The position numbers were made by a program, and so were the translations under genes. Below, piece by piece: positions 1 through 64,000 of a DNA stretch of 64,000 nucleotides (positions are counted from its first letter, which is position 1; each line of letters begins with the position of its first letter). Under the pieces are notes generated by a model that saw only the letters and a program-made list of their open reading frames with translations, was not told where the DNA came from and searched no databases. The DNA is from Candidatus Doudnabacteria bacterium. Its GTDB lineage: Bacteria; Patescibacteriota; JAQUNI01. The stretch spans positions 7,530 through 71,529 of the forward strand of contig JBAZQX010000003.1 in assembly GCA_041644975.1 (NCBI GenBank), written 5' to 3'.

Positions 1-543
1 GGCGACGCGGTCTTGGAACTCATAGTGACGGAAAATCTTTTTAATCATTACAATAACCCTGAAGGAGAAATGACCAATTGGCGCTCCAGCCTGGTCAACA
101 GCAAAATATTGGCCATTGTCGCCCACGACCTCGGCGTGGAAGATTTTCTCTATTTGTCTAAAGGCGAGGCGCGCGACACAGGCAAAGCGCGGGAATATAT
201 TTTAGGCAATGCCTTTGAATCCATTACCGGCGCGATTTATTTGGACCAAGGCTATGCTGTCACGAGGAGATTTATAAAAAACAAACTGCTGACGCACCTG
301 CCTAAAATTCTGGCCGAGAAATTATATATTGATCCCAAGTCGCATTTTCAAGAGCTTACTCAAGAAAAAGAAGGCGTTACTCCTGAATACAAAGTTTTAG
401 AAGAGAGGGGTCCGGATCACGCGAAACACTTTGAGGTGGGGGTTTATGTGGGAAAAATGATGATTGGCAAGGGTAAAGGCACTTCTAAACAATTGGCGCA
501 GGTGGAGGCGGCGAAAGACGCGCTGGAAAGATATAAAAAATAG
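1..543 (+). CDS. rnc: Ribonuclease III, 5'-truncated by the window edge; the frame-1 translation begins GDAVLELIVTENLF, which is the RNase III signature, and a C-terminal dsRBD follows
   Basis: Frame 1 is open from nt 1. It shows the RNase III signature motif (..LGDAVLEL..) and a dsRBD-like C-terminus (KGKGTSKQLAQVEAAKDAL). Confidence 0.85.
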   Translation, partial: GDAVLELIVTENLFNHYNNPEGEMTNWRSSLVNSKILAIVAHDLGVEDFLYLSKGEARDTGKAREYILGNAFESITGAIYLDQGYAVTRRFIKNKLLTHLPKILAEKLYIDPKSHFQELTQEKEGVTPEYKVLEERGPDHAKHFEVGVYVGKMMIGKGKGTSKQLAQVEAAKDALERYKK

Positions 544-649
544 AAATTAAAATTATTCTAATTATTCTTGATTTGGAAGTCGCGCGAAATTTTGAGGTCG
601 CGCCTGCCGGCAGGCAGGCGAAAGCTTGACACGAGTGATTGTCCGCCTA

Positions 650-689
650 AGGTCGTTCAGACTCTGATGAGTCTTCAGACTCGAAGAGC
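650..689. repeat. Conserved 40-nt motif aggtcgttcagactctgatgagtcttcagactcgaagagc with a hammerhead-like CUGAUGAG...CGAAG core; copy 1 of 2 (copy 2 at 56857-56896). It lies inside a larger GC-rich structured element at about 590-720 that is related to the 23283-23450 element
   Basis: Exact 40-nt identity between the two copies, with internal hairpins (GUC-UUCA-GAC, CUC-GAA-GAG). The sequence is not a canonical hammerhead, because two extra nt separate stem II from a GAAG rather than GAAA. Confidence 0.5.
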
Positions 690-806
690 GGACCTCCAAA
701 GCGCGAAACGGTCAATTAAAATAATTTTTAGAAATGAAAGGCACGGTGAATACCGTGGCCTAAATTCCTAAAATCATTTTAGTATTTTAAGCCATCATTA
801 AAAACT

Positions 807-1739
807 TTGTGGGATAGAAAACTGATAATCAAAACAATAATATTAGGCGTGTTTTCCATCGCCATTTTTTTACCTTCCTTTTTTTCTCGCGCCCAAAGTC
901 CCGCTCCCGAACGAACAATTACAATCATTGACAACGGCCTTTATTTCCAGATTAAAACCGAGAAAAATTTAGTTTCGGAAATCCTGGTTGATTTAGGTCT
1001 GTCCTTAAACCCCGAGGATAGAATTTATCCCAGCCTAAACGAAGAAGCCCTCTGGCGCATTATCATTGAAAGGGCAACCTCAATCACGATCCTTGCTGAC
1101 GGAAAGGCAAAATCTCTTGTTACCTTTGCTAAAACCGCGGGGGCGGCATTAGAAGAAGCCCAAATCACCTTGAATCCTGACGATGAAGTGAACTATGCCA
1201 CGGACGCGTCCCTTTTTTCCAATATGGAGATTATAGTGACCAGAATCAAACTTGGCGCTGTCACCAAAGATATATCCATACCCTTCCAAACTGTGAATAA
1301 AAAAGACGACACACTGCTCTGGGGAAAATTCAAAATCGCCCAGGAAGGCAAGATGGGGCTCAAAGAACAGGTTTATAAAGTAATCTATAAAAACGGCGAA
1401 GAAGCAAAACGGATTTTAGAAAAAGAAACTATTTTACAAAAACCTCAAGATAAGATTATCCTGGAAGGAACAAAAATAGTGGTGGGGGAGGCGAGTTACG
1501 GCATCGCCAGTTTCTACCGCTATGGCGATAAATTGACTTGCGCGTCCACGCGTTTTCCATTGGGAACACCTCTGCGGGTCACGAACACGGCAAACGGCCA
1601 AGCGGTAATTGTGACCGTGAATGATTATGGCCCTTTTGTGCTGGGACGGATTGTGGATTTAAACATACCGGCATTTGAGAAAATCGCCCCCTTGGGAACA
1701 GGGCTGGCGAGAGTGAAGGTGGAGGAAATCATAGATTAA
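807..1739 (+). CDS. Membrane-anchored cell-wall protein with DUF348/G5-like repeats and a C-terminal RlpA-like double-psi beta-barrel (3D) domain
   Basis: N-terminal TM helix. The C-terminus (ASFYRYGDKLTCASTRFPLGTPLRVTNTANGQAVIVTVNDYGPFVLGRIVDLN) matches the RlpA/3D DPBB consensus, and the middle region resembles the YabE-like DUF348/G5 architecture. Confidence 0.7.
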   Translation: MWDRKLIIKTIILGVFSIAIFLPSFFSRAQSPAPERTITIIDNGLYFQIKTEKNLVSEILVDLGLSLNPEDRIYPSLNEEALWRIIIERATSITILADGKAKSLVTFAKTAGAALEEAQITLNPDDEVNYATDASLFSNMEIIVTRIKLGAVTKDISIPFQTVNKKDDTLLWGKFKIAQEGKMGLKEQVYKVIYKNGEEAKRILEKETILQKPQDKIILEGTKIVVGEASYGIASFYRYGDKLTCASTRFPLGTPLRVTNTANGQAVIVTVNDYGPFVLGRIVDLNIPAFEKIAPLGTGLARVKVEEIID

Positions 1740-1777
1740 ATCCTAAATTCTAAATCTCAAATCCTAAATAATATCCA

Positions 1778-2143
1778 ATGACCAAAATTCAAAATCCAAA
1801 ACGATATGACCTTGAAGAACGAACTTTCCTATTTGCAAAAAGATGCAGGGATTTTGTGCGGGGATTGCCTAGAACTATTTCAAACATTGAATATGGGAAG
1901 CAACTCATCAGATCATCAGGCTCTCAAGCTAGTAATTATATTGAAGCGAATGAAGCGTTAAGTAAAAAAGATTTTGCCCACAGAATAAAAATTTGTCGCA
2001 AAGAAGCTAAAGAAAGCTGCTTATGGATAAAATTATGTTCTACGGGCAATAACCAACATCTATTAAACGAGCAAGGGATACTTATTCAAGAATCAATGGA
2101 ACTAACAAAAATATTTGCATCAATTTTAGGAAAAAGTATCTGA
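1778..2143 (+). CDS. Four-helix-bundle protein (23S rRNA intervening-sequence protein family, TIGR02436-like)
   Basis: The YDLEERTF...RSSGSQASNYIEANEA...ESMELTKIFASILGK pattern is typical of the family, as is the size of about 120 aa. Confidence 0.75.
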   Translation: MTKIQNPKRYDLEERTFLFAKRCRDFVRGLPRTISNIEYGKQLIRSSGSQASNYIEANEALSKKDFAHRIKICRKEAKESCLWIKLCSTGNNQHLLNEQGILIQESMELTKIFASILGKSI

Positions 2144-2343
2144 CTTTTTAAACTCTCAATTTAAAGCACCAAACCCTAAATAAACTCAAAGTCCCAATTT
2201 AAAAATTCCAAACCTTATAAATTGTTAATATTGCATTTATGTTTTGAATTTAGAATTTTGAACATTAATATTTATTTAGGATTTAGAATTTGGAATTTAG
2301 TTAGTCAGGATCTGAAATTTTTATAATTTTTTCTTCCAGCCAC

Positions 2344-4950
2344 ATGATTCTTAGCAAAATCACCATCAGCGGTTTCAAATCTTTCGCTCATCGCACCAGC
2401 CTTTCTTTTGACCGCGGAATTACCGCCATTGTCGGACCAAACGGGTCAGGGAAATCCAATATTGTAGACGCTATCCGCTGGGTTTTGGGCGAACAGTCTA
2501 AAAAATCATTGCGCGGGAAAAAGGGCGATGATATTATTTTCGCCGGCTCAAGGACTAAAACTCCTTTGGGATTAGCCCAAGTAGCTTTAACCCTGGAAAA
2601 CACGACCCAAAAAATTCCCGTCAGCTCCGGAAAAGGGGAGGCGGTAAACCCCCCCACCCAAAATGCCACGGGCGTAAATTCTTGGACGAATGGTGCCGTT
2701 GGAACTTATAAAGCGAGAAGCAGACATTGCCATACCCTTTTGGGTGGGGGGGTGAACTTTTCCGAAATCACAATCAAAAGAAAATTCTATCGTAATGGCG
2801 AGGGAGAATATTTATTAAATAATAGCTCTGTGCGCTTAAAAGATATTGAAGAACTCTTAGCGCAGAGCAACATTAGCCAAAAAGGATATATTATCAGCCA
2901 AGGAATGATTGATCGCATAGTGATCTTGAGTCCCCAAGAAAAAAGAGAGCTTTTGGAGGAAGTTTCAGGAATTAAACCCTTAGAACTCAAAAGAATTGAG
3001 GCCCAGAAAAAGCTTGAGACAACGCGAGATAACCTTGTCCGCGTTCGCGCCCTTGTGGCGGAAATTGAGCCGCACTTGAAAAGGCTTGCCAAACAAGCGC
3101 GAGAGGCCAGAAATAAAGAAAAGATTACCCAAAAACTCCAGGAATTACAAAAAATCTGGTACACCAAAATCCGACAAAACCAAGAAAAGGCGCGCCAAAA
3201 AATAAGCAGAGAGAGGACAGAAATAGAGGAAATAATCAAAAATCTTGAAACCCAAATCCAAAATTTGCAAAAAATGGTGTCTATAATGGAGGTAAAACAA
3301 AAAAAAGACCAAGAAAACTGGCACCTCTGTTATCAAAACCAAGCGAAACTGGGGAAGCAAAAAAGCGTCCTAGCCGAAGAGCTTGCCACTCTCCGCGGCA
3401 CCCTAGTTGCCGAAAAACTCCGCCCGCGCGAGCAGCAGCAGGAAATTAACCGCGCGCATCTGGAAATTCAAAGAATTGACGCTGAAATTATCTCCTCCCA
3501 GAAACAAAACGCGATCCTCCAGAACAACCTAGAAAAAACCAAAAAAGAAATTGAAAAGCTGGAAAGGGAGGGGGAAAAATTAGAAGCCGAAGGAGTGGCG
3601 CGGCCGAACCCAACCACATTGCAAACCGCCTTGGAGGATTTACAAAATAGACAAAATATCTTTCTGGACAACTTTAAACATGGTCTTGATATTGCCTCTC
3701 TGAAATCCCAAGCGCAAGAAATTTTAAGGCTCATTCAACACTTAACAGAATGGCTGAAAACCGCGGCAACACTGCCTAAAGAACAAAACGGGAACCCAGC
3801 CTCTCGCGAGGGGCTGGGGAAGCGAAAATTAGAAATGTTAATGGAAAATAAAGGCAAGAAAGAAGAGCAAGCTCATTCCCTCCTTTTAAAATCGCGCACG
3901 GAAGAAGAAAAAATTCTTTTTTTGAACTTCCAAAAAAAGAGTTGGGAGGGAAAAATCAATCTCGGACGTAAACAGCCCGCCGCAGACGCTCAAAATACTG
4001 CCAAGCTCCAGCAAAAAATCACTCTACTTGGCAAAGAAATGCAAAAGAAGGAAGAAGAGACGCAAATTTTGGAAGAAAAAATCGCCCAACTTCTCAAATT
4101 GGATACAACGCGCAAAAACAAACTCTTTGCGCTGGAGCGCGAATCGCGCGAGAAACAAGACGCGATGGGGAAGCTCGGCCAAGAAAAAGCCCGCGTGGAG
4201 TTAGAAGAAGCGAAACTCAACTTGGAAAAACAGGGGCTTAATCGCGAAATTAAAAAAGAGTTAGAGGACAAGTGGGGTCGTATTGACATCGTCTCTAAAA
4301 AAGAATCTCCGCCTAATCTGGATTATGAACTCCAAATTAACAAACTGAAGAAGAAAATGCTCTCGGCAGGCAGTATTGACCCTGAAATCATTACTGAATA
4401 TGAACAAACACGCAGCCGGTGCGATTTCTTAAGCCAGCAAGCGGAAGACTTGGAAAAAGCCTCTTCAGGCTTAGATAAGCTCATTCATCGCCTAAGCCGC
4501 ATCATTCAAAAAAAATTCAGCATCGCTTTTAAAACCATCAACCTTGCTTTCAAAAAATATTTCAGGATGATTTTCGGCCGCGGCGGAAAAGCAAGCCTTA
4601 AAGCGGATGAGGAAGGAGGAATTGTAATTGAGGCTTGTCCGCCGGGAAAAAAATTAAAAAGCCTCTCCGTCCTTTCGGGTGGAGAAAAGGCTTTGGCTGG
4701 CTTGGCTTTAATTTTTGGGATTATTGAGCTCTCCAGACCCCCTTTCTGCATTTTAGATGAGGTGGACGCGGCGTTAGACGAAATAAATTCTCACCGCTTT
4801 GCCCGCATTTTAAAGATATTAGCCCGAGGAAGTCAATTTATCTGCGTCACCCATAACCGCGCGACAATGAAAGTGGCAAAGGCGCTGTATGGAGTGACGA
4901 TGAATGAAGAGGGGGTGTCAAGGTTGCTGTCTATGAAATTGGAGAAATAG
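2344..4950 (+). CDS. smc: Chromosome segregation protein SMC, carrying an in-frame insertion of about 40 aa from a palindromic GC-rich element at about nt 2640-2760
   Basis: N-terminal Walker A (GPNGSGKSNIVDAIRWVLGEQS), long coiled coils, and a C-terminal signature motif (LSGGEKALAGLAL) with Walker B (ILDEVDAALD). Confidence 0.9.
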   Translation: MILSKITISGFKSFAHRTSLSFDRGITAIVGPNGSGKSNIVDAIRWVLGEQSKKSLRGKKGDDIIFAGSRTKTPLGLAQVALTLENTTQKIPVSSGKGEAVNPPTQNATGVNSWTNGAVGTYKARSRHCHTLLGGGVNFSEITIKRKFYRNGEGEYLLNNSSVRLKDIEELLAQSNISQKGYIISQGMIDRIVILSPQEKRELLEEVSGIKPLELKRIEAQKKLETTRDNLVRVRALVAEIEPHLKRLAKQAREARNKEKITQKLQELQKIWYTKIRQNQEKARQKISRERTEIEEIIKNLETQIQNLQKMVSIMEVKQKKDQENWHLCYQNQAKLGKQKSVLAEELATLRGTLVAEKLRPREQQQEINRAHLEIQRIDAEIISSQKQNAILQNNLEKTKKEIEKLEREGEKLEAEGVARPNPTTLQTALEDLQNRQNIFLDNFKHGLDIASLKSQAQEILRLIQHLTEWLKTAATLPKEQNGNPASREGLGKRKLEMLMENKGKKEEQAHSLLLKSRTEEEKILFLNFQKKSWEGKINLGRKQPAADAQNTAKLQQKITLLGKEMQKKEEETQILEEKIAQLLKLDTTRKNKLFALERESREKQDAMGKLGQEKARVELEEAKLNLEKQGLNREIKKELEDKWGRIDIVSKKESPPNLDYELQINKLKKKMLSAGSIDPEIITEYEQTRSRCDFLSQQAEDLEKASSGLDKLIHRLSRIIQKKFSIAFKTINLAFKKYFRMIFGRGGKASLKADEEGGIVIEACPPGKKLKSLSVLSGGEKALAGLALIFGIIELSRPPFCILDEVDAALDEINSHRFARILKILARGSQFICVTHNRATMKVAKALYGVTMNEEGVSRLLSMKLEK
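2641..2762. repeat. MITE-like palindromic insertion inside smc, with inverted termini (aaacccccccacccaaaa / ttttgggtgggggggtg), kept in frame
   Basis: Inverted repeats of about 17-18 bp flank roughly 75 nt. The encoded segment (SSGKGEAVNPPTQNATGVNSWTNGAVGTYKARSRHCHTLLGGGV) lies where canonical SMC heads have no insert, between the LTLEN and EITIKR..GEGEYLLN motifs. Confidence 0.6.
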
Positions 4951-5100
4951 AAATAAAATTTCTAATTGTTCTAATTGTTCTAATTATTCTAAATAATGAC
5001 CAAATCCCAATAACCAATACCCAAAAGATTATTTGGGATTTAGACATTGGGGATTGGGATTTAGTTAGGTCAATTAGGTTAATTAGAATAATTAGAATAA
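4951..5100. repeat. AT-rich intergenic inverted repeat built from taattagaataatt-type words; a related copy lies at 27190-27400
   Basis: ctaattgttctaattattctaaataa ... ttaggtcaattaggttaattagaataattagaataatt. The arms are reverse complements of each other. Confidence 0.6.
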
Positions 5101-5168
5101 TTCCACTTGCTTTTTATATTATCTTGGGCTAAAATAGCACCATATACATTATTAACCATTAAATTCTT

Positions 5169-5822
5169 ATGTTAAGAATTCGTTTAACCCGCCGAGGGAA
5201 AAGGAACCGTCCATTTTTTAGAATTGTCGTTGCCGAAGCGCGAGCGCCAATCAAGGGGCGCTTTATTGAGGTGCTGGGGGGATTGGATCCCCTTGGAAAA
5301 AAAACGAGTCTCAAGGAAGAAAGAATAAAATATTGGCTCTCCTGCGGCGCCAAACCTTCGGATACGGTGCATAATCTTTTAGTGGGTCATAAAATTATTG
5401 CCGGCCCAAAAATTAAAAAGTTCGCCCACAGGAAGAAAAAAGGCGAGGAAGCGAGCAAGGAAGAAGCAAAGAAGGAAGAGGTAAACCCCATTAAAGAACA
5501 AGATTCTCCAACGGTCCACGTTGACGGTGGCGTTAAACCGCCGTCAGCTTTAAGCGATAATGACCACCAGGCGGCTTTCTCTAACGGGGTAAAAGCCGAA
5601 ACCGTAGAGGAAACACAGCAGAAGACCCGAAAAAGCGAAAAACCAGCTGAAGCTGAAAAAGAAAAGCAGGAAGACACGGCAACGCAAAAAGAAACCGCCG
5701 ATAAAGAGGAAAAAGCCGAGCCCGCGCAAAAGGCGCCCGAAGAAGAGCCTAAACCCGAAAAAGCGGAAAGCGCGACGACTTCCAAGGTTGAACCACTGCC
5801 CACAATAGAAACAAAGCCCTAA
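5169..5822 (+). CDS. rpsP: 30S ribosomal protein S16 with a long K/E/A-rich C-terminal extension
   Basis: The N-terminus (MLRIRLTRRGKRNRPFFRIVVAEARAPIKGRFIEVLG...KYWLSCGAKPSDTV) matches S16. Confidence 0.9.
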   Translation: MLRIRLTRRGKRNRPFFRIVVAEARAPIKGRFIEVLGGLDPLGKKTSLKEERIKYWLSCGAKPSDTVHNLLVGHKIIAGPKIKKFAHRKKKGEEASKEEAKKEEVNPIKEQDSPTVHVDGGVKPPSALSDNDHQAAFSNGVKAETVEETQQKTRKSEKPAEAEKEKQEDTATQKETADKEEKAEPAQKAPEEEPKPEKAESATTSKVEPLPTIETKP

Positions 5823-5984
5823 ATCCCGTTCTTCTTTTATCAAAATCTCCGAGAGGGATAACTTCGTCACAGCCAAATAGAGACCAGAGTCGTCTCTATT
5901 TTTGATTTGTTATATTTTCAATTTTTAATTTATCCGCTATAATAAAGAGGTGAAATAAATTATTTGAATTACGAAATTCAATAA

Positions 5985-6165
5985 CCCACCCCCGCCCGCC
6001 TCGCCTGAAGCCACGCCCGCCATGCTAGCCGCAAGGCGTTGCGGGCGGGCGAAGCGATGGCGGGCAGGCCAACCCTCCCTTGTCAGGGAGGGGGCACAAA
6101 TTTCCCCCCTGATAAGGGGGGCAAGGGGGGTTCCACGGTGCAAAGCCGTACATTTCATAATTCAA
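5985..6165. repeat. GC-rich palindromic repeat cluster combining the cgcctgaagc...gcgatggcgggcagg element with the caaatttcccccctgataagggggg...ttccacggtgcaaagccgtacat element (near-identical copy at 20338-20410)
   Basis: Sequence identity with 20338-20410, 21540-21590 and 41205-41245. Multiple perfect hairpins sit in an otherwise AT-rich genome. Confidence 0.7.
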
Positions 6166-6213
6166 AGGAAATTGAAATTTAGAACTTAACTAAACTTAAT
6201 AAAAACAAAAATT

Positions 6214-6537
6214 ATGAACCCTCAAATCTTGGAAAAGGATATTATTGAGCTTTTAGGTCTGGAGAATTTACCCGAAGACAAAAAAGCCGCGCTTCTCGCG
6301 AAAATGGCGGAGACTGTTCTGAACCGCATCAGCCTGCGCATTCTGGATCAGCTCTCTGACGCCGACCAGAAAAGATTCAACACATTGCTGAAGCAAAAGA
6401 CCTCTGACGAAAAAATAGACCAATTCTTGAAAAACAAAATTAAGAATCTGGACGAAATTCGGATGGCGGAAATTTTACGCTTCAAGCAGGAGTTAAACGA
6501 AGACGCAAAATATATCCAACAGAAATTAACCTCATAA
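6214..6537 (+). CDS. Hypothetical small acidic protein
   Basis: Clean ORF with an upstream AT-rich region. No recognisable domain. Confidence 0.5.
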   Translation: MNPQILEKDIIELLGLENLPEDKKAALLAKMAETVLNRISLRILDQLSDADQKRFNTLLKQKTSDEKIDQFLKNKIKNLDEIRMAEILRFKQELNEDAKYIQQKLTS

Positions 6538-6550
6538 AAAACAAAAATAT

Positions 6551-9500
6551 ATGGAGAAAAACACGGAAGGCGAGGGGAAAGAAAAGCCTTTAGAAAAAGA
6601 TAAGAAACGAGAAAAAAGAAGAGAGGTAAAGAATAAACACAAAAACAAATTAGAGCCCTTAGACCCCGACGAGGGGAAAAATATTCCGGAGAAAACTGAA
6701 AAAGAGAAAGGAATTACTCCCGATAAGGTGCGGGTAATTTTAGATAATTTAGGGCGAGAATTGCCTCCAGAAAAAAAGGAAATTACGGTGCGCTTTCATC
6801 CTGATCTCGCGGAAAATAATTTTCCGGATTTAATTGCCAAATTAGAAGCCAAGACGGGTACCAAAATCATTCCTCAATGGGATGATGGGGTGGACATTGA
6901 AAAGGGTTTTGCGATTGTGTCCGAAACAGTCCCTGAAAAGCCGGAAACGCCTTTAGAACCAGCGGAGCTCCTACCCCCTCCTGTCTCCGCCCTTAAGGCA
7001 GAGGGAGAGCCGCTCCCACCCCCTCCAAATACAGAGAAAGAACAAAAGACCCCAGACGGGAATACCCCTGAAAAAAGCGTTAGCGAACCAGAGGAAAAAG
7101 GCGAGGAAAAGCCGCAAGAAGAACCTCCTTCAGAAGAAAACAAACCCAAACCAGAAGAAACCAAGCCTGAACAGAAAATGGCAGAAAAAAGCGTTCCCCG
7201 CGAAGAAGAGAAAAAAGAAACAAAAGAAATCCCACCGCGGATTCAAGAAGTTTTAGACCGCTTAAACGCAGAGCTGGAAAAGCATAGCGATGCCGAAGAA
7301 GTTGATGTTACTTTTAATTATAAACTTGCAGAGAGCCTGCTTACTATCCCAGGCGCGGACTTTAGAAAGCTCCGACCTCAAAGCTACAAAAAAATCCAAA
7401 CAATCAACTATTGGAAAGAAAGAGAGAGCGTTTCTCCTCTTGGTTTTGTAATTGAAGAAATAAAAAAGAGGAAACCCCAAGAAAAAGAAGCAACTCCCGA
7501 AAAAAAACCTAAATCAGAAGAAACCGAGCCCGAACAGAAAGCAGAAGAAAAAAATGTCCCTCCAGAAGGAGAGAAAAAAGAAACAGAAATCCCTCAAAAT
7601 ATGGAGATGCTGATTGCACTCTTAGATTCAAAAATAGCCGAATTTCAAACAGTCCATCCGGAAACCAAAGACATTGACATTCTTTTTAGCGAGGAACTCA
7701 TAAAAAAACTGGGGATAAAATATGGCGATAAAAAACAACAAGCAATCTGGCAAAAGATTGACTCCATCAAAGAGAAAGGATTCAATGTGCTATATTTTGG
7801 AGGAGAGAAGATACCCCCAGAAGAAGCGGTAAGGATTGAGGAGGTTGTTCCGAAAAAAGCAGGGGCAGAGACCAAAACAAAAGAAAAAATAACCCCCGCG
7901 GAAAAAGGCGAGATAAAGGAAGAGCCTTCCCAGGAGAAAACCGCTCCCTCCCCCTCCACCTCCCCCTCGGGCAGGGGGAGTGCCGCTCCCAAAACAGAAA
8001 AACCGCGAGAACCAATAACCGCGGCGCGAGAGACAGAGACCCCAATTGAAATACACCCCTCTCCATCCCGCGTGTCAGAAGAGCGGCTTGCTGAAAAGCG
8101 CCAAGAGTATTTAGAAGCCAAAAGACTGCGCGGTAAATTTATTAGCCGCGGAGAATTTAAAGGCAAAGAGGGAGAAGCGAAACTTGCTCAAATCGGTGAA
8201 GAATATAGCAAAATGCGCGCTGAATATATTCGCGGTAAAGCGACAGAAGTATTGAAAGAACAGAAGCTGCCCGCGACGGAATTGAAAACAAAGATTGTGG
8301 AGAAACTTCTGGAAGAATATAACAAAGAAGAAGGGGAACGGGAAAAATTGATCGAGGGCAGGGAAAAAGGCTTAGGGCAGAGGTTTAAAGAATGGTGGCG
8401 CCGTCATCCTAAAGCGCGAATGCTCGTTGGTTATGGCTTAACCGGCGCTTCGGTAGGGAGTATGCTTTCAGGACAGCTCTGGCTGACTCCTTGGTTTATT
8501 GGCGCCCGAGCCGCTTTTGCCGGAACGGGCGCGGCTCTCGGCACAGAAGGGATGTTATCCCGCTATTCTAAAACCTTAGGCGAAAAAGGGCTTGTGAACG
8601 AACTAGTTAAATTCAGCAAAGAAGAAAAGGCTAAACTCAAAAAAATCAAAGACAAAGGAGAACAGGAAAAAGCGCGCCAAAAAATGATTAACGATAACGT
8701 TGCCAAAGTCTCGCCCGAGAATTTAGCGCGCGAAATGGCGCGCGTCAAAACCCTGCAAGAGAAAAAAGGGGTGAAACTAGAAAATATAGGACCATATGGC
8801 GCGGTGCTTTTGGCTTTAAGAGCGCGGGAACAAGAACTTTTAAAAAAACGGATGACGGAGGCAATGGAAAAAGGAGAAAAAACTAAAGAAGATTTACTTT
8901 TTGAAGCTATAAACTCCGGCTTGGAAAAAGAGGCAAGAGAAATGGACAAAAATGTGGAAGGGGCGGGAGAGGCGGAAAGAAAAAAGGCAATCAAAAGATG
9001 GGTCTTCAGCAGTAGCGCTGGAGCAATCACAGCCGGACTCACCGCTTGGTGGGGATTCTCTAGGCTCGGAGAAATTTCAGGCAAGGGAAAAATAGCAGGG
9101 GGCGCGGCTCACGCAAAAACGGCTCTGGGTCTGCCAGCGCCAGAAGGGTTGGCAACGGATTTTGAGGTCATTGCCGGCAAAGGCGACTCGGTCTGGAAAA
9201 TGGCAAAACGCGCTTTGGCGGAAAAATATGGCAGCCGCTTTACCAATCTTGATGAAGCGCGCCGCACTTATGTCATTGACGCGATAAAAGATAAAATCGC
9301 GAAAAACCCCGCTCGTTTTGGTCTAACTGATATAGACAAGGTAAAGATTGGTCAGAAAATAGATTTTGGCGGATTAATAAAAAACAACAGTATAATGGAA
9401 GGGATCTTTGGCAAGGCGGGACGGCTAACAGGAGAACAAGTGGAAAATATTTTGAATAATAATGAGACAGTGCAAGAATTCCACCGTCTCCATCCCGGAA

Positions 9501-10060
9501 CTCATTTAGATAGCGAGAAAATAGATCAAATCTTGAGCCCTAATAGAGGAGATGAGGTCTTGGAGGCAAAACCCGCAGCGCCGCGGGGAGACATCAGCGC
9601 GCCAGAAATTACTCCGGAGGAAACCCCGAGCTTGGAAGAAAGCGCGATTCCTACTGAAACTGAAGCTGCAAAAATAGAAGCGCCGCAGACAGAAGAGACT
9701 CCAAGTCCAAAGACGGAAACCCCCTCTCCTACTCCAGAGGCCGCTCCCGAGGGAGATATATCCGAAGCAATGATTCAAGAAATTCCCGACTGGACTCCGG
9801 AAAAGATTGCCAAGACTGCTCTGCCCTTGATTCAAGAAAATTCAAAACTGAAAACGGTCAAAGGAATTTTAGAACGTTATCTAACTAACCTAAAAAGCGG
9901 CGAGATTTTTTTACCCGAGCAAACGGAAGCCAGCGCCGCTATTAAAGAAATAACCAAAAGAACCAAAGAGCTCGGGGAGAGCGCGGGGGAAAGATACGAG
10001 AAAACCCTGTTGGAAAACACCAAACTTTTCATAGGCACTGCCGCGATGGGGAGAGAGTAG
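6551..10060 (+). CDS. Large hypothetical E/K/P-rich repetitive protein with central transmembrane segments. It contains internal tandem repeats (KPKPEETKPEQK...) and an embedded copy of the GC-rich palindrome ctccccctcgggcagggggag, encoding PSPSTSPSGRGS
   Basis: 1169-aa ORF with low-complexity repeats and hydrophobic stretches around aa 610-660. The same 35-nt GC palindrome occurs at 10205-10240 and 18345-18380. Confidence 0.6.
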   Translation: MEKNTEGEGKEKPLEKDKKREKRREVKNKHKNKLEPLDPDEGKNIPEKTEKEKGITPDKVRVILDNLGRELPPEKKEITVRFHPDLAENNFPDLIAKLEAKTGTKIIPQWDDGVDIEKGFAIVSETVPEKPETPLEPAELLPPPVSALKAEGEPLPPPPNTEKEQKTPDGNTPEKSVSEPEEKGEEKPQEEPPSEENKPKPEETKPEQKMAEKSVPREEEKKETKEIPPRIQEVLDRLNAELEKHSDAEEVDVTFNYKLAESLLTIPGADFRKLRPQSYKKIQTINYWKERESVSPLGFVIEEIKKRKPQEKEATPEKKPKSEETEPEQKAEEKNVPPEGEKKETEIPQNMEMLIALLDSKIAEFQTVHPETKDIDILFSEELIKKLGIKYGDKKQQAIWQKIDSIKEKGFNVLYFGGEKIPPEEAVRIEEVVPKKAGAETKTKEKITPAEKGEIKEEPSQEKTAPSPSTSPSGRGSAAPKTEKPREPITAARETETPIEIHPSPSRVSEERLAEKRQEYLEAKRLRGKFISRGEFKGKEGEAKLAQIGEEYSKMRAEYIRGKATEVLKEQKLPATELKTKIVEKLLEEYNKEEGEREKLIEGREKGLGQRFKEWWRRHPKARMLVGYGLTGASVGSMLSGQLWLTPWFIGARAAFAGTGAALGTEGMLSRYSKTLGEKGLVNELVKFSKEEKAKLKKIKDKGEQEKARQKMINDNVAKVSPENLAREMARVKTLQEKKGVKLENIGPYGAVLLALRAREQELLKKRMTEAMEKGEKTKEDLLFEAINSGLEKEAREMDKNVEGAGEAERKKAIKRWVFSSSAGAITAGLTAWWGFSRLGEISGKGKIAGGAAHAKTALGLPAPEGLATDFEVIAGKGDSVWKMAKRALAEKYGSRFTNLDEARRTYVIDAIKDKIAKNPARFGLTDIDKVKIGQKIDFGGLIKNNSIMEGIFGKAGRLTGEQVENILNNNETVQEFHRLHPGTHLDSEKIDQILSPNRGDEVLEAKPAAPRGDISAPEITPEETPSLEESAIPTETEAAKIEAPQTEETPSPKTETPSPTPEAAPEGDISEAMIQEIPDWTPEKIAKTALPLIQENSKLKTVKGILERYLTNLKSGEIFLPEQTEASAAIKEITKRTKELGESAGERYEKTLLENTKLFIGTAAMGRE

Positions 10061-10290
10061 ACCACCCTTCAGAACCTCCCCCCCCACCCCTCCTTGGAAA
10101 GGAGGGGATAATCAGAACCCCCTCTTCGCTCCCCCTCGGAAAGTGGGAGCGTATTTCACCTCCCGGGAGGCGAGGAGGGGTCTAAATAAAGATCATCCAA
10201 GCTCCCACCCCCTCCGCCTCCCCCTCGGGCAGGGGGAGTGAGAATCTTCCTCCCCTTTCCAAGGAGGGGTGGGGGGGGTTCTGAAAATAC
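10061..10290. repeat. GC-rich palindromic repeat cluster containing ctccccctcgggcagggggagtgagaatcttcctcccct
   Basis: Shared with 7945-7990, 12880-12930 and 18340-18420. Several 7-9 bp G/C stems are present. Confidence 0.7.
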
Positions 10291-10353
10291 CAAATAAAAA
10301 AATAAGCCCAGAGTCAACGTATGATGTTGAACTCTGGGCTTTTTGGTTTCAAA

Positions 10354-11472
10354 TTATTTTGGCGGATCAGATGGCGGGGTGATTTTGCTCACATCCACCA
10401 GCTTTGCGCCATTGTCTTTCGCTGCCTTTTCAATCAGCGCTTCCGACCAATAGCATGATCTCAAGTAGACTTGGGCCATGCCATGGGCGGATTCTCCTTT
10501 GTAACCGCGCTTTTGGTATCTTTCCATTAAGGACGAGTACAATTCTGCCCGTGCTTTATCTTTGTCGTTCGTATTGAACGCGCGAGTCAGAGCCTGTCCT
10601 ACCGCTTCAGCGTCAGCCTTAGCGGCGTCAATCTTCTTTTCCAGACACTTTGTGGTTGCATCCAGGTCAGCCTTGGTCGTAAACTGTGAAGTGTCCGGAA
10701 TTATCGCGCGAGCTGTTGCCTCGGCAGTTGCCTTAGCTTCAGCTCTGACCACTGACATATCAATAGCTGGAATTTGAATTCCAGTGGCAGTTGTCAAAGC
10801 CTTTACGGCTGTGTCAGAAGCAGTGGCTGCTGTATCCATAGCCTTATCGGCTTTTTCGTTTGCTGCTTTGGCATCCATACTGGCTTGTTCGGCAATCTTG
10901 CGAACCTCGGCGAGCTCTTTCTCTAATTTGTCAACTTTTTCTGTGAGCTCTTTTAAGGTCTTAGCGATTGCCTCATCGCAGATTTTCTTGATCTGCTCTG
11001 GGCATAACGGAGTGCCTGGGTCAACGAGCTTCCAGCCGCGAGTCTTTAGCGCGGCGGCTAAACCGTTTTCAAAGGCGAGAGGCGCCATATTGCCTTTTTC
11101 CAAAGGCGTCAACATGCGCTCCACATCTTCAATGTCCGGTTTTTTACCGTCTTTGTCCACTACTTGGCTGTAAATAGCCCAGGCTAAGGCGCGGTTTCCA
11201 ATCCTGCGGGCTTGGTTGTCCTGATCGTTAATAATAGTCGTGCCACCTTGGATCGGACCTTGTGACCTCGATGCGGGTGTAGTTCCTTTATTATTCTGCA
11301 GGGCTTTGTCCATTCCCTTTAGGATATTCATAATTCTATCAATATCCTGATCCTGTCCTTTAACCTCTCGGACTAGCTTACCAAAATCTTGAGGGTCAAC
11401 TTGCTGATTCGCAGCCTGCGCAAGGAGGGGGAGAAACAGCGAAATCAATACGAGAACAATAAACTTTTTCAT
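10354..11472 (-). CDS. Secreted coiled-coil hypothetical protein (signal peptide MKKFIVLVLISLFLPLLAQA)
   Basis: ORF with an N-terminal signal peptide. The start is assigned to the internal MKKF. The protein is alpha-helical and A/K/E-rich. Confidence 0.55.
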   Translation of the reverse strand: MKKFIVLVLISLFLPLLAQAANQQVDPQDFGKLVREVKGQDQDIDRIMNILKGMDKALQNNKGTTPASRSQGPIQGGTTIINDQDNQARRIGNRALAWAIYSQVVDKDGKKPDIEDVERMLTPLEKGNMAPLAFENGLAAALKTRGWKLVDPGTPLCPEQIKKICDEAIAKTLKELTEKVDKLEKELAEVRKIAEQASMDAKAANEKADKAMDTAATASDTAVKALTTATGIQIPAIDMSVVRAEAKATAEATARAIIPDTSQFTTKADLDATTKCLEKKIDAAKADAEAVGQALTRAFNTNDKDKARAELYSSLMERYQKRGYKGESAHGMAQVYLRSCYWSEALIEKAAKDNGAKLVDVSKITPPSDPPK

Positions 11473-11494
11473 TGTAGATCTCTCCTTTCCTTGA

Positions 11495-12055
11495 TTACTG
11501 AACTGGATACTTTTTTTCCAGATCATCTAGTGTTTTTTGACGCTCTGACTTTCCCTGTTGCGGAGCTGGAGTAGGTGGCGGTGTGATTATTGGGGGTTCA
11601 ATTTTTGGTTCCTCCTTTTTCTCTATTGAGAAATAGAAAGCGCCATCTTTGATCCCCTTACCGCTAACGGACACAGTATAAAAACCGGGTTCCGTTATGG
11701 TCTCTTTTGGGGTCCATACTGCTTCACCCTCACTGCCAAATGACTCCGTGGAGCCTTTTACTTCTTCTGCCGGACTGTTCACTTTTACTTTCAAATGTTT
11801 AGCCTTGTCGGGATCAGAAACTTTAAACTTAATACTCTCAAGTATCCCCGAACTCACCGTGGAGTCTGATGGCCAGGTCATCGTGACCGTCGCCAATGTT
11901 TCCGGCGCTTTTTCGCCACCGCAACCGCGGACGGCGAAAAGGATTATAAGACCCATAACCACTAAACCACCGATTATGGCATAACCCCAACGAGGAAATT
12001 TGAATCCTCCACCTTGAGCCGCCTTCTCTCTCTGTGCCATTCTTTGTCTTAACAT
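11495..12055 (-). CDS. Membrane-anchored hypothetical protein
   Basis: ORF with an N-terminal TM helix (YAIIGGLVVMGLIILFAV). It shares an operon with the two adjacent minus-strand genes. Confidence 0.5.
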   Translation of the reverse strand: MLRQRMAQREKAAQGGGFKFPRWGYAIIGGLVVMGLIILFAVRGCGGEKAPETLATVTMTWPSDSTVSSGILESIKFKVSDPDKAKHLKVKVNSPAEEVKGSTESFGSEGEAVWTPKETITEPGFYTVSVSGKGIKDGAFYFSIEKKEEPKIEPPIITPPPTPAPQQGKSERQKTLDDLEKKYPVQ

Positions 12056-12438
12056 TATTCTGCCTCCTTATCCTTTTCTGGATTTGTAATCCTAACTGCT
12101 GTTTCATATATCGTTTTAGCTCTCGGAACACTGTCGAGACCACAATTTGCAATAAATGTGGCGAGATCCGTCTTGGCTATAATTTTAAGATCAAAGCCTT
12201 TACTGCTTATTATTTTGGCTGTTTCCTCGTCAATGTTGAGATTGGTCATTAGAGTTTCCCAAGGCTCAATCAGATTAAGAGCCTGCCTGATTGGCAAAAG
12301 CTCCTGATCCAAAGAGTCTACGAGCCTATCTTGCCATTTTTTGATCCTGGACTGTAAAGCGCCGACAAAAGTGACGACCCAGATTAAAGCCACTATAACC
12401 ACTACTACTAAAATCCCAACTATCCATTCCATTTTCAT
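12055..12438 (-). CDS. Membrane-anchored hypothetical protein
   Basis: ORF with an N-terminal TM helix (WIVGILVVVVIVALIWVVTFV). Its stop overlaps the start of the downstream gene. Confidence 0.5.
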   Translation of the reverse strand: MKMEWIVGILVVVVIVALIWVVTFVGALQSRIKKWQDRLVDSLDQELLPIRQALNLIEPWETLMTNLNIDEETAKIISSKGFDLKIIAKTDLATFIANCGLDSVPRAKTIYETAVRITNPEKDKEAE

Positions 12439-12779
12439 TCTCCTTTATAATTTCACGCAACTATAACCTAGAAACGAAACACGAACACTCAAACTTTTAA
12501 AAACCACCACTCCTTCCCTTAAATTGCCATAAAATTTTGAAACCAAATTGAAAAAGATCAAATTCCCATTTTTGGGAATTCACGCTACCCGCTCGCCATC
12601 GCTTGCGCTTAAGGCGCTAGCGGGCGAGAAGCCTAAATTCCCAAGCTGAATTTTAACTCTTATTTATAGCATATCTGAAAAACTTTGTCAAGGATTTTTA
12701 CCTGAAAATCCAAACTATATCCGGTTTTTGGCTAAAATAAGGCGTAATGGAAGCGGGAATAGGCCCGCCCGCAACGCCT

Positions 12780-12990
12780 CGCAAGCTCGGCTTGCGTGGC
12801 GGGCGGGGAATTAGGAATTATGAATCAGGAATAGACCCCCTCCGCCTCCCCCTTGGCCTTGCCCTGCCGAAGCTCTAAAGAGCGTAGGCGGGTAAGGGGG
12901 AGTGAGAATCTTCCTCCCCTTGGAAAGCGGGAGGCGGGCCTGCCCGCCGAAGTCCGCCATAGGCGGACGAAGGCGGGGAGACTTGAACCA
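12780..12990. repeat. GC-rich palindromic repeat cluster, including the gtccgccataggcggac hairpin and the gggggagtgagaatcttcctcccctt element
   Basis: Shared motifs with 10205-10260 and 18345-18400. The GTCCGCC-NNNN-GGCGGAC hairpin family also occurs at 648, 23347, 46340 and 46425. Confidence 0.65.
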
Positions 12991-13274
12991 ACGAATAAAG
13001 GCTTGACACGACCCGAAAAAAGAATAAAATACATAATGCCTGGTCCGAAAACGAGCAAAAAATTGTAATAAGAAGTAACCACACAAGCTCGTAAGACCCC
13101 GCAAGCGCGTATGCCCTAAAAAACAAGAGACTTATTAAGTCTCTTGATCTGGCAGAACTGCTAATGATCCCACCAGGCCGCGCACCTTTAGAACCGCTCC
13201 ACAGGGCAACTAGTCTCCGCCTCCCCCGAAAAAGAAAGACTTCTGCCTTGCGGAGTTTTTATTTTGTCTAAAAA

Positions 13275-13303
13275 TTGACAAATACTTCAACTCGCTTTAT
13301 TAT
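13275..13303 (+). promoter_or_regulatory. Sigma70-like promoter TTGACA-17-TATTAT upstream of the S8 protease gene
   Basis: ttgaca aatacttcaactcgctt tattat, about 40 nt upstream of the start codon. Confidence 0.45.
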
Positions 13304-13327
13304 ATCAAGGAAGGGAATGTACTAGAA

Positions 13328-14530
13328 ATGGAGGAAATAGTAATGAAGAAACTGATTCTGATCTTTATTTTTCTCTGCATAGCAACAGGAGCTCACGCAG
13401 CCGAAAGATGGATAGTAGTATTTGACCCGGCAGTAGTGAATGAGCCAGCGCGAGAGACACTTATCAAAGCCCACGGAGGAATAATTATTAAAAATCTTCC
13501 GTTGATTACTGGTAAAGCAGTGCTCTTGCCTCCCCAAGCAGAGGCGGCTTTAGGAAAAACCAACGGAGTAATAAGGGTGGATCCTGATGTCGTTGTAGAG
13601 GCTTATGCTAAACCAACGCCACCCCCACCGCCACCCGAAACCCTGCCTTGGGGCGTGGACCAAATTGACGCGGAACTCGCCTGGGGCACAAGCACAGGTT
13701 CTGGAGTTAAGGTCGCGGTTGTGGACACTGGAATTGACTTAAGCCACCCGGATCTTAAAGTTTGGGGCGGCATCAATACCATTAATCCCAGAAAGGGCTA
13801 CAATGATGATAATGGCCACGGCACCCATGTTGCTGGAACCATAGCTGCGATTAATAATGAAATCGGAGTAATTGGCGTGGCGCCAACAGCCTCTCTTTAC
13901 GCTGTCAAGGTGCTGAATAGTCAAGGTTCGGGATTTCTTTCCGATATAATTGAAGGGTTGGATTGGTGTATTAATAATGAAATACAAGTAGTTAATATGA
14001 GCCTTGGCACATCTTCCAATGTCCAATCCTTTCAGGACGCGGTGAAAAAAGTCTATGACGCTGGCATTATTCAGGTCGCTGCCGCGGGTAATAGTTACGG
14101 AGGAGCAGTGGGTTATCCGGCTGCCTATTCCGAGGTTATTGCTGTCTCGGCTACCGACATAACAAAAACCATTGCCAGTTTTAGTAGCATCGGTCCCGAG
14201 GTTGAATTAGCTGCACCTGGAGTTTCTATCCCCTCCACTTGGAAGGGGGGAGCCTATAAAACCGCTTCGGGAACTTCTATGGCTGCGCCCCATGTTACTG
14301 GAACAGTGGCTTTGGCAATAGCTAACAGTGTAGCTGATGTCAGGGCTACTCTCCAAGCCACAGCCGATGATCTGGGGAATCCGGGTAAGGATAATCTTTA
14401 CGGTTATGGGCTTGTGGATGCTGAAGAAGTAGTAACCGGTGCGCAGACCCATCTTGCGCCTTCCCGAATATCAGGTCTAACCCCAGTTGGCAAAATCGCT
14501 ACTATCTGGGGTCAGCTCAAAAAGCAATAA
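13328..14530 (+). CDS. Secreted subtilisin-like serine protease (peptidase S8)
   Basis: Signal peptide, then the Asp-His-Ser triad motifs VAVVDTGID, HGTHVAGTIAA and GTSMAAPHVTG. The likely true start is MKKLIL at 13343. Confidence 0.9.
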   Translation: MEEIVMKKLILIFIFLCIATGAHAAERWIVVFDPAVVNEPARETLIKAHGGIIIKNLPLITGKAVLLPPQAEAALGKTNGVIRVDPDVVVEAYAKPTPPPPPPETLPWGVDQIDAELAWGTSTGSGVKVAVVDTGIDLSHPDLKVWGGINTINPRKGYNDDNGHGTHVAGTIAAINNEIGVIGVAPTASLYAVKVLNSQGSGFLSDIIEGLDWCINNEIQVVNMSLGTSSNVQSFQDAVKKVYDAGIIQVAAAGNSYGGAVGYPAAYSEVIAVSATDITKTIASFSSIGPEVELAAPGVSIPSTWKGGAYKTASGTSMAAPHVTGTVALAIANSVADVRATLQATADDLGNPGKDNLYGYGLVDAEEVVTGAQTHLAPSRISGLTPVGKIATIWGQLKKQ

Positions 14531-14639
14531 AACCCTGCACCACATAGGGTGCAGGGCAAGCAAGAAAACAATGAAAATATTGTACATTCCTTTCTTAGAT
14601 CTTTCCCTTTGCCTGCAAGCAAGCTATAATCTTCTTGCA

Positions 14640-14812
14640 GGCTTTTTTATAAAACTCTTCACCCTTCACCTTTGGCTAAAGGTTAGAGGGTTGACCCTTC
14701 ACCCTTAGCTAAGGGTGAAGGGTTGACAGATTTTTAAAACCTGCTAAAATCATTTTTTAGGTAAAAAGCCTGAAAATCCTTGCCCTTCACCTTTTCTTCA
14801 CCTTTTTTAAAA
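14640..14812. repeat. cccttcacc/ggtgaaggg hairpin repeat cluster (agggttgacccttcaccc ttagctaa gggtgaagggttgac) upstream of the GIY-YIG gene
   Basis: Perfect 10-bp palindromic stems. The same family occurs at 15066-15235 and 21184-21271. Confidence 0.7.
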
Positions 14813-14818
14813 TGAAAC

Positions 14819-15061
14819 ATGTTCTATGTGTATGTTTTGAAAAGTAAGAAAGATAAAAAGTTTTATATTGGTTTCACACCAGACTTAAGACTGCGTCTTC
14901 AAAAACACAATAACGGTAAAGTAACATCTACCTCCTATAGGCGCCCTCTAGAATTAATCTATTATGAAGCTTACAAAGATCAAAAAACTGCGATAAGGAG
15001 AGAAAAGCAGTTAAAAAGCGGTAAGGCACATATGGCTTTAAAAAAATGGCTGACCCAATAA
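14819..15061 (+). CDS. Small standalone GIY-YIG nuclease family protein
   Basis: The MFYVYVLKSKKDKKFYIGFT...L..R...H opening is the GIY-YIG motif. The protein is about 80 aa and is flanked on both sides by cccttcacc repeats. Confidence 0.85.
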   Translation: MFYVYVLKSKKDKKFYIGFTPDLRLRLQKHNNGKVTSTSYRRPLELIYYEAYKDQKTAIRREKQLKSGKAHMALKKWLTQ

Positions 15062-15140
15062 TAACGATGGATAAAACCCTTCACCTTTAGTATAAAAGGT
15101 TAGAGGGTTGACCCTTCACCTTTATGGTGAAGGATGAAGG

Positions 15141-15229
15141 GGTTGACCCTTCACCTTTAGCCAAGGTCTTCACCTTTCATAAAGGATTCATCTATAGCTA
15201 TAGGTGAAACCTACTAAAGGTGAAGGGTG
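15141..15229. repeat. 88-bp repeat. It is the left inverted copy of a pair; the right copy at 21184-21271 is about 93% identical in reverse complement
   Basis: ggttgacccttcacctttagccaaggtcttcacctttcataaaggattcatctatagctataggtgaaacc... matches the reverse complement of 21184-21271. Confidence 0.7.
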
Positions 15230-15237
15230 TTTTCTAG

Positions 15238-16119
15238 TCAATAGCTTCGCATCACTTCTAGGGGTGTTTTCATATTTAAAGCCATATGCGGTCGCTCTGA
15301 ATTATAGTAATGCAAGTACTTCGGAATTTCCTTGCGCCAAGACTTTAGACTTCTTGGGATACGCTCTATACACTCTTCTTGAATAGTGCGGTTAAATCTT
15401 TCAAGATGTCCGTTATCTGTTGGCGTTCTCACTCTGCTATGGCGATGCGATAAACCGGAACTTTGAATTTGTTTTGTAAACCATTTAGAGAATTCAGAAC
15501 CATGATCCGACTGGAGCATCTTGATTCTAAATGGTGCCAATTGGCGAGCTGAATAGATGAAGTTTACGCTTCTGCCAGCACTAATCCTTTCTGTTGGATA
15601 AACATAACTCCATCTGGAACAGACATCTAAGAGAGTATACAGATAAAGTCTATTCTGGCTTACTCCATCCCAAACCGTGTCAATTTGCACTAAGATACCA
15701 GGTTTTTCAGCCAGAGGACGCTTGGGATATTGATGCCACTTTTTCCATTTAGAATAACGGGAACAGTTGAATCTTCTTAAAACTCTCTTAACACTAGAAA
15801 GGCTTATGATATATCCATCCTTTATTAAAAGGTGATGCAATACTTCTGCACAACGCTGATAATGCTGCCGGTAATCCAATATTTTAATAATCATTTCCGA
15901 GGATAATTCCTTGGGATGATGATGGGGACGTGAGCTTTCCGTGGGAATAGTATTCCTTCTCGTCATTCTTGCTTTAATGACCCAGCGCGTGATCGTACTC
16001 TGGTTAAAACCAGTATGGCGCGCCACCTCTCTTGTGCTCCACTTTTGGTTCAAAACCAGTTTTGCTGCTTGCATTCGCAAACGTGGTAAATGGGGGTTTG
16101 TTGTATATGGCATATACAT
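15238..16119 (-). CDS. IS481-family (IS3-like) DDE transposase / integrase core domain protein with an N-terminal HTH
   Basis: HTH (STREVARHTGFNQSTITRWV) plus an rve core with QIDTVWDG...LDVCSRW...SDHGSEF...RTPTDNGHLERFNRTIQEE...YNSERPHMAL. Confidence 0.85.
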   Translation of the reverse strand: MYMPYTTNPHLPRLRMQAAKLVLNQKWSTREVARHTGFNQSTITRWVIKARMTRRNTIPTESSRPHHHPKELSSEMIIKILDYRQHYQRCAEVLHHLLIKDGYIISLSSVKRVLRRFNCSRYSKWKKWHQYPKRPLAEKPGILVQIDTVWDGVSQNRLYLYTLLDVCSRWSYVYPTERISAGRSVNFIYSARQLAPFRIKMLQSDHGSEFSKWFTKQIQSSGLSHRHSRVRTPTDNGHLERFNRTIQEECIERIPRSLKSWRKEIPKYLHYYNSERPHMALNMKTPLEVMRSY

Positions 16120-16374
16120 ACATTTTACCCCAGGCGATGCAAAGGTATTGAACCATTACAAAACATTGACATTTATCATAAACAAAGGTATAATTTTGAC
16201 AACAGCGAATTGAGGCATTTTTAAGCTGGAGGCAAAACTCGGCAAAAGCAAGTAATGTTTTGCTCCAGTTGTTGGTTCTTTTACAATTAGTTTAGGTCGC
16301 GCTTGTTTAGCGCGAGTATGGCAAAGCCATATCCCTAACAATGAAAGGAGGAATATAGAAGGGCCTATGGTTTC

Positions 16375-17121
16375 GTGGTTAAAAAACTCACAATAAGCTG
16401 GCTAATTTTTTTAGCCAAATGGAGGGTTTGGAAAATGTTGAAACGATTTTCTTTTTGTGTGATTCTCGTGATCGTATTGTCAGTTATGTTTGCCTTTGTC
16501 CCATTTGGTCAGGCGGGGACATGGGAGTATGATTTTACCAAAATCAAAGGGAACGAATGGGAAAAAGATTGGGAGGTCATAGATGGTGAATTTGATGTTG
16601 TAGATGGCGCGCTCAAACAAACTGCTCAATCTGCTGATGACAATAACGCCTTTCGTGCTATTGCTTTGACAAAATGGGAAATTCAAAACGGCATAATTGA
16701 GGCTAAAGTAAAGCATAGTGGAGCGGGAAACAACGATGCATTGATTTTTTATAGAATGGAAGACAATGATAACGGATACGCTTCAAGGCTTCAATTGGAT
16801 GGCTATATAACAATTGGAAAGATAACAAACGGTGTGCATGGACATATCCAGTTTGTTGTCACACCGGTGCAAGCTGATGTTTGGTATATAGTAAAAATTG
16901 AATTGGATGGCGATACAATAACTGTTTCTGTGGATGATAAAGAGTTTATAATTCTCCAAGACAAGACCTCACCAAGTGGCAGTGTTGGTTTTGGCATGTC
17001 AAGATGCGCTGGCGGTGCTTCTCTTGAATGGATTCACGTTACAGGAAGCGGTGTAACACCCACTTTGGTTGCTCCTGCTGGCAAGCTGACCACAACCTGG
17101 GCTAACATCAAAGCCCAATAA
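16375..17121 (+). CDS. Secreted hypothetical protein, concanavalin A-like/DUF1080-like beta-sandwich; its C-terminus (KLTTTWANIKAQ) resembles the C-terminus of the S8 protease
   Basis: Signal/TM at the N-terminus and a beta-rich domain (FRAIALTKWEIQNGIIEAKVK...ALIFYRMEDN). The domain assignment is tentative. Confidence 0.5.
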   Translation: MVKKLTISWLIFLAKWRVWKMLKRFSFCVILVIVLSVMFAFVPFGQAGTWEYDFTKIKGNEWEKDWEVIDGEFDVVDGALKQTAQSADDNNAFRAIALTKWEIQNGIIEAKVKHSGAGNNDALIFYRMEDNDNGYASRLQLDGYITIGKITNGVHGHIQFVVTPVQADVWYIVKIELDGDTITVSVDDKEFIILQDKTSPSGSVGFGMSRCAGGASLEWIHVTGSGVTPTLVAPAGKLTTTWANIKAQ

Positions 17122-17145
17122 AAAGCTTGGCTCATAACAAGCGAA

Positions 17146-17175
17146 AGACCATCAAATTAGATGGTCTTTTTTATT
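17146..17175 (+). terminator. Intrinsic terminator (agaccatc aaatta gatggtct + T-tract)
   Basis: 8-bp stem followed by ttttttatt, immediately downstream of the 16375-17121 gene. Confidence 0.6.
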
Positions 17176-17317
17176 GTGTCACCGTCCCTCAAAGTACTAA
17201 ATCTCTTTCTCGCTTTCTCTATTGTAGCCAGCACCCTTGCCTTGCCAAAGGTGGCAGAGAGTGGTATGATTGCTAACAGAATCAATTATTTTTGTCCTTT
17301 CACAATTCAATCATAAG

Positions 17318-17400
17318 GTTGCATACGCACTTTCAGTAAAAGTGGGTGTGAAACTATAAGTATTTACAAGGGTTTACTTTCGCAGACCCCTTTTATCTCA
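17318..17400 (+). ncRNA. Candidate small RNA / structured repeat, copy 1 (gcatacgcactttcagtaaaagtgggtgtgaaactataagtatttacaagggtttactttcgcagacccctttt). Copy 2 is at 18098-18177 and a partial copy at 17833-17870
   Basis: About 85% identity between copies. It has a conserved internal hairpin (cacttt-cagta-aaagtg) and a 3' stem-loop plus U-run, so it looks like a terminator. Confidence 0.4.
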
Positions 17401-17474
17401 CTAAACCCTTTGACATTGAAATCAGCCGTGCTATTTTGAAACTGTACCTTAAAAACTATTTTTAAAGAAAGGGT

Positions 17475-17813
17475 GTGATTATAGTGGTTTATAATGCTGA
17501 ACATCTTAAAGTGACCGGATTAATCGTGGTATTAATACTCTCGATTCTGCTGACGGGGTTGGTTTCTGTGGGGAGCTTACGAGCTCAGCCTAAGAAGGAA
17601 GAGGTTAATTTCGAGATTTTAGCCACGGTTACCATGAAAAGCGGTGGTGTTCTCTGGAATCTGGCGCAAGAATATTATAAGGATCCTTACGAGTGGAAAT
17701 ACATCAAAAAGATGAATAAAATTTCTAACGAGAGAAGAATCCCTGTTGGGATGGTAATCTATATACCAGCCAAAGATGTAAAAGCGATCGCGAAGAAGAT
17801 GGAGCTTCACTGA
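17475..17813 (+). CDS. Membrane-anchored LysM domain protein
   Basis: N-terminal TM helix, then a LysM-like segment (VTMKSGGVLWNLAQEYYKDPYEWKYIKKMNKISNERRIPVGMVIYIP). Confidence 0.6.
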   Translation: MIIVVYNAEHLKVTGLIVVLILSILLTGLVSVGSLRAQPKKEEVNFEILATVTMKSGGVLWNLAQEYYKDPYEWKYIKKMNKISNERRIPVGMVIYIPAKDVKAIAKKMELH

Positions 17814-18097
17814 AAAACACTATCTGGTTCGTTGCCTGGGCACTTTCGGTAAAAGTGGGCGTGAAACCTACGGGCAGTGCCAGAAAAGGTAATGGAAACG
17901 CAGGGACAATAGTCCGCCAGACGGGCGATGCGAATTGACGCAGGCGGGGCTACGCAGGGTGGCAAGTGTCTGGGAGACCCTCACCAGTCGTAGGTGCTGC
18001 AATGCACCATAGAGCGAAAGTGTCCCATATTGGGTACAAATCCCAATCTGCCCATTATGCAACCATACGAAATGCAATGCGACAAGTTGCATACGCA

Positions 18098-18177
18098 CTT
18101 TCAGTAAAAGTGGATGTGCAACTATAAGTATTTACAAGGGTCTGCTTTCGTAGACCCTTTTTTATTTCTTCTCAAAA
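18098..18177 (+). ncRNA. Candidate small RNA / structured repeat, copy 2 (see 17318-17400)
   Basis: gttgcatacgcactttcagtaaaagtggatgtgcaactataagtatttacaagggtctgctttcgtagaccctttttt; gggtctgctttcgtagaccc + T-tract. Confidence 0.4.
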
Positions 18178-18740
18178 CCACAATTCGCATGTTTACCCCG
18201 TTTAGAGAACGAAATTCTCTAACGGGGTTTAACCAGCCATCCTTCACCTCTCCTTCGTATGAAGCTTCAGACGAGCAACACAAGGTCCACTACGCTTCCA
18301 AGGCTCCGCTGAAAGCGAAGGCGGGCAGGGGGAGTGTCACTCCCACCCCCTCCACCTCCCCCTCGGGCAGGGGGAGTGAAAATCACCCTCCCCTTGACGC
18401 GCGGGAGGGTGGGGAGGGGTCTAACATCACCTGACAAAAATTTAATTTAAATTGACAAATTCCTCAAAAAGCAGCAAGATAAAACTACCTAGCCCAAGGG
18501 TAAATCCAGCCCGGCTAAAAGAACAAACAACAACTCTTCGAGTCTGAAAATCTGAACGAACTATTTTCATAAACAAGCTGTCGCTTGTTCTTTTAAAACT
18601 TTATTTCGGATTTCGGCTGTGATGCCAAAATCTTAGATGGCTAATGGGTTGTATAAGCTAAGCCCAAACAAAGGAGAAAGACGGGTATTGGCAAGGTTTT
18701 TTTATTGTTGTTTGAATAGAATGAAGAGGAGGTAGAAAAA

Positions 18741-19802
18741 ATGGCTAGAGTAATGAACATAGCCGTCATAACAGCTATCATCATAATAACTCTTATAACT
18801 TGTGACGAAGAGACTGCTGCGGTCTGGAAATTAGAACTGGTCGGACAAATATCCCTTAAACCAGACAGAGAGAACCCCAACGATAAACTATGCGCAGTTC
18901 ATGTTTCTGGACAGTACGCTTATGCAGCTGATGTAAATGGGGGGCTTTATGTGGTAGATATATCTGATCCGCAAAATCCACGTCAGGTAGGGTATTGCGA
19001 CAGAGACCGCACGTTCTTGCATCCCCATCTAACTAGCCGTTCTATAGAAGAACGAATGTTCGCAAGAGGCGGAGTCCAAGTGAAGGGCAACTATGCCTAT
19101 ATGGTTGACGATGGTTTCGGCGGCCTCCGAGTGATAGATATATCCGACCCTTCCAAGCCGCGGGAAGTAGGATGTAGTGAGCGCCACATCCAAGCGCGAG
19201 AAATTTACGTGCGAGAAAATTACGCTTATGTGACTTTTAATGGACTTCGTGTGTACGATATATCTAACCCCGTCAGACCCCGCGAGGTAGGAATCTGCGA
19301 AATTCCGTCTTGGACAACAGGAATCACTGTAAAAGACAAATATGCATATATAACTAATGGTCGGCCTGAAGGCGGCCTCTGGATTATAGACACATCTGAC
19401 CCCAAAAAGCCACGTCAGGTAGGATATTGCCATACATCTGGCAACGCATATGGAGTTGATGTAGTTGATAATTCCGCTTATGTGATTTGTACAGGAGGTC
19501 TTGATGTTATAGACATATCTGACCCTAATACCCCCCATAAAGCAGGGAATTTTCCGTACACTATGTCATATGCAAGAGGACTCTTTATTGAATCAAATTA
19601 TGCTTATGCAGCTTATGGATTTGGGGGAGGGGGAGGTATTGTGATTATAGACGTGTCTAACCCTATCAAGCCAAAAGAAGTAGGACGGACCAACGTTACT
19701 GGCCCAGCCCAAAGAATCTATGTAGCCGGTAGCTATGCCTATGTGGTGAGCAACGTTAGCGATTTGTGCATTATCAAAGTCAAACCGGATGCGCATGATT
19801 AA
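18741..19802 (+). CDS. LVIVD-repeat beta-propeller protein, membrane-anchored or secreted
   Basis: Repeated YAY..D..GGL.V.DISDP..P..VG units: YAYAADVNGGLYVVDISDPQNPRQVG, YAYMVDDGFGGLRVIDISDPSKPREVG, and others. Confidence 0.8.
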   Translation: MARVMNIAVITAIIIITLITCDEETAAVWKLELVGQISLKPDRENPNDKLCAVHVSGQYAYAADVNGGLYVVDISDPQNPRQVGYCDRDRTFLHPHLTSRSIEERMFARGGVQVKGNYAYMVDDGFGGLRVIDISDPSKPREVGCSERHIQAREIYVRENYAYVTFNGLRVYDISNPVRPREVGICEIPSWTTGITVKDKYAYITNGRPEGGLWIIDTSDPKKPRQVGYCHTSGNAYGVDVVDNSAYVICTGGLDVIDISDPNTPHKAGNFPYTMSYARGLFIESNYAYAAYGFGGGGGIVIIDVSNPIKPKEVGRTNVTGPAQRIYVAGSYAYVVSNVSDLCIIKVKPDAHD

Positions 19803-19933
19803 GGGTTAATATGAAAAACCCTCAAAGAATTGGGTGAATGAATTTATATGAAAGCGTTTTTTTGTTAATTCAACATATATATGTTTGATTTTTTGCGAAA
19901 TGGTTCCATGGTTTAAGAACTCACAATACAAAA

Positions 19934-19968
19934 TGGCTCTTGAGCATTCAAGAGCCTTTATTTTTTTA
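19934..19968 (+). terminator. Intrinsic terminator (ggctcttgagcattcaagagcc + T-tract)
   Basis: 9-bp stem followed by tttattttttt. Confidence 0.55.
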
Positions 19969-20259
19969 AATACATACCCGGTAGAGCAACTTTGAATGGG
20001 TTTCAGAACAACCTCGCAGTTATACTGAATAAACAAAGCTGCTGCTGATTAACTTGCTTACTCGCTTAAAACAACGCGAAACCCAAAGGGTTGTTTTCAA
20101 AGTTGTCATACCGGGCATACCCACCCGGCACTTGCTCTGTTAGCCCCGCTTAGAGATTTATCTCTAACGGGGTTAGATATTTTCCCTTGTTGGTTCAGAT
20201 CTCATTACCTTCGCTAAAGCTGCAAGGGGCAGGCTGACTTGAACTAACAAGATAAAGAC

Positions 20260-20410
20260 CCCCTCTTTTCTCCCCCCTTCCGCCTTGGGCGGAAGGGGGG
20301 AGTGAATTTCACCTCCCCTTGACCTGCGGGAGGCGAGGAAGTACAAATTTCCCCCCTGATAAAGGGGGTAGGGGGGGTTCCACAGTGAAAAGCCGTACAT
20401 TGCCTAATTC
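20260..20410. repeat. GC-rich palindromic repeat cluster; its 3' part is near-identical to 6098-6165
   Basis: caaatttcccccctgataaagggggtagggggggttccacagtgaaaagccgtacattgc, versus the copy near 6100. Confidence 0.7.
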
Positions 20411-20435
20411 AAAGTGATATAAAAAAGCGCCTATT

Positions 20436-20798
20436 TTATGAAAATAAGGCGCGGATTGAGGAAAAATTGACTCTTATAGTCCCCACGATGTAATAGATTG
20501 AATAGGCAATGATAACCACTACATAGCAGGTATTGATAATCTTGGGTCTTGCCCAAGATCTTTTAAGAGCCAATTCCGCAATAAACACAGGAATGAACAG
20601 AAAAACAAACATCTTAACGGCTATAAAGAGGACAACTCCTCCTTGAGCCAAAGACCATTTCAGGATTGGGTTTGTCTCCTCGCAAACCCCCGTGATGATG
20701 CCAATTAAGGTGATAAGAAGATCCACCAAACCAATAAGAAGCACAATCTGACCATATTTACTGATTTTCATCTTTAGGAACTGCCTCACTTTCTTCAA
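20436..20798 (-). CDS. Small polytopic membrane protein (hypothetical)
   Basis: Three predicted TM helices. The likely start is the internal MKISKYG. Confidence 0.5.
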   Translation of the reverse strand: MKKVRQFLKMKISKYGQIVLLIGLVDLLITLIGIITGVCEETNPILKWSLAQGGVVLFIAVKMFVFLFIPVFIAELALKRSWARPKIINTCYVVVIIAYSIYYIVGTIRVNFSSIRALFS

Positions 20799-21183
20799 AT
20801 AATGCCCTATATGAACTAAAAACTTGTAATGTCAAACTATTCCTTTTTGAATATGAGACTATCATACCATTTTTTTACCTATTTGTCAAGAAAAACTAGA
20901 GTAGCCCCTTCGCCTCACAATCTCTAAATAAACCCCATTAGAGAACCTCATTCTCCAACCCCGTTTAGAAATTTATTAACGGGATGAACTTTCTCTAACG
21001 GGGTAAAAAAAGGCCCCATTTTCTTGCGTGCTAGTATTAAGTATAGGAGGCTACTATGACAAAACAAGATATGGGGCAAGAAACCTCTGATAAGAAAACA
21101 CCGCTTCCGTGATCACCGAAAATAAAGCGGCTCTCATCCAAGGTTTCTGTATATATTCACTATATTACCCTTAAAAAATTATG

Positions 21184-21271
21184 TCAACCCTTCACCTTTA
21201 GGTTTCACCTATAGCTATAGATGAATCCTTTATGAAAGGTGAAGACCTTAGCAAAAGGTGAAGGGTCAACC
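21184..21271. repeat. Right inverted copy of the 88-bp repeat at 15141-15229
   Basis: Reverse complement matches 15141-15229. Confidence 0.7.
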
Positions 21272-21289
21272 CCGTTAGAAGTAAGCCGC

Positions 21290-21640
21290 CCCGAAGCGGC
21301 TGACGCCGTGCCAAGGCAGGGCGGACTTCTAACGGGGTGATAGTTCTGTAGAATCTCATGGGTTTTAAGAGGGGTCTAAAATTCTCCCCTGACAAGGGGA
21401 GATTAAAGAGGGGTTTTTAACAATCAACCCCCCGAACCCCCCTTGTCAGGGGGGTAGTAAAACTTGTTGGCTCCATAGTCCAAGACGCAGGCCAGCGCCA
21501 AAACCCTTGGTTTGCCTCGCCTACCGGGAGGCAGGCATTCTGGCCTGCCCGCCATCGCTTCGCTTCAGGCGAGGCGGGCGGGCTCCATAGGGCTCGCGCC
21601 ACTATGGAGCCAACGGGCTTTCTCTAACGGGGTAAATACC
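21290..21640. repeat. Composite GC-rich repeat region: ccccgttaga...tctaacgggg hairpins, the ttggctccatagt...ggagccaa element, and the cgcttcaggcgaggcgggcgg element
   Basis: The hairpin family ccccgttagagaa/ttctctaacgggg recurs at 18198-18235, 20138-20178, 20935-21010, 24785-24855, 35440-35505 and 58415-58485. The ttggctccatag element also occurs at 31868-31905 and 54560-54690. Confidence 0.65.
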
Positions 21641-21668
21641 TTTTGACCATAACAATGAAGCAATGATT

Positions 21669-23196
21669 CTAGCTTTCATGCTGCCGATATTGCAGGGCTT
21701 CGGCAATATATTCGCTTTTAATCTGTTCCGCGGCTTCTAAATCCGCGATAGTCCGCGCCAGCCGCAAGATGCGGTAATAGGAACGGGCAGAGAGATGAAA
21801 ACTCTCCACCGCGTTCTTTAAAAGCGCGCGGGAAGTGGAATCTGAAACGCAGAACCTGCGAATCTCGGTGTTACCCATTTCGCCATTAGCTATAATTCTC
21901 TTCTTCTGCTGACTATTTTTAAAGCGTTCTTCTTGAATCGTGCGCGCTTTTTGCACCCGCTCCCGCACGAGGGCGGAGCTTTCGGCTAACTCTTCACTCG
22001 CCAATTTTTCATATTTCACGCGCGGCACTTCCAAATGCAGATCAATACGGTCAAGAAGGGGACCCGAGATTCTTTTTTGGTAGCGGATGATTTCACTCGG
22101 CGAACAAACGCAGGGTCGCTCCGGATCGGATAAATAGCCGCAGGGGCAGGGATTCATAGCGGCGACGAGCGTAAATTTGGCGGGAAAAGACATGGAACCT
22201 TGGGCGCGGGAAATCGTGATTACGCCGTCTTCCAGGGGCTGTCTTAAATTTTCCAAGACATTGCGGGAAAACTCCGGAAATTCGTCCAGAAAAAGGACGC
22301 CTCGGTGGGCTAAACTAATTTCTCCGGGCTTGGGATAAGCGCCGCCTCCAACCAGAGAAACCCCCGAAGCGGTATGATGCGGAGCGCGGAAAGGCCGCTC
22401 CAGAATTAATGGTTTATCCTTGGGGAGCAGACCCGAGACAGAATAAATCCGCGTCACTTCTAAAGCTTCAATCAAGGTCATTTTTGGTAAAATGGAGGGA
22501 AAAGAACGAGCAAGCAGGGTTTTGCCGCTCCCGGGCGGTCCGTTCATTAAGATATTATGGCCGCCAGCGGCGGCAATCTCCAAAGCCCTTTTGACATGCT
22601 CTTGACCGTGGACACAGGCTAAATCAACCTCGTAAAGGGTATTGGTTTCCAAATTCTTTAAATTCAAAGGCGCAACAGGCGTAATAAAATTCATTCCCTC
22701 CAAATGGTCTTTCAACCCCAGAAGGTTGGTCACAGGATAAACCTTTAAACCGCGCACGAGCGCCGCTTCTTTCGCGTTTTCCTCGGGCACGAATAATTCC
22801 ATAAAACCCTTGCGCTTCGCCTCAATCGCGATGGATAAAACGCCGTTCACGGGACGCACCTCTCCTTTTAAGGAAAGTTCACCCACAAAGAGCTTTTCTT
22901 TGGTATCAAAACCTAGCTGCCCCGTGGTGGAAAGCAGGCTTAAAGCAATCGGCAGGTCATAGGCAGGGCCTTCTTTTTTTAAATCCGCGGGAGCTAGATT
23001 CACGGTTACCCTTTGCCTGGGGAAGGTAAGACCCGAATTTTTAATCGCGGAAAAGACTCGGTCCCGCGATTCAGAGACCGCCGCGTCCGGCAAGCCCACC
23101 ACTGAAAAACGGAACATTCCTCGAGTAACATCGGATTCCACCTCCACAAGCTCCGAGGATAAACCAATAACAGAACAAGAGTGAATTTTATTGAGC
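21669..23196 (-). CDS. comM: YifB/ComM-family Mg-chelatase-like AAA+ ATPase
   Basis: N-terminal MLNKIHSCSVIGLSSELVEVESDV...(subunit ChlI-like), Walker A (GPPGSGKT), and a C-terminal Mg chelatase domain. Confidence 0.85.
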
Positions 23197-23282
23197 ATAA
23201 AAATTAAATCAAAATGCAAAGTGCCCGCCCGTAACACTATTAGCTTGTGAGCGGGCGCGGCAGGGTTTCATTAAAAAATTAT

Positions 23283-23450
23283 TCTAATTAACCGTGTCGC
23301 GCTTTGGAGGTCAGACGAAAGTCTGACACAGAAACTGGAGGTCCGCCTAAGGCGGACAATTGCTCGTGTCGCGCTTTCGCACGACCTCCTTGTGTTAAGC
23401 TTTCGCCCTTCCAGGACCTTCGGCTTGACCTCCAAATCAGGAATAATTAG
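23283..23450. repeat. Structured GC-rich element flanked by AT-rich inverted repeats (aattattctaatt / aattagaataatt); related in reverse orientation to the 590-720 element
   Basis: Long-range complementarity (ctttggaggtc ... gacctccaaa) and a ggtccgcctaaggcggac hairpin. It shares aggcggacaat..ctcgtgtc with the 620-650 element. Confidence 0.55.
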
Positions 23451-23553
23451 AATAATTTTAGAAGCGAAGGGATAAAGTATACCGCGGTGAATACTATGGC
23501 ATGGATTCCCCGCCTTGAGTTTTACTTGAGAAAATTTTGGCGGGTTCCCAAAA

Positions 23554-24036
23554 TTATTTTTCATTATGTTGCTTCCGCATTGCCTTTACCAACAAAATCA
23601 CCACTCCTGCCACAATCATTATATCCGCGACATTAAACACCGGCCAAAAAGCCAAGTTTAAATAGTCTATCACATAACCAAAACGGAGGCGGTCAAGCGC
23701 GTTAGAGAACGCGCCTGCTCCCAGCAGCACTAAACCGCAAAGAGAGGAAAAATCTTTTCTTTGCAAAAATTTCCGTCCCCAGTAATATAAAAACACGCAA
23801 AGCAATGCCGCGATTGAATAAAAAAACACGGCGGGACCCGCGCCATCGCTGGACAGAGCGGGCAGGGGAATCCCAAAAGCGATGCCATAATTGCGGTAAA
23901 ATTCCAAGGAAAAAAAATGACCTAAAATAAAAAAATTGGGTCCGCCAGCGAGGACATAGCCAGCCCAATTTTTTAAAATTTGGTCTAAGATGAATAACCC
24001 CCCCGCCAATGCGAAGCACCACTTAAGTTTGCGCAT
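23554..24036 (-). CDS. lspA: Lipoprotein signal peptidase (signal peptidase II)
   Basis: Four TM helices and the FNVAD motif (NLAFWPVFNVADIMIVAGVVIL). Confidence 0.85.
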   Translation of the reverse strand: MRKLKWCFALAGGLFILDQILKNWAGYVLAGGPNFFILGHFFSLEFYRNYGIAFGIPLPALSSDGAGPAVFFYSIAALLCVFLYYWGRKFLQRKDFSSLCGLVLLGAGAFSNALDRLRFGYVIDYLNLAFWPVFNVADIMIVAGVVILLVKAMRKQHNEK

Positions 24037-24137
24037 AAAAAATATAGCAATGAGTAAAACGTAATAGATAACAGACAATTTATCGGCCTGCAGCTGATTA
24101 TTCCCTTGCTACTTATTACTTCATTACACATCAGATG

Positions 24138-24599
24138 TCATTTCTTCTGCGCGCATTCCAAGCAGACTGGCGCCCTCGGAAAAGCCTCCAACCTCTTCGG
24201 ATTGATCGGCTGCGCGCATTTTTCGCAGATGCCATAAGTGCCTGCCTTCATTTTGGCTAAGGCATTGTTAATCTTAAGCAGGTCCACCTCTAGGGTGCTA
24301 TGCAGGGCCAACCGATCATAGTACTCAGTTACCTCCATCGCGTTTTCATCAGGCTTACTGCCAAAAGAGGGGAATTTAGCATCATAATCGCCCTCTACCT
24401 TTTTATCTTTGACCGCGATTGCCTTCAATTCCTTCTCAAGCTCTTTTTTGTCTTGCTCTAATTTCTTCCTTAACTCCTTGAGCGCCTTTCCTTCTAATCC
24501 CGCGTTTTTAGGCTTCTTGTCTTTACTGCCTAAGATATTAGGAAATTTTGGTTTGGGAATTTTAGCAAAATTTAGTTTGGGGATCTTGGGGAACTTCAT
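24138..24599 (-). CDS. DksA/TraR-family C4-type zinc-finger protein
   Basis: C-terminal C-x2-C-x17-C-x2-C (CEKCAQPINPKRLEAFPRAPVCLECAQ). Confidence 0.7.
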   Translation of the reverse strand: MKFPKIPKLNFAKIPKPKFPNILGSKDKKPKNAGLEGKALKELRKKLEQDKKELEKELKAIAVKDKKVEGDYDAKFPSFGSKPDENAMEVTEYYDRLALHSTLEVDLLKINNALAKMKAGTYGICEKCAQPINPKRLEAFPRAPVCLECAQKK

Positions 24600-25623
24600 A
24601 AAATTGATATTTTGATTTTATATCGCTTCCGCAACCTTTATTTCAGTTTATAATACCCCAAGATAAATGGCAAGGATTATTACATTTTGTCATTTAAGGT
24701 AGGGGACCATACCCCTTTAGCCATTTGGAGCCCATAGGAGAGCCACTCGCCTTTTTAAAAAGGTGGGGGGCAATTAAAAAATTAAATCCCGTTAGCTTTA
24801 AGCGGTCCCGTTACAAATAAATTTGTAACGGGATGAACTTTCTCTAACGGGGTAAACAAAAAACAGCCTTACCCAAATTAAGCCTGTCTTCTTTTAAAGA
24901 GAAACAGGGGCAAGATAGCCCGCGATAATAAATTATTTATGGGGGCATCTGCCCCTGTGTTAGATTGGAATACTCCAACCTCGACCCCAAAATACCAAAA
25001 GGTAAATGAGGTCGATTGGAATTCCAGTCTTTTTTTTGGCTGCGTTGGTCAGACGCTGGCCGTCTTCTACTACTGACCTCCCTTGCGGGAGATTCTTTTC
25101 CGCTTTTAAGTACAAAGAGCTATTTTTTGGACTGCGCCCTAGAGCACAGTCCATTTTGTAGTTTTTGTTTTTGTTTTTGCTATTGACCTAAAATAGCGAA
25201 TTTAAGAGTAGCAGAAGAAAAACCCAATCACAAATAGGGGGAACTTGTGATTGGAGTTCTCTCCACTACTCTATAAACAAAACAGAAAATTGATTGTCTG
25301 TGTTTATAAATGTACCCTCTTTTTATTCAATTTTTCTATATTCAGTATAGCATAGAAAAAATCCTATGTCAATCCGTGGTGGATAACTAAAAAACCTAAT
25401 TAAAGCCTGTTTTTATGATAATAAGTTGTTTCAGCTTAAAATAAACAAAACAATCAATGCTTTTCCCTTTTCCCTTCCTCCTTTTCCCTTTTAAACGGTG
25501 GATAAGCTGTGGACAAAATAAATTTAAAATTAAAAGTTAAAAGTTAAAAATTATCATCGCTTTGCGAGATCTCGCAAAGCGAGACAATTCAGAATTTTTC
25601 ATTTTTAATTTTTCATTTTAAAT

Positions 25624-27180
25624 TTATTTTATCTCCCCCCAAATCTTTACCAAAATCCCATCCTGTACGTTGCGACTTAAGCCTTGCAATTTTTTGAAGC
25701 CGGGAAGAACATTCGCTTGGCCTACCTCGGTTAGCTTTTCCAAATCAAGATAAAACCATTCATCAGCGCCGGAGAAGGATTTCTGCCAAGAATTCTCTTG
25801 GGGCTCGCGAAAAGAAAAAATCACTTTTTGAAAGATCTCCTCGGAGTCGCTGACAATGAGCCTATCGGCTAAATAACCATAAAACAAACTGCGCTTGGGG
25901 TTTAAAGTAATTATATCGGTTTGAATTCCCGCCACTTCTTTTTGTTCGGGAAGCGCTTCGTTTGGAAGAACGTATTCCGTAACCGCGCTGCCATCCGGCA
26001 ATATTACTTCTTCTTCTTGAGGTTGGTTGGCAACAGCGAGGCTTTTTAAAATTGCCGTCAACCGCTCCAGCGCCGTTTCATCTTCCGCGCTTTTAGACAC
26101 AATCAAAGCAGTGGTTAGGGTCTTGTCTATTCCGCGATCAACAATAAGTTCAAGATCTCCTAGGGCGAGGGACTTCAGCTCCGCCATCTTGTTGGTTGCC
26201 TCGAGGTTTTTCCGAATGAACCCATCGGAATCCAGAAAAGACCAGAAAAAATTCTGAAAGGGAGTATTCCCCAAGCCAAACCGGGCATCATCCGCGGGGA
26301 AACGCGCTACCAGCAGAGGGTCGGGAGGAATAAACCTCAACCAGGAAGCTTCGGATTTATTAAAAACCATTTTGTCTTGAGGTGGATAGTACGCCTCCAA
26401 TTCCAGACTATTTCCGTTTACCTTGGCAAGCCCCACTCCGGAAGGTAACGCGCTGCCTAGATTTAGATAAACAAACAAAGGAGAAGGGGAGCGAAAATGG
26501 GCCTGCGCTTTTTGAAAATTGGCATTGTTCTCTAATGCGTTGGAGGGGCTAACTTTAAGATCCACAATTGTTTTTAAGTCTTGCTCGCTTTGCGAAAAAA
26601 ACAGATAACGATCCAGAAGCATATAATAAAAATTTCCTTCTTCTGAAATTACCCGCCCAAGCGAAACCCCTTGGTAAGGAACATCGGCGCTTAAAAATTT
26701 CTCCCTCAAAATATTGGAGATTATTGCTCTGTTTTTAATTTCTAAAACTAAAAGCTGGTGTTCTGCCCCGTTATCGGCAAATTGAACCCAAGCCAGCATC
26801 TTGCCTTCGCGCAGCAAGGTATCGTCTAGTTTAGCAGAAAAGGTTCCCAAGATGCTTTGAATTTTCGCCGCGCTTGCGGGCAGACCTGCCTTTTCCGCAA
26901 ACCGATCGTAAAATTCAAACAACTGGGCAGTCTTACCATTATTCTCGCGGTCAATGTTTAACTGAACTAAAATTTTTGTATCGCGCGGCAACAGATGGGC
27001 AAGGTTATTCTGGTCAGAAAAATCCTCCAGATACTGCCGCGAGCTGAAACCCAGAATAGCGACCAAAAAAATAAGGACGAGAATCGTCCCTAAAACAAAA
27101 AAGTGGGTTTTATCCCTCATTTTTCCTCGTGTTTTAACCTCTTGTTTTGGCTTTAAGAGATTAACCGCTGGATTCTGCAT
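25624..27180 (-). CDS. Membrane-anchored hypothetical protein (518 aa)
   Basis: Long ORF with one N-terminal TM helix (FFVLGTILVLIFLVAILGF). No recognisable domain. Confidence 0.55.
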   Translation of the reverse strand: MQNPAVNLLKPKQEVKTRGKMRDKTHFFVLGTILVLIFLVAILGFSSRQYLEDFSDQNNLAHLLPRDTKILVQLNIDRENNGKTAQLFEFYDRFAEKAGLPASAAKIQSILGTFSAKLDDTLLREGKMLAWVQFADNGAEHQLLVLEIKNRAIISNILREKFLSADVPYQGVSLGRVISEEGNFYYMLLDRYLFFSQSEQDLKTIVDLKVSPSNALENNANFQKAQAHFRSPSPLFVYLNLGSALPSGVGLAKVNGNSLELEAYYPPQDKMVFNKSEASWLRFIPPDPLLVARFPADDARFGLGNTPFQNFFWSFLDSDGFIRKNLEATNKMAELKSLALGDLELIVDRGIDKTLTTALIVSKSAEDETALERLTAILKSLAVANQPQEEEVILPDGSAVTEYVLPNEALPEQKEVAGIQTDIITLNPKRSLFYGYLADRLIVSDSEEIFQKVIFSFREPQENSWQKSFSGADEWFYLDLEKLTEVGQANVLPGFKKLQGLSRNVQDGILVKIWGEIK

Positions 27181-27189
27181 AATAAAAAT

Positions 27190-27400
27190 ATCTCATTGCT
27201 CTAATTAGCCTAATGTCTAATTAACCCAGAAAAATTAACCTAATTATTCTAATTGTTCTAATTATTCTAAATAAATCCCAATACCCAATGTCCAATGCCT
27301 AAATTAATTTTGGTTATTCATGATTTGGTCATTGGTCATTTTTTAGGTTAATTAGGTCAATTAGAACAATTAGAATAATTTTGCCACCCTAACGGGTGGT
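27190..27400. repeat. AT-rich intergenic inverted repeat (taattattctaa / ttagaataatt family); relative of 4951-5100
   Basis: aattattctaattgttctaattattctaaataa ... ggtcaattagaacaattagaataatttt. Confidence 0.6.
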
Positions 27401-27523
27401 CAGCCCTGGAGGGTGAAAATCTTGAATGGTTAATTCCCAAGGTGTTATTTTAAGAGAATAACTAGCACAATTCATAACTTATATGGCAAGGACATTCGGA
27501 TTATAATCTCGCGCTTTGCGCTT

Positions 27524-29698
27524 TTATTCCCTGTCAGGTCTCCCAAAGAAGGGGGCGTGTTTAGAAAAACCAGATTGATTATTTTTATTTTCCAATTTCA
27601 ACAGATTTTTACAGGAGAGGTTAATCCGTCCCTTCTCGTCAATCTCAATCACGCGGACTGGAACAATTTGACCCACTTTAAGATACTGGTCTACCCGTTC
27701 CACGCGAAAAGGAGCGATCTCGGAAACATGGATCAGACCTTCCTGACCCGGTAAGACTTCCGCGAAAGCGCCAAAATCCATAATCCGCGTAATCTTGCCC
27801 TGAAAATCCTCGCCCACTTTCACCTCGCGGGTGAGATTCTGAACCCATTCCACCGCTTTTTTGGACATTTCGGGATTTGCCGAAGTTATCATCACGAGCC
27901 CCGAATCTTCAATATCAATATCCACCCCCGTATCTTTAATGATCGCGTTAATCACTTTGCCGCCCGGACCAATCACATCGCGGATTTTATCCGGATTAAT
28001 CTTTAAAGTCACAATCCGCGGCGCGTAAGGCGATAAATCCTTGCGGGGAGAAGAGAGGACTTGATTCATCTTGCTCAAAATCTGCAGACGAGAAACCTTC
28101 GCCCGTTTCAAAATTTCCGGAAAGAGGTCTAAGGGCAATCCCTCTACTTTAACATCAAGCTGGAGCGCGCTAATGCCGTCTTCCGTGCCCGCCACTTTAA
28201 AATCCATATCTCCCGCATGGTCCTCAACGCCTTGAATATCGGACAAAATTTTATAATTGGTTCTGTCTTCAGAAAAGAAAATTCCCATCGAGATTCCCGC
28301 CACGGGCTTCTTTAAAGGCACGCCGGCATCCATCAAAGATAAAGAACTGCCGCACGTCGCCGCCATAGAGGTAGAACCATTAGATGATAAAATCTCGGTT
28401 ACCACGCGGATCGTGTAGGGAAATTCTTCTTGGGAAGCAGGCAGATAAGGCAAAATCGCTTTTTCCGCCAAAGCGCCGTGACCAATCTCCCGCCGCCCCG
28501 GTCCGCGCAGCATACCGACCTCGCCCGAACAATAAGGAGGGAAATTATAATGATGCATATAACGTTTAACGCCGTCTTCCTCCATAGAATCCAAAACCTG
28601 CTCGTCGCCGGGCGCACCCAAAGTGACTACGGAAAGGGCTTGGGTCAAACCCCGTTCAAACAGCGCTGAACCGTGGGTGCGAGCCAAAACTCCCACCGCG
28701 CACTCAATCTTTCTTAACTCATCAATCTTGCGGCCATCCACTCTTTTCCCCTCCTGAAGCAAGGCTTGACGCGCGGCGTCAACCAATAATTCTTCAAAAT
28801 AAACCTTGACCATACCCTTGCCTGTCTCGTCCAATTCGCCTAAATAACCTAAAAGGGAGTCAAAAAGTTTTTTCACGGCATCGCTGCGCTCCGGCTTTTC
28901 CGGCACAAAAAGCACAGCCGCGAGTTTATCCTGCAAAAATTCCTGAATTTTGTTCTTTACTTCACCGGAGAGCTCTACTTGCGCGTAAATCATCTCCTGG
29001 GGCGCGATTTCACCGCATTTATCTTTAAACTCTTGAATTAAACGCAAACACAGTTTGACCTCCTCGTGCGCTCTACCGACATAGCTCACGATTTTTTCTT
29101 CCGGAATATCCGGTCCGCTCGCTTCAATCATATTCACCATGTTCTCCGTGCCCGCGACCAATAAATCCACGGGGGATTTGTCTAAAACCGCCTTGCCGGG
29201 ATTCACCACCAAGTCACCCTCCACCTCCCCAATGTGGCAAGCGCCAATGGGGCCATAGACAGTGGGGATGCCGGAAGTGGTAAGAGCGGCGGAAGCCGCG
29301 ATCAAGGCTGTAATATGGGGATCCACTTCTGGATCCAAGGAGAGCACCATCACTATAATTTGAATATCATTGCGAATTTTGGGATCAAAAAGAGGACGCA
29401 GGGTGCGATCAATAAGGCGCGAAACCAGAATCGCCTCATCGGTCGGTCGGCCTTCTCTTTTTATAAAGCGGGAGCCTTTAATCTTGCCCGCCGCATACAA
29501 TTTTTCTTCATAGTCCACAATGAGAGGCAGATAATCCACCCCTTCGCGGACTGCTTCGCCACGGGTGACAGCGGCTAAAACCACTGTGTCACCATACTGG
29601 ACTCTCACCGCGGAGGTAGCCTGGAGGGCTAAATGTCCTTTTTCAAAGACAATCTTCTTTCCCCCCAAAACCCCTTCGTGTTTCATTACTTTACGCAT
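27524..29698 (-). CDS. pnp: Polyribonucleotide nucleotidyltransferase (PNPase)
   Basis: Two RNase PH domains with KH and S1 at the C-terminus. The start is assigned to MRKVMKHEG. Confidence 0.9.
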   Translation of the reverse strand: MRKVMKHEGVLGGKKIVFEKGHLALQATSAVRVQYGDTVVLAAVTRGEAVREGVDYLPLIVDYEEKLYAAGKIKGSRFIKREGRPTDEAILVSRLIDRTLRPLFDPKIRNDIQIIVMVLSLDPEVDPHITALIAASAALTTSGIPTVYGPIGACHIGEVEGDLVVNPGKAVLDKSPVDLLVAGTENMVNMIEASGPDIPEEKIVSYVGRAHEEVKLCLRLIQEFKDKCGEIAPQEMIYAQVELSGEVKNKIQEFLQDKLAAVLFVPEKPERSDAVKKLFDSLLGYLGELDETGKGMVKVYFEELLVDAARQALLQEGKRVDGRKIDELRKIECAVGVLARTHGSALFERGLTQALSVVTLGAPGDEQVLDSMEEDGVKRYMHHYNFPPYCSGEVGMLRGPGRREIGHGALAEKAILPYLPASQEEFPYTIRVVTEILSSNGSTSMAATCGSSLSLMDAGVPLKKPVAGISMGIFFSEDRTNYKILSDIQGVEDHAGDMDFKVAGTEDGISALQLDVKVEGLPLDLFPEILKRAKVSRLQILSKMNQVLSSPRKDLSPYAPRIVTLKINPDKIRDVIGPGGKVINAIIKDTGVDIDIEDSGLVMITSANPEMSKKAVEWVQNLTREVKVGEDFQGKITRIMDFGAFAEVLPGQEGLIHVSEIAPFRVERVDQYLKVGQIVPVRVIEIDEKGRINLSCKNLLKLENKNNQSGFSKHAPFFGRPDRE

Positions 29699-39483: not shown

Positions 39484-40911
39484 TCAATCTTGCTCCGCAA
39501 GATAGTGCTTGCCGCGGATTTCCAAGTCTTCCTTTTTCTTCTCTCCACTAATCACGGCGAATTTTGCCTTGAGCTCTTGGTCAGGCAATTTCGCCAAGCC
39601 TAAAACCATTTTCTCGAGGGTCTTTTTTTCATTCAGCTTGGGATCGTCCAATACTTCGGCTAAAAGCGCGTTCACAAGCAAGCCTATTTTTGGTCCAGGC
39701 TTGATGTTTAAAATTTTCATTATATCATTCCCGTTGATTTTCAACATTTTGGCGGAAATGGGATCGCGGGAAACCTTTTCCAGCATATATTCCAGATGAC
39801 GCAGTTTATAGGGTTTGGCTTTGGGACAGCCCGAACCCAAGCGGTCGGCGACACGCAATTCAATAAGATCGGTAATATTTTCCGGTCCCACCTTGCGCAA
39901 CAGCCGACGCACCCCGCGCTCTGTAACTTCGCCGATATTATAGACAAACATATGGTGGCGGATAAGGTGCGCCACGCGCTCCACCACTTTTTTGGAATAT
40001 TTGAGACGGTAAAGGATTTTACGGCTCATATACGCGCCTCGGACATTATGGCCGTAGAATGTTGCCTCATCGCCTGCGCCCCGACGCGCGTAGGGTTTCG
40101 CAATATCGTGGAGCAGGGCGGCAAGGCGGACTTCTATCTTTTTGGATTTGCAAAAGCCCAAGGATTTGACCGCGTGCTCAAAAACCGTGTAGATATGGTG
40201 TTTGGGCTGCTCCATACCTACGCCCGCCAAAAGCTCGGGAATGATGCAGGAGAGTAGTTTAAGGTCTAAAAGCAACCGCAAGCCCCATTCCGCTTGTTCG
40301 CTCATCACGATTTTCGTGAATTCATCGCGAACGCGCTCGCTGGAAATAAATTTAAGGTTAGAAGATAATTTTTTAATCGCTTCTTTGGTCTTTTCTTCAA
40401 TTTCAAAATGAAGCTCCGCGGCAAAGCGCACGGCGCGGAGCAGGCGCAGGGCGTCTTCGTTAAAACGCTCTTCCGGATCGCCAACTGCCCGCACAATTTT
40501 ATTGTTCAGATCTTCTTGCCCGCCGAAAAGATCAATTACTTTTCCCTCCTTTGCGCCCATAGCTAAAGCATTAATTGTGAAGTCGCGGCGAGCTAAATCG
40601 TCTTCCAACTTCGCCGCAAAGCGGACTTCGTCTGGGTGGCGCTTGTCCGTATATTTCGCTTCAATGCGGTAAGTCGTTACTTCAACCTCATGAATCACGA
40701 CCGTGCCGAATTTATTTTCATAACTCCCGTCGGGAAAAATTTTAATAATTTCCTCCGGCTTCGCGTTCGTGGTAATATCCCAATCTTTCGGCTCTTTTCC
40801 TAACAAAAAATCCCGCACGCACCCGCCGACAATATAGCCTTCAAAACCCGCACTATTTAATTTTTTAATAATATCGCTAACTGCAATAGGTATCTGCATA
40901 AAATAAATCAA
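39484..40911 (-). CDS. cca: tRNA nucleotidyltransferase (CCA-adding enzyme) with HD domain
   Basis: Pol-beta nucleotidyltransferase head (GGCVRDFLLGKEPKDWDITT...RDFTINALAM) and an HD domain (HHIYTVFEHAV...LAALLHDIAKP). Confidence 0.85.
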   Translation of the reverse strand: MIYFMQIPIAVSDIIKKLNSAGFEGYIVGGCVRDFLLGKEPKDWDITTNAKPEEIIKIFPDGSYENKFGTVVIHEVEVTTYRIEAKYTDKRHPDEVRFAAKLEDDLARRDFTINALAMGAKEGKVIDLFGGQEDLNNKIVRAVGDPEERFNEDALRLLRAVRFAAELHFEIEEKTKEAIKKLSSNLKFISSERVRDEFTKIVMSEQAEWGLRLLLDLKLLSCIIPELLAGVGMEQPKHHIYTVFEHAVKSLGFCKSKKIEVRLAALLHDIAKPYARRGAGDEATFYGHNVRGAYMSRKILYRLKYSKKVVERVAHLIRHHMFVYNIGEVTERGVRRLLRKVGPENITDLIELRVADRLGSGCPKAKPYKLRHLEYMLEKVSRDPISAKMLKINGNDIMKILNIKPGPKIGLLVNALLAEVLDDPKLNEKKTLEKMVLGLAKLPDQELKAKFAVISGEKKKEDLEIRGKHYLAEQD

Positions 40912-40994
40912 AAATCAAATATCAAAATGCAAAATGACAAATTAAAATTTAAAAAGAATCAAAATTTTTGCATTTTAATTTTTCATTTAGTTTG

Positions 40995-41067
40995 CGCCCT
41001 CGACAGGATTCGAACCTGTAATCTACGGCTTAGAAGGCCGTTGCATTATCCAATTATGCTACGAGGG
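40995..41067 (-). tRNA. tRNA-Arg (anticodon UCU); CCA not encoded
   Basis: Cloverleaf by hand: acceptor GCCCUCG/CGAGGGC, anticodon stem ACGGC/GCCGU, loop CUUCUAA, T-arm ACAGG-UUCGAAU-CCUGU. Confidence 0.8.
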
Positions 41068-41149
41068 CAAAACTTGGCGAGGGGCAGGAGCTTCGGATAA
41101 GCTGTTGCACTGCGCCCGCTCACAAGCTCTGAAAGAGCGAAGGCGGGTT

Positions 41150-41173
41150 ATCCAATTATGCTACGGGGAGAAG
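41150..41173. repeat. Direct duplicate of the 5' portion of tRNA-Arg(UCU) (ttatccaattatgctacgggg), a possible pseudo-tRNA or att remnant
   Basis: About 22 nt identical to 41044-41065. Followed by a GC-rich repeat (cccgcctcgcctgaagcgaagcgatggcgggcagg). Confidence 0.5.
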
Positions 41174-41453
41174 GGAGTAATTTTTAATTTTTATTTCTCC
41201 CGCCCGCCTCGCCTGAAGCGAAGCGATGGCGGGCAGGTAATTTTTAACTATTTTTTATTGAATTATTGAGTTATTGTCTTATTTGATGGTAATAAAAATG
41301 AAAACCATAAGATTATAACCCTATTAACAAATTAACATTGTTTGAGTCTAGCGTCAATTTCAATGTTCAAAAATTCCTGATTCATACTTCCTAATTCCTG
41401 ATTCAATAAATAGACAGCACAATAATTTTATGCTAATTTAAAGACACAATAAT

Positions 41454-41526
41454 GGTGGCTATGGTGTAACGGCAGCACAACAGGCTGTGGCCCTGTTAGA
41501 GAGGGTTCGAGTCCCTCTAGCCACCC
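41454..41526 (+). tRNA. tRNA-His (anticodon GUG); no encoded G-1 or CCA
   Basis: Acceptor GGUGGCU/AGCCACC, anticodon stem ACAGG/CCUGU, loop CUGUGGC, T-arm GAGGG-UUCGAGU-CCCUC. Confidence 0.8.
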
Positions 41527-41551
41527 CAAAAAACAAAACTTGTCCGGTTCC

Positions 41552-41590
41552 AAAAAAGACCTTCAACGAGGTCTTTTTTGGTTTTTTAAT
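41552..41590. terminator. Bidirectional intrinsic terminator (aaaaaagacc ttcaacga ggtctttttt)
   Basis: Stem with symmetric A/T tracts between tRNA-His and the convergent TrmB-like gene. Confidence 0.6.
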
Positions 41591-41604
41591 TATCCTCTTT
41601 GAAA

Positions 41605-42369
41605 TTATTTCACTTGACGCCAGAGTTGTTTAAACATTTCACGCATATTGTGCGCTAGGGTGGCATCATTAATTTCCACTAAATAATGTGGCCGTTGGTT
41701 CGTAATAAGCATCACTACGTAATCACCGCAGACCCAGATTGAAGCGGTGAATTGCTTGGTATTATTCCAAAACTTGATTTTTCTGGATAAATACTTCTTC
41801 TTTTTCATTTCTCTTTCCACCGCAGATTTATTCGTTAAGAGGTTAAGGGTTAGCCCTGGAGGTGCTATTTCTTGCCAATACCAATCAATCATCCTCCCAT
41901 AATGCTCTACATAAGTGTGGTCTTGAAATCCCCACCAAGTCTTGTCTCTTCGCATAATACTGTCTGACCAAGTTTTACTTTGCTTGTATAAATATCTTTC
42001 TAAATCCTTTTCCGCGATAAAGATAATCTTGGGGAGGGCATACTTGGCGTCTTTTGCCAAGATTCGTAGTTCTTTTACGGACTTATTGATCAAGTCTTTT
42101 TTCTGTTCTAATTCTTTTTCCTCTTTCTGGGTTAAATACTTTAAATCTTCCAAGGGCAGGGCAACAAGGTAGCGGACTTGACTTCCTAAATCTTCGGTAA
42201 TCACTCCTTTTTTGCTTAACTCTTTGGCGATGCTATATACTGTCGTGCGATTAATGCCCGTAATTTTTGCCACTTCAGAAGGGGCGATCTTCCCTCTTTG
42301 TAATATCGCGACATATACAGTGATCTCTTTCTCACTAAAACCCAATTGGGTTAAAAGCTGTTGGATCAT
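41605..42369 (-). CDS. TrmB-family HTH transcriptional regulator
   Basis: N-terminus LGFSEKEITVYVAILQRGKIAPSEVAKITGINRTTVYSIAKELSKKGVI (TrmB HTH). Confidence 0.7.
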   Translation of the reverse strand: MIQQLLTQLGFSEKEITVYVAILQRGKIAPSEVAKITGINRTTVYSIAKELSKKGVITEDLGSQVRYLVALPLEDLKYLTQKEEKELEQKKDLINKSVKELRILAKDAKYALPKIIFIAEKDLERYLYKQSKTWSDSIMRRDKTWWGFQDHTYVEHYGRMIDWYWQEIAPPGLTLNLLTNKSAVEREMKKKKYLSRKIKFWNNTKQFTASIWVCGDYVVMLITNQRPHYLVEINDATLAHNMREMFKQLWRQVK

Positions 42370-42575
42370 ATGGTTATTTTAATGATTTACTTTAATTATA
42401 GCGTGTTGTTGAAATATTGTCAACACTTATTTTGTCCTTATTATGATTGACTTTTTTATTTGTTATTATATGTTTTGTTGAATTACTATTGACAATATTT
42501 AACAGCTATGCTATCCTATCTGGAAAGGATGAAAAACGTATTGAAATAGCTTATATTAAAGGAGGTGAAAAAGTA

Positions 42576-43067
42576 ATGGAACAAAAGAAAGAAATTACCC
42601 CGATTACAGATCAACAAATGGAAAGCCTGAGAGAATTTATTCGCAGGGCTAAAGATGGCAGCGAGTTCGCAAAACAGGCTCTCCTCTGGCTCCTTGAACA
42701 AACTGATAATTTAACCAAACCTGTTTTATTATTATTTGACAACAGGTGTATTGAAGGACGTGGGGTAGCAAGGGGAGTTCATGATATGGTTAGTTCTGAG
42801 GGCATAACCCATCTTGGAAATTTTATACAGGGTCTCAGCACACCTATGAAGATTAGCAGTATTAACAGTGATCGTGAAATTTCAATAAGGATCGGCATTA
42901 ATTGTTTAGGGCTTGATTCTGGAACTAAGGTGATTTATGTCAATTCTGAACTGTCAGACCAAATGATTGCGGTGGTTAAAGCCAGTACTATTAAAAACAT
43001 TCGGACTTGTTCGGTGTGCAACATTGGTTTTGGTGACAACGAGATAAAAGGAGAAAACGATGAATAA
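42576..43067 (+). CDS. Hypothetical protein
   Basis: ORF with a strong RBS (aaaggaggtgaaaaagta ATG). No recognisable domain. Confidence 0.5.
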   Translation: MEQKKEITPITDQQMESLREFIRRAKDGSEFAKQALLWLLEQTDNLTKPVLLLFDNRCIEGRGVARGVHDMVSSEGITHLGNFIQGLSTPMKISSINSDREISIRIGINCLGLDSGTKVIYVNSELSDQMIAVVKASTIKNIRTCSVCNIGFGDNEIKGENDE

Positions 43068-43770
43068 AAAAGGACGTTTCGCGGAAGTGGCTGAAGGGTA
43101 TAACAACTTAAAACTTGCCATACCTCATTACAACAAGATTCAGAGGACGACAGGAAAACTATTAATTAGCAATCTAAAAAATTCTTTTCCAGAAAAAGAT
43201 TACTTTCTAATCCTGGAAATGGGGTTCGGGACAGGGGAAACCACAAAGCAGATTCTAGTCATGGCGGATAAAGCCGGTGTTAAAATTCGGATCATAGCCA
43301 TTGATGATGAGATAGAGATGCTTAGAGTGGCTAAGAAGAAAATCAAGGATTATCGAGCCAGTTTCATCTTGGCTGAGGCAAACGAATTTATCACCGGACA
43401 ATCTCAAAAGTATCACGGTGTGGTGTCAGGATTCATGCTGCACAATCTTGAGAAGGAACAACGTGCTGATATTATAAATAAGTCCTTGCAAGTTTTGGAT
43501 CCGGGAGGGATATTTGTTAATACAGATAAAATTGCCCAAGACGATTTTATCGCTCACCTTAAAGATCTAGACAAACAACTACGCGCTTTTGATGTTTTCC
43601 GAGATGAAAATGATAAATACTGGGCTTATTGGTATAAGCATTATCTAGATGACGACGAGTTGAAGATGACCGAATCTGAACTTGAAAGTCTGCTAAAACC
43701 TAGATGCCGGAAAGTTGAATTTGTTGAAAGGCACGTTATGGATGAAATCTGCTTGGCAGTTCGTTCATAA
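43060..43770 (+). CDS. Class I SAM-dependent methyltransferase
   Basis: Motif I LEMGFGTGETT and a post-I acidic residue. Translationally coupled to the upstream ORF. Confidence 0.7.
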   Translation: MNKKGRFAEVAEGYNNLKLAIPHYNKIQRTTGKLLISNLKNSFPEKDYFLILEMGFGTGETTKQILVMADKAGVKIRIIAIDDEIEMLRVAKKKIKDYRASFILAEANEFITGQSQKYHGVVSGFMLHNLEKEQRADIINKSLQVLDPGGIFVNTDKIAQDDFIAHLKDLDKQLRAFDVFRDENDKYWAYWYKHYLDDDELKMTESELESLLKPRCRKVEFVERHVMDEICLAVRS

Positions 43771-43921
43771 TTGAACTTTATCGAGGAGCATAATAGGTTA
43801 ACCGGATTAGATATATCCGGTTTTTTTATTTTTAACAATTTTGAAACACGATTTCAACATCTTCTACAAAAAAATATAAAAAGCCGTGTGATTGAAGCAC
43901 GGCTTTTGCGTTGCTAAAGAT

Positions 43922-44503
43922 TTAGAATTTCTTAAACAGGTACTCAAACTTGAAGCAACGCTCATTGCGATTGCGCAGGTTGATTCCAGTAAAGATCTGG
44001 AAGGTGCTAGATCCAAACTCATAAATCAGTATTGGGCCTAACATAGCCGGCAACGGATTATTGCCAAACTTGAAACCTTCTAGACGAACCCCCATTACCT
44101 TCCACAATACAATATCCTTATAGAAGAACAAGTGGGAATTAATGCCTTTGCCCCATGACTTATCGTTGATAATCGTAACCGAAAAGGGACCGATAGAGCC
44201 GATAATGTTTATCTTTCCGACCCAGTGCGTGACTGGCGTACCTGGCTCTGTATTATCCAATCTGAGCCCTGCAGGCAGTTGGAGGGATAATTTTGTCCCT
44301 GGAATCTGAAAAATTGGACCGGCGGCAACAACACTCCACTCTTTAGGCACACCGTAGACCTGAGTTTGAATATTATTTCCGTTATGAATCCACCAAACCA
44401 TCAAGTTCGGCATTACATCGACCTCAATGAAGTCAAAACTTTTCGCTCCGTTAACTGTGAACAACATTACTACCAAAATCACTAATAAAGCAAACTTTTT
44501 CAT
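43922..44503 (-). CDS. Secreted hypothetical protein
   Basis: Signal peptide MKKFALLVILVVMLFTVNGA. Confidence 0.5.
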   Translation of the reverse strand: MKKFALLVILVVMLFTVNGAKSFDFIEVDVMPNLMVWWIHNGNNIQTQVYGVPKEWSVVAAGPIFQIPGTKLSLQLPAGLRLDNTEPGTPVTHWVGKINIIGSIGPFSVTIINDKSWGKGINSHLFFYKDIVLWKVMGVRLEGFKFGNNPLPAMLGPILIYEFGSSTFQIFTGINLRNRNERCFKFEYLFKKF

Positions 44504-44515
44504 TGTAGTTCCTCC

Positions 44516-45301
44516 TTACTTTCTGATCCAAATGAAATCCACTGCGGAGAACCATTCTCCGTGGACAGCAATCCATTCTGACAAATAACTCGTTAATTCT
44601 TTGCGGATATGACTTAAATCGGCCATGCCGAGAATGAAAGGATAAATCGCTTCGGCTGCACAAGTTAATTCTCCGGCGGCAAGGAGAGCGGGGATCGGCA
44701 AATTCGCTGTCTCCTGCTCAAACCTAATCCCGAGCTTACTCAATTTGGCGCAGATCTCATTACCGGTTGCGCGATAATGTCCGCCGCGAATCTGGTTTGA
44801 AAACGTCGCCATAACATTATCTTTGGCAGTGATCACTATGACTCCAAGGCCATCTTTGCTTATTGCTTCTGTAAATTTCCTTAATGTATTCTTCGCTTTA
44901 GCCTCCTCACGCCATCCATTAATCCCATACCAAGAGTGGAGGGAAAGCACGAAGTTATACTTTTTGCGCAGGGCAAATTCCGACCAGGAATAATGCGCGA
45001 AGGAGAAGTGAGGCGAATCCAAATGGGCGACCTTTTGCTTGAAAGCGGCAAGTTGCTCTCGGGAAACATCTACAACTTCCCATTTTTTTACGGTGATTTC
45101 TCTCGCATTTAGGAAGGAAATAATCTCTAAGGAAGAGGTGCCCGAGCCCCCTCCGATGTCTAATGCCTCAATCTCCTGGATACCTCTTCGCGCAATACCA
45201 TCGGCAAGATAGGGATTTTCTGGGCAAGGCAAATATCTCCGAAATTTTTCATAAAGGTCAAAGTTGCCTTTATGAAGCCATTCTTCTTGATAGGTATTCA
45301 C
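44516..45301 (-). CDS. Class I SAM-dependent methyltransferase
   Basis: Motif I ALDIGGGSGTSS. Confidence 0.65.
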   Translation of the reverse strand: MNTYQEEWLHKGNFDLYEKFRRYLPCPENPYLADGIARRGIQEIEALDIGGGSGTSSLEIISFLNAREITVKKWEVVDVSREQLAAFKQKVAHLDSPHFSFAHYSWSEFALRKKYNFVLSLHSWYGINGWREEAKAKNTLRKFTEAISKDGLGVIVITAKDNVMATFSNQIRGGHYRATGNEICAKLSKLGIRFEQETANLPIPALLAAGELTCAAEAIYPFILGMADLSHIRKELTSYLSEWIAVHGEWFSAVDFIWIRK

Positions 45302-45461
45302 TTTCTTAGCCCCCTTGTTTTAGGTTGTAAAGGACTGATTTGACATATTTTTGTTTTCATTGTAGTATAGCATACTATAATAATTCTGTCAATAGTTTGG
45401 GGTGACACTTTCAATAATTTATTCTGAAATGTCCTAAAAATCCTCTTGCTCAAGCTAAAAA

Positions 45462-46217
45462 TTGTGCTACAATATAGATAAGATGAATCTTTTAACTAAA
45501 TTAAAAAAACTTGGCTTCACCGAAAATGAAGCCAAGGTATATCTGGTCCTGCTTAAAACGGGCTTCTCCACAGCAGGACCAATCATCAAAGCGACGGACT
45601 TGCATCGCAATATTGTTTATGATTGTCTTGATAAGCTCGTGAAAAGAAAACTGGCGAGCGAAAGCTTGCTGCGCGGCAAAAAGCATTTTAGACCTCTCAA
45701 TCCTGAAAAAATTGTCCGGGTCAAGCAACAGAATTTAGCGTTGGCCGAACAGGTTGTGCCCGCTTTGCAAAAACTCAAAAAATCAGAAGCCCAGGAAGTA
45801 ACGATCTACGAAGGGTCCGAAGGTTTTCAAAATGTCCACATATATCAGCTCGAACATTCTAAAGCAGGAGAGACTTTTTATGTAATTATGGCGGGTGGTT
45901 CAGAATGGTATAAAAACATGGGCAAGGGTTTTAAAAAGTTTGAAAAGGCAAGACTAGCCAAGAATATTTCGATTAAATTAACCGCCCTAGAATCTAGACG
46001 CGGGGAGATGCAAAGTGAGCAGGGTCAACGCAAGTTTTTTTCTGTCCGCTACCTGCCCGCTATGTTTAAAAATCCCACCGATATTACGGTTTGGGGAGAT
46101 TCGGCTAGCATCTTTATTTTTGGCGAACCTGTCTTATCAATTGTGATCACGAACCGAAAGGTGGCCCAAGCCTTCAAAAAGCACTTTGAGGACTTGTGGA
46201 AGATTGCCAAACCGTGA
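45462..46217 (+). CDS. TrmB-family HTH transcriptional regulator (paralog of 41605-42369)
   Basis: LGFTENEAKVYLVLLKTGFSTAGPIIKATDLHRNIVYDCLDKLVKRKL. The likely start is MNLLTKL at 45483. Confidence 0.7.
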   Translation: MCYNIDKMNLLTKLKKLGFTENEAKVYLVLLKTGFSTAGPIIKATDLHRNIVYDCLDKLVKRKLASESLLRGKKHFRPLNPEKIVRVKQQNLALAEQVVPALQKLKKSEAQEVTIYEGSEGFQNVHIYQLEHSKAGETFYVIMAGGSEWYKNMGKGFKKFEKARLAKNISIKLTALESRRGEMQSEQGQRKFFSVRYLPAMFKNPTDITVWGDSASIFIFGEPVLSIVITNRKVAQAFKKHFEDLWKIAKP

Positions 46218-46299
46218 AACTATTAGCTTTTTAGAAATCTCACTATCAAAATTGCAGTCTGAACAGCGATTTTTTTGTTTCTAAAATATATTAAACAGG

Positions 46300-46495
46300 T
46301 TCAGGCATCGTCCCTGCCTACGTCCGCCTATGGCGGACTACGGCGAGCAGGCTTGTCCATTATAGCTTTAGCGAAGGTGGGCCGCAGACGACCCAAGCTT
46401 CAAAAAATCGCCCCTCGGCAAGCCCTGTCCGCCTAAGGCGGACTACGGGGCAAGCTTGGGACTTCGCCAAGCTGGCGATTTTTTGGTAGAATGGA
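46300..46495. repeat. GC-rich hairpin repeats (gtccgcctatggcggac, gtccgcctaaggcggac) plus a terminator-like ggcgattttttggtagaat end (also at 49518-49540)
   Basis: GTCCGCC-N4-GGCGGAC hairpins. aaaaaatcgcc...ggcgatttttt complementarity. Confidence 0.6.
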
Positions 46496-46549
46496 ATTCC
46501 ATAAAAATTCATCGGGAATAAAAGAGGAAAACATTGATCCGACCAATAG

Positions 46550-47600
46550 CTACTCGCTAATCCAAAACCAAAATTGATTGACCAGTTCCTCTTTCAATTT
46601 ATACGTGTCGGCATGGGAAAGAACGCCGAGATAGGAATGTAAGGATTGATTCAAGGACTTTTTATCAATTCCCCCTGCCTTATATTGAATAACTCTCATT
46701 TTTAATTTTTTGAATATCCGCTTTTTTGTTTTTGTCCGGAGTAGCCAATAATGAGGTAAAACGACATAGCCAAGAAAATCGATCCCTTGGCTATGTTTTC
46801 TAATAACAATTTTTTGGGGGTGCAGTTCCAGTGAAAGTTTTTCTCTTAAAAAAGAATCTGTCTCAAAGAGGATATTCTCCAATTCTTTTCTCTTTTTTTC
46901 AACAATAACAAAATCATCGGTATAGCGGGCATAGCATTTTATCCGTAATTTATTTTTAACGAACTGATCAAGCTCATTAAGATAAATATTAGCGAAAAGC
47001 TGGGATGTGAGATTGCCAATTGGTAGACCTCTTTCGGTCAAAATATCCGATTGTTCGGAAGAAAAACTGTTTATGATTTCTTTAATAAGCCAGATTGCGT
47101 TTTCATCTTTAATTCGTTTTTTTAAAATGCTCATTAGTATTCCGTGATCAACTGTTCCGAAAAATTTTCTGACGTCGCATTTCAAAATATAGCAGGCCTT
47201 GGAACAGTTTTTACTTGTTTTTCTTACGAAATTATTTAGAGCTAAGACTCCTTTATGCGTCCCTTTGCCAATACGACAAGAGAAAGAATGGGGTATAAAA
47301 GTTGGTTCAAAAATCGGATTAAGCACCGAGAATATGGCGTGGTGCAAAATCCTGTCTCGGACTTCGGCTTTGTGAATATGCCTTTGTTTCGGATCGCGAA
47401 TGTAAAATGAAGTATAACTCCCGTGCTTATATGAGCGTCTTCTTAATTCCCTCTGCAACTGGAAAATATTCTTTTCCAGTTTCCATTCAAATCGCCGGAC
47501 ATCCATTTTTCTCCATTTGCCAACCTTAAAATCATCCCAAGCTGAGAATAGGTTCTCTGACGAAATGATTTGATTAAAAATGTTTTTATAAATTTTCATA
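46550..47600 (-). CDS. Diversity-generating retroelement (DGR) reverse transcriptase
   Basis: RT motifs: LPIGNLTSQLFANIYL, carrying the DGR-specific [I]GxxxSQ variant of motif 4, and YARYTDDFVIV (YxDD). The start is assigned to MKIYKNIF. Confidence 0.8.
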
Positions 47601-47609
47601 ACAATCACC

Positions 47610-47960
47610 ATGGAAGAATTTGACATGCCAATCTTCAAAAAAATCTACGAGTTATATCGGAATTTCCGCAGCTTTAGAAATTCAATTCCCAAGCAAGACC
47701 GCTACACTCTCTGGCAAAAGTGCGAAAATATCCTGATGGAAACATTGGAAAACATCTTGTTGGCGAGCCAAATATCCAAAGCGGAAAAATTGCCAGTCCT
47801 TGAAAAAGCCAGCTTGAAGCTGAACTCATTCAGGATTTTTGTCCGCCTTGCCAAAGAAGTGAAAGTAATTGATGGCAAAAAGTATGTTCTACTTCAAGAA
47901 AATACCGATGAAATCGGACGGATGCTCGGTGGCTGGATAAAATCCGTTCGCTCGAATTAA
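47610..47960 (+). CDS. avd: DGR accessory variability determinant (Avd)-like four-helix-bundle protein
   Basis: Same family as 1778-2143 (YTLWQKCENILMETLENILLA ... TDEIGRMLGGWIKS). Divergent from, and adjacent to, the RT. Confidence 0.65.
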   Translation: MEEFDMPIFKKIYELYRNFRSFRNSIPKQDRYTLWQKCENILMETLENILLASQISKAEKLPVLEKASLKLNSFRIFVRLAKEVKVIDGKKYVLLQENTDEIGRMLGGWIKSVRSN

Positions 47961-48010
47961 AACAAAGGACATCTTCTTTTCAGATGTCCTTTACTTATGA
48001 GGAGAGACTT

Positions 48011-48135
48011 CGGAACGAACCCAGACGCCGAACCATATTGCCTATTAGCAAGGTACGTCCAGTTGGTGTTGAAGTGAAGCTTGCCGTCGTTCCAATTGAA
48101 GATCGAAGCGCTCACGAACTCGCCATCGCCGTCAG
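48011..48135 (-). other. DGR template repeat (TR)
   Basis: 125 nt aligned to VR 48565-48689 with 8 differences. Seven of the eight are T in this copy on the plus strand, which is A on the minus strand, versus G/C/A in VR. This is the adenine-specific mutagenesis signature. Confidence 0.75.
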
Positions 48136-48555
48136 AATTTTACTTCTGCCCATCTTTGATCACCAGAAATTGAGATTTACCGCCTAAAAAAATAGGCCTA
48201 TTTTCTCTCTTTCTTGAATTTTATTCGGGAGCAGTTTTTTGGACATCTCCACAAGGCAAAAGCAAGCAGTATCTCCTCAAGATAACACACTTCTTTCGGC
48301 CGTAGCTAAAAGAACTCCGGTTATTTTCCTTGAAGAGGCGAGAAGGCGACAGTAATCCGTGGACGGCTGTGCATTAGCCCGCTCAATTAGAAGTATAGCG
48401 AAAAGATTATTTGAAACAAATAAAAATGGGCTATCGATGTGATAACCCCTTCTTGAACCGACCGCCTTCGGTCGCACGACGCTCAATAGCTTTGGCGACG
48501 GCGCGCGGAAGTTTCAAGGGTTAAAGAAGGACACAAGGTTTCAAAGCTCCGAGGT

Positions 48556-49269
48556 TCAACCCTGCGGAACGAACCCAGACGCCGAACCATATGGCCTATT
48601 AGCGAGGTACGTCCAGCGGGTGTTGAAGTGAAGCTCGCCGTCGTACCAATCGAAGAGCGAAGCGCTCACGAACTCGCCATCGCCGTCAGGAGCATATTCG
48701 TCGCCACCACAGTCAACGTGCAGTTGCTCCCAGACCTGCTCACGTTCGGGATGAGTGAGAAGCATTACGCCGATGGGATAGGCACCAAAAAGAATTTCGT
48801 TATCCAGAACATTTTCACGAGCACAGTCAACGCTTTCGCCCCTATGCTTTTTTCCGAACTGAGCGGGAACGACGGGTGTAAATTTCTCGCCTTGTATTAG
48901 CGTTAGCTGATTCCAGAGGCTGAGGGTGCGTTTACTTTGCCGAAGGTAGAGATGACCTGTTTTGCCCTGACGCCAATTCCTGAACTCACGACTCTTGCCG
49001 ATCCTCTCCAGCACAAAATCCACGGCATAATTGTAGGGATGTTCGCAGTTAGATGGGACAATATTCTGGATAGGCGGAATAACCCAAAATCCTTCGGCTC
49101 CCTCGGGAAGCTTATTAATGTTGGCGAGCGGTTTGAGAAGAAACTGATATTCTTCCCGAAGGATTGTAGCCTGCTCCTCCGGTTCCTTCGCTCCGTTGTA
49201 GCCTTTGGGATATTCATAATTTGATTCAACCTTGTCATGCGGATTTTTATTTTCTTTCATCTTCTTCAT
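48556..49269 (-). CDS. DGR target (variable) protein with a C-terminal VR, consistent with a C-type lectin/FGE-like fold
   Basis: The VR (48565-48689) occupies the last roughly 41 codons before the stop. Confidence 0.65.
   Translation of the reverse strand: MKKMKENKNPHDKVESNYEYPKGYNGAKEPEEQATILREEYQFLLKPLANINKLPEGAEGFWVIPPIQNIVPSNCEHPYNYAVDFVLERIGKSREFRNWRQGKTGHLYLRQSKRTLSLWNQLTLIQGEKFTPVVPAQFGKKHRGESVDCARENVLDNEILFGAYPIGVMLLTHPEREQVWEQLHVDCGGDEYAPDGDGEFVSASLFDWYDGELHFNTRWTYLANRPYGSASGFVPQG
48565..48689 (-). other. DGR variable repeat (VR) at the 3' end of the target gene
   Basis: See TR. Identity breaks down immediately outside the 125-nt block. Confidence 0.75.
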
Positions 49270-49580
49270 TCTCCTTTTACGTTTTGCATTGCATCAAGTT
49301 GGTTTTCCTAATCTTGGGATAGAACTTGTCTCTTGAATGAGACGAGCACTTTAAGAATCAATAATGACACTCAAAATGCCAATCTCATTGCTAATATAGT
49401 TAAAGAACCAATAGAACAGCTTACCATATTTATAATAATTTGTCAAGTTTTTTGCCCTCTCGGCATTCATCGTTGTTGTTCTCGTTAAAAGAAGACAAAG
49501 AATCGCCCCTTTAGTTTAGGGCGATTTTTTGGTAGAATAAATGTAAGAAGTAGAATTCACAAAAAATAAAAACAAATATT

Positions 49581-50624
49581 ATGATGAACCAAACAACCAG
49601 AGAGCAAACATTTTTTAAACCCACCAAAAGAAAAATTATTCTGCCCTTGATTCTTCTCTTACTGCCTTTGACTTTGTTTCTAATCTCTGTGCCCTATGTG
49701 GGCTATTTTTTTGTGCTTTTGCTCGCGATCCTTTGCATTCCCCTTAGTCCTCTTTTGGAGAGATTACATTTGGTCATTGGATCTCCTGGCTGGTTTGATA
49801 TGATGGGAGGCCCGAGTCTTGGGGGTATCATTGTCGTAATGATTATCTATGCGGCGATTGCCTATTTTATTATCTGCCTCCTTGCCTATTTCACGCGGAA
49901 AAATCCAGGTTCTCCGCTCTCTGCTAATATTTCCTCTTCCTCCCGCTCCTTAATCAACAGGCATCCAAAGATAACAATCTTGCTGGTTTTTTCCATTTTA
50001 ATCATAACAGGCACGATTATTTTAACTTTAAGACAAACATCGCAAGTGGCGCCAACCGAAGAAGTAGTAACGCAAGAAACTCCCAAAATTACAGAAACGG
50101 AACAACCGGATTCCGGAAAAATGGAATGCAAGAAAACAAACGGCGAGTGGTGCGATTTCACCAATCAGAAATACCAGTATTCTTTTCGCTTTCCGGCCGG
50201 CTGCCTGGTGAGCCGCCAAATTCAGACCGGACGCGGGGGAACGAATATTATTAAAGATGATTTTGTCATTGTGACGCAAGACCCTGAAGCTAAACAAAAA
50301 GAGAGTTTTGGTATTCATATTACAATTAGCCATACAGATAACCAATTCTTCAATCCGGTAGAAGGAACGGATTTAATCACCTGGCTAGAGCTAAAGGCGC
50401 ATGATATGTATTACCCCAATTATCCAATCCCAAATAAACCGAACTTAATAATTAATGGCTTACCCGCGGTTTATATTGATATGGATTCGGCGCAGTCCGG
50501 TCACCAAGCGGATGTTTACGTATTAAATAAGAATAAATTATTCAAAATTAATACAATGGATGCGGGGAGCAGGGAAGCAAAGGATTTTTTCACCGCTTTT
50601 CTTGCAACTTTTAAATTTAATTAA
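49581..50624 (+). CDS. Membrane protein with an N-terminal TM bundle and an extracytoplasmic C-terminal domain (hypothetical)
   Basis: Multiple TM helices in the first roughly 150 aa. Confidence 0.5.
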   Translation: MMNQTTREQTFFKPTKRKIILPLILLLLPLTLFLISVPYVGYFFVLLLAILCIPLSPLLERLHLVIGSPGWFDMMGGPSLGGIIVVMIIYAAIAYFIICLLAYFTRKNPGSPLSANISSSSRSLINRHPKITILLVFSILIITGTIILTLRQTSQVAPTEEVVTQETPKITETEQPDSGKMECKKTNGEWCDFTNQKYQYSFRFPAGCLVSRQIQTGRGGTNIIKDDFVIVTQDPEAKQKESFGIHITISHTDNQFFNPVEGTDLITWLELKAHDMYYPNYPIPNKPNLIINGLPAVYIDMDSAQSGHQADVYVLNKNKLFKINTMDAGSREAKDFFTAFLATFKFN

Positions 50625-50882
50625 TCTTAGTATCAACAACGGGCGAAAAAATAATAAAATTTAGATTAATTAAATAGAGAAAAAGGCCTTTCCGTAAGAG
50701 GTCCTTTTGATTTTGTAGCAAAAGAACAATTTCAATCAATTCATTTACAAAATCTCAATTTTAAACTAAAATAAATTTTCAGAATATGGAGATTAAGAAT
50801 GGTTCTTTTTAAAAATAACGAGTTGAGTGTATTTGACGATTCTTTATGCGCGATTAACTAAAAACTGAACAGGAGGAAGAAA

Positions 50883-51311
50883 ATGCCAAAAGGTAGCGAA
50901 ACTAAATCACGAGGAAAAAGAAACAGGGCAAGAAAAAGACAGTATCTTCAAGCCCGCGGTCTGCCAAGAGGATTTCAAGCAAAGCGTATGATGCAAAGTC
51001 TAAAAAGAGCGGCGCAAGAATGGAAAGGCACGATTGGTTCAAATAAGGGAAGAACTGTTTTCCAACTACTACTCACAAAGGGTCCTTTGTACTCTTATGA
51101 TGTGTCCGATTGGGGTAAAAGGATTGCCAGTGTTCTGGTAATATCCCAAAAGGACGCAGAGGAAATGGTAAATGAAGCAAGAAAACTGAAAGAAGCAAAA
51201 GTCCTTCTTATGGAAAGTAAAGATAAGGCGACCCTGGAGAAAATCCGAGAACGGATTACTTCAGTTGACGAAGTTGTTCCTAGCCATGCTTTGGAAATCC
51301 GGGAAACATAA
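50883..51311 (+). CDS. Hypothetical basic protein
   Basis: ORF with an RBS (aggaggaagaaa ATG). K/R-rich N-terminus. Confidence 0.45.
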   Translation: MPKGSETKSRGKRNRARKRQYLQARGLPRGFQAKRMMQSLKRAAQEWKGTIGSNKGRTVFQLLLTKGPLYSYDVSDWGKRIASVLVISQKDAEEMVNEARKLKEAKVLLMESKDKATLEKIRERITSVDEVVPSHALEIRET

Positions 51312-51345
51312 GAAGTGAAATCAGTGAAATCAAGGAGGAATTTGC

Positions 51346-51639
51346 TTGGAAAATAGATTTGTAGCCACCTTCAATAAAAATAACAAAGATTGTGATGGCT
51401 GCGGCGCATGCGCTTTGCACTGTAAACACGAAGCAATTGTGATGAATTATGAACCACCCGGAAAATTGTGGCCCGAAATCAATCCTGAAAAATGCATTGG
51501 TTGCGGGGTTTGCGTGAAAAAATGCTTCGCGCACGCGCTAACCTTGGTATTAAAGGGGGAGGTGAGAGCGAGAATAATTTGGCGGTATCAGAGAAGGAAA
51601 ATAGTGACAATGAATAATCAAAGGAGGAAAGGAAGATGA
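51346..51639 (+). CDS. 4Fe-4S dicluster ferredoxin
   Basis: Two CxxCxxCxxxC motifs (CDGCGACALHC, CIGCGVCVKKC). Its stop overlaps the start of the fucI-like gene (ATGA). Confidence 0.7.
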   Translation: MENRFVATFNKNNKDCDGCGACALHCKHEAIVMNYEPPGKLWPEINPEKCIGCGVCVKKCFAHALTLVLKGEVRARIIWRYQRRKIVTMNNQRRKGR

Positions 51640-53360
51640 TAAGAGAATTAGTGGGAATTGAACCCACAGTTGGAATCTATGCAGCAATAGACCCGCGCAC
51701 ATTCTCAGTGCCAGGGATTCCAGAGGGTTCAGTCAAGGCGCAACAGATGCCGGTAGTGATGAACCGACTGGGTAAGGTTGCAAAGCTTGCAGAATCAATT
51801 GAGATGTATGACGGCACAAAGCTAAAAGTTGTCAAAGGCAGTATTCCCGTCGGCGGACCTAGAGATGCGGCAATAGTTCAAAAAGAGTTTGAACAGGCAG
51901 GTGTAAGTATTGTCCTCAATTCTATGTGCACATGGTCAATGGGCTGGGAAACGAACTTCTTTGGGCATCTAGAATGGATAACTGCCTACGAAGCAATGAA
52001 TGGGACAGCTTGGCCCGGAGCGGTTTTGCTCAACTCCAAGAGAGCATTCGCAACGGCGCATATGCAACCTGTGTTCTGTATTTACCCGCCGGACGTTGAA
52101 GAAATGGATCCCGCGGCGCCTCTGCATCCAGAAAGTATTAGGAGAATCACTCAATTCCTGAAATGCGCCGGCTCCGTTGTTATGATGCGTGGTAAATCCT
52201 ATGCCAGTATAGGTCATATCTCAATGGGTATTGCCGGATCAGAAGTATCCAGCGACATCCTAGCCCGTTGGTTTGGCATGAAACTCATTCATGTTGACCA
52301 GCTTGAAATTCTGATGCGCATAGAGCACAAAATGTATGACAAGGATGAGGTTGACCGCGCCTATGATTGGTTCTTTAAAACTTTTGAGGGTCGCATAGAT
52401 CCTTATAAGAAAATGACGACTCACGATCATAAGGTGCTTGTGGAAAAACTTATCCCGATGACGTTAGTAATCCGTGATATTATGCGCGGTAATGACGTAA
52501 TCAAGGATGAAGAACGCTCGCAGGGAGCTAATGCCCTGTTCGGCGGAACTGCTGGACAGCGTTATTGGACAGATTGGCAACCAAACTTTGACTTCCCGGA
52601 AGCGATCAATTCCAGCACGTTTGACTGGGATGGTCTGCGCCCGCCCATGGTCCAAGCCACTGAAAACGACTTCTTGAACGGTATGAGTATGCAGTGGGGA
52701 ACAATGCTCACCGGATTTGCTACGCTCTTTGCTGATTTGAGGACTTACTGGTCTCCAAAGAAGATAAAAGAAGCAACTGGCGTTGATATTTGTTCCTATG
52801 TCCCGACGGGGTTCGTGCACCTCATTAATAGCGGACCAGCGGCGCTTGACTGGGCGACTAATCCCGCGCTTATGCCTGCCGAAGAAAGAATGAAGCAGGC
52901 AATCAAGGGAACAGAATGGCACCCAGCGAGCCCAGGCTACTTCCCCGGCGGCGGGCTGGGCACGCATTTTGTTACGCCCGGCGGTCTGCCAATCACGATG
53001 ATTCGGCTTAACCGCATCGGACAAGATTTAACTTTGACCGTAATTGAAGGACATACGGTGCAACTGCCAGAAAACGTCGAGGAATATGTCCGTCAGCGCA
53101 CCGATCCAACCTGGCCAGATACATTTGTGGCAGCAGATGGTATGGATACCTTTGACATTATGAACAGAGGCATTGACCCGAACCATGTTTCTGCAGCAAT
53201 CGGACATATTGGGGAGGAAGTCATGGCTATGGCGGCGATGCTGCGTATTCCAGTAGATTATCACAACATAGCAGAGAATCGTATCTTCCGCCCGACATTA
53301 TGGACACGACTCGGCGGAGATCGTGAAACCTGCAAAATTTTAGGTCCTTTATACGCTTAA
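51636..53360 (+). CDS. fucI: L-fucose isomerase family protein
   Basis: Strong motif matches to FucI: MRGKSYASIGHISMGIAGS (MKGKSYLSLGGVSMGIAGS in E. coli), RTYWSP, LINSGPAALD, MLRIPV, and the C-terminal GPLY. Confidence 0.8.
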   Translation: MIRELVGIEPTVGIYAAIDPRTFSVPGIPEGSVKAQQMPVVMNRLGKVAKLAESIEMYDGTKLKVVKGSIPVGGPRDAAIVQKEFEQAGVSIVLNSMCTWSMGWETNFFGHLEWITAYEAMNGTAWPGAVLLNSKRAFATAHMQPVFCIYPPDVEEMDPAAPLHPESIRRITQFLKCAGSVVMMRGKSYASIGHISMGIAGSEVSSDILARWFGMKLIHVDQLEILMRIEHKMYDKDEVDRAYDWFFKTFEGRIDPYKKMTTHDHKVLVEKLIPMTLVIRDIMRGNDVIKDEERSQGANALFGGTAGQRYWTDWQPNFDFPEAINSSTFDWDGLRPPMVQATENDFLNGMSMQWGTMLTGFATLFADLRTYWSPKKIKEATGVDICSYVPTGFVHLINSGPAALDWATNPALMPAEERMKQAIKGTEWHPASPGYFPGGGLGTHFVTPGGLPITMIRLNRIGQDLTLTVIEGHTVQLPENVEEYVRQRTDPTWPDTFVAADGMDTFDIMNRGIDPNHVSAAIGHIGEEVMAMAAMLRIPVDYHNIAENRIFRPTLWTRLGGDRETCKILGPLYA

Positions 53361-53371
53361 ATCAACACCTT

Positions 53372-53401
53372 GGACAGGAAATCTCCCTGTCCATTTTTAT
53401 T
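53372..53401 (+). terminator. Intrinsic terminator (ggacagg aaatctcc ctgtcc + T-tract)
   Basis: Immediately after the fucI stop. Confidence 0.6.
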
Positions 53402-53575
53402 TGAACTTTATTCATAAAATTGGTAAGCTGAAAATGAGGGAATAGGCAGCTCAAAACTGCCTTTTTTATTTTAAAAAAATCCCCATGAAATTTATTCATA
53501 GGGCTCACAATGAACATACTGGGCGCGAGCGCCGTCTTTGTTGACCATAGGAAGTTTTTTTGCCATTGGCGCCTC

Positions 53576-53917
53576 CTAAAAATAACGCCTAGAAATAAAA
53601 CGGGGTTTTAACAACTCTCCGCAATGTTCGCATTTTTTAAGATCCTTCTCACCCTTATCGGTCATTTCTTTGACTTCTTTAAAATTCCAATTGGAACAAT
53701 GGGGGCATTCTCCCGAGGGAGTAACCACCCGCAGGAAGTCGAAATTAAGCAGAGTTTCTGTTTTTTGCGGAATAACTGCGCAAACATTATTCCACCAATC
53801 CCAGAAAAAGGACCAGGGTAAACCCAAAGGGATAAAGACGCGACCACCATTACAAGGAGCCGAATATCCGACGCGGGCACCATTTGAATTCAAGTGAGAC
53901 ATAATTTCAGAAGACAT
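53576..53917 (-). CDS. Zinc-ribbon hypothetical protein
   Basis: CPHC...CEHC cysteine pairs near the C-terminus. Confidence 0.4.
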   Translation of the reverse strand: MSSEIMSHLNSNGARVGYSAPCNGGRVFIPLGLPWSFFWDWWNNVCAVIPQKTETLLNFDFLRVVTPSGECPHCSNWNFKEVKEMTDKGEKDLKKCEHCGELLKPRFISRRYF

Positions 53918-54221
53918 TATCTACTCCTTTCAATAAAAATCAGAGGATAAAGAACAGACCCAAGAAACACTCTTTTAGATTATTTTTTTATTACCTTTTT
54001 GTCAATCTTATGGACTTGTAAAACTCTCTCTTTTGGGCTAAGGTATAGATGGAGTAAGGACACTTAGCCCTCACCTTTTAAAGGGTATAGAGCTTAAGTT
54101 GGTTACCTGCCCGCAACGCCTCGCAAGGCCCCGCCCGCCATCGCTACGCTTCAGGCGTTAGCGGGCGCGGTCGGCTTGCGTGGCGGGCGGGGAGCGTTCG
54201 CTTCACCCCGTTAGATTTTAA

Positions 54222-54293
54222 GGACGATTAGCTCAGTGGTAGAGCGCACGGTTCACATCCGTGAGGTCGCAGGTTCAAATCCCGCATCGTCCA
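54222..54293 (+). tRNA. tRNA-Val (anticodon CAC); CCA not encoded
   Basis: Acceptor GGACGAU/AUCGUCC, anticodon stem CACGG/CCGUG, loop UUCACAU. One A:C mismatch in the T-stem. Confidence 0.75.
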
Positions 54294-54439
54294 CAAAGGA
54301 AGCTAAAAGTGAAAAGTTAAAAGCGAAAAACTATTTAATAAAATTTTTCTACACTTGCTTGCCTGTCCGCCAAAGTTTCAACGACGGCGGGCAAGCGGTA
54401 ATTTTCAGACTGCCCCCCAAGGGGGCATAGAAGTATTTC

Positions 54440-54513
54440 GCCCTCGTAGCTCAACTGGATAGAGTGTGTGGCTTCGGACCACAAGGTTGCAGGTTCGACT
54501 CCTGCCGAGGGCA
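54440..54513 (+). tRNA. tRNA-Arg (anticodon UCG); CCA not encoded
   Basis: Acceptor GCCCUCG/CGAGGGC, anticodon stem UGUGG/CCACA, loop CUUCGGA, T-arm GCAGG-UUCGACU-CCUGC. Confidence 0.75.
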
Positions 54514-54739
54514 CTTTCGCTTCGCTCAAATTTAAAATTTAAAGTGCCCGCCCTTTGTTGGCTCCATAGTGGCGTTAGCCCTGTGGAGCCTAAATGCAAG
54601 CCATGAAGAGAAAATATTATTAGACTTTAATCCTGTTTCGCATTCAAGGCTCCACAGCCCTCCCTTCGGTCGGGACTATGGAGCCAACAGACGGCTCGTT
54701 CAGGCGAGGCGGGCGCGGCCTGCCCGCTCAATAGCCTTT

Positions 54740-54812
54740 GCGCCCATAGCTCAATTGGTAGAGCAGCACCCTCTTAAGGTGACGGTTGGAGGTTCGATTC
54801 CTCCTGGGCGCA
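54740..54812 (+). tRNA. tRNA-Lys (anticodon CUU); CCA not encoded
   Basis: Acceptor GCGCCCA/UGGGCGC, anticodon loop CUCUUAA, T-arm GGAGG-UUCGAUU-CCUCC. Confidence 0.75.
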
Positions 54813-54837
54813 CAAAAAAATGAAAAACGGCATCTTT

Positions 54838-55022
54838 TTCCGTCATTGCGAGGAGCGAGTCCGACGAAGCGACGCGGCAATCGCCACAAAGGATAGAATA
54901 AGGGTTTAGGAATAATAATTTTTTGAAGGTAAAGATAAAATGTTTCTTCCTTCCTTATTCTTTGTTGCCCATATTCTGCTTTCTTGGCGATTGCTTCGTC
55001 GCAGACTCCTCGCAATGACGAG
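54838..55022. repeat. Long imperfect palindrome of about 185 nt between tRNA-Lys and tRNA-Val
   Basis: cgtcattgcgaggagcgagtccgacgaagcgacgcggcaatcgcca ... tggcgattgcttcgtcgcagactcctcgcaatgacg; AT-rich centre. Confidence 0.6.
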
Positions 55023-55072
55023 ATGAAAGTATTTATGAAAACCCGATAGCAATCTTTTAGAATTAATTTTAG

Positions 55073-55146
55073 GGGCTCGTAGCTCAGTTGGTTAGAGCGC
55101 TACGTTGACATCGTAGAGGTCTGCAGTTCAAGTCTGCACGAGCCCA
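55073..55146 (+). tRNA. tRNA-Val (anticodon GAC)
   Basis: Acceptor GGGCUCG/CGAGCCC, anticodon stem CUACG/CGUAG, loop UUGACAU, T-arm GCAGU-UCAAGUC-UGC. Followed by the cacctacgctaaagcttcggtgg hairpin, which also follows tRNA-Ile. Confidence 0.75.
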
Positions 55147-55252
55147 CCTACGCTAAAGCTTCGGTGGGTAAACCCACAAAAAAAGCGTAAAGCTAAAAGC
55201 AAAAAAATGTAAAATAAAAAATTTAATTTAGAATTTATTTTGGAAAGGAAAA

Positions 55253-56185
55253 ATGAACAAATTTATTGTTCAAGCAAAAGATAAAGGCGGACGATTGGAC
55301 AAGTTTTTAGTGCGCAAATTTCCGCAATATTCGCGCTCCCATTTACAAAAAAATATCAAAAGAGGACGGGTTACTGTAAATAAGGGGAACGAAAAAAAAC
55401 CTGATTACAGGCTTAAAGCGGGGGATATTATTGAAGCTGACATTGAACCCCTAGAAATGGTTAGTTTGGCTCCAGATAAAACTATTCCTTTAGATATCGT
55501 TTATGAAGACGACAATCTGTTGGTAATTAATAAGCGAGCCGGAATTGTAGTGCACGCCGGGGTGGGACGAACAAAAAATAATTTAGTGAACGCGCTGATT
55601 GCCCATTATCCTGCAATAAAAAAAGTAGGGGACGACAAGACCCGTCCCGGAATTGTGCACCGCCTAGATAAAGATGTTTCCGGTTTAATGGTGGTGGCGA
55701 AAAATGATAAATCTTTTGAATATTTAAAGTCTTTATTTAAGGAGAGAAAAATTGAAAAAAACTATTTAGCTCTGGTCCGGGGCAAGTTTAAAAAAGAAGA
55801 GGGCAGGGTGGATTATCCTATCGCGCCTAATCCGCGCGATCCGCGCAAGATGGTTGCCGTGCAAAATAGAAATGAAAAACTATTAGCCCGCGCGAAGTCG
55901 GCTTTAACTGAATATAAAGTCATCAAACAGTTTGACAATACCGCCTATATTAAAGTATATTTAAGAACAGGACGGCGGCATCAAATCCGCGTCCATTTTA
56001 AATCCATTGGTCATCCTTTAGTCAATGATCGTTTTTATGGTTACCGCAAACAACAGTTTTTAGGTTCAGGTCGTCTTTTCCTCCACGCGAGCAAATTGAG
56101 TTTTACTTCTCCGCAAGGCAAAAAATTATCATTCATCTCTAAATTGCCCAATGATTTACAAGAAATCCTAACGCAACAGGAATAA
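55253..56185 (+). CDS. rluD: RluA-family 23S rRNA pseudouridine synthase (RluD-like) with N-terminal S4 domain
   Basis: Catalytic motif HRLDKDVSGLMVVAKN. S4-like N-terminus. Confidence 0.8.
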   Translation: MNKFIVQAKDKGGRLDKFLVRKFPQYSRSHLQKNIKRGRVTVNKGNEKKPDYRLKAGDIIEADIEPLEMVSLAPDKTIPLDIVYEDDNLLVINKRAGIVVHAGVGRTKNNLVNALIAHYPAIKKVGDDKTRPGIVHRLDKDVSGLMVVAKNDKSFEYLKSLFKERKIEKNYLALVRGKFKKEEGRVDYPIAPNPRDPRKMVAVQNRNEKLLARAKSALTEYKVIKQFDNTAYIKVYLRTGRRHQIRVHFKSIGHPLVNDRFYGYRKQQFLGSGRLFLHASKLSFTSPQGKKLSFISKLPNDLQEILTQQE

Positions 56186-56236
56186 AGAAAGAGGAGGGAG
56201 GATAATATTCATAAAGCCTCCCACTATTCCTTATTC

Positions 56237-56734
56237 ATGATTCATAATTCCATGATTCCATTAATAGACGAATTCAAAAAAACTAACATACGCTCGGATA
56301 TCCCAAATTTTCGTCCCGGCTACACCATCCGCGTCCACCAAAAGATTCAAGAAAAAGGGAAGGAAAGAATTCAAATCTTTGAAGGGGTGGTTATCGCGCG
56401 TAAAAAAGGAGAAAGCGCGGAAGCCACTTTTACCGTCCGCAAAATTTCTCAAGGAATCGGCGTGGAGAGAATTTTCCCTTTATATTCTCCCCATATTGCC
56501 GAAATAGAGGTCGTAAAAACCGCGGAGCCCCGCCGGGCAAAATTATATTATCTGCGTCGCCGCGAACGCGAAAAAATGCGACGGGAAGAGAGGGTCAAGG
56601 AAAAAGAAGTGAAAATTGTCAAAACAGCGGACAAGAAAAAAGAAGCGCCAGAGGAAAAGCAAGAAGCCCAAAAACCCGAAGAAGAAGGAAAACATATAAA
56701 AAAAGAATCTAAACTAAAAGAATCTTCAAAATAA
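56237..56734 (+). CDS. rplS: 50S ribosomal protein L19 with a K/E-rich C-terminal extension
   Basis: [38 protein letters not shown]...[21 protein letters not shown]. Confidence 0.9.
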
Positions 56735-56746
56735 AATTGTCTTCCT

Positions 56747-56829
56747 AGCCCAGGTGGCGCAATTGGTAGACGCAATAGACTGAGGCTCTATGCCCTTTTG
56801 GGTATGCGGGTTCAAGTCCCGCCCTGGGC
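56747..56829 (+). tRNA. tRNA-Leu (anticodon GAG), long variable arm
   Basis: Acceptor GCCCAGG/CCUGGGC, anticodon stem AUAGA/UCUAU, loop CUGAGGC, variable arm GCCCUUUUGGGUAU, T-arm GCGGG-UUCAAGU-CCCGC. Confidence 0.8.
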
Positions 56830-56856
56830 ACAAAATAAATGAAAAATTATCAGCCC

Positions 56857-56896
56857 TAGGTCGTTCAGACTCTGATGAGTCTTCAGACTCGAAGAG
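56857..56896. repeat. Hammerhead-like 40-nt motif, copy 2 (identical to 650-689), 28 nt downstream of tRNA-Leu and enclosed by the AUCAGC/GCUGAU stem
   Basis: Exact identity to copy 1. Followed by the cggccttgggccg hairpin. Confidence 0.5.
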
Positions 56897-56944
56897 CTGA
56901 TCGGCCTTGGGCCGAAAAGTTCAAACTTAAAATGTCTTAATCTT

Positions 56945-57277
56945 ATGGCAACTTTTGAGGACTTCTTAAAATTAGATATTCGGGTGGGAAAAATTATTGA
57001 AGTTGAGAAATTGCCAAATCCAAAGCACACTACCCATAAATTAACCATTGATTTCGGTCCTGAAATTGACAAAAAGGTCTCTGGCGCTCGCCTTGTTCGC
57101 TACACGAAAGAACAGTTAGTCAACAAATTAGTCTTAGGTGTTGTAAATTTACCGCCAAAACAAATCGGGCAATTGGCTTCTGAAGTTCTAATATTGGGAG
57201 CTATGGATGCCCAAAAAGAATGCGTCCTTATCTCTCCTGACAGTAAAGATGCAATAATTGGCAGTAAAATTTATTAA
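56945..57277 (+). CDS. CsaA/Trbp111-like OB-fold tRNA-binding domain protein
   Basis: FLKLDIRVGKIIEVEKLPN...KL..DFG.E...VSGA matches the tRNA-binding (EMAP/MetRS C-terminal-like) domain. Confidence 0.75.
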   Translation: MATFEDFLKLDIRVGKIIEVEKLPNPKHTTHKLTIDFGPEIDKKVSGARLVRYTKEQLVNKLVLGVVNLPPKQIGQLASEVLILGAMDAQKECVLISPDSKDAIIGSKIY

Positions 57278-57397
57278 ATACGGCATCACCCGCCTGCCAG
57301 AGCGCGACCACTTAGCTTGAGTTGGTAGAGCATTTGCTTTATTCACCCGCCTAAATTTTTTGGTGTGTAACTCAAGTCTTACCCCCACACCTTTCGG

Positions 57398-57470
57398 GGA
57401 CGCATAGCTCAGTTGGTAGAGCGCCTCGTTTACACCGAGGAGGTCATAGGTCCGAGTCCTATTGCGTCCA
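57398..57470 (+). tRNA. tRNA-Val (anticodon UAC), precisely enclosed by a 14-bp inverted repeat (acccccacaccttt / aaaggtgtgggggt)
   Basis: Acceptor GGACGCA/UGCGUCC, anticodon stem CCUCG/CGAGG, loop UUUACAC. The T-loop UCCGAGU is atypical because it has C55. Preceded by a degraded tRNA-like fragment (57318-57345: agcttgagttggtagagcatttgc). Confidence 0.65.
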
Positions 57471-57612
57471 CAAAGGTGTGGGGGTAAAGCTGGAGCACCT
57501 AGAAGGCCTGAAGTTTAAATCCTACATTACCCACAGAGTAAATTAAAAATGAAAAGTAAAAAATGTAAAATTGAATTTTTAATTTTTCATTTTTAATTTT
57601 AAATTGTTTTGG

Positions 57613-57930
57613 GCGGCTAGCCCCTCACCCAGAAAGTTTCTATGTATTATGTTTATTTAATCAGAAGCAAAAGAGACAATAGTTTATATATTGGATATAC
57701 AGACAACTTAAAAAGGAGGGTGGAAGAACATAATACTAAAAAGAGTAAATTCACAAAGGCTAAAACTCCCTATGGACTTATTTATTATGAAGCTTATAAA
57801 CACAAATCTGACGCTAAATATAGAGAACACAATTTGAAAAGATTTGCCCAAGCTTATACCCAGTTACAGAGAAGAATCAAGAATAGTTTAAATGATTCTT
57901 AAACTTTCTGGGTGAAGGGCGGCTAGCTCA
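57613..57930 (+). mobile_element. GIY-YIG cassette inserted at the 5' end of tRNA-Ile: an 11-bp duplication (gggcggctagc) of the tRNA 5' end, plus 18-bp inverted termini (ccctcacccagaaagttt / aaactttctgggtgaaggg) flanking the ORF
   Basis: Direct repeat gggcggctagc at 57613-57623 and 57917-57927. The TIRs sit immediately inside it. Confidence 0.6.
57642..57902 (+). CDS. Small standalone GIY-YIG nuclease family protein (paralog of 14819-15061)
   Basis: MYYVYLIRSKRDNSLYIGYTDNLKRRVEEHN. Confidence 0.85.
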   Translation: MYYVYLIRSKRDNSLYIGYTDNLKRRVEEHNTKKSKFTKAKTPYGLIYYEAYKHKSDAKYREHNLKRFAQAYTQLQRRIKNSLNDS

Positions 57931-57990
57931 GTTGGTTAGAGCGCGTCTCTGATAAGGACGAGGTCTCAGGTTCGAATCCTGAGCCGCCCA
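57917..57990 (+). tRNA. tRNA-Ile (anticodon GAU)
   Basis: Acceptor GGGCGGC/GCCGCCC, anticodon stem CGUCU/GGACG, loop CUGAUAA, T-arm UCAGG-UUCGAAU-CCUGA. Confidence 0.8.
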
Positions 57991-58038
57991 CCTACGCTAA
58001 AGCTTCGGTGGACAAGCCCACCGAACACAAAATAAACG

Positions 58039-58353
58039 ATGCGATTTCTAGGGGTCAAAAAATTTCAACGCAATAAAGAAAATTTTGTGTGCGTAAAATG
58101 CGGTTCTCTGATTCATGGCAATGGCTATACCAATCATTGTCCCCATTGTCTTTGGAGCAAGCATGTGGATTTCCAACCCGGCGACCGCCGAGAGGGATGT
58201 CAAGGCATGATGCAACCTATAGGTGTTGAGCTTCGGAAAGGGATATTTATCCTCACCCATCGTTGTCTCAAATGTGGAAAACGGAAAACTAACCGCGCCG
58301 CTCACGAAGACAATTTAGAACTTATTCTGCAACTATCCAAAAATACAAACTAA
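58039..58353 (+). CDS. RNHCP domain protein
   Basis: YTNHCPHCLWSKHVD plus CxxC pairs. Confidence 0.7.
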   Translation: MRFLGVKKFQRNKENFVCVKCGSLIHGNGYTNHCPHCLWSKHVDFQPGDRREGCQGMMQPIGVELRKGIFILTHRCLKCGKRKTNRAAHEDNLELILQLSKNTN

Positions 58354-58537
58354 TTATCGCATCACTCTAAATACAAAATTTTAAACCCAAGCTTTAAGAA
58401 CTAAACCTGCTAAATAGACCCCATTAGAGAACCTCGTTCTCTAACCCCGCTTAAAAATTTATTTCCAGCAGGGGCTAACGGGGTAAATATAATTTTGGTC
58501 AAAGTAGGAAATTTATATTATAATAAAAAAGGAAAAG

Positions 58538-59290
58538 ATGAAAACGCAAGGAAAAATAAATCTACAACCACTCCCAGAGCTAAAAGTTCTCTTCCGAGAA
58601 ACCGCGGAATTCTTTCGGGAACATTTTAGCCTGCTCATTTACCTTTCTTTAATTTTAACGGGTATTGTGTTGATTTTGAGTTTTATCTTGGGCATCTTCG
58701 GCTTCAGTTTCGCTTTCCTTGTAAGCCTGGCGAAACAAAAAGTCCTTTTTCTGGTAATGATAATAATTTTTGTCATCTTGGGCATCTCATTGCTTATTGC
58801 CGCGTTGATCTTCCAAATTTTAGCCCAAGGATCAATAATTTTGGCAATTATTCAGAAAGATTATCGCCGTGAAACAGACGTCAAAAAAATTTGGCATGAA
58901 ATTTTTTCCCAAGCTAAATCAATAATCTGGGTGAATATTCTTACCTCGCTGGTGATTTTAGGCGGTTATCTGCTCTTATTTATTCCCGGTCTTATTTTCG
59001 GTCTTTGGTTCAACTTCGGCATATTCGTCCTTTTGCAAGAAAAACAAGTTGGACGCGCCGCGCTTAAAAGAAGCAGGGCATTGGTCAAGGGATATTTTTG
59101 GCCCCTTGCCTTCAGGGTCTTTATTTTAACCCTGATTATTGGCGGATCATCTGTTTTTTGTTCCCTAATTCCTTTTTTCGGCAGTGTGCTAGGGATGGCT
59201 ATTAGCTTATTTGCCTTGCCTTTTATGTATATCTATCTTTATTTAATCTACAAAAATCTTCTTGAGCTTAAAAAAGTGAATCAAAATTAA
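58538..59290 (+). CDS. Polytopic membrane protein (hypothetical)
   Basis: Five or six TM helices. Confidence 0.5.
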   Translation: MKTQGKINLQPLPELKVLFRETAEFFREHFSLLIYLSLILTGIVLILSFILGIFGFSFAFLVSLAKQKVLFLVMIIIFVILGISLLIAALIFQILAQGSIILAIIQKDYRRETDVKKIWHEIFSQAKSIIWVNILTSLVILGGYLLLFIPGLIFGLWFNFGIFVLLQEKQVGRAALKRSRALVKGYFWPLAFRVFILTLIIGGSSVFCSLIPFFGSVLGMAISLFALPFMYIYLYLIYKNLLELKKVNQN

Positions 59291-59380
59291 TGGTTCGGCA
59301 AGCTCACCATTAATTCTTAAACTTTTCCGAAATTAAAATAAACATTAAATTACAATTTTCAAAAAAGGAGGTGATAAAAA

Positions 59381-60073
59381 ATGGACACTTTAGGGTTGTG
59401 GGGCGAAAGCATAGTGGACTCTATAAGCAAAGTCTGGGCGAGCTTTATTATTTTTACCCCTAAATTATTTGGCGCGATTCTCGTAATGGTCTTGGGCATA
59501 TTTATCGCAATCGGCATTGCTAAAATCGTCCGCCGCATTATTAACGCTTTTCGTATTACGACCATCCTGCAAAAAACCAATATTGATGAAATAGTGGAAC
59601 GAGCGGGAATAAAGTTTGACGTCGGACAACTCGGATACTGGTTAGTAAAATGGTTTCTCGTGATTGCTTTCTTTATGGCGGCTGCGGAAATTCTCAATCT
59701 GCCGCAAGTGTCGCAATTCCTGGGCAAAATCTTGTTCTATGTTCCCAACGTGATTGTGGCGGTATTGATTATGTTGATCGGCACCATTTTGGCTAATTTT
59801 CTCTACCGTCTGGTGGAAAAAAGCGCTAAGGCTGCCGATTTAACAGTTTCTGCGCGCCTGCTCGCTGAGCTTTCCCGCTGGTCTGTACTTATCTTCAGTT
59901 TGATGGCTGCGCTAATCCAACTCAAAATCGCCGCGGATTTAATTCGCACTCTCTTCACGGGATTAATAGCGATGCTCGCGATCGCGGGCGGGATTGCTTT
60001 TGGCCTAGGAGGCAAAGACGAAGCAAAGCGGGTTGTGGAAAAATTGAAAGGCATACGCAATAAAAAATATTAG
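59381..60073 (+). CDS. Membrane protein with repeated conserved TM-helix motifs (MscS-associated TM_helix-like)
   Basis: Repeated amphipathic TM units (FIIFTPKLFGAILVMVLGIFIAIGIAKIV; LVKWFLVIAFFMAAAEILNL; VPNVIVAVLIMLIGTILANF; SVLIFSLMAALIQLKIAADL). Confidence 0.4.
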   Translation: MDTLGLWGESIVDSISKVWASFIIFTPKLFGAILVMVLGIFIAIGIAKIVRRIINAFRITTILQKTNIDEIVERAGIKFDVGQLGYWLVKWFLVIAFFMAAAEILNLPQVSQFLGKILFYVPNVIVAVLIMLIGTILANFLYRLVEKSAKAADLTVSARLLAELSRWSVLIFSLMAALIQLKIAADLIRTLFTGLIAMLAIAGGIAFGLGGKDEAKRVVEKLKGIRNKKY

Positions 60074-60225
60074 ACTAAAAAATCCCATCCTCCGTAGCGA
60101 ATAAGAAAAACCGCGCCATAAGGCTTCAGATGTTATTTAAGGGTCTATCCATAGACTTATATCCTTGGTATTCTGGCGCGGCGGTCAAAAATCAAAATCG
60201 TTGCGGAGGATGGGAAAAATACCCC

Positions 60226-60253
60226 TTGACAGTATTTGAGGATAAGCTATAAT
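60226..60253 (+). promoter_or_regulatory. Sigma70-type rRNA promoter, TTGACA-16-TATAAT
   Basis: ccccTTGACAgtatttgaggataagcTATAATgaaaaa, about 290 nt upstream of the 23S 5' end. Preceded by the terminator hairpin cccatcctccgtagcg...gttgcggaggatggg. Confidence 0.7.
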
Positions 60254-60704
60254 GAAAAATAGCTAAAAATTAAATTACTTTAGTTATGTTATATTTCATT
60301 TGCTTTATACTTCAGCGAAGCGGATAAAATCGCATACTTTGTTTATTGCTTTGGGGAAACCGCTTCGTCATCAGAGCGGTTTTTTGATTGGTAAAATTTC
60401 AAGAGAGAAGCCAAACTTTTTACTTCACCTCTATTCAAAAAGTTCCCTTTTCTCTTGAATGAAGCCGTTCACGAACAGCTTCATAAATGAAAGAACCTTG
60501 ACAATTGAATAACCCATTAAGATAGATATGAATTTATCTAATGGGGTCAAAAATGATTAGAAAACAAAGGGCGTATGGTGGATGCCTTGACTTAAAGAGA
60601 CGATGAAGGACGTAGCAGGCTGCGATAAGCCTCGGGGAGCTGCCAAGCAAGCTTTGATCCGAGGATTTCCGAATGGGGAAACCCAGCGCGGCAAACCCGC
60701 GCTA

Positions 60705-60833
60705 CCCCTCACCTAAAAAGGATTTTTGTTAAAAAATAGGTATTTTTTCTTATTTTAAAAGGTTATAAAAAATAAGATGGATACTGATTTTTAGCGAATC
60801 GCAAAGCGATTCGTATCCTTTTTAGGTGAGGGG
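60705..60833 (+). mobile_element. 23S rRNA intervening sequence 1, MITE-like, with perfect 18-bp terminal inverted repeats cccctcacctaaaaagga / tcctttttaggtgagggg
   Basis: AT-rich core of about 130 nt with a gaatcgcaaagcgattc hairpin. Inserted in the 5' domain at a helix-9-like position. Paralogous to IVS2 and IVS3. Confidence 0.7.
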
Positions 60834-60944
60834 AGACAACCCGGGGAACTGAAACATCTTAGTACCCGGAGGAAAAGAAAAAAAATCCGCGCTTTGCGCG
60901 GAACATTCCCTGAGTAGTGGCGAGCGAAAGGGGAAGAGCCTAAA

Positions 60945-61074
60945 CCCCCCACCTAGAAAAGATTTTTATTAAAAAAAGATATTTTTCTCGTTTTAAAAGA
61001 TTATAAAAAATGAGATGGATATTGATTTTTAGCGAATCGCTTACGCGATTCGTATCTTTTCTAGGTGGGGGGGG
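60945..61074 (+). mobile_element. 23S rRNA intervening sequence 2 (TIR ccccccacctagaaaaga / tcttttctaggtgggggg)
   Basis: Paralog of IVS1 with the same internal ttttagcgaatcgc..gcgattcgtatc core. Confidence 0.7.
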
Positions 61075-61272
61075 TTATAAGACAAATACGCTATCAGGGC
61101 AACCTGGTACAGAGTTTAACAAAATGCAACTTGCCTAGCAGAAGGCGCCTGGAACGGCCCACCAAAGAAGGTAAAAGTCCTGTACGCGAAAAGCGTTGCA
61201 TCTCTGATGTATCTGTTTCTTGAGTACTACACCACCAGGGAAATGGTGTAGGAAGTCGGGAGTACTACTAAA

Positions 61273-61404
61273 CCCCTCACCTATAAAGGATTTCAGTTAA
61301 AAAAATATTTTATTTAGATTGATCTAAGGGTCAGATAAAATAGATTAAAAAATAATTAGTTTTAGCGAATTGCCAAGCAATTCGTATCCTTTATTGGTGG
61401 GGGG
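61273..61404 (+). mobile_element. 23S rRNA intervening sequence 3 (TIR cccctcacctataaagga / tcctttattggtgggggg)
   Basis: Paralog of IVS1 and IVS2. Confidence 0.65.
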
Positions 61405-61431
61405 CTCCCAAGGCTAAATACTCTTTAAGAT

Positions 61432-61468
<37 letters not shown>

Positions 61469-62338
61469 CATCCCGGTGAGGGAGATGAAATAGTATCTGA
61501 AACCATACGCTTACAAAGAGTCAGAGCCGTCCTTCGCTTTTTGCTTCGCAAAAAGCTTCGGAACGGTAAACCCTTCAGAAATTAAAAGAGGGCTTGCCAT
61601 TCCGTAGCTCGTGAGCGAAGTAATGAGCGAAGGATGGTGATGGCGTGCTTTTTGTAGAACGAACCAACGAGTTAGCTGTGTATTGCTCGTATAAGTCCGC
61701 TTAGCGGACGTATGCAAAGTGAAAGCGAGCGTTAATAGCGCGTTTTAATTCATTAGGCAAATAGAATTCTTCTATTTGCCTCAATAATTAAAGGCAGTAC
61801 ACACTAGACCCGAAGCCAGACGAGCTAGCCTTGGTCAGGGTGAACTTTGGGTAACACCAAAGGGAAGCCCGCACCCATTGGTCGTGTAAAGCCATGGGAT
61901 GAACTGAGGCTAGAGGAGAAATTCCAATCGAGTCTGGTGATAGCTGGTTCTCCCCGAAATAGCTTTAGGGCTAGCGTCCTATTTACAAATTTGGAGGTAG
62001 AGCACTGGATGGAGCAGGATGGGATTTCTCCCTACTTGTCCCAACTAAACTCCGAATTCCAAACTTTTATGATAGGGCAGTCAGAACGGCGCGGATAAGC
62101 GCGTCGCTCAAAAGGGAAACAGCCCAGATTCTTATCTAAGGTCCCTAAGTTCAAGTTAAGTGGTAAAGGAAGTGAGATTACAGAGACAATTAGGAGGTTG
62201 GCTTAGAAGCAGCCATCCTTTAAAGAAAGCGTAACAGCTCACTAATCGATCGTGATCTTGCGCCGAAAATGTAACGGGGCTCAAACTTGACACCGAAGAT
62301 AGAGGCCAGAGACGTACCTCACTGCGTTCGGTACGGGC

Positions 62339-62487
62339 AAATTTTTAATTTTTAATTTTTAATTTTTAATCAATTTTCAATGATTTAATGCTTAAATTTT
62401 TAAACTCAATAGAATAAAGAGTTTGAAAATTAAGCCATTAAGAAATTGGGATTTGTTTGAAAATTAGAAATTGAAAATTAGAAATTG
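62339..62487 (+). other. AT-rich insertion in the 23S rRNA at a helix-45-like position (aatttttaatttttaa ... gaaaattagaaattgaaaattagaaatt inverted repeat)
   Basis: Interrupts the region homologous to E. coli about 1170-1185. The arms are complementary. Confidence 0.6.
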
Positions 62488-63039
62488 CCGGCCGAGCGTA
62501 GCGAGGTGCGGCTTTGGCGGTAGGGGAGCATTCTATATCCAGTAAAGCCAGTCTGTAAGGACTGGTGGAGGATATAGAAGAGAGAATGTTGGTATGAGTA
62601 ACCTAAAGTCCGGTGAGAAACCGGACCACCGTAAGTCTAAGGTTTCCTGGGCAACGTTAATCAACCCAGGGTTAGTCGATCCTAAGTCGCAAAAAACGAC
62701 GATGGAAGAGTAGGTTAATATTCCTACACTACTATTAATTTTGACGGAGGGACGCCACAGGATAGATTTCGTGTCCTAATGGTTTAGGCATTGGTGATCC
62801 GTAGTCGGAAGAAACAGGCAAATCCGTTTCTTCAATTTCAAACGGCGAAGATTATCAAAAGGTTTATTCCGCAAGGAATAGATCAATGAAATTGATTCCA
62901 GTGGCCAAGAAAAACTCCTAAAATTAGATTAATAGTACTCGTACCGTAAACCAACACAGGTAGACGGGTAGAGGATACCAAGGTGTTCGGGTGATCCTTA
63001 GCTAAGGAATTCGGCAAAACAACTAGGTGTAAGTTCGCA

Positions 63040-63290
63040 AGATACCTTGCCTCGGAACATTTCGCTTTCGCTTCGTGTTTCTTAAGAAATCCCAAAAATC
63101 AAGCGCCAAGCAACAAACAAATTACAAACAGAAAAATTCCAAGCTTAAAAGGGTTTGGAATTTAGGAAATTGAAATTTGAGATTTGTTTAAAAATTGTCT
63201 CGCTATGCGAGATCTGGCGAAGCCAGAAAAATTATGATTTGGGATTTGGAACACGAAGCGCTAGCGGAGTGCGACCGGGGTCGCAGTTAA
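63040..63290 (+). other. Expansion segment in 23S rRNA domain IV (about 250 nt where E. coli has about 100 nt)
   Basis: Lies between GGAAUUCGGCAAAACAACUAGG and GACUGUUUACCAAAAACACAGG. Contains aaatccc...gggattt-type complementarity. Confidence 0.5.
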
Positions 63291-63447
63291 AGATCCAGGA
63301 CGACTGTTTACCAAAAACACAGGTCCCTGCAAAGCCGATAAGGCAAAGTATAGGGGCTGACGCTTGGCCAGTGTCGGAACGTTAAGAGCGGGGGTGAAAG
63401 CTCTCGCTTTAAGCGCCGATGAACGCCGGCCGTAACTATAACGGTCC

Positions 63448-64000
63448 TATGGTAATTTCGTTGCCATAGTAAAATCTGGCTATATGCTGGAACATCTGGA
63501 GAATCTAGTGCTACTATGGTATAATTGAACCATAGATTAATTATCTATAAAATTATGCCAGGTAAAAAAGCATCTAGTGTGCTAAATAAAATAGCGCCAG
63601 ATAATCAGCAGGAAAGACTAATAACTATTGGTTGGATTATTGGATTTACTGATGGTGAAGGGTGCTTTACGGTTAGTTTAATTAAAAATCCGACCACAAG
63701 AACAGGACACCAAATATTTCCTGAATTTGTTGTCACGCAAGGTGAAAAGAGTATAAGTGTATTGAAAAAAATGCAAAAATTCTTCAATTGTGGAAAGATA
63801 TTCGTGAATCGAAGACATGATAATCATAAAGAAAATTTACACAGATATTGCGTGAGAAGCATAAAAGACCTCAATGAAAAAATCATTCCATTCTTCATTG
63901 AAAATGAGTTGAGAACAGATAAAAAAAGAGATTTCAAGAATTTTGCAATTATTCTGAATATGATGAAAAAGAAAAAACACTTATCTAAAAAAGGCTGCAA
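63448..64000 (+). mobile_element. Group I intron inserted in the 23S rRNA after GGUCCUA (E. coli position about 1917), encoding a LAGLIDADG homing endonuclease; truncated by the window
   Basis: Conserved 23S sequence stops at ...aacggtccta. The ORF follows within the intron. Confidence 0.7.
63555..64000 (+). CDS. LAGLIDADG-family homing endonuclease (intron-encoded), 3'-partial
   Basis: MPGKKASSVLNKIAPDNQQERLITIGWIIGFTDGEGCFTV... The LAGLIDADG-type motif is IGFTDGEGCF. The frame is open to the end of the window. Confidence 0.75.
   Translation, partial: MPGKKASSVLNKIAPDNQQERLITIGWIIGFTDGEGCFTVSLIKNPTTRTGHQIFPEFVVTQGEKSISVLKKMQKFFNCGKIFVNRRHDNHKENLHRYCVRSIKDLNEKIIPFFIENELRTDKKRDFKNFAIILNMMKKKKHLSKKGC

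Follow-up and report, generated by a model that had tools for sequence, protein, structure and literature searches.

A palindromic insertion in frame within the smc gene of a Doudnabacteria genome, and a candidate mobile-element family that shares its termini

Described palindromic and intervening insertions

In-frame palindromic insertions are a known route by which selfish DNA persists in streamlined genomes, adding peptides to conserved proteins, and Rickettsia has so far been the textbook case. The Rickettsia palindromic elements (RPEs) are palindromes of ~100-150 bp that lie in frame in unrelated protein-coding genes, where they are read through into additional peptide that the protein fold accommodates; non-coding DNA and RNA genes carry them as well, and R. 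felis has 728 of them, 85 in ORFs and 3 in RNA genes (PMC10969869; PMC1166351). The insertion described here lies in the SMC coding sequence of a 64-kb window (the whole stretch of DNA that was analysed, 64,000 nt), the source of which is a Doudnabacteria MAG. Like an RPE, it is an in-frame palindrome at a permissive site, and its host is also a reduced-genome bacterium. The two hosts belong to different phyla and the sequences are unrelated; homology to RPEs is not expected, because the host is a Doudnabacteria MAG. The likeness ends at the level of the family. Each RPE family encodes a conserved peptide and is often open, whereas no conserved peptide is found in the family discussed below, in which the other copies are stop-rich, the interiors are unrelated and only the SMC copy is coding. 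Further, RPEs have no known autonomous partner, whereas this family includes full-length members with a GIY-YIG gene.

Bacterial MITEs offer a second comparison. Like the SMC element, they are small and ORF-less, with terminal inverted repeats, a target duplication and the termini of a longer protein-coding element, and several of them have been recorded as fused in frame to host ORFs (PMC10969869). At 102 nt, with the host SMC frame as its sole open frame, the SMC copy is below the ~500 bp of a MITE and, like one, lacks a transposase ORF. Classical MITEs, however, descend from IS elements whose transposases are of the DDE or HUH type, whereas the sole gene associated with the elements here encodes an 85-aa GIY-YIG domain. 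To our knowledge, the GIY-YIG nuclease domain is not a recognised bacterial transposase. Also unlike MITEs, the family has interiors that are homologous neither to each other nor to the full-length element, and its copies are concentrated in structured-RNA genes.

This last property recalls the intervening sequences (IVS) of 23S rRNA. The sibling copies are likewise stem-loops of 100-130 nt, inserted at the tips of helices in 23S and 16S rRNA, and those at 60705, 60945 and 61273 each sit in an rRNA helix; the SMC copy, by contrast, is part of an mRNA, which could not tolerate RNase III-type excision that leaves the ends unligated. In the rRNA genes of the Candidate Phyla Radiation (CPR), Tsurumaki et al. 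(2024) described many short (<200 bp), non-intron, ORF-less insertions, as well as GIY-YIG proteins encoded in non-intron insertions, without conserved inverted termini, targeting of tRNA 5' ends, target duplications or copies in protein genes (PMC11270868). A literature search on CPR palindromic elements, and on GIY-YIG proteins with inverted repeats, MITEs or target duplication, returned only that study, in which the termini are not described (PMC11270868). The element family has apparently not been described so far.

The insertion in smc

The host ORF scores 586.6 bits against the NCBIfam equivalog model TIGR02168 (SMC_prok_B), above the cutoff of 567.35. Compared with SMC orthologues, it shows a net gain of exactly 108 nt, or 36 stop-free codons, a multiple of 3; the added residues read AVNPPTQ...HTLLGG and are followed by V. 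Neither of the two nearest orthologues, at 87% and 72% identity, has the segment, nor do 65 further homologues. The L001 and L003 orthologues are both without the palindromic element, and the empty site in orthologues reads GGGGGTAAAC followed directly by TTTTCC. The loop that holds the insert is 54 aa long here. In 59 of 68 homologues it has 10 aa, and in none of the others does it exceed 19 aa. In the alignment with B. subtilis Smc (5h66), residues 1-93 and 137-230 are covered and the 43 between them have no counterpart. An ENA MEGAHIT contig and a Logan contig carry the same smc sequence, such that three independent assemblies agree. This argues against an assembly artefact as the source of the insert, and the palindromic insertion inside the smc coding sequence is real.

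Table 1. Coordinates, in the window, of the SMC insertion, its relatives and a second, different palindrome
Feature	Position	Strand	Remarks
SMC host gene, 868 aa	2344-4950	+	TIGR02168 match; bacterial Smc heads are the best PDB matches
Left duplicated-target copy	2640-2649	+	GGCGGTAAAC; core GTAAAC 2644-2649, codons V101 N102
Left inverted-repeat arm	2648-2663	+	ACCCCCCCACCCAAAA
Palindromic element proper, 102 nt	2650-2751	+	Bounded by family termini CCCCCCACCCAAAA ... TTTTGGGTGGGGGG
Right inverted-repeat arm	2738-2753	+	TTTTGGGTGGGGGGGT
Right duplicated-target copy	2748-2757	+	GGGGGTGAAC; core GTGAAC 2752-2757, codons V137 N138
Different GC-rich palindrome, in frame in ORF 6551-10060	7943-7991	+	APSPSTSPSGRGSAAP
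Target duplication, first 9 nt of tRNA-Ile	57611-57619	+	GGGCGGCTA; upstream of full-length element
Full-length relative, 301 nt, enclosing one GIY-YIG ORF	57620-57920	+	Termini GCCCCTCACCCAGAAAGTTT / AAACTTTCTGGGTGAAGGGC
GIY-YIG nuclease ORF, 86 aa, filling the element interior	57642-57902	+	Pfam PF01541, E = 6.9e-16
tRNA-Ile	57917-57992		
Miniature sibling in 23S rRNA, helix at model positions ~150-176	60705-60833	+	Fold z = -9.5
Miniature sibling in 23S rRNA, model positions ~283-288	60945-61072	+	Fold z = -11.4
Miniature sibling in 23S rRNA, model positions ~454-456	61273-61404	+	Fold z = -6.2

The inverted-repeat arms (Table 1), each of 16 nt, are 100% complementary and 74 nt apart; by our own estimate, the chance of such a repeat is ~64,000 x 300 x 4^-16, or ~0.005 per window. 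As RNA, the copy folds with a basal stem of 16 bp (dG -47.9 kcal/mol, z = -3.6). In a blastn-short comparison with the rest of the window, the element gave only 10-11-nt terminal matches and no second full-length copy. Its interior has no detectable similarity to any other copy and is less AT-rich than the sibling interiors. With the insert retained, the expected peptides would include AVNPPTQNATGVNSWTNGAVGTYK and HCHTLLGGGVNFSEITIK; were the insert skipped, the peptide would be GEAVNFSEITIK.

A target duplication of the kind that accompanies MITEs is evident from the comparison of the L001 empty site, GGGGGTAAAC, with the two copies that flank the filled site, and in the blastn alignment to L001 the HSPs left and right of the insert have 10 nt of the empty site in common. 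The duplication is imperfect, each copy differing once from the L001 site, and, as its G-run overlaps with the right terminus, its length can be given only as 6-10 nt. In the family as a whole, 4 of 28 elements are flanked by exact duplications of 4 nt or more, compared with 0.27 expected, and none of 2000 shuffles reaches 4; the three 23S copies in the window show no target duplication.

These results largely bear out the preliminary description of the locus, which had proposed a MITE-like palindromic element in frame in smc, between the LTLEN and EITIKR..GEGEYLLN motifs of the SMC head. The palindrome is found there, and the empty sites in orthologues, the shared termini and the 108-nt gain all agree with that proposal; the length is a multiple of 3 and the frame unbroken, as had been supposed. 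The description had also raised the alternative of a lineage-specific loop of similar length in all orthologues, but the alignment recovers no such segment and shows the empty site instead. It had further named, as evidence against the proposal, inverted termini shared with no other copy; they are in fact shared with the three 23S elements, with the GIY-YIG element at 57620-57920 and with about 25 elements in other Patescibacteria. On its question of a surface loop, AlphaFold2 predicts a disordered loop between strands. The sizes need revision: the inverted termini exist and measure 16 rather than 17 nt, the insert has 36 rather than about 40 codons, and the roughly 120-bp element resolves into 102 nt plus the duplication.

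In the AlphaFold2 model, residues 89-135 have a pLDDT of 31-34 and lie between the strands at 77-85 and 141-149, compared with ~90 for the rest of the head; the insert is thus predicted to be a disordered loop between two beta-strands, and the added 36-residue segment is most likely a floppy surface loop. The site is permissive, as indicated by the low pLDDT and by the variable length of the loop among homologues, which in the Doudnabacteria-like clade is 7-9 residues longer than in other Patescibacteria. On this reading the insertion is tolerated, and it is probably neutral or mildly costly.

A family of palindromes and its GIY-YIG relatives

The ends of the SMC element (CCCCYCACCYANAA) are also the ends of a Patescibacteria-wide family of 100-130-nt palindromes with the terminal consensus CCCC(T/C)CACC(C/T)A(G/A)AA ... 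TT(C/T)T(G/A)GGTG(A/G)GGGG. Copies are located inside 23S rRNA (three in the window), 16S rRNA and RNase P RNA, and also in spacers. Of the 14 positions of the family terminus, the SMC arms share 12-13; both deviations are compensated in the opposite arm. Within the 64-kb window, the same termini bound four other elements (at 57620, 60705, 60945 and 61273), none of which matches the SMC interior; the copies at 60945-61072 and 60705-60833 are 86% identical over 131 nt, and the former has the C-variant terminus CCCCCCACC in common with the SMC copy. Scans for the terminal pattern yielded 5 loci from genomes and 19 from metagenomes, in collections from which the source genome is absent; overall, the terminus is found in about 30 independent elements.

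Pairing of the termini is widely maintained. Over 28 copies, 92.7% of cells in the terminal stem are paired and 10 of 20 pairs have changed on both sides, with a covariation score of 0.323; shuffled data give 0.110, and none of 500 shuffles attains the observed score. These values come from pair counting on anchored arms, since the interiors are unalignable and most copies cannot be oriented. The stem of ~19 bp is family-wide and covarying, and the one-sided changes are mostly U-G wobbles. Judged by sequence, then, a family with conserved termini and a covarying terminal stem is real. Candidates for a further coding copy were rejected: L016 has an open frame of 202 codons, but its element lies in the ftsZ-ftsA spacer; the element of L021 follows grpE and is non-coding; and a 144-nt in-frame insert in the S16 tail (~5467-5610) shares only GGTAAACCCC, a non-significant match that 16 of 300 shuffles equal in score.

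The element at 57620-57920 links these termini to a protein. Homologues of its ORF number more than 1000, at 84-86 aa, and those in four other genomes, at 66-86% identity, are bracketed by the family termini. In the window and in these four genomes alike, the element stands at the 5' end of a tRNA gene (Ile, Met, Ala or Val), and a duplicate of the initial 9-12 nt of the tRNA lies upstream. The target DNA at the 5' end of tRNA-Ile reads GGGCGGCTAGC. A homologue at 56% identity has related but different termini, and around a paralogue at 14819-15061 (47% identical) the repeats are CCCTTCACC, so that nuclease and termini appear to co-evolve. We infer that the GIY-YIG protein may mobilise the miniature copies, a link made through the shared termini only. 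A GIY-YIG homing endonuclease gene of the group I intron type lies in a self-splicing intron and homes to the cognate intron-less allele. The elements here are not of that type: an Rfam scan of the whole window detected no intron at 57620-57920, and the insertions stand at different tRNA genes.

Taken together, we consider it likely, with a probability of roughly 0.8, that 2650-2751 is an ORF-less 102-nt palindromic mobile element, a miniature of the GIY-YIG element family, that sits in frame in smc and is tolerated. The full-length members of that family, of ~300 nt, would be those with an 84-86-aa GIY-YIG gene between the shared termini at tRNA 5' ends. The copy would have integrated at the empty-site sequence in the coding sequence of the SMC head domain, after the split from the nearest sequenced relative, duplicating 6-10 nt of its target. 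Element and duplication make up 108 nt without a stop in the SMC frame, such that the ribosome would read through and the protein would gain a 36-residue disordered loop, placed in a beta-hairpin loop of the ATPase head whose length varies in any case; being in frame, the insertion would be tolerated.

A broader reading is possible, and we put it forward only tentatively: the 84-86-aa GIY-YIG gene and the conserved 14-nt inverted termini may together constitute an undescribed class of bacterial mobile element, mobilised by a minimal GIY-YIG protein rather than by a DDE, HUH or serine/tyrosine enzyme. Such an element would integrate beside G-runs, typically at tRNA nucleotides 1-11, with a 9-12-nt duplication that regenerates the tRNA 5' end, and would spawn ORF-less miniatures in 23S, 16S and RNase P RNA and in an essential protein-coding gene. 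It is conceivable, more speculatively still, that the duplicated Val-Asn codons and the hairpin let some ribosomes hop the SMC copy and so produce ancestral SMC.

Competing readings and wider meaning

It is also possible, though very unlikely, that the SMC copy is both translated and co-opted, with its stem acting as an RNase III substrate or a ribosome pause that tunes the SMC level, or its loop having gained a function. The stem is perfect (16 of 16 bp), whereas the adjacent duplication differs at two positions and the nearest relative stands at a dS of 0.275; ~2 kb upstream of smc there is an RNase III gene, and the predominance of U-G wobbles among the one-sided changes of the family hints at pairing at the RNA level. 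However, the proposal concerns one copy only, AlphaFold2 shows no structure for the loop, and a perfect stem fits selection for pairing or a very recent insertion, even a neutral one, equally well.

The notion that the element is removed or skipped in expression, by mRNA excision and ligation, ribosomal bypass or post-translational removal, so that the mature SMC is ancestral, is very unlikely. Removal at the RNA or protein level had been suggested in the preliminary description, and the present analysis lends it no support. Bypass has known precedents: in T4 gene 60 and in the 'byp' elements of Magnusiomyces mitochondria, matched codons surround a GC-rich hairpin insert of mobile origin in an essential ORF. 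At the SMC insert, a putative take-off site GTA-AAC (2644-2649) and landing site GTG-AAC (2752-2757) provide matched Val-Asn codons exactly 108 nt apart, and a very stable stem begins directly after the first target copy, at 2648. The resemblance is only geometric, however. Bypass of the T4 gene 60 type has a stop directly behind the take-off codon and a gap that cannot be translated. Here no stop follows the putative take-off codon and the insert consists of 36 in-frame sense codons; it is open and in frame, and bypass is therefore unnecessary. The occurrence of sibling copies inside 23S rRNA, 16S rRNA and RNase P RNA could favour removal, and short rRNA insertions of such a kind are thought to be excised by RNase III (PMC11270868). 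Excision of that type yields fragments, though, and would destroy an mRNA. An Rfam search of 2400-3000 returned no intron, ribozyme or other RNA family at E <= 1, and thus no group I or II intron or catalytic RNA. Inteins need at least ~130 aa, an N-terminal Cys, Ser or Thr and a C-terminal His-Asn followed by a nucleophile; the insert is far too short for an intein, and its junction residues (A/V at the left end, G before V at the right) are unlike those of one. On the + strand, the hairpin forms no intrinsic terminator. The frame itself speaks to the same question: 15 of 120 frames are stop-free among 20 other family copies, and by our own calculation the joint prior for a random family member to leave the correct frame open and to have a length divisible by 3 is ~4%. 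The SMC copy is stop-free and frame-preserving, neither of which would be needed if it were excised or skipped, and this argues for translation over excision; we infer that the insert is probably read through by the ribosome.

It is less credible again, and indeed highly improbable, that the insertion inactivated or crippled SMC, leaving a decaying pseudogene, or that the locus is an assembly chimera. A 36-residue insert in a conserved ATPase head, together with an mRNA stem of ~-48 kcal/mol, could do harm. Yet the 868-codon frame is intact, with Walker A, signature motif and Walker B all present; dN/dS relative to the L001 orthologue is 0.14; and dN to the L003 outgroup is 0.139 with the insert, not above the 0.151 of the insert-free orthologue, so that no acceleration of rate is seen. 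The agreement of three assemblies speaks against a chimera. On these sequence measures, smc is still functional and under purifying selection despite the insert. Finally, an expansion of a lineage-specific loop through slippage, a local duplication or the capture of unrelated DNA, with coincidentally palindromic ends, is already disfavoured and likewise highly improbable: it would suit a site that was variable beforehand and longer in the Doudnabacteria-like clade, and an interior unmatched elsewhere in the window, but chance would hardly produce a perfect 16-bp inverted repeat, the first 14 nt match the terminus of about 30 independent elements, direct repeats flank the insert, and the segment occurs in 0 of 67 homologues.

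If the copy is indeed a tolerated miniature element, the phenomenon exemplified by Rickettsia is now found in the CPR, in the ATPase head of SMC. With the termini, some of the short and so far uncharacterised insertions of CPR rRNA genes can also be assigned to a defined family. Should the GIY-YIG nuclease prove to drive mobility, it would represent a new type of bacterial transposable element, and the GIY-YIG element would also be a candidate explanation for insertions in CPR rRNA, RNase P RNA and occasional ORFs.

A different palindrome in the window recalls the same theme. The preliminary description had reported an in-frame palindrome in ORF 6551-10060 that also occurs elsewhere, and both points stand: CCTCCCCCTCGGGCAGGGGGAGTG is present at 7959-7982, within the longer palindrome of Table 1, and identical copies lie at 10217-10240, past the stop codon at 10060, and at 18355-18378. 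The accompanying view that in-frame repeats are unusual was overstated, as Rickettsia palindromic elements do likewise (PMC10969869; PMC1166351). The L001 orthologue of this ORF carries two further in-frame copies of the palindrome at other positions, and the copies are thus polymorphic between the two ORFs.

Structure and fate of the insertion in smc

The window derives from a Candidatus Doudnabacteria MAG, the name under which NCBI lists P0001, a protein identical to the window SMC. The smc gene carries a perfect inverted repeat between its LTLEN and EITIKR motifs. The position and character assigned to it in the preliminary description stand, with arms of 16 nt in place of 17 nt. That the segment is an insertion, as had been proposed, is borne out by comparison of both proteins and DNA. 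A 36-residue block is missing from the two closest orthologous proteins, P0002 (87% identity, 827 aa) and P0003 (72%, 828 aa), and from every other aligned homolog; among 68 aligned SMC sequences the loop measures 10 aa in 59, 12–19 aa in a Doudnabacteria-like clade, and 54 aa only in the window SMC. The alignment of B. subtilis Smc (5h66) covers window residues 1–93 and 137–230. Aligned as DNA with two insert-free orthologous loci, L001 (GCA_028717685.1) and L003, the window gene shows a net gain of exactly 108 nt, a multiple of 3, without a stop codon. L001, where the site is empty, has GGAGGGGGTAAAC before TTTTCC; the filled site reads GGAGGCGGTAAAC, then the inserted CCCCCCACCC...GGGTGG, then GGGGGTGAAC before TTTTCC. 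This alignment, together with a 10-nt overlap in L001 of the blastn HSPs left and right of the insert, indicates that 6–10 nt of target are directly but imperfectly duplicated around the element, with the core GTAAAC / GTGAAC encoding Val-Asn in both copies.

The encoded protein passes the TIGR02168 cutoff (586.6 bits vs 567.35), has bacterial Smc heads as its best PDB matches, and contains all ATPase motifs. Between the window gene and L001, dN/dS is 0.14, and dN measured against the outgroup L003 shows no rate acceleration in the insert-bearing gene (0.139, as against 0.151 for the insert-free gene). Two other contigs, an ENA one from MEGAHIT and one from Logan, contain the same gene sequence with zero mismatches; the insert is therefore not an assembly artifact. 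AlphaFold2, run with the 68-sequence alignment, models the head confidently (pLDDT about 90), and the pLDDT of 31–34 for residues 89–135, between strands 77–85 and 141–149, predicts a disordered loop. Separately, the modeled middle of the protein is helical throughout, with no globular hinge (residues about 410–490), and neither the window SMC nor its Patescibacteria homologs (about 740–900 aa) have a Pfam hinge-domain match; the hinge of this SMC may be absent or minimal.

The suggestion that the segment might be removed at the RNA or protein level finds no support. Among 20 other family members only 15 of 120 reading frames are free of stops, and the SMC element is the only copy of about 30 within a real ORF. 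By our own calculation, the prior for a random copy being both open in the host frame and frame-preserving is roughly 4%; its being so is as predicted by a selective filter for translatability; a spliced or skipped segment would need neither property. Translational bypass, by which ribosomes would pass over the insert, keeps a slight residual chance: the pair of Val-Asn codons left by the duplication, together with the hairpin, looks like a bypass site, but no stop codon follows the putative take-off codon. An Rfam search of the region found no intron or ribozyme, and the element creates no terminator on the + strand. An intein is rejected, the segment being too short and lacking intein junction residues.

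A family of miniature elements with conserved termini

The termini of the SMC element recur in the window, unlike its interior, for which no second similar copy was found there. They are shared with three insertions of about 130 nt in the 23S rRNA gene of the window and with loci elsewhere. The three insertions occupy three different helices, have the termini CCCC(T/C)CACCTA.AA, and are predicted to fold into a Y shape with a 19-bp basal stem; two are 86% identical to each other, and the copy at 60945 has a T-to-C terminus variant in common with the SMC element. Species-representative genomes and metagenomes, scanned with the pattern CCCCYCACCYANAAN{72,102}TTNTRGGTGRGGGG, yielded 5 and 19 loci, respectively. 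All five genome loci are titled Patescibacteria or Saccharibacteria; for the metagenome loci no organism is named.

Coordinates of the smc insertion, its relatives, and other repeats (window positions unless a locus retrieved by the terminus pattern is named)
Feature	Position or locus	Details
smc gene	2344-4950 (+)	868 aa; NCBIfam SMC equivalog TIGR02168
Inverted repeat in smc	2648-2663, 2738-2753	ACCCCCCCACCCAAAA, TTTTGGGTGGGGGGGT; 74 nt between arms
SMC element proper	2650-2751	102 nt; bounded by the family's terminus definition
23S rRNA gene	60555-63544	
23S rRNA insertion 1	60705-60833	z = -9.5 (fold)
23S rRNA insertion 2	60945-61072	z = -11.4 (fold)
23S rRNA insertion 3	61273-61404	z = -6.2 (fold)
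100-130-nt elements inside 23S rRNA	L010-L013, L015, L017, L027	
100-130-nt element inside 16S rRNA	L007	
100-130-nt element inside RNase P RNA	L019 (8801-8924)	
100-130-nt elements in spacer upstream of 23S	L009, L026	
100-130-nt elements in intergenic DNA	e.g. L016	ftsZ-ftsA spacer
Full-length relative, inverted repeat	57620-57639 / 57901-57920	GCCCCTCACCCAGAAAGTTT / AAACTTTCTGGGTGAAGGGC
GIY-YIG ORF of full-length relative	57642-57902	86 aa
tRNA-Ile	57917-57992	
GIY-YIG paralog	14819-15061	80 aa
In-frame CCTCCCCCTCGGGCAGGGGGAGTG palindrome	7959-7982	in ORF 6551-10060
Identical CCTCCCCCTCGGGCAGGGGGAGTG copies	10217-10240, 18355-18378	first just past the stop codon of ORF 6551-10060
S16 gene; its insert	5169-5822; 5467-5610	insert 144 nt (48 aa)
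TTTCCCCCCTGATAAGGGGGGCAAGGGGGGTTCCAC repeat	6100-6135, 20350-20380, 21428-21454	intergenic

The first 14 nt of the family's arms are nearly invariant; the next 5–6 bp vary by copy yet remain complementary. When pairs were counted across the anchored arms of 28 copies, 92.7% of cells were paired, both partners had changed in 10 of 20 pairs, and covariation scored 0.323 (0.110 in shuffles, with 0 of 500 reaching it). Where only one side has changed, the result is mostly a U-G wobble. Two positions separate the SMC arms, CCCCCCACCCAAAA, from the consensus CCCCTCACCCAGAA, and each is compensated in the opposite arm. In 4 of 28 elements the flanks carry an exact duplication of 4 nt or more, where 0.27 would be expected.

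Palindromic insertions of 100–132 nt with CCCCTCACCYAGAA termini and a covarying stem extension are widespread in Patescibacteria, in 23S rRNA, 16S rRNA, and RNase P RNA, and have no Rfam match. The 23S rRNA gene of the window reaches a score of only 1325 bits, and other insertions interrupt it as well, e.g. after model position 583. No 16S rRNA gene emerged from an Rfam scan of the whole window, though tRNA-Ile stands 2.5 kb upstream of the 23S; ORFs in the interval (57992-60555) encode an RNHCP-domain protein and membrane proteins.

Full-length elements carrying a GIY-YIG gene

The inverted repeat of a full-length relative in the window encloses exactly one ORF, encoding a GIY-YIG domain protein (Pfam E = 6.9e-16). 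The element adjoins tRNA-Ile, whose first nine nucleotides, GGGCGGCTA, recur at 57611-57619, immediately before the left terminus. Homologs of the protein, 84–86 aa long, number more than 1000. At each of four independent homolog loci compared (L029, L033, L035, and L041; about 1470-1850 in each; 66–86% identity), the same termini enclose the ORF, the element lies at a tRNA 5' end (Met, Ala, Ala, and Val), and a duplicate of the tRNA's first 9–12 nt stands upstream. The right-terminus G-run of full-length elements doubles as the first Gs of the tRNA, and the smc target, GGGGGTAAAC, opens with a G-run merging into the right terminus in the same pattern. The ends differ in more distant relatives. 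After a 67%-identical marine homolog comes a 71-nt miniature at tRNA-Ala. A 56%-identical homolog (locus L048) has related but different termini, CCCCCACACC, and CCCTTCACC repeats lie around the paralog in the window, which is 47% identical. A nuclease gene enclosed by conserved termini, combined with target duplications and miniatures that lack an ORF, is the classical signature of an autonomous/non-autonomous transposon pair; judged from sequence, the GIY-YIG protein would be the mobilizing enzyme of the family.

The paralog sits in an intergenic cluster (14640-15240) of direct and inverted TTGACCCTTCACCTTTAG repeats, and a small palindrome of this type lies at about 21188-21268 (region 21184-21270). 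A 24-nt inverted repeat, CTCAAGTCTTACCCCCACACCTTT / AAAGGTGTGGGGGTAAAGCTGGAG (region 57371-57495), whose core is identical to the L048 termini, flanks the window's tRNA-Val (57398-57471).

Known systems and other palindromes

The closest functional analog of the SMC element is the Rickettsia palindromic element (RPE), a 100–150-bp palindrome found in frame in unrelated genes and also in RNA genes (PMC10969869; PMC1166351). Unlike RPEs, the family described here has no conserved encoded peptide, has a candidate autonomous partner, and occurs in a different phylum. Short, uncharacterized, ORF-less insertions in CPR rRNA genes, and GIY-YIG ORFs in non-intron insertions of such genes, have been documented (Tsurumaki et al., 2024; PMC11270868), but inverted termini, tRNA targeting, target duplications, or coding-gene copies were not reported there. 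The literature searched yielded no description of a bacterial GIY-YIG element with terminal inverted repeats. The reading of the smc segment as a MITE-like in-frame insertion is essentially correct and the finding real; it is a new example of an already known phenomenon, its interest raised by the family to which it belongs.

The second case in the preliminary description, an in-frame palindrome in ORF 6551-10060, was also recovered. It represents a different repeat family and the same phenomenon. The L001 ortholog (1255 aa vs 1169 aa) has a longer form at the same site and two additional in-frame copies (PLPPPLASPLEAGGEESLL) elsewhere in low-complexity linkers. The spacer after this ORF contains a compound palindromic element of about 210 nt (10073-10283), with outer termini CCCCCCCCACCCCTCCTTGGAAAGGAGGGG and 48-nt arms (79% complementary), which encloses a CCTCCCCCTCGGGCAGGGGGAGTG copy; its 11-nt end, CCCCCCCACCC, is identical to the end of the SMC element.

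The gene for ribosomal protein S16 also has an in-frame insert, in an E/K-rich C-terminal tail and absent from L001 and L003, that shows no significant similarity to the SMC element; it runs from GGTAAACCCC to GGGGTAAAAG around a central palindrome, TGACGGTGGCGTTAAACCGCCGTCA. Several intergenic sites hold TTTCCCCCCTGATAAGGGGGGCAAGGGGGGTTCCAC, a third short GC-rich repeat. Directly upstream of smc, ORF 1778-2143 encodes a 121-aa '23S rRNA intervening sequence protein' / four-helix-bundle protein (PF05635, TIGR02436) within a 600-nt stretch (1740-2341) that is only 250 nt in L001; an AT-rich inverted repeat (2155-2184 / 2271-2300) borders the stretch, which is probably another recent insertion.

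Follow-up and report, generated by a model that had tools for sequence, protein, structure and literature searches.

Is the locus around the reverse transcriptase (RT) gene of this Candidatus Doudnabacteria genome an intact diversity-generating retroelement (DGR), and which RNA elements would serve it? Within the stretch of DNA analysed (the window, 64,000 nt), the gene order is target gene, template repeat (TR), inverted avd and RT, with target, variable repeat (VR), TR and RT all on the minus strand. The sequence-only reading had proposed a complete DGR consisting of RT, Avd, TR and a C-terminal VR, and each of these components was upheld by a separate test. We consider it very probable that the locus is an intact DGR with the CPR-typical order target-TR-(avd)-RT. 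The window coordinates place TR, opposite-strand avd and RT as in architecture B3, defined as "TR-(avd)-RT" in the legend of Figure 5 of Wu et al. (2018, NAR, PMC5758913) and accounting for 90% of known CPR DGRs according to the same study. As this layout has already been published, the DGR described here adds an example to a known class; the only new point is a conserved folded RNA beside the TR. CPR DGRs were reportedly the subject of Paul et al. 2017 (Nat Microbiol), and the class is said to have been catalogued since that year.

The RT gene (46550..47599, minus strand) is an open reading frame of 349 aa with a match to Pfam RVT_1 (4.6e-25), recorded at NCBI as MFA4880357.1 from a Candidatus Doudnabacteria MAG. 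The frame is as first described, save for its start: 46550-47600 is out of frame, so the start moves to the ATG at 47599. Both motifs read from the translation, LPIGNLTSQ and YTDDF, are present. RTs of the DGR clade carry [I/L/V]GxxxSQ where group II RTs have xGxxxSP. The best match in the PDB is 8ub7_A, a 328-aa RT (E 8e-49, 170 bits), as against at most 93 bits and E-values of 2e-25 or weaker for group II intron RTs. Judging from length and motifs, we take 8ub7 to be the bRT of Bordetella phage BPP-1; it aligns to residues 2-340, with LPIGNLTSQ opposite PIGSLTSQ and YTDD likewise aligned. Full-length similarity extends to the RTs of Bordetella, Vibrio VP585, ANMV-1 and Pseudoalteromonas ACA1/2 phages. 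The first three are presumably DGR carriers, and we infer that the ACA1/2 phages carry DGRs as well. By motif and by its nearest matches, this is a DGR-clade RT as far as sequence comparison can tell.

Head-to-head with the RT gene, across a gap of 10 nt, lies avd (47610..47960, plus strand, 116 aa). Its adjacent and divergent placement had been recognized correctly, and its identity is borne out by Pfam bAvd (60.6 bits vs a cut-off of 40), while NCBIfam DivGenRetAVD scores 77.3 bits, 2.7 short of its cut-off of 80. An alternative start at 47625 gives a product of 111 aa, the length also called on a Logan contig. The same inverted position of avd recurs in ~40 related loci.

TR (48011..48135) and VR (48565..48689), both on the minus strand, align without gaps over 125 nt at an offset of 554 and with 8 mismatches, confirming the match first noticed by eye. 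VR encodes target residues 194-235 of 237 and sits, as claimed, at the extreme 3′ end of the gene, with 6 nt between its end (48565) and the stop codon (48556-48558). Read on the coding strand, seven of the eight differences do fall on TR adenines, for which the hypergeometric P is 5.7e-5 given 26 A in 125 nt. All seven are non-synonymous changes at codon position 1 or 2; the eighth, a T>C change at a third codon position, is synonymous. Almost all TR adenines (25/26) occupy positions 1-2 of the VR frame, and a single TR codon (AAG) is capable of becoming a stop under A mutation. Neither blastn nor tblastn revealed a third TR/VR copy in the window. The adenine bias extends beyond this locus: the target has 251 relatives in species-representative genomes, of which we fetched 80 loci and found ~40 with the same cassette, and ungapped TR/VR pairs from 34 of these related CPR loci (35 pairs with the window) differ at 12-26 positions, nearly all of them TR adenines. 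In three loci of the same DGR class (L063, L064 and L067) the TRs are identical and the VRs different.

At their 3′ ends, the repeats share 25 nt without A: the end of TR (48035-48011) is IMH*-like, and the identical end of VR (48589-48565) would be its IMH-like counterpart. The flanks part immediately thereafter, with CAGGGTTGA past VR and AAGTCTCTCC past TR. An IMH and a hairpin had both been expected at the VR end; the identical A-free 25 nt agree with the former, but no convincing BPP-1-type hairpin directly follows VR. An imperfect predicted stem straddles the VR end, and a clear conserved hairpin, terminator-like in appearance, lies 108 nt downstream (48428..48448, minus strand; GGGTTATCACATCGATAGCCC followed by a T run, found by a terminator scan). 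Only about one DGR in three has a GC-rich hairpin or cruciform just past VR (PMC5758913). The hairpin motif GGGGTTATCCACA...TGGATAACCCC, searched as a regular expression, occurs downstream of 19/45 cassette-linked and 19/45 orphan target genes. The 3′ flank of the target gene (48449..48555, minus strand) holds CTTGA-type repeats and a window-specific GC-rich insert; the repeats number 3.1-3.5 per 122 nt vs a background of 0.81, and the predicted fold of 48420-48600 has z = -2.7. A DnaA-box-like hairpin past the target was considered as a functional DnaA site and rejected, the window copy being degenerate.

What does the element diversify? The target gene (48556..49269, minus strand) encodes a hypothetical protein of 237 aa (234 aa in the NCBI call). 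The structural model of its C-terminus came out C-type-lectin-like, as the sequence-only reading had anticipated, so that by its model the target is a variable protein whose predicted CLec fold displays the variable residues. A Foldseek search of this model against the PDB gave no significant match, and neither a signal peptide nor a membrane segment is evident from the target sequence. The Doudnabacteria genome thus appears able to hypermutate a lectin-fold protein, presumably for a binding partner or host molecule.

The sequence-only reading had missed the RNA that lies between VR and TR. Directly 5′ of TR, the minus strand carries a conserved structured leader of ~250 nt (48136..48385), present in 31 loci (alignment A4). 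It folds into helices P1 (48379-48345) and P3 (48323-48283), followed by a long-range helix P4 (48265-48254 with 48151-48140) that encloses P5 (48250-48228) and P6 (48214-48165). RNAalifold on A4 returns 54 pairs, of which 43 show compensatory changes; across the 31 loci 95.2% of cells are paired, as opposed to 33-53% when the sequences are slid, and the covariation score of 0.649 (0.13-0.17 in the comparison) was reached in 0/500 shuffles. Searched with nhmmer, the A4 profile, which includes the window row, has a single match in the window, at 48385-48138 (E 1e-56). In IMG/VR, the leader core 16-mer has 38 matches, about the number expected by chance on a rough estimate, and only two (L117 and L123) come with the cassette.

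A second long-range helix spans TR itself. A single-stranded leader segment, UUGAGGAGAUACU (48268..48280, minus strand), pairs with the post-TR motif AGUCUCUCCUCA (47998..48009, minus strand); the segment overlaps the conserved leader core GAGGAGAUACUGCUUG (48263-48278), and the sequence CCG|AAGTCTCTCC following TR is conserved in 31 loci. For this helix 85% of cells are paired vs 40-59% when slid, double changes are seen in 8/11 pairs, and the covariation score was reached by 0/500 shuffles; in the window the helix is intact (-16 kcal/mol). Beyond it stands a hairpin (47964..47992; AAAGGACATCT-7 nt-AGATGTCCTTT) between runs of A and T; a clear counterpart with a stem of ~8-16 bp and varying sequence occupies the corresponding position in nearly all 34 loci, L023 being the clear exception. 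This hairpin probably terminates transcription from both directions, that of TR and that of avd, and it is also a candidate for an Avd-binding stem-loop. Upstream of the leader, a -10-like box, TATACT (48392..48397, minus strand), is preceded by TTGTTT 16 nt further upstream (48414-48419), and each of the 31 loci has a box of the form TAnnnT, in most cases TATACT or TATAAT, ~8-14 nt ahead of P1. When the leader was searched for segments that could pair with the TR 3′ end in template:primer fashion, only the known helix and one 5-bp candidate inside P1 came up, the latter wobble-rich and put down to chance.

Could the repeats instead be the product of an ordinary duplication of part of a gene, with an unrelated RT of a retron or group II intron nearby and the adenine bias a coincidence? 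The annotation would seem to favor this, since the top NCBIfam model for the RT is TIGR04416 (group II intron RT/maturase) and NCBI annotates the gene accordingly. The score of 160.7 bits, however, is far under the 300-bit cut-off of that model, the retron RT model NF038233 reaches 52 bits against a cut-off of 235, and Rfam detects neither a group II intron RNA nor a retron RNA in the window. Coincidence would, moreover, have to account for an adenine bias that recurs in 34 independent loci and for the avd gene and the conserved RNA elements that flank TR. This explanation is already contradicted, and we regard it as exceedingly improbable.

Harder to dismiss is a DGR that was recently silenced or is decaying, in which the parts look intact, homing no longer takes place and the TR/VR differences are left over from the past. 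With 7/26 TR adenines altered in VR, the window ranks lowest among the 35 pairs compared, and its 8 mismatches fall below the range found elsewhere. One of them is the synonymous non-adenine change, which may mean that homing last occurred long ago. A close relative (L005/L006) has a clean A-only TR/VR pattern despite a truncated RT, from which it follows that such a pattern outlives activity. Nor were population variants of the target retrieved: a single target sequence is on record, a look-up of the exact protein gave no entry, the 90% cluster of the target has one member, the two members of the RT cluster stem from the same contig, the sole additional contig (L001, from Logan run SRR8449827) shows no differences and breaks off within TR, and a scan of metagenome contigs for the VR end plus flank gave no match. 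Against decay speak a full-length RT whose catalytic motifs, YTDD and IGxxxSQ, align with 8ub7, an intact avd, a leader that fits the family profile (which contains the window row) over almost its full length, and a preserved helix across TR; 11/34 of the other pairs likewise contain one or two non-A mismatches. On balance we deem silencing unlikely, perhaps one chance in five, and an intact, apparently working element the better account. One locus (L002) had been considered as a syntenic 'empty site' and was discarded: its TrmB gene is no ortholog and the homology runs out ~6 nt past the -10 box, so L002, which lacks the cassette, is only an orphan target.

How might such an element work? A transcript of ~430 nt would start near 48385, just downstream of the -10 box, span the 250-nt leader and the 125-nt TR, and stop at the hairpin 47992-47964. 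Within it, the leader segment would pair with the motif directly 3′ of TR. As P4 ends 4 nt before TR, TR would be looped out between P4 and this helix, both of them conserved, in an arrangement resembling the upstream:downstream 'cPRT Stop' duplex of BPP-1. RT and Avd would then bind the RNA and reverse-transcribe TR, inserting wrong bases opposite adenines. Directed by the 25 A-free nt in which both repeats end, the resulting cDNA would replace VR at the target 3′ end and could thereby recode up to ~19 codons of the predicted C-type-lectin-like binding surface.

The Bordetella spacer model does not apply as such to B3 elements, because avd occupies the place of the spacer. We tentatively propose, at somewhat less than even odds, that in this CPR class the DGR RNA is a permutation of its Bordetella counterpart. 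Here, the 250-nt 5′ domain would act as the scaffold and assume the functions (RT-binding, thumb-ring and priming) that belong to the 3′ spacer in BPP-1, TR would be clamped between P4 and the leader:post-TR helix, and only a short motif and the terminator hairpin shared with avd would follow TR. With 31 diverse sequences and strong covariation, the leader offers a model for how the DGR RNA of the dominant CPR architecture is structured, and we see in it a more useful by-product than the DGR itself. Which RNA elements recruit RT-Avd and set cDNA start and stop in CPR DGRs is a question that can now be tested in vitro.

How does the locus compare with known systems? Its likeness to CPR DGRs in general, which the sequence-only reading had asserted, holds: the B3 layout is the same (PMC5758913) and is shared by the ~40 related loci. 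CPR B3 DGRs have target, TR, inverted avd and RT in the order and orientation seen here, a CPR host, a target without recognizable Pfam domain and a C-terminal VR of ~125-130 nt. We find no essential difference, and the Doudnabacteria locus is one further example. TvpA (2Y3C) and Mtd (1YU0-4), variable proteins of other DGRs that adopt a C-type-lectin fold, have no detectable sequence similarity to the target, whose N-terminal ~130 residues form a distinct subdomain.

The leader has its closest counterparts in Rfam among noncoding structured RNAs that adjoin an RT gene, namely RT-16 and RT-7, described as candidate RNAs next to RT genes by Weinberg et al. (2017, PMC5737381). Searches of the leader region and 14 related loci returned no family at the gathering score. 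The best match, RT-16 (RF03019), scores 26.4 bits vs a gathering score of 50 (E 0.04-0.09); among related loci it is absent from 14 at gathering scores and from 8 at E ≤1. The only other family matched in these searches, RT-7, is likewise weak. The whole RT-16 model nevertheless aligns to 48284-48134; the outer stem is similar and an AUAAAAU.CA segment is shared, a likeness that may serve as a lead, not as proof of membership. As a 5′ domain, the leader thus matches no Rfam family at the gathering score, and no description of it was found in the papers covered, among them Wu et al. 2018 and Handa et al.

[quoted passage not shown] Handa et al. (bioRxiv 10.1101/2023.10.23.563531) described the BPP-1 RNA elements, looked for the duplex and the stem-loop among CPR DGRs, and reported their presence there. 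Both types of element appear to be represented here, as a covarying duplex across TR and a predicted stem-loop just downstream of it. In contrast to BPP-1, no convincing GC hairpin directly follows VR in the window, and avd is inverted and placed between TR and RT. The upstream strand of the window duplex lies ~130 nt before TR with a three-helix domain in between, and only ~50 nt separate TR from the terminator-like hairpin, as compared to a 140-nt spacer in BPP-1. Finally, the large structured RNA is located 3′ of TR in BPP-1, whereas in the window, as a conserved leader, it precedes TR on the 5′ side.

Is the locus a complete diversity-generating retroelement (DGR), as the sequence-only reading proposed? 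Both the component tests and the adenine-specific differences between its repeats support that interpretation. The template repeat (TR, 48011-48135, minus strand) and the variable repeat (VR, 48565-48689, minus strand) align without gaps at a constant spacing of 554 nt, with 117 of 125 positions identical, which bears out the reported 125-nt match with eight differences; identity drops abruptly beyond both repeat ends, and no third copy was found within the 64-kb window. Read from TR to VR on the minus (coding) strand, the differences are A>C, A>G, A>T, A>G, A>C, A>G, T>C and A>C. The claim that seven of the eight sit at TR adenines is therefore confirmed, and because adenines account for 26 of the 125 nt of TR, the probability of at least seven such differences is P = 5.7e-5. 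All seven adenine changes fall at codon positions 1 or 2 and alter the residue (I205L, N207D, N209Y, K212E, N218R and Q226P, with two changes in the one codon of N218R); the sole non-adenine difference, T>C, is silent at a third codon position. Codon positions 1-2 hold 25 of the 26 TR adenines, and AAG is the only TR codon able to mutate to a stop. An IMH was sought at the VR end: the final 25 nt, identical and adenine-free in both repeats and followed by diverging flanks, fit an IMH/IMH* pair.

The other components agree with this picture. The 349-aa reverse transcriptase (RT, 46550-47599, minus strand) matches Pfam RVT_1, and its closest solved structure over the full length is the 328-aa RT chain 8ub7 (E 8e-49, 170 bits), which we take, from chain length and motifs, to be the Bordetella phage bRT. 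In that alignment LPIGNLTSQ falls opposite PIGSLTSQ of 8ub7, and YTDD opposite its YMDD. Gene and motifs stand as originally described, except that the start codon lies at 47599 rather than 47600. Group II intron RTs among solved structures reached at most 93 bits, and scores against the NCBIfam group II, retron and DRT models were all far under their cut-offs; in the source, a Candidatus Doudnabacteria MAG, the protein is annotated merely as 'reverse transcriptase/maturase family protein'. A translated search of phage genomes returned full-length matches at 35-41% identity, including Bordetella phages, Vibrio phage VP585 and the archaeal virus ANMV-1, presumably all DGR carriers, and Pseudoalteromonas phages ACA1/2, which probably carry DGRs as well, given that their genome paper surfaced in a DGR literature search. 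The adjacent, divergent Avd-like gene (avd, 47610-47960, plus strand) is a 116-aa ORF on the strand opposite to RT that passes the Pfam bAvd threshold, as its earlier description would predict, and falls 2.7 bits under the NCBIfam DGR-Avd threshold. The two start codons face each other 10 nt apart (47599-47610; 0-25 nt in most related loci), and no promoter for either gene was identified at this head-to-head start region. With so short a gap, each promoter would lie inside the other gene's coding sequence, or else TR transcription might continue through avd in antisense and so reach RT.

How widespread is this arrangement? Scanning one genome per species, we found 251 loci encoding target relatives, nearly all in CPR/Patescibacteria MAGs, and fetched 80. 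About 40 of these carry the same cassette, in the order target, ~400-nt spacer, TR, opposite-strand avd, and RT head-to-head with avd; in five loci the complete TR-avd-RT module lies upstream of the target in inverted orientation, and about half of the fetched loci have no cassette within 6 kb. The window's layout is exactly the 'Architecture B3, TR-(avd)-RT' reported for 90% of a CPR set (Wu et al. 2018, PMC5758913), and its DGR therefore belongs to an already described kind. Among the loci with an inverted upstream module, three (L017 6846-6970, L022 5639-5762 and L029 6849-6977) match the Rfam LOOT RNA (RF03000) above the gathering score, at 74-80 bits and ~165 nt downstream of the target; no match to this family was found in the window.

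The adenine bias extends to the relatives: 34 gapless TR/VR pairs from related loci have 12-26 differences each, almost exclusively at TR adenines. Three MAG loci (L063, L064 and L067) share an identical 129-nt TR (7092-7220) within cassettes that are 95-97% identical, yet no two of their VRs (6586-6714) agree, many TR-adenine positions being changed between them. Such divergence is evidence from nature that this DGR class diversifies, and it has the look of an ongoing process. Could the window's own element be intact-looking yet silent? Its eight differences are the fewest compared with the 34 related pairs, and so few changed adenines, together with a single silent change outside the adenines, would fit a last homing event that happened long ago. 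A relative with a truncated RT (L005/L006) still has a cleanly adenine-only TR/VR pattern. Considering the low adenine-change count, the silent T>C and this relative together, we regard a silent element as unlikely, albeit worth keeping in mind. Standard mutagenic retrohoming is the best-supported reading. The truncated relative (73%; bacterium SZUA-486, contig QKEW01000014.1, 9807-10572) has an RT ORF ending after ~100 residues, and the next ORF encodes a recombinase zinc-ribbon domain; all 14 of its TR/VR differences are at adenines, and a second, 42% identical target paralogue lies 2 kb upstream.

The target ORF encodes 237 aa (48556-49269, minus strand) and gave no matches in Pfam, NCBIfam or PDB. 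Its 125 homologues, all hypothetical and predominantly from CPR phyla, share the scaffold ..LLTHPERE..WEQLHIDCAGDEYAPDGDG.FV.AP.F.W.DG.L.F.T.W...A....GSASGF.PQ., and the hypervariable positions between scaffold residues in their alignment fall on the TR adenine codons. Only one version of the target was present in the collections searched. An imperfect stem is predicted across the VR end, and a clear, conserved, terminator-like hairpin 108 nt beyond the VR-end region looks like the target gene's terminator. CTTGA-type repeats in the target 3' flank occur at 3.1-3.5 per 122 nt versus a background of 0.81, a ~4-fold density, and flank orphan and cassette-linked targets alike. The flank concerned is 48428-48555 in the window, with equivalents in the targets of L002-L085; in ~40% of target genes the repeats are followed by a conserved hairpin motif, GGGGTTATCCACA...TGGATAACCCC, with a DnaA-box-like arm. 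In the window this motif is degenerate, and the flank holds an additional GC-rich insert.

The ~420-nt interval between VR and TR is not filler: it holds conserved sequence and a structured RNA that the sequence-only reading overlooked. Across 31 aligned loci, noncoding conservation in the 425 nt upstream of TR is higher than expected, since the proteins of the same loci are merely 40-75% identical. All 31 loci have a -10-type box ~8-14 nt ahead of the first helix; it reads TATACT in the window (48397-48392, minus strand) and either TATACT or TATAAT in most loci. The box precedes a leader RNA (~48385 to 48136, minus strand) comprising helix P1 (48379-48345), a small local hairpin, helix P3 (48323-48283) and P4 (48265-48254 with 48151-48140), a long-range helix of 12 bp that is closed around P5 and P6 and ends 4 nt before TR in the window and within a few nucleotides of the TR start elsewhere. 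The single strands between helices are conserved, with little or no variation at most positions of the core GAGGAGAUACUGCUUG. Under the proposed structure 95.2% of alignment cells are paired, 357 are changed on both sides and the covariation score is 0.649, compared with 33-53%, 56-76 and 0.13-0.17 when partners are slid by 1-3 columns; none of 500 shuffles attained any observed measure, and 43 of 54 predicted pairs show compensatory changes. An nhmmer profile built from this alignment, the window's own row included, detects the leader once in the window and recovers it from 50 loci. No Rfam family matched the leader region at gathering score. RT-16 aligns over its full length but weakly (26.4 bits, E 0.04-0.09), and one relative has a similarly weak hit to RT-7; both are leads only. 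RT-16 is an RT-associated candidate RNA, and some such RNAs have been suggested as DGR parts (Weinberg et al. 2017, PMC5737381).

Two IMG/VR contigs classed as viral, IMGVR_UViG_3300024999_000712 (L117) and IMGVR_UViG_3300025012_001675 (L123), carry leader RNA, avd and RT (RT 59% identical), L117 also a target homologue; the remaining 36 matches to a 16-mer leader probe were chance-like. In the closest relative (Logan contigs L002, L003 and L004; target 79% identical), the target, 3' flank and -10 box TATACTTCTAA are retained, homology ends ~6 nt past the box (window 48387), and leader, TR, avd and RT are all absent beyond that point. The TrmB gene next to it is no orthologue of the one in the window.

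The conserved motif CCG|AAGUCUCUCCUCA, directly 3' of TR, forms a helix with UUGAGGAGAUACU (48280-48268, minus strand), a single-stranded stretch of the leader. This clamp helix has 85% of cells paired versus 40-59% when slid, double changes in eight of 11 pairs and a covariation score reached by none of 500 shuffles. The hairpin that follows varies in sequence but keeps its position and a ~8-16-bp stem in almost every one of 34 loci, with L023 as the clear exception. Bordered by runs of A and of U, it adjoins the avd stop codon, and we read it as a putative bidirectional terminator common to the TR transcript and avd.

The DGR sits among ordinary chromosomal genes: those for a TrmB regulator and L-fucose isomerase, and a methyltransferase-like ORF whose match is weak. 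tRNAs and 23S rRNA lie farther along. A cluster of seven tRNA genes (54222-57992) is followed by the 23S gene (60555-63544), which scores just 1325 bits against the full bacterial model and has tRNA-Ile(GAT) 2.5 kb upstream; 16S, tRNA-Ala and 5S genes were not detected in the window. The window also has four copies, with none expected by chance, of the GC-rich palindrome GTCCGCCTAWGGCGGAC(TACGG), which resembles a dispersed element of the REP type (12947-12968, minus; 23341-23362, 46322-46343 and 46427-46448, plus). Two of the copies lie between the TrmB gene and the RT stop codon.

Retrohoming here would proceed with an RNA layout unlike the Bordetella model, and what most deserves the attention of DGR specialists is the conserved leader RNA and its clamp helix. 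The leader might serve as an RT/Avd-binding scaffold; the ends of the TR transcript are predicted, and a search between leader and TR 3' end found no pairing able to act as the template:primer duplex. In BPP-1, a duplex of a TR-upstream segment with the 3' spacer ('cPRT Stop') flanks TR, an Avd-binding stem-loop lies just downstream of TR and a 140-nt spacer wraps around RT, and such duplexes and stem-loops are reported for 207 of 278 DGRs, CPR ones included (bioRxiv 10.1101/2023.10.23.563531). Like BPP-1, the window has an analogous duplex and stem-loop. Unlike the 140-nt spacer of BPP-1, however, just ~50 nt follow TR, because avd occupies the site in antisense, and the large conserved structured domain is instead found 5' of TR.

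Follow-up and report, generated by a model that had tools for sequence, protein, structure and literature searches.

A hairpin-bounded GIY-YIG nuclease cassette at the 5' end of a tRNA-Ile gene in Candidatus Doudnabacteria, probably one copy of a widespread Patescibacteria family in stable-RNA genes

Why does a gene for an 86-amino-acid GIY-YIG nuclease lie between inverted repeats exactly at the 5' end of a tRNA-Ile gene, and are the elements with similar ends in the 23S rRNA and smc genes its relatives? The window, i.e. the whole stretch of 64,000 nucleotides that we analysed, comes from a Candidatus Doudnabacteria genome (Patescibacteria, or CPR bacteria). Insertions in rRNA genes are a well-known trait of CPR bacteria. 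We propose, with a probability of about 0.7, that positions 57611-57927 are one copy of a widespread Patescibacteria family of selfish, hairpin-bounded cassettes which, together with MITE-like derivatives, reside in stable-RNA genes.

The locus at tRNA-Ile is built as follows.

57611-57621, + strand: upstream direct-repeat copy of tRNA-Ile nucleotides 1-11 (GGGCGGCTAGC), an exact 11-nt repeat
57620-57639, + strand: left arm of the cassette inverted repeat (GCCCCTCACCCAGAAAGTTT)
57642-57902, + strand: GIY-YIG nuclease ORF, 86 aa, catalytic domain only
57901-57920, + strand: right arm of the inverted repeat, overlapping the ORF stop codon and tRNA nucleotides 1-4
57917-57992, + strand: tRNA-Ile(gat), the intact target gene, with the cassette ending exactly at tRNA +1

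The arms are 20 nt each and 95% complementary, and the second copy of GGGCGGCTAGC, at 57917-57927, is nucleotides 1-11 of tRNA-Ile(gat) itself. The 86-aa ORF, the inverted termini and the 11-bp duplication of the tRNA-Ile 5' end that the original prediction described are all present, to within a few bases, and the upstream copy reads as a target-site duplication. The conserved arm end, CCCCTCAC, is common to at least 13 related cassettes. Throughout the window the motif CCCYYCACC occurs 27 times against 1.08 expected, a number reached by none of 100 shuffles, and with one mismatch allowed there are 12 matches to the end motif CYCACCYANAAAG, where 1.14 are expected; the two ends each of the cassette, the three 23S elements and the smc element make up ten of these. 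The nuclease gene is the sole ORF of the cassette, which encodes no recognised transposase (DDE, HUH or serine/tyrosine recombinase). An integrase-type att duplication was rejected, since there is no recombinase and the repeat varies according to the tRNA targeted. Intron models gave no match in the 64-kb window, indicating that it holds no self-splicing intron, and a promoter and terminator scan around the cassette returned no more sites than shuffled sequence.

The protein matches the Pfam GIY-YIG family (PF01541, E=6.9e-16) and has kept its catalytic residues, Y5, Y16, G18, R26, H30, N31 and E62 being invariant among 26 homologues. Its closest solved relatives are the structure-specific nucleases UPF0213 (BH0048, EF2693; 1zg2, E=1.2e-11) and SLX1 (E about 2e-4 to 5e-3), each of which is a minimal GIY-YIG domain. 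SLX1 works with SLX4 on branched DNA. We know of no mobile context for UPF0213, nor of a report that places either UPF0213 or SLX1 in a cassette. To our knowledge the GIY-YIG domain cuts DNA only and has strand-transfer activity in no known case, and would therefore not by itself account for the 7-11 bp duplication. Among 2.9 million viral contigs there was a single distant GIY-YIG match, and hence no support for a phage as the vehicle of the cassette.

The RNHCP and GIY-YIG proteins of the window gave no match in exact-sequence look-ups, and their genomic context was taken from homologues. Orthologous loci with the order tRNA_bind - tRNA-Val - tRNA-Ile - RNHCP and without the cassette are found in relatives, namely in L088, where RNHCP is 87% identical to that of the window, and in L090/91/92/94, where it is 73% identical. 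At these loci an AT-rich spacer leads straight into the tRNA-Ile 5' end; the empty sites of L088 and L090 are not pristine, as the tRNA-Ile allele is another one and an insert bearing a tRNA is nested there. The closest cassette (P0002; 86% identical in amino acids, 81% in nucleotides) has the same arms as that of the window, CCCCTCACCCAGAAAGTTT, and lies after ftsH and upstream of tRNA-Met, where its repeat, GGGTCCGTAGC, is the 5' end of tRNA-Met (L081-85). Another (P0004, 76% aa) sits at tRNA-Ala. The empty orthologous loci and the nearest cassette at tRNA-Met with a repeat of its own tRNA uphold the predicted mobile insertion at the tRNA-Ile 5' end; this presence and absence and the differing targets with matched repeats strongly support a mobile cassette.

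The same arrangement recurs across the family. A co-oriented tRNA gene, as called by ARAGORN, directly follows the ORF at 24 of 80 related loci, against 0.34 expected, and 18 of these 24 cassettes carry an exact repeat of at least 7 nt that begins at tRNA nucleotide 1. The architecture is present at about 20 tRNA genes of at least eight tRNA identities, and 10 further cassettes lie within 16S, 23S or RNase P RNA, showing that such cassettes do form rRNA intervening sequences, as had been predicted for this family. Those borne by rRNA (L028, L043, L056, L057 and L059) are far outnumbered by cassettes at tRNA leaders. A typical copy measures about 300 bp and encodes one protein of 84-86 aa within an inverted repeat of 12-30 nt. 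A flanking inverted repeat scoring at least 12 was found for 69 of 83 cassettes and at none of 203 control positions. The arm ends are conserved as CCCC-N-CAC ... GTG-N-GGGG, and the inner part varies between copies while complementarity is kept, i.e. the arms covary: 40 of 46 scorable inner stems have a distinct 7-mer, each complementary to its own partner arm. At tRNA sites the repeat upstream of the cassette is 7-11 bp long, with lengths of 7 or 10-11 bp, and matches the tRNA 5' end; it has no sharp limits, since the G-run extends into the tRNA, and it might have an origin other than target duplication. One locus (L007) contains two tandem cassettes, each preceded by the repeat, which could reflect unequal recombination or assembly. 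That the repeats arose by chance or from low complexity was rejected on the motif enrichment, the arm controls and the expectation for tRNA adjacency.

Copies without the ORF exist as well. In one genome, L054, one ORF-bearing and two ORF-less elements with identical 21-nt arms sit at the 5' ends of tRNA-Val, tRNA-Ile and tRNA-Cys. Upstream of the ORF-less copy at tRNA-Ile, 9 nt of the tRNA 5' end are repeated exactly, and this copy retains a decayed ORF; that at tRNA-Cys has a partial tRNA repeat only. An ORF-less mini-hairpin with a repeat is also present at tRNA-Ala in L015 and L016. The idea of one family with autonomous and MITE-like members therefore fits the family at large, as in L054, whereas within the window the members are linked by their arm ends only.

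In the window, the 23S rRNA gene (60555-63544) contains three elements, whose placement in hairpin loops comes from an alignment to the Rfam LSU model.

60705-60833, + strand: IVS-1, ORF-less palindromic element in a 23S hairpin loop (model position about 165-168; z=-10.5)
60945-61072, + strand: IVS-2, ORF-less palindromic element in a 23S hairpin loop (model position about 283-289; z=-12.7)
61273-61404, + strand: IVS-3, ORF-less palindromic element in a 23S hairpin loop (model position about 454-457)

IVS-1 and IVS-2 have perfect 19-nt terminal arms and IVS-3 has a terminal stem of 19 positions with one mismatch. The three are strongly structured (z-scores -7.6 to -12.7) and paralogous, 12 of 34 pairs being compensatory. 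The similarity of their termini to those of the cassette, which had been claimed from inspection, is real, as 13-15 of the first 16 arm bases match (CCCCTCACC-Y-A-N-AAAG), but the interiors are unrelated, and IVS-2 ends at 61072 and not at 61074. Local alignment of the interiors of the 23S and smc elements to the cassette was no better than that of shuffles, and tblastn detected no cassette remnants in these elements, finding only the two intact GIY-YIG genes.

Occupancy of the 23S sites gave a divided answer to the proposal that empty sites would be found: different elements occupy the IVS-1 and IVS-2 sites in L089, whereas an IVS-3 orthologue with identical ends is present at the same site in L089 (6627-6762) and L204. 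The closest relatives share both IVS-3 and the smc insert, which thus carry no presence/absence information over short evolutionary distances. In a metagenome scan with the arm pattern CCYCACCTANAAARGAT, only L204, with the IVS-3 orthologue, has both arms among the matches listed, and the single-arm matches among those listed are probably due to chance. On their sequence, the three paralogous 23S elements are most likely ORF-less derivatives of the cassette.

The smc gene (host ORF 2344-4950) carries a further candidate.

2623-2751, + strand: in-frame insertion of 43-44 aa in the SMC head (aa 94-136), a possible family member
2650-2751, + strand: 102-nt smc element with 14-nt arms, CCCCCCACCCAAAA (2650-2663) and TTTTGGGTGGGGGG (2738-2751)

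The element is in frame, has no stop codon and is a multiple of three in length, and the insert is located in a surface region of a conserved protein. It is missing from SMC of B. subtilis and from six Patescibacteria SMCs, and is present in a 93%-identical relative (P0218). About 13 terminal bases are common to the smc element and the cassette; its interior is unrelated to that of the cassette and is neither palindromic nor strongly structured (z=-2.8). What had been described as a family element inside smc is a genuine in-frame insertion with matching arms, but its interior is unrelated and it is shared with the closest relatives. That it derives from the cassette family is less certain than for the 23S elements, the arms being the sole link.

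A second GIY-YIG gene and a bracketed tRNA gene add to the picture.

14662-14791, no strand assigned: CCCTTCACC hairpin repeats that precede the second GIY-YIG gene
14819-15061, + strand: second GIY-YIG ORF, 80 aa (Pfam E=2.8e-17; 41% identical to the first)
15077-15227, no strand assigned: nested CCCTTCACC hairpin elements that follow the second GIY-YIG gene
21188-21265, no strand assigned: CCCTTCACC-ended element, a dispersed intergenic copy
57371-57495, + strand: tRNA-Val(tac) inside the loop of the inverted repeat ACCCCCACACCTTT / AAAGGTGTGGGGGT

The 81-nt unit at 15147-15227 is paralogous to 21188-21265. The hairpin setting predicted for the second gene was confirmed, but its CCCTTCACC hairpins form a separate sub-family. 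The ACCCCCACACCTTT / AAAGGTGTGGGGGT ends around tRNA-Val are of the type seen in many GIY-YIG cassettes of other genomes; of these arms, the right one alone is present in L088 and neither in L090.

How could such a cassette spread and be tolerated? Cassettes insert in or at stable-RNA genes, mostly so as to end at tRNA +1 and leave the 7-11 bp tRNA repeat upstream, and are found too at the tips of variable helices in 16S, 23S and RNase P RNA. We propose that such a cassette is probably transcribed within the precursor of its host RNA; we infer co-transcription from the tRNA promoter, since the cassette has no room for a promoter and the spacer is shared in L088. The long stem would fold the insert out of the host RNA, from which RNase P (in tRNA leaders) or RNase III (in rRNA helices) could remove it, so that the host RNA would still work. 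The nuclease would probably recognise the base of the stem, which is conserved, in folded DNA and cleave structured targets, and host repair or replication would complete the insertion, while ORF-less derivatives with the same arms would persist as MITE/REP-like elements. A bolder and more tentative proposal, to which we give somewhat less than even odds, is that the cassettes constitute an unrecognised class of prokaryotic transposable elements, in which an SLX1/UPF0213-like GIY-YIG nuclease, the sole encoded protein, mobilises itself and cognate ORF-less hairpins. The nuclease would then recognise its own hairpin base and structured targets in folded DNA, these being the foot of the tRNA acceptor stem together with the D stem, and the helix tips of rRNA and RNase P RNA.

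Several observations could also be read in terms of a free-standing homing endonuclease gene, which would spread solely between alleles of one tRNA, rRNA or RNase P RNA gene, by cutting those that lack the cassette so that recombination repairs them from a copy that has it. The inverted repeat would in that case be an RNA-processing or insulation stem and no transposon end, and the ORF-less elements decayed, immobile cassettes. GIY-YIG is a classic homing-endonuclease fold, and the protein has a weak match to TIGR01453 (score 20.4, far under the cutoff of 56); the targets are highly conserved genes, as homing predicts; the ORF of the tRNA-Ile copy in L054 has decayed; and PMC11270868 treats the GIY-YIG ORFs of CPR rRNA as members of homing-endonuclease families. 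That the arms covary instead of keeping their sequence also suits an RNA stem more than a site bound by a transposase. The outer 8-9 arm nucleotides, however, are conserved across phylum-level lineages, suggesting recognition by a protein, and the 86-aa protein has no DNA-binding domain (Pfam detects a GIY-YIG-type domain alone), its nearest kin being UPF0213 and SLX1 and not I-TevI. Near-identical cassettes at different tRNAs (Ile and Met), each with its own matched repeat, are not made by simple homing, and IVS-1 and IVS-2 are copies about 87% identical at two different 23S helices. We therefore consider homing unlikely. We rejected simple ectopic homing as an origin of the matched repeats, as it predicts chimeric acceptor stems, whereas the tRNAs called by ARAGORN next to the cassettes were still identified as standard tRNA genes and are matched exactly by the upstream repeats. 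Far less probable still is that nothing here is mobile, the stems being processing signals for host RNase III or RNase P and the GIY-YIG protein a domesticated host factor in tRNA leaders. Such a role would suit a protein conserved at 60-86% identity over many lineages, the co-orientation of the cassettes with stable-RNA genes in every case and the stem of the same type that brackets tRNA-Val(tac), but not the presence and absence at orthologous loci, the different tRNA partners in close relatives, the target-matched direct repeats with tandem and decayed copies, or the several GIY-YIG copies per genome at unrelated sites.

More weight, though still short of making it likely, is due to the possibility that neither the 23S elements nor the smc insert is related to the cassette, and that they represent lineage-specific rRNA expansions or intervening sequences plus one palindromic in-frame insertion, with a G+C-rich stem base followed by A+T-rich sequence arising through convergence or extension of a native helix. 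The CCCC/GGGG run at the IVS-1 and IVS-2 sites aligns in part with a native helix of the Rfam model, and several other, differing families of palindromic inserts occupy the same helices in the genome of the window and in L089. The lack of interior similarity to the cassette and the vertical conservation of IVS-3 and the smc insert in relatives point the same way, as does the search for target duplications, which showed none at the 23S copies of the window or in smc. No duplication could be seen at 16S and RNase P RNA sites either. The match in the arms nevertheless runs past the C-run into the variable stem, for 13-15 of 16 bases, a part that is copy-specific elsewhere (the 40 distinct 7-mers among 46), and enrichment of the motif in the window is about 10- to 25-fold. 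In other genomes, GIY-YIG cassettes whose ends are of the same type lie inside 23S, 16S and RNase P RNA helices, and ORF-less derivatives with the same arms exist in L054. We therefore favour the reading of a widespread cassette family with MITE-like derivatives.

This family ties the short, intron-unrelated rRNA insertions of CPR bacteria and their GIY-YIG ORFs to one recognisable element type, and could account, in small genomes, for rRNA intervening sequences, enlarged RNase P RNAs and unusual tRNA leaders. If the cassettes are transposable elements as outlined above, they would form a GIY-YIG analogue of the RAYT/REPIN partnership and a general origin, in CPR bacteria, of intervening sequences in rRNA, inserts in tRNA leaders and in-frame inserts in proteins. 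If the nuclease drives mobility, the cassette, with about 300 bp and one protein of 84-86 aa, would rank with the smallest mobile units known to be self-contained, and the enzyme would be a possible tool, a nuclease that is guided by structure and cuts at defined sites at tRNA genes. Annotation of Patescibacteria tRNA genes should expect cassettes and adjoining partial copies of tRNA 5' ends.

A full-text literature search found no description of a hairpin-bounded GIY-YIG cassette architecture, and only PMC11270868 is related. It reports GIY-YIG ORFs in the rRNA insertion sequences of CPR bacteria and places them beyond the homing context, and its text mentions neither inverted repeats nor tRNA. 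L028, L043, L056, L057 and L059 match its insertions, each with a GIY-YIG gene in an rRNA insertion that is neither a group I nor a group II intron, and are probably among the ORFs that it counts; the GIY-YIG ORFs of the window differ in lying outside rRNA, one at a tRNA gene and the other in a cluster of intergenic hairpins. The cassettes resemble the GIY-YIG homing endonucleases (I-TevI, T4 Seg) in fold, in the choice of conserved essential RNA genes and in presence/absence polymorphism. Unlike these, they have neither a DNA-binding domain nor a self-splicing intron, and they possess inverted arms, target-matched repeats and ORF-less same-arm derivatives, with the tRNA leader as the commonest site.

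With the known 23S intervening sequences, for which horizontal movement is suspected and some of which contain a small ORF, the elements share stem-loops at the tips of variable helices, long near-perfect stems and a sporadic distribution. Here, in contrast, three paralogues sit at three helices of one gene and their ends match those of a nuclease cassette. Intervening sequences that RNase III removes occur in Salmonella, Leptospira, Campylobacter and Coxiella. PMC4990558 and PMC2801512 deal with such sequences. The cassettes are also comparable to MITEs, for which there are reviews (PMC10969869, PMC2229807). Like MITEs they are short and bounded by terminal inverted repeats, with an apparent target duplication at tRNA sites and a transcript that would fold into a hairpin, but they lack a DDE transposase partner, their arms covary and their targets are tRNA +1 or RNA helix tips. 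The Correia elements of Neisseria, MITEs that are co-transcribed and cut by RNase III, are the example we have in mind. Palindromic elements in frame in protein genes have reportedly been found in Rickettsia; the smc element is likewise palindrome-ended, in frame, stop-free and, but for the 93%-identical relative, absent from the orthologues compared, whereas it is the one coding copy with such arms in the 64-kb window and its interior is not palindromic.

A further parallel is with the REP/RAYT (REPIN) systems of proteobacteria. There, as here, a small nuclease gene lies between inverted copies of its own hairpin repeat while gene-less copies are dispersed in the genome, and the folded stem with its conserved base is probably the recognition target. 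The second GIY-YIG gene of the window, flanked by its own CCCTTCACC hairpins and with the dispersed copy at 21188-21265, has just this REP/RAYT-type arrangement. The two systems differ in that the cassettes encode a GIY-YIG nuclease (Pfam shows GIY-YIG-type domains only) in place of an HUH/Y1 (IS200-like) transposase, that they reside in or at stable-RNA genes and not at the generic extragenic sites of REP/RAYT, and that they carry a 7-11 bp target repeat at tRNA sites and occur in seemingly low copy numbers.

The window derives from Candidatus Doudnabacteria (Patescibacteria/CPR); an NCBI MAG protein under that name shows 100% identity to its GIY-YIG protein. The cassette that the original prediction placed at tRNA-Ile was recovered in full, with its ORF, its inverted arms (here 20 nt) and an exact repeat of the tRNA 5' end. 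The three 23S elements, the palindrome-ended insert of smc and a second GIY-YIG ORF amid hairpins were likewise located in the window. The principal features are:

57642-57902, plus strand: GIY-YIG ORF of 86 aa (Pfam GIY-YIG, E=6.9e-16)
57620-57639 and 57901-57920: inverted arms of the cassette, 20 nt, 95% complementary
57611-57621 and 57917-57927: exact 11-nt direct repeat GGGCGGCTAGC
14819-15061: second GIY-YIG ORF, amid CCCTTCACC hairpins

The downstream copy of the repeat constitutes nt 1-11 of tRNA-Ile(gat) (57917-57992), and the cassette reads repeat, left arm, 2 nt, ATG to a stop codon overlapping the right arm, and tRNA +1. The motif CCCYYCACC occurs 27 times in the window (1.08 expected) and the longer end motif CYCACCYANAAAG 12 times (1.14 expected), 10 of these 12 matches being termini: those of the cassette, of the smc element and of the three 23S elements.

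Orthologous loci without the cassette and a close copy at another tRNA show that the cassette is mobile. The RNHCP protein encoded beside it has homologues of 87% (P0121) and 73% identity (P0122), whose contigs keep the order tRNA_bind, tRNA-Val, tRNA-Ile, RNHCP and have no GIY-YIG gene. In the relative L088, the AT-rich spacer of the window (...aaaatgtaaaattgaattttt...aattttaaattgtttt) is joined directly to a tRNA-Ile 5' end, whereas in the window it leads into the 11-nt repeat and then the cassette. In a second relative, L090 (5041-5290, positions 164-413 of intergenic 4878-5360), an insert of ~190 nt interrupts the anticodon loop of the window-type tRNA-Ile. Inverted repeats bound this insert, which carries a second, intact tRNA-Ile; the arrangement resembles a self-compensating insertion in a tRNA gene. 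L088 (1137-1322) retains the inner tRNA-Ile and a 3' remnant of the outer one, an arrangement that looks like a recombined derivative of the L090 type. The empty orthologous tRNA-Ile sites at which the original prediction could be checked do exist in that L088 and L090 both lack the cassette, though neither site is pristine. The nearest cassette homologue (P0002; 86% aa identity, arms CCCCTCACCCAGAAAGTTT, 81% DNA identity over the cassette) lies after ftsH and directly upstream of tRNA-Met(cat), and its upstream repeat GGGTCCGTAGC is the 5' end of its own tRNA-Met(cat). Two contigs of this type share source samples with empty tRNA-Ile loci. The same arrangement is found at tRNA-Ala(ggc) for P0004 (76% aa).

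A scan of one genome per species yielded 80 loci encoding GIY-YIG relatives, and among these best matches to the window query, which are not a random sample, 24 have a same-strand tRNA gene whose start lies no more than a few bases from the stop codon, with 0.34 expected from local tRNA density. The partners are tRNAs for Ala, Val, Ile, Lys, Ser, Pro, Tyr and Glu. In 18 loci an exact 7-11-nt copy of the first bases of the partner tRNA directly precedes the left arm, and further tRNA loci carry such a copy with one mismatch. At one locus (L007, 1820-2440) two identical cassettes stand in tandem with a 302-nt period before tRNA-Ala, and in front of each is the 10-nt repeat GGGCCAGTAG, which is the tRNA-Ala 5' end; L003 has a junction of the same kind. 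Rfam placed the cassette inside structured RNA genes at 10 non-tRNA loci, all co-oriented: 16S rRNA (L028, L043, L056 and L057, between ...CAAGTCGA and GGCGAACGGG, read as helix 6), 23S rRNA (L059, read as helix 25) and RNase P RNA (L021, L035, L044, L055 and L061). Co-orientation with the adjoining stable-RNA gene held in 34 of 35 counted loci (24 at tRNA genes, 10 at rRNA or RNase P RNA genes) and failed at L074.

An inverted repeat scoring at least 12 lies tight around the ORF in 69/83 cassettes and at 0/203 control positions. The outer ends are conserved (GCCCCTCAC, (A)CCCCCACAC, CCCCGCACC, CCCCCCACCAC, ATGCCACAC), whereas the inner stems comprise 40 distinct 7-mers among 46, yet each is complementary to its own partner arm. 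A stem that is conserved at its base and covaries further out argues both for pairing under selection and for recognition of the stem base by the protein. In most copies the left arm ends 0-10 nt before the ATG, and the stop codon is often overlapped by the right arm.

The protein is a bare catalytic domain in which every catalytic residue is invariant among homologues, and among solved structures it is nearest to UPF0213 proteins and to structure-specific nucleases of the SLX1 kind, not to I-TevI-like enzymes. As the cassette leaves no room for a promoter and is co-oriented with stable-RNA genes, we infer that it would be co-transcribed with the host RNA. The insert would be removed by RNase P at tRNA +1 or by RNase III at the stem, and its removal from the RNA would render the cassette harmless to the host. 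The nuclease probably recognises the conserved stem base and cuts structured DNA. At tRNA genes the right junction is always +1; a 7-nt repeat corresponds to the end of the acceptor strand and a 10-nt repeat to the start of the D-stem.

To judge from shared arms, ORF-less derivatives of the cassettes exist. A Saccharibacteria MAG (L054) carries three elements within 8 kb with common arms through 21 nt (CCCCTCACTTGGAAA-G/C-AATGG): that at tRNA-Val has the GIY-YIG ORF, that at tRNA-Ile has the remains of an ORF, truncated and decayed, and follows an exact 9-nt copy of the tRNA-Ile 5' end, and that at tRNA-Cys is ~130 nt without an ORF and with a partial upstream repeat. The predicted pairing of ORF-bearing and ORF-less forms is borne out here by one ORF-bearing copy and two same-arm copies without an intact ORF. 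In L015 and L016 a 24-nt hairpin without an ORF is present at tRNA-Ala, together with a repeat. Cassette flanks contain 13 additional copies of the respective cassette's 13-nt arm in total, against ~0.5 by chance on our own estimate.

The window's three 23S elements (128-132 nt each) have perfect 19-nt terminal arms in IVS-1 (60705-60833) and IVS-2 (60945-61072), and a 19-position stem with one mismatch in IVS-3 (61273-61404). IVS-1 and IVS-2 are ~87% identical over their full length; IVS-3 has its ends and a 3' hairpin in common with them. All three are predicted to fold into a terminal stem and two hairpins (z = -7.6 to -12.7), with compensatory changes in 12/34 consensus pairs. In L089, another relative, the IVS-3 site is taken by an IVS-3 orthologue that has the same ends, and two different, unrelated palindromic inserts are found at the sites of IVS-1 and IVS-2. 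The proposed link of the window's 23S elements to the cassette stands in part: there are three paralogues and 13-15 of the first 16 arm bases match (CCCCTCACC-Y-A-N-AAAG), but no similarity of the interiors was found, no target duplication of the kind looked for is visible at the three sites, and the C/G run there aligns in part with a native helix, so membership in the cassette family is likely but not proven. Another AT-rich family of ~200-nt inserts (ends ...cgtacctcactgcgttcggtacg...) has one member in the window's 23S (62313-62512) and three in L089, at other 23S helices (5943-6153, 6200-6424, 6895-7121). Near model position 583 (window ~61530-61625) there is yet another insert, also unrelated.

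The smc element is indeed an in-frame, palindrome-ended insert (43-44 aa, aa 94-136), which splits a part of the SMC head that is unbroken in B. subtilis SMC; it is absent from 6 other Patescibacteria SMCs and present in a 93%-identical relative. It resembles the cassette family in its 14-nt arms only, with hardly any structure in its interior (z=-2.8). The window SMC (2344-4950) is, apart from the insert, also much shorter than usual: 868 aa, a typical bacterial SMC having ~1,180 aa. The G+C-rich hairpin CCCTCCACCTCCCCCTCGGGCAGGGGGAGTG occurs at 7952-7985 in ORF 6551-10060 and at 18348-18380 in ORF 18114-18434, both perhaps additional hairpin inserts in frame.

The second GIY-YIG gene is accompanied by a hairpin sub-family of its own (CCCTTCACCTTTAG), a dispersed copy of which lies at 21188-21265, and its hairpin cluster adjoins an IS481-like rve-domain transposase gene (15238-16119, minus strand). 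At 57371-57495 an inverted repeat, ACCCCCACACCTTT / AAAGGTGTGGGGGT, encloses tRNA-Val(tac) in its loop, as if the tRNA were cargo; its end type is that of many GIY-YIG cassettes elsewhere, and L088 has the right arm only and L090 neither. Other repeats include a palindromic element of 200 nt (10078-10278; ends CCCCCCCCACCCCTCCTTGGAAAGGAGGGG) flanked by convergent ORFs and the inverted-repeat family TTGGCTCCATAGT / ACTATGGAGCCAAC (21459-21621 and 54550-54695, arms ~105-120 nt apart), one copy of which is located between tRNA-Arg and tRNA-Lys. A stretch of ~4.2 kb (31832-36001) with no ORF of at least 90 aa and no Rfam match is made of direct repeats that have diverged (~575-680 nt) and of inverted repeats that are long (31954-32053 vs 33987-34128).

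GIY-YIG ORFs in rRNA insertions of CPR were already noted and judged not intron-borne and 'outside the context of homing' (PMC11270868). A full-text literature search returned no description of inverted arms, tRNA-leader location, target-matched repeat, RNase P RNA sites or gene-less derivatives. There is a substantial chance that the cassette family constitutes a new element class. The system behaves like a REP/RAYT pair and like a MITE family, but its enzyme does not have the feature that defines either, and the inserts that it produces are of the kind of classical intervening sequences.
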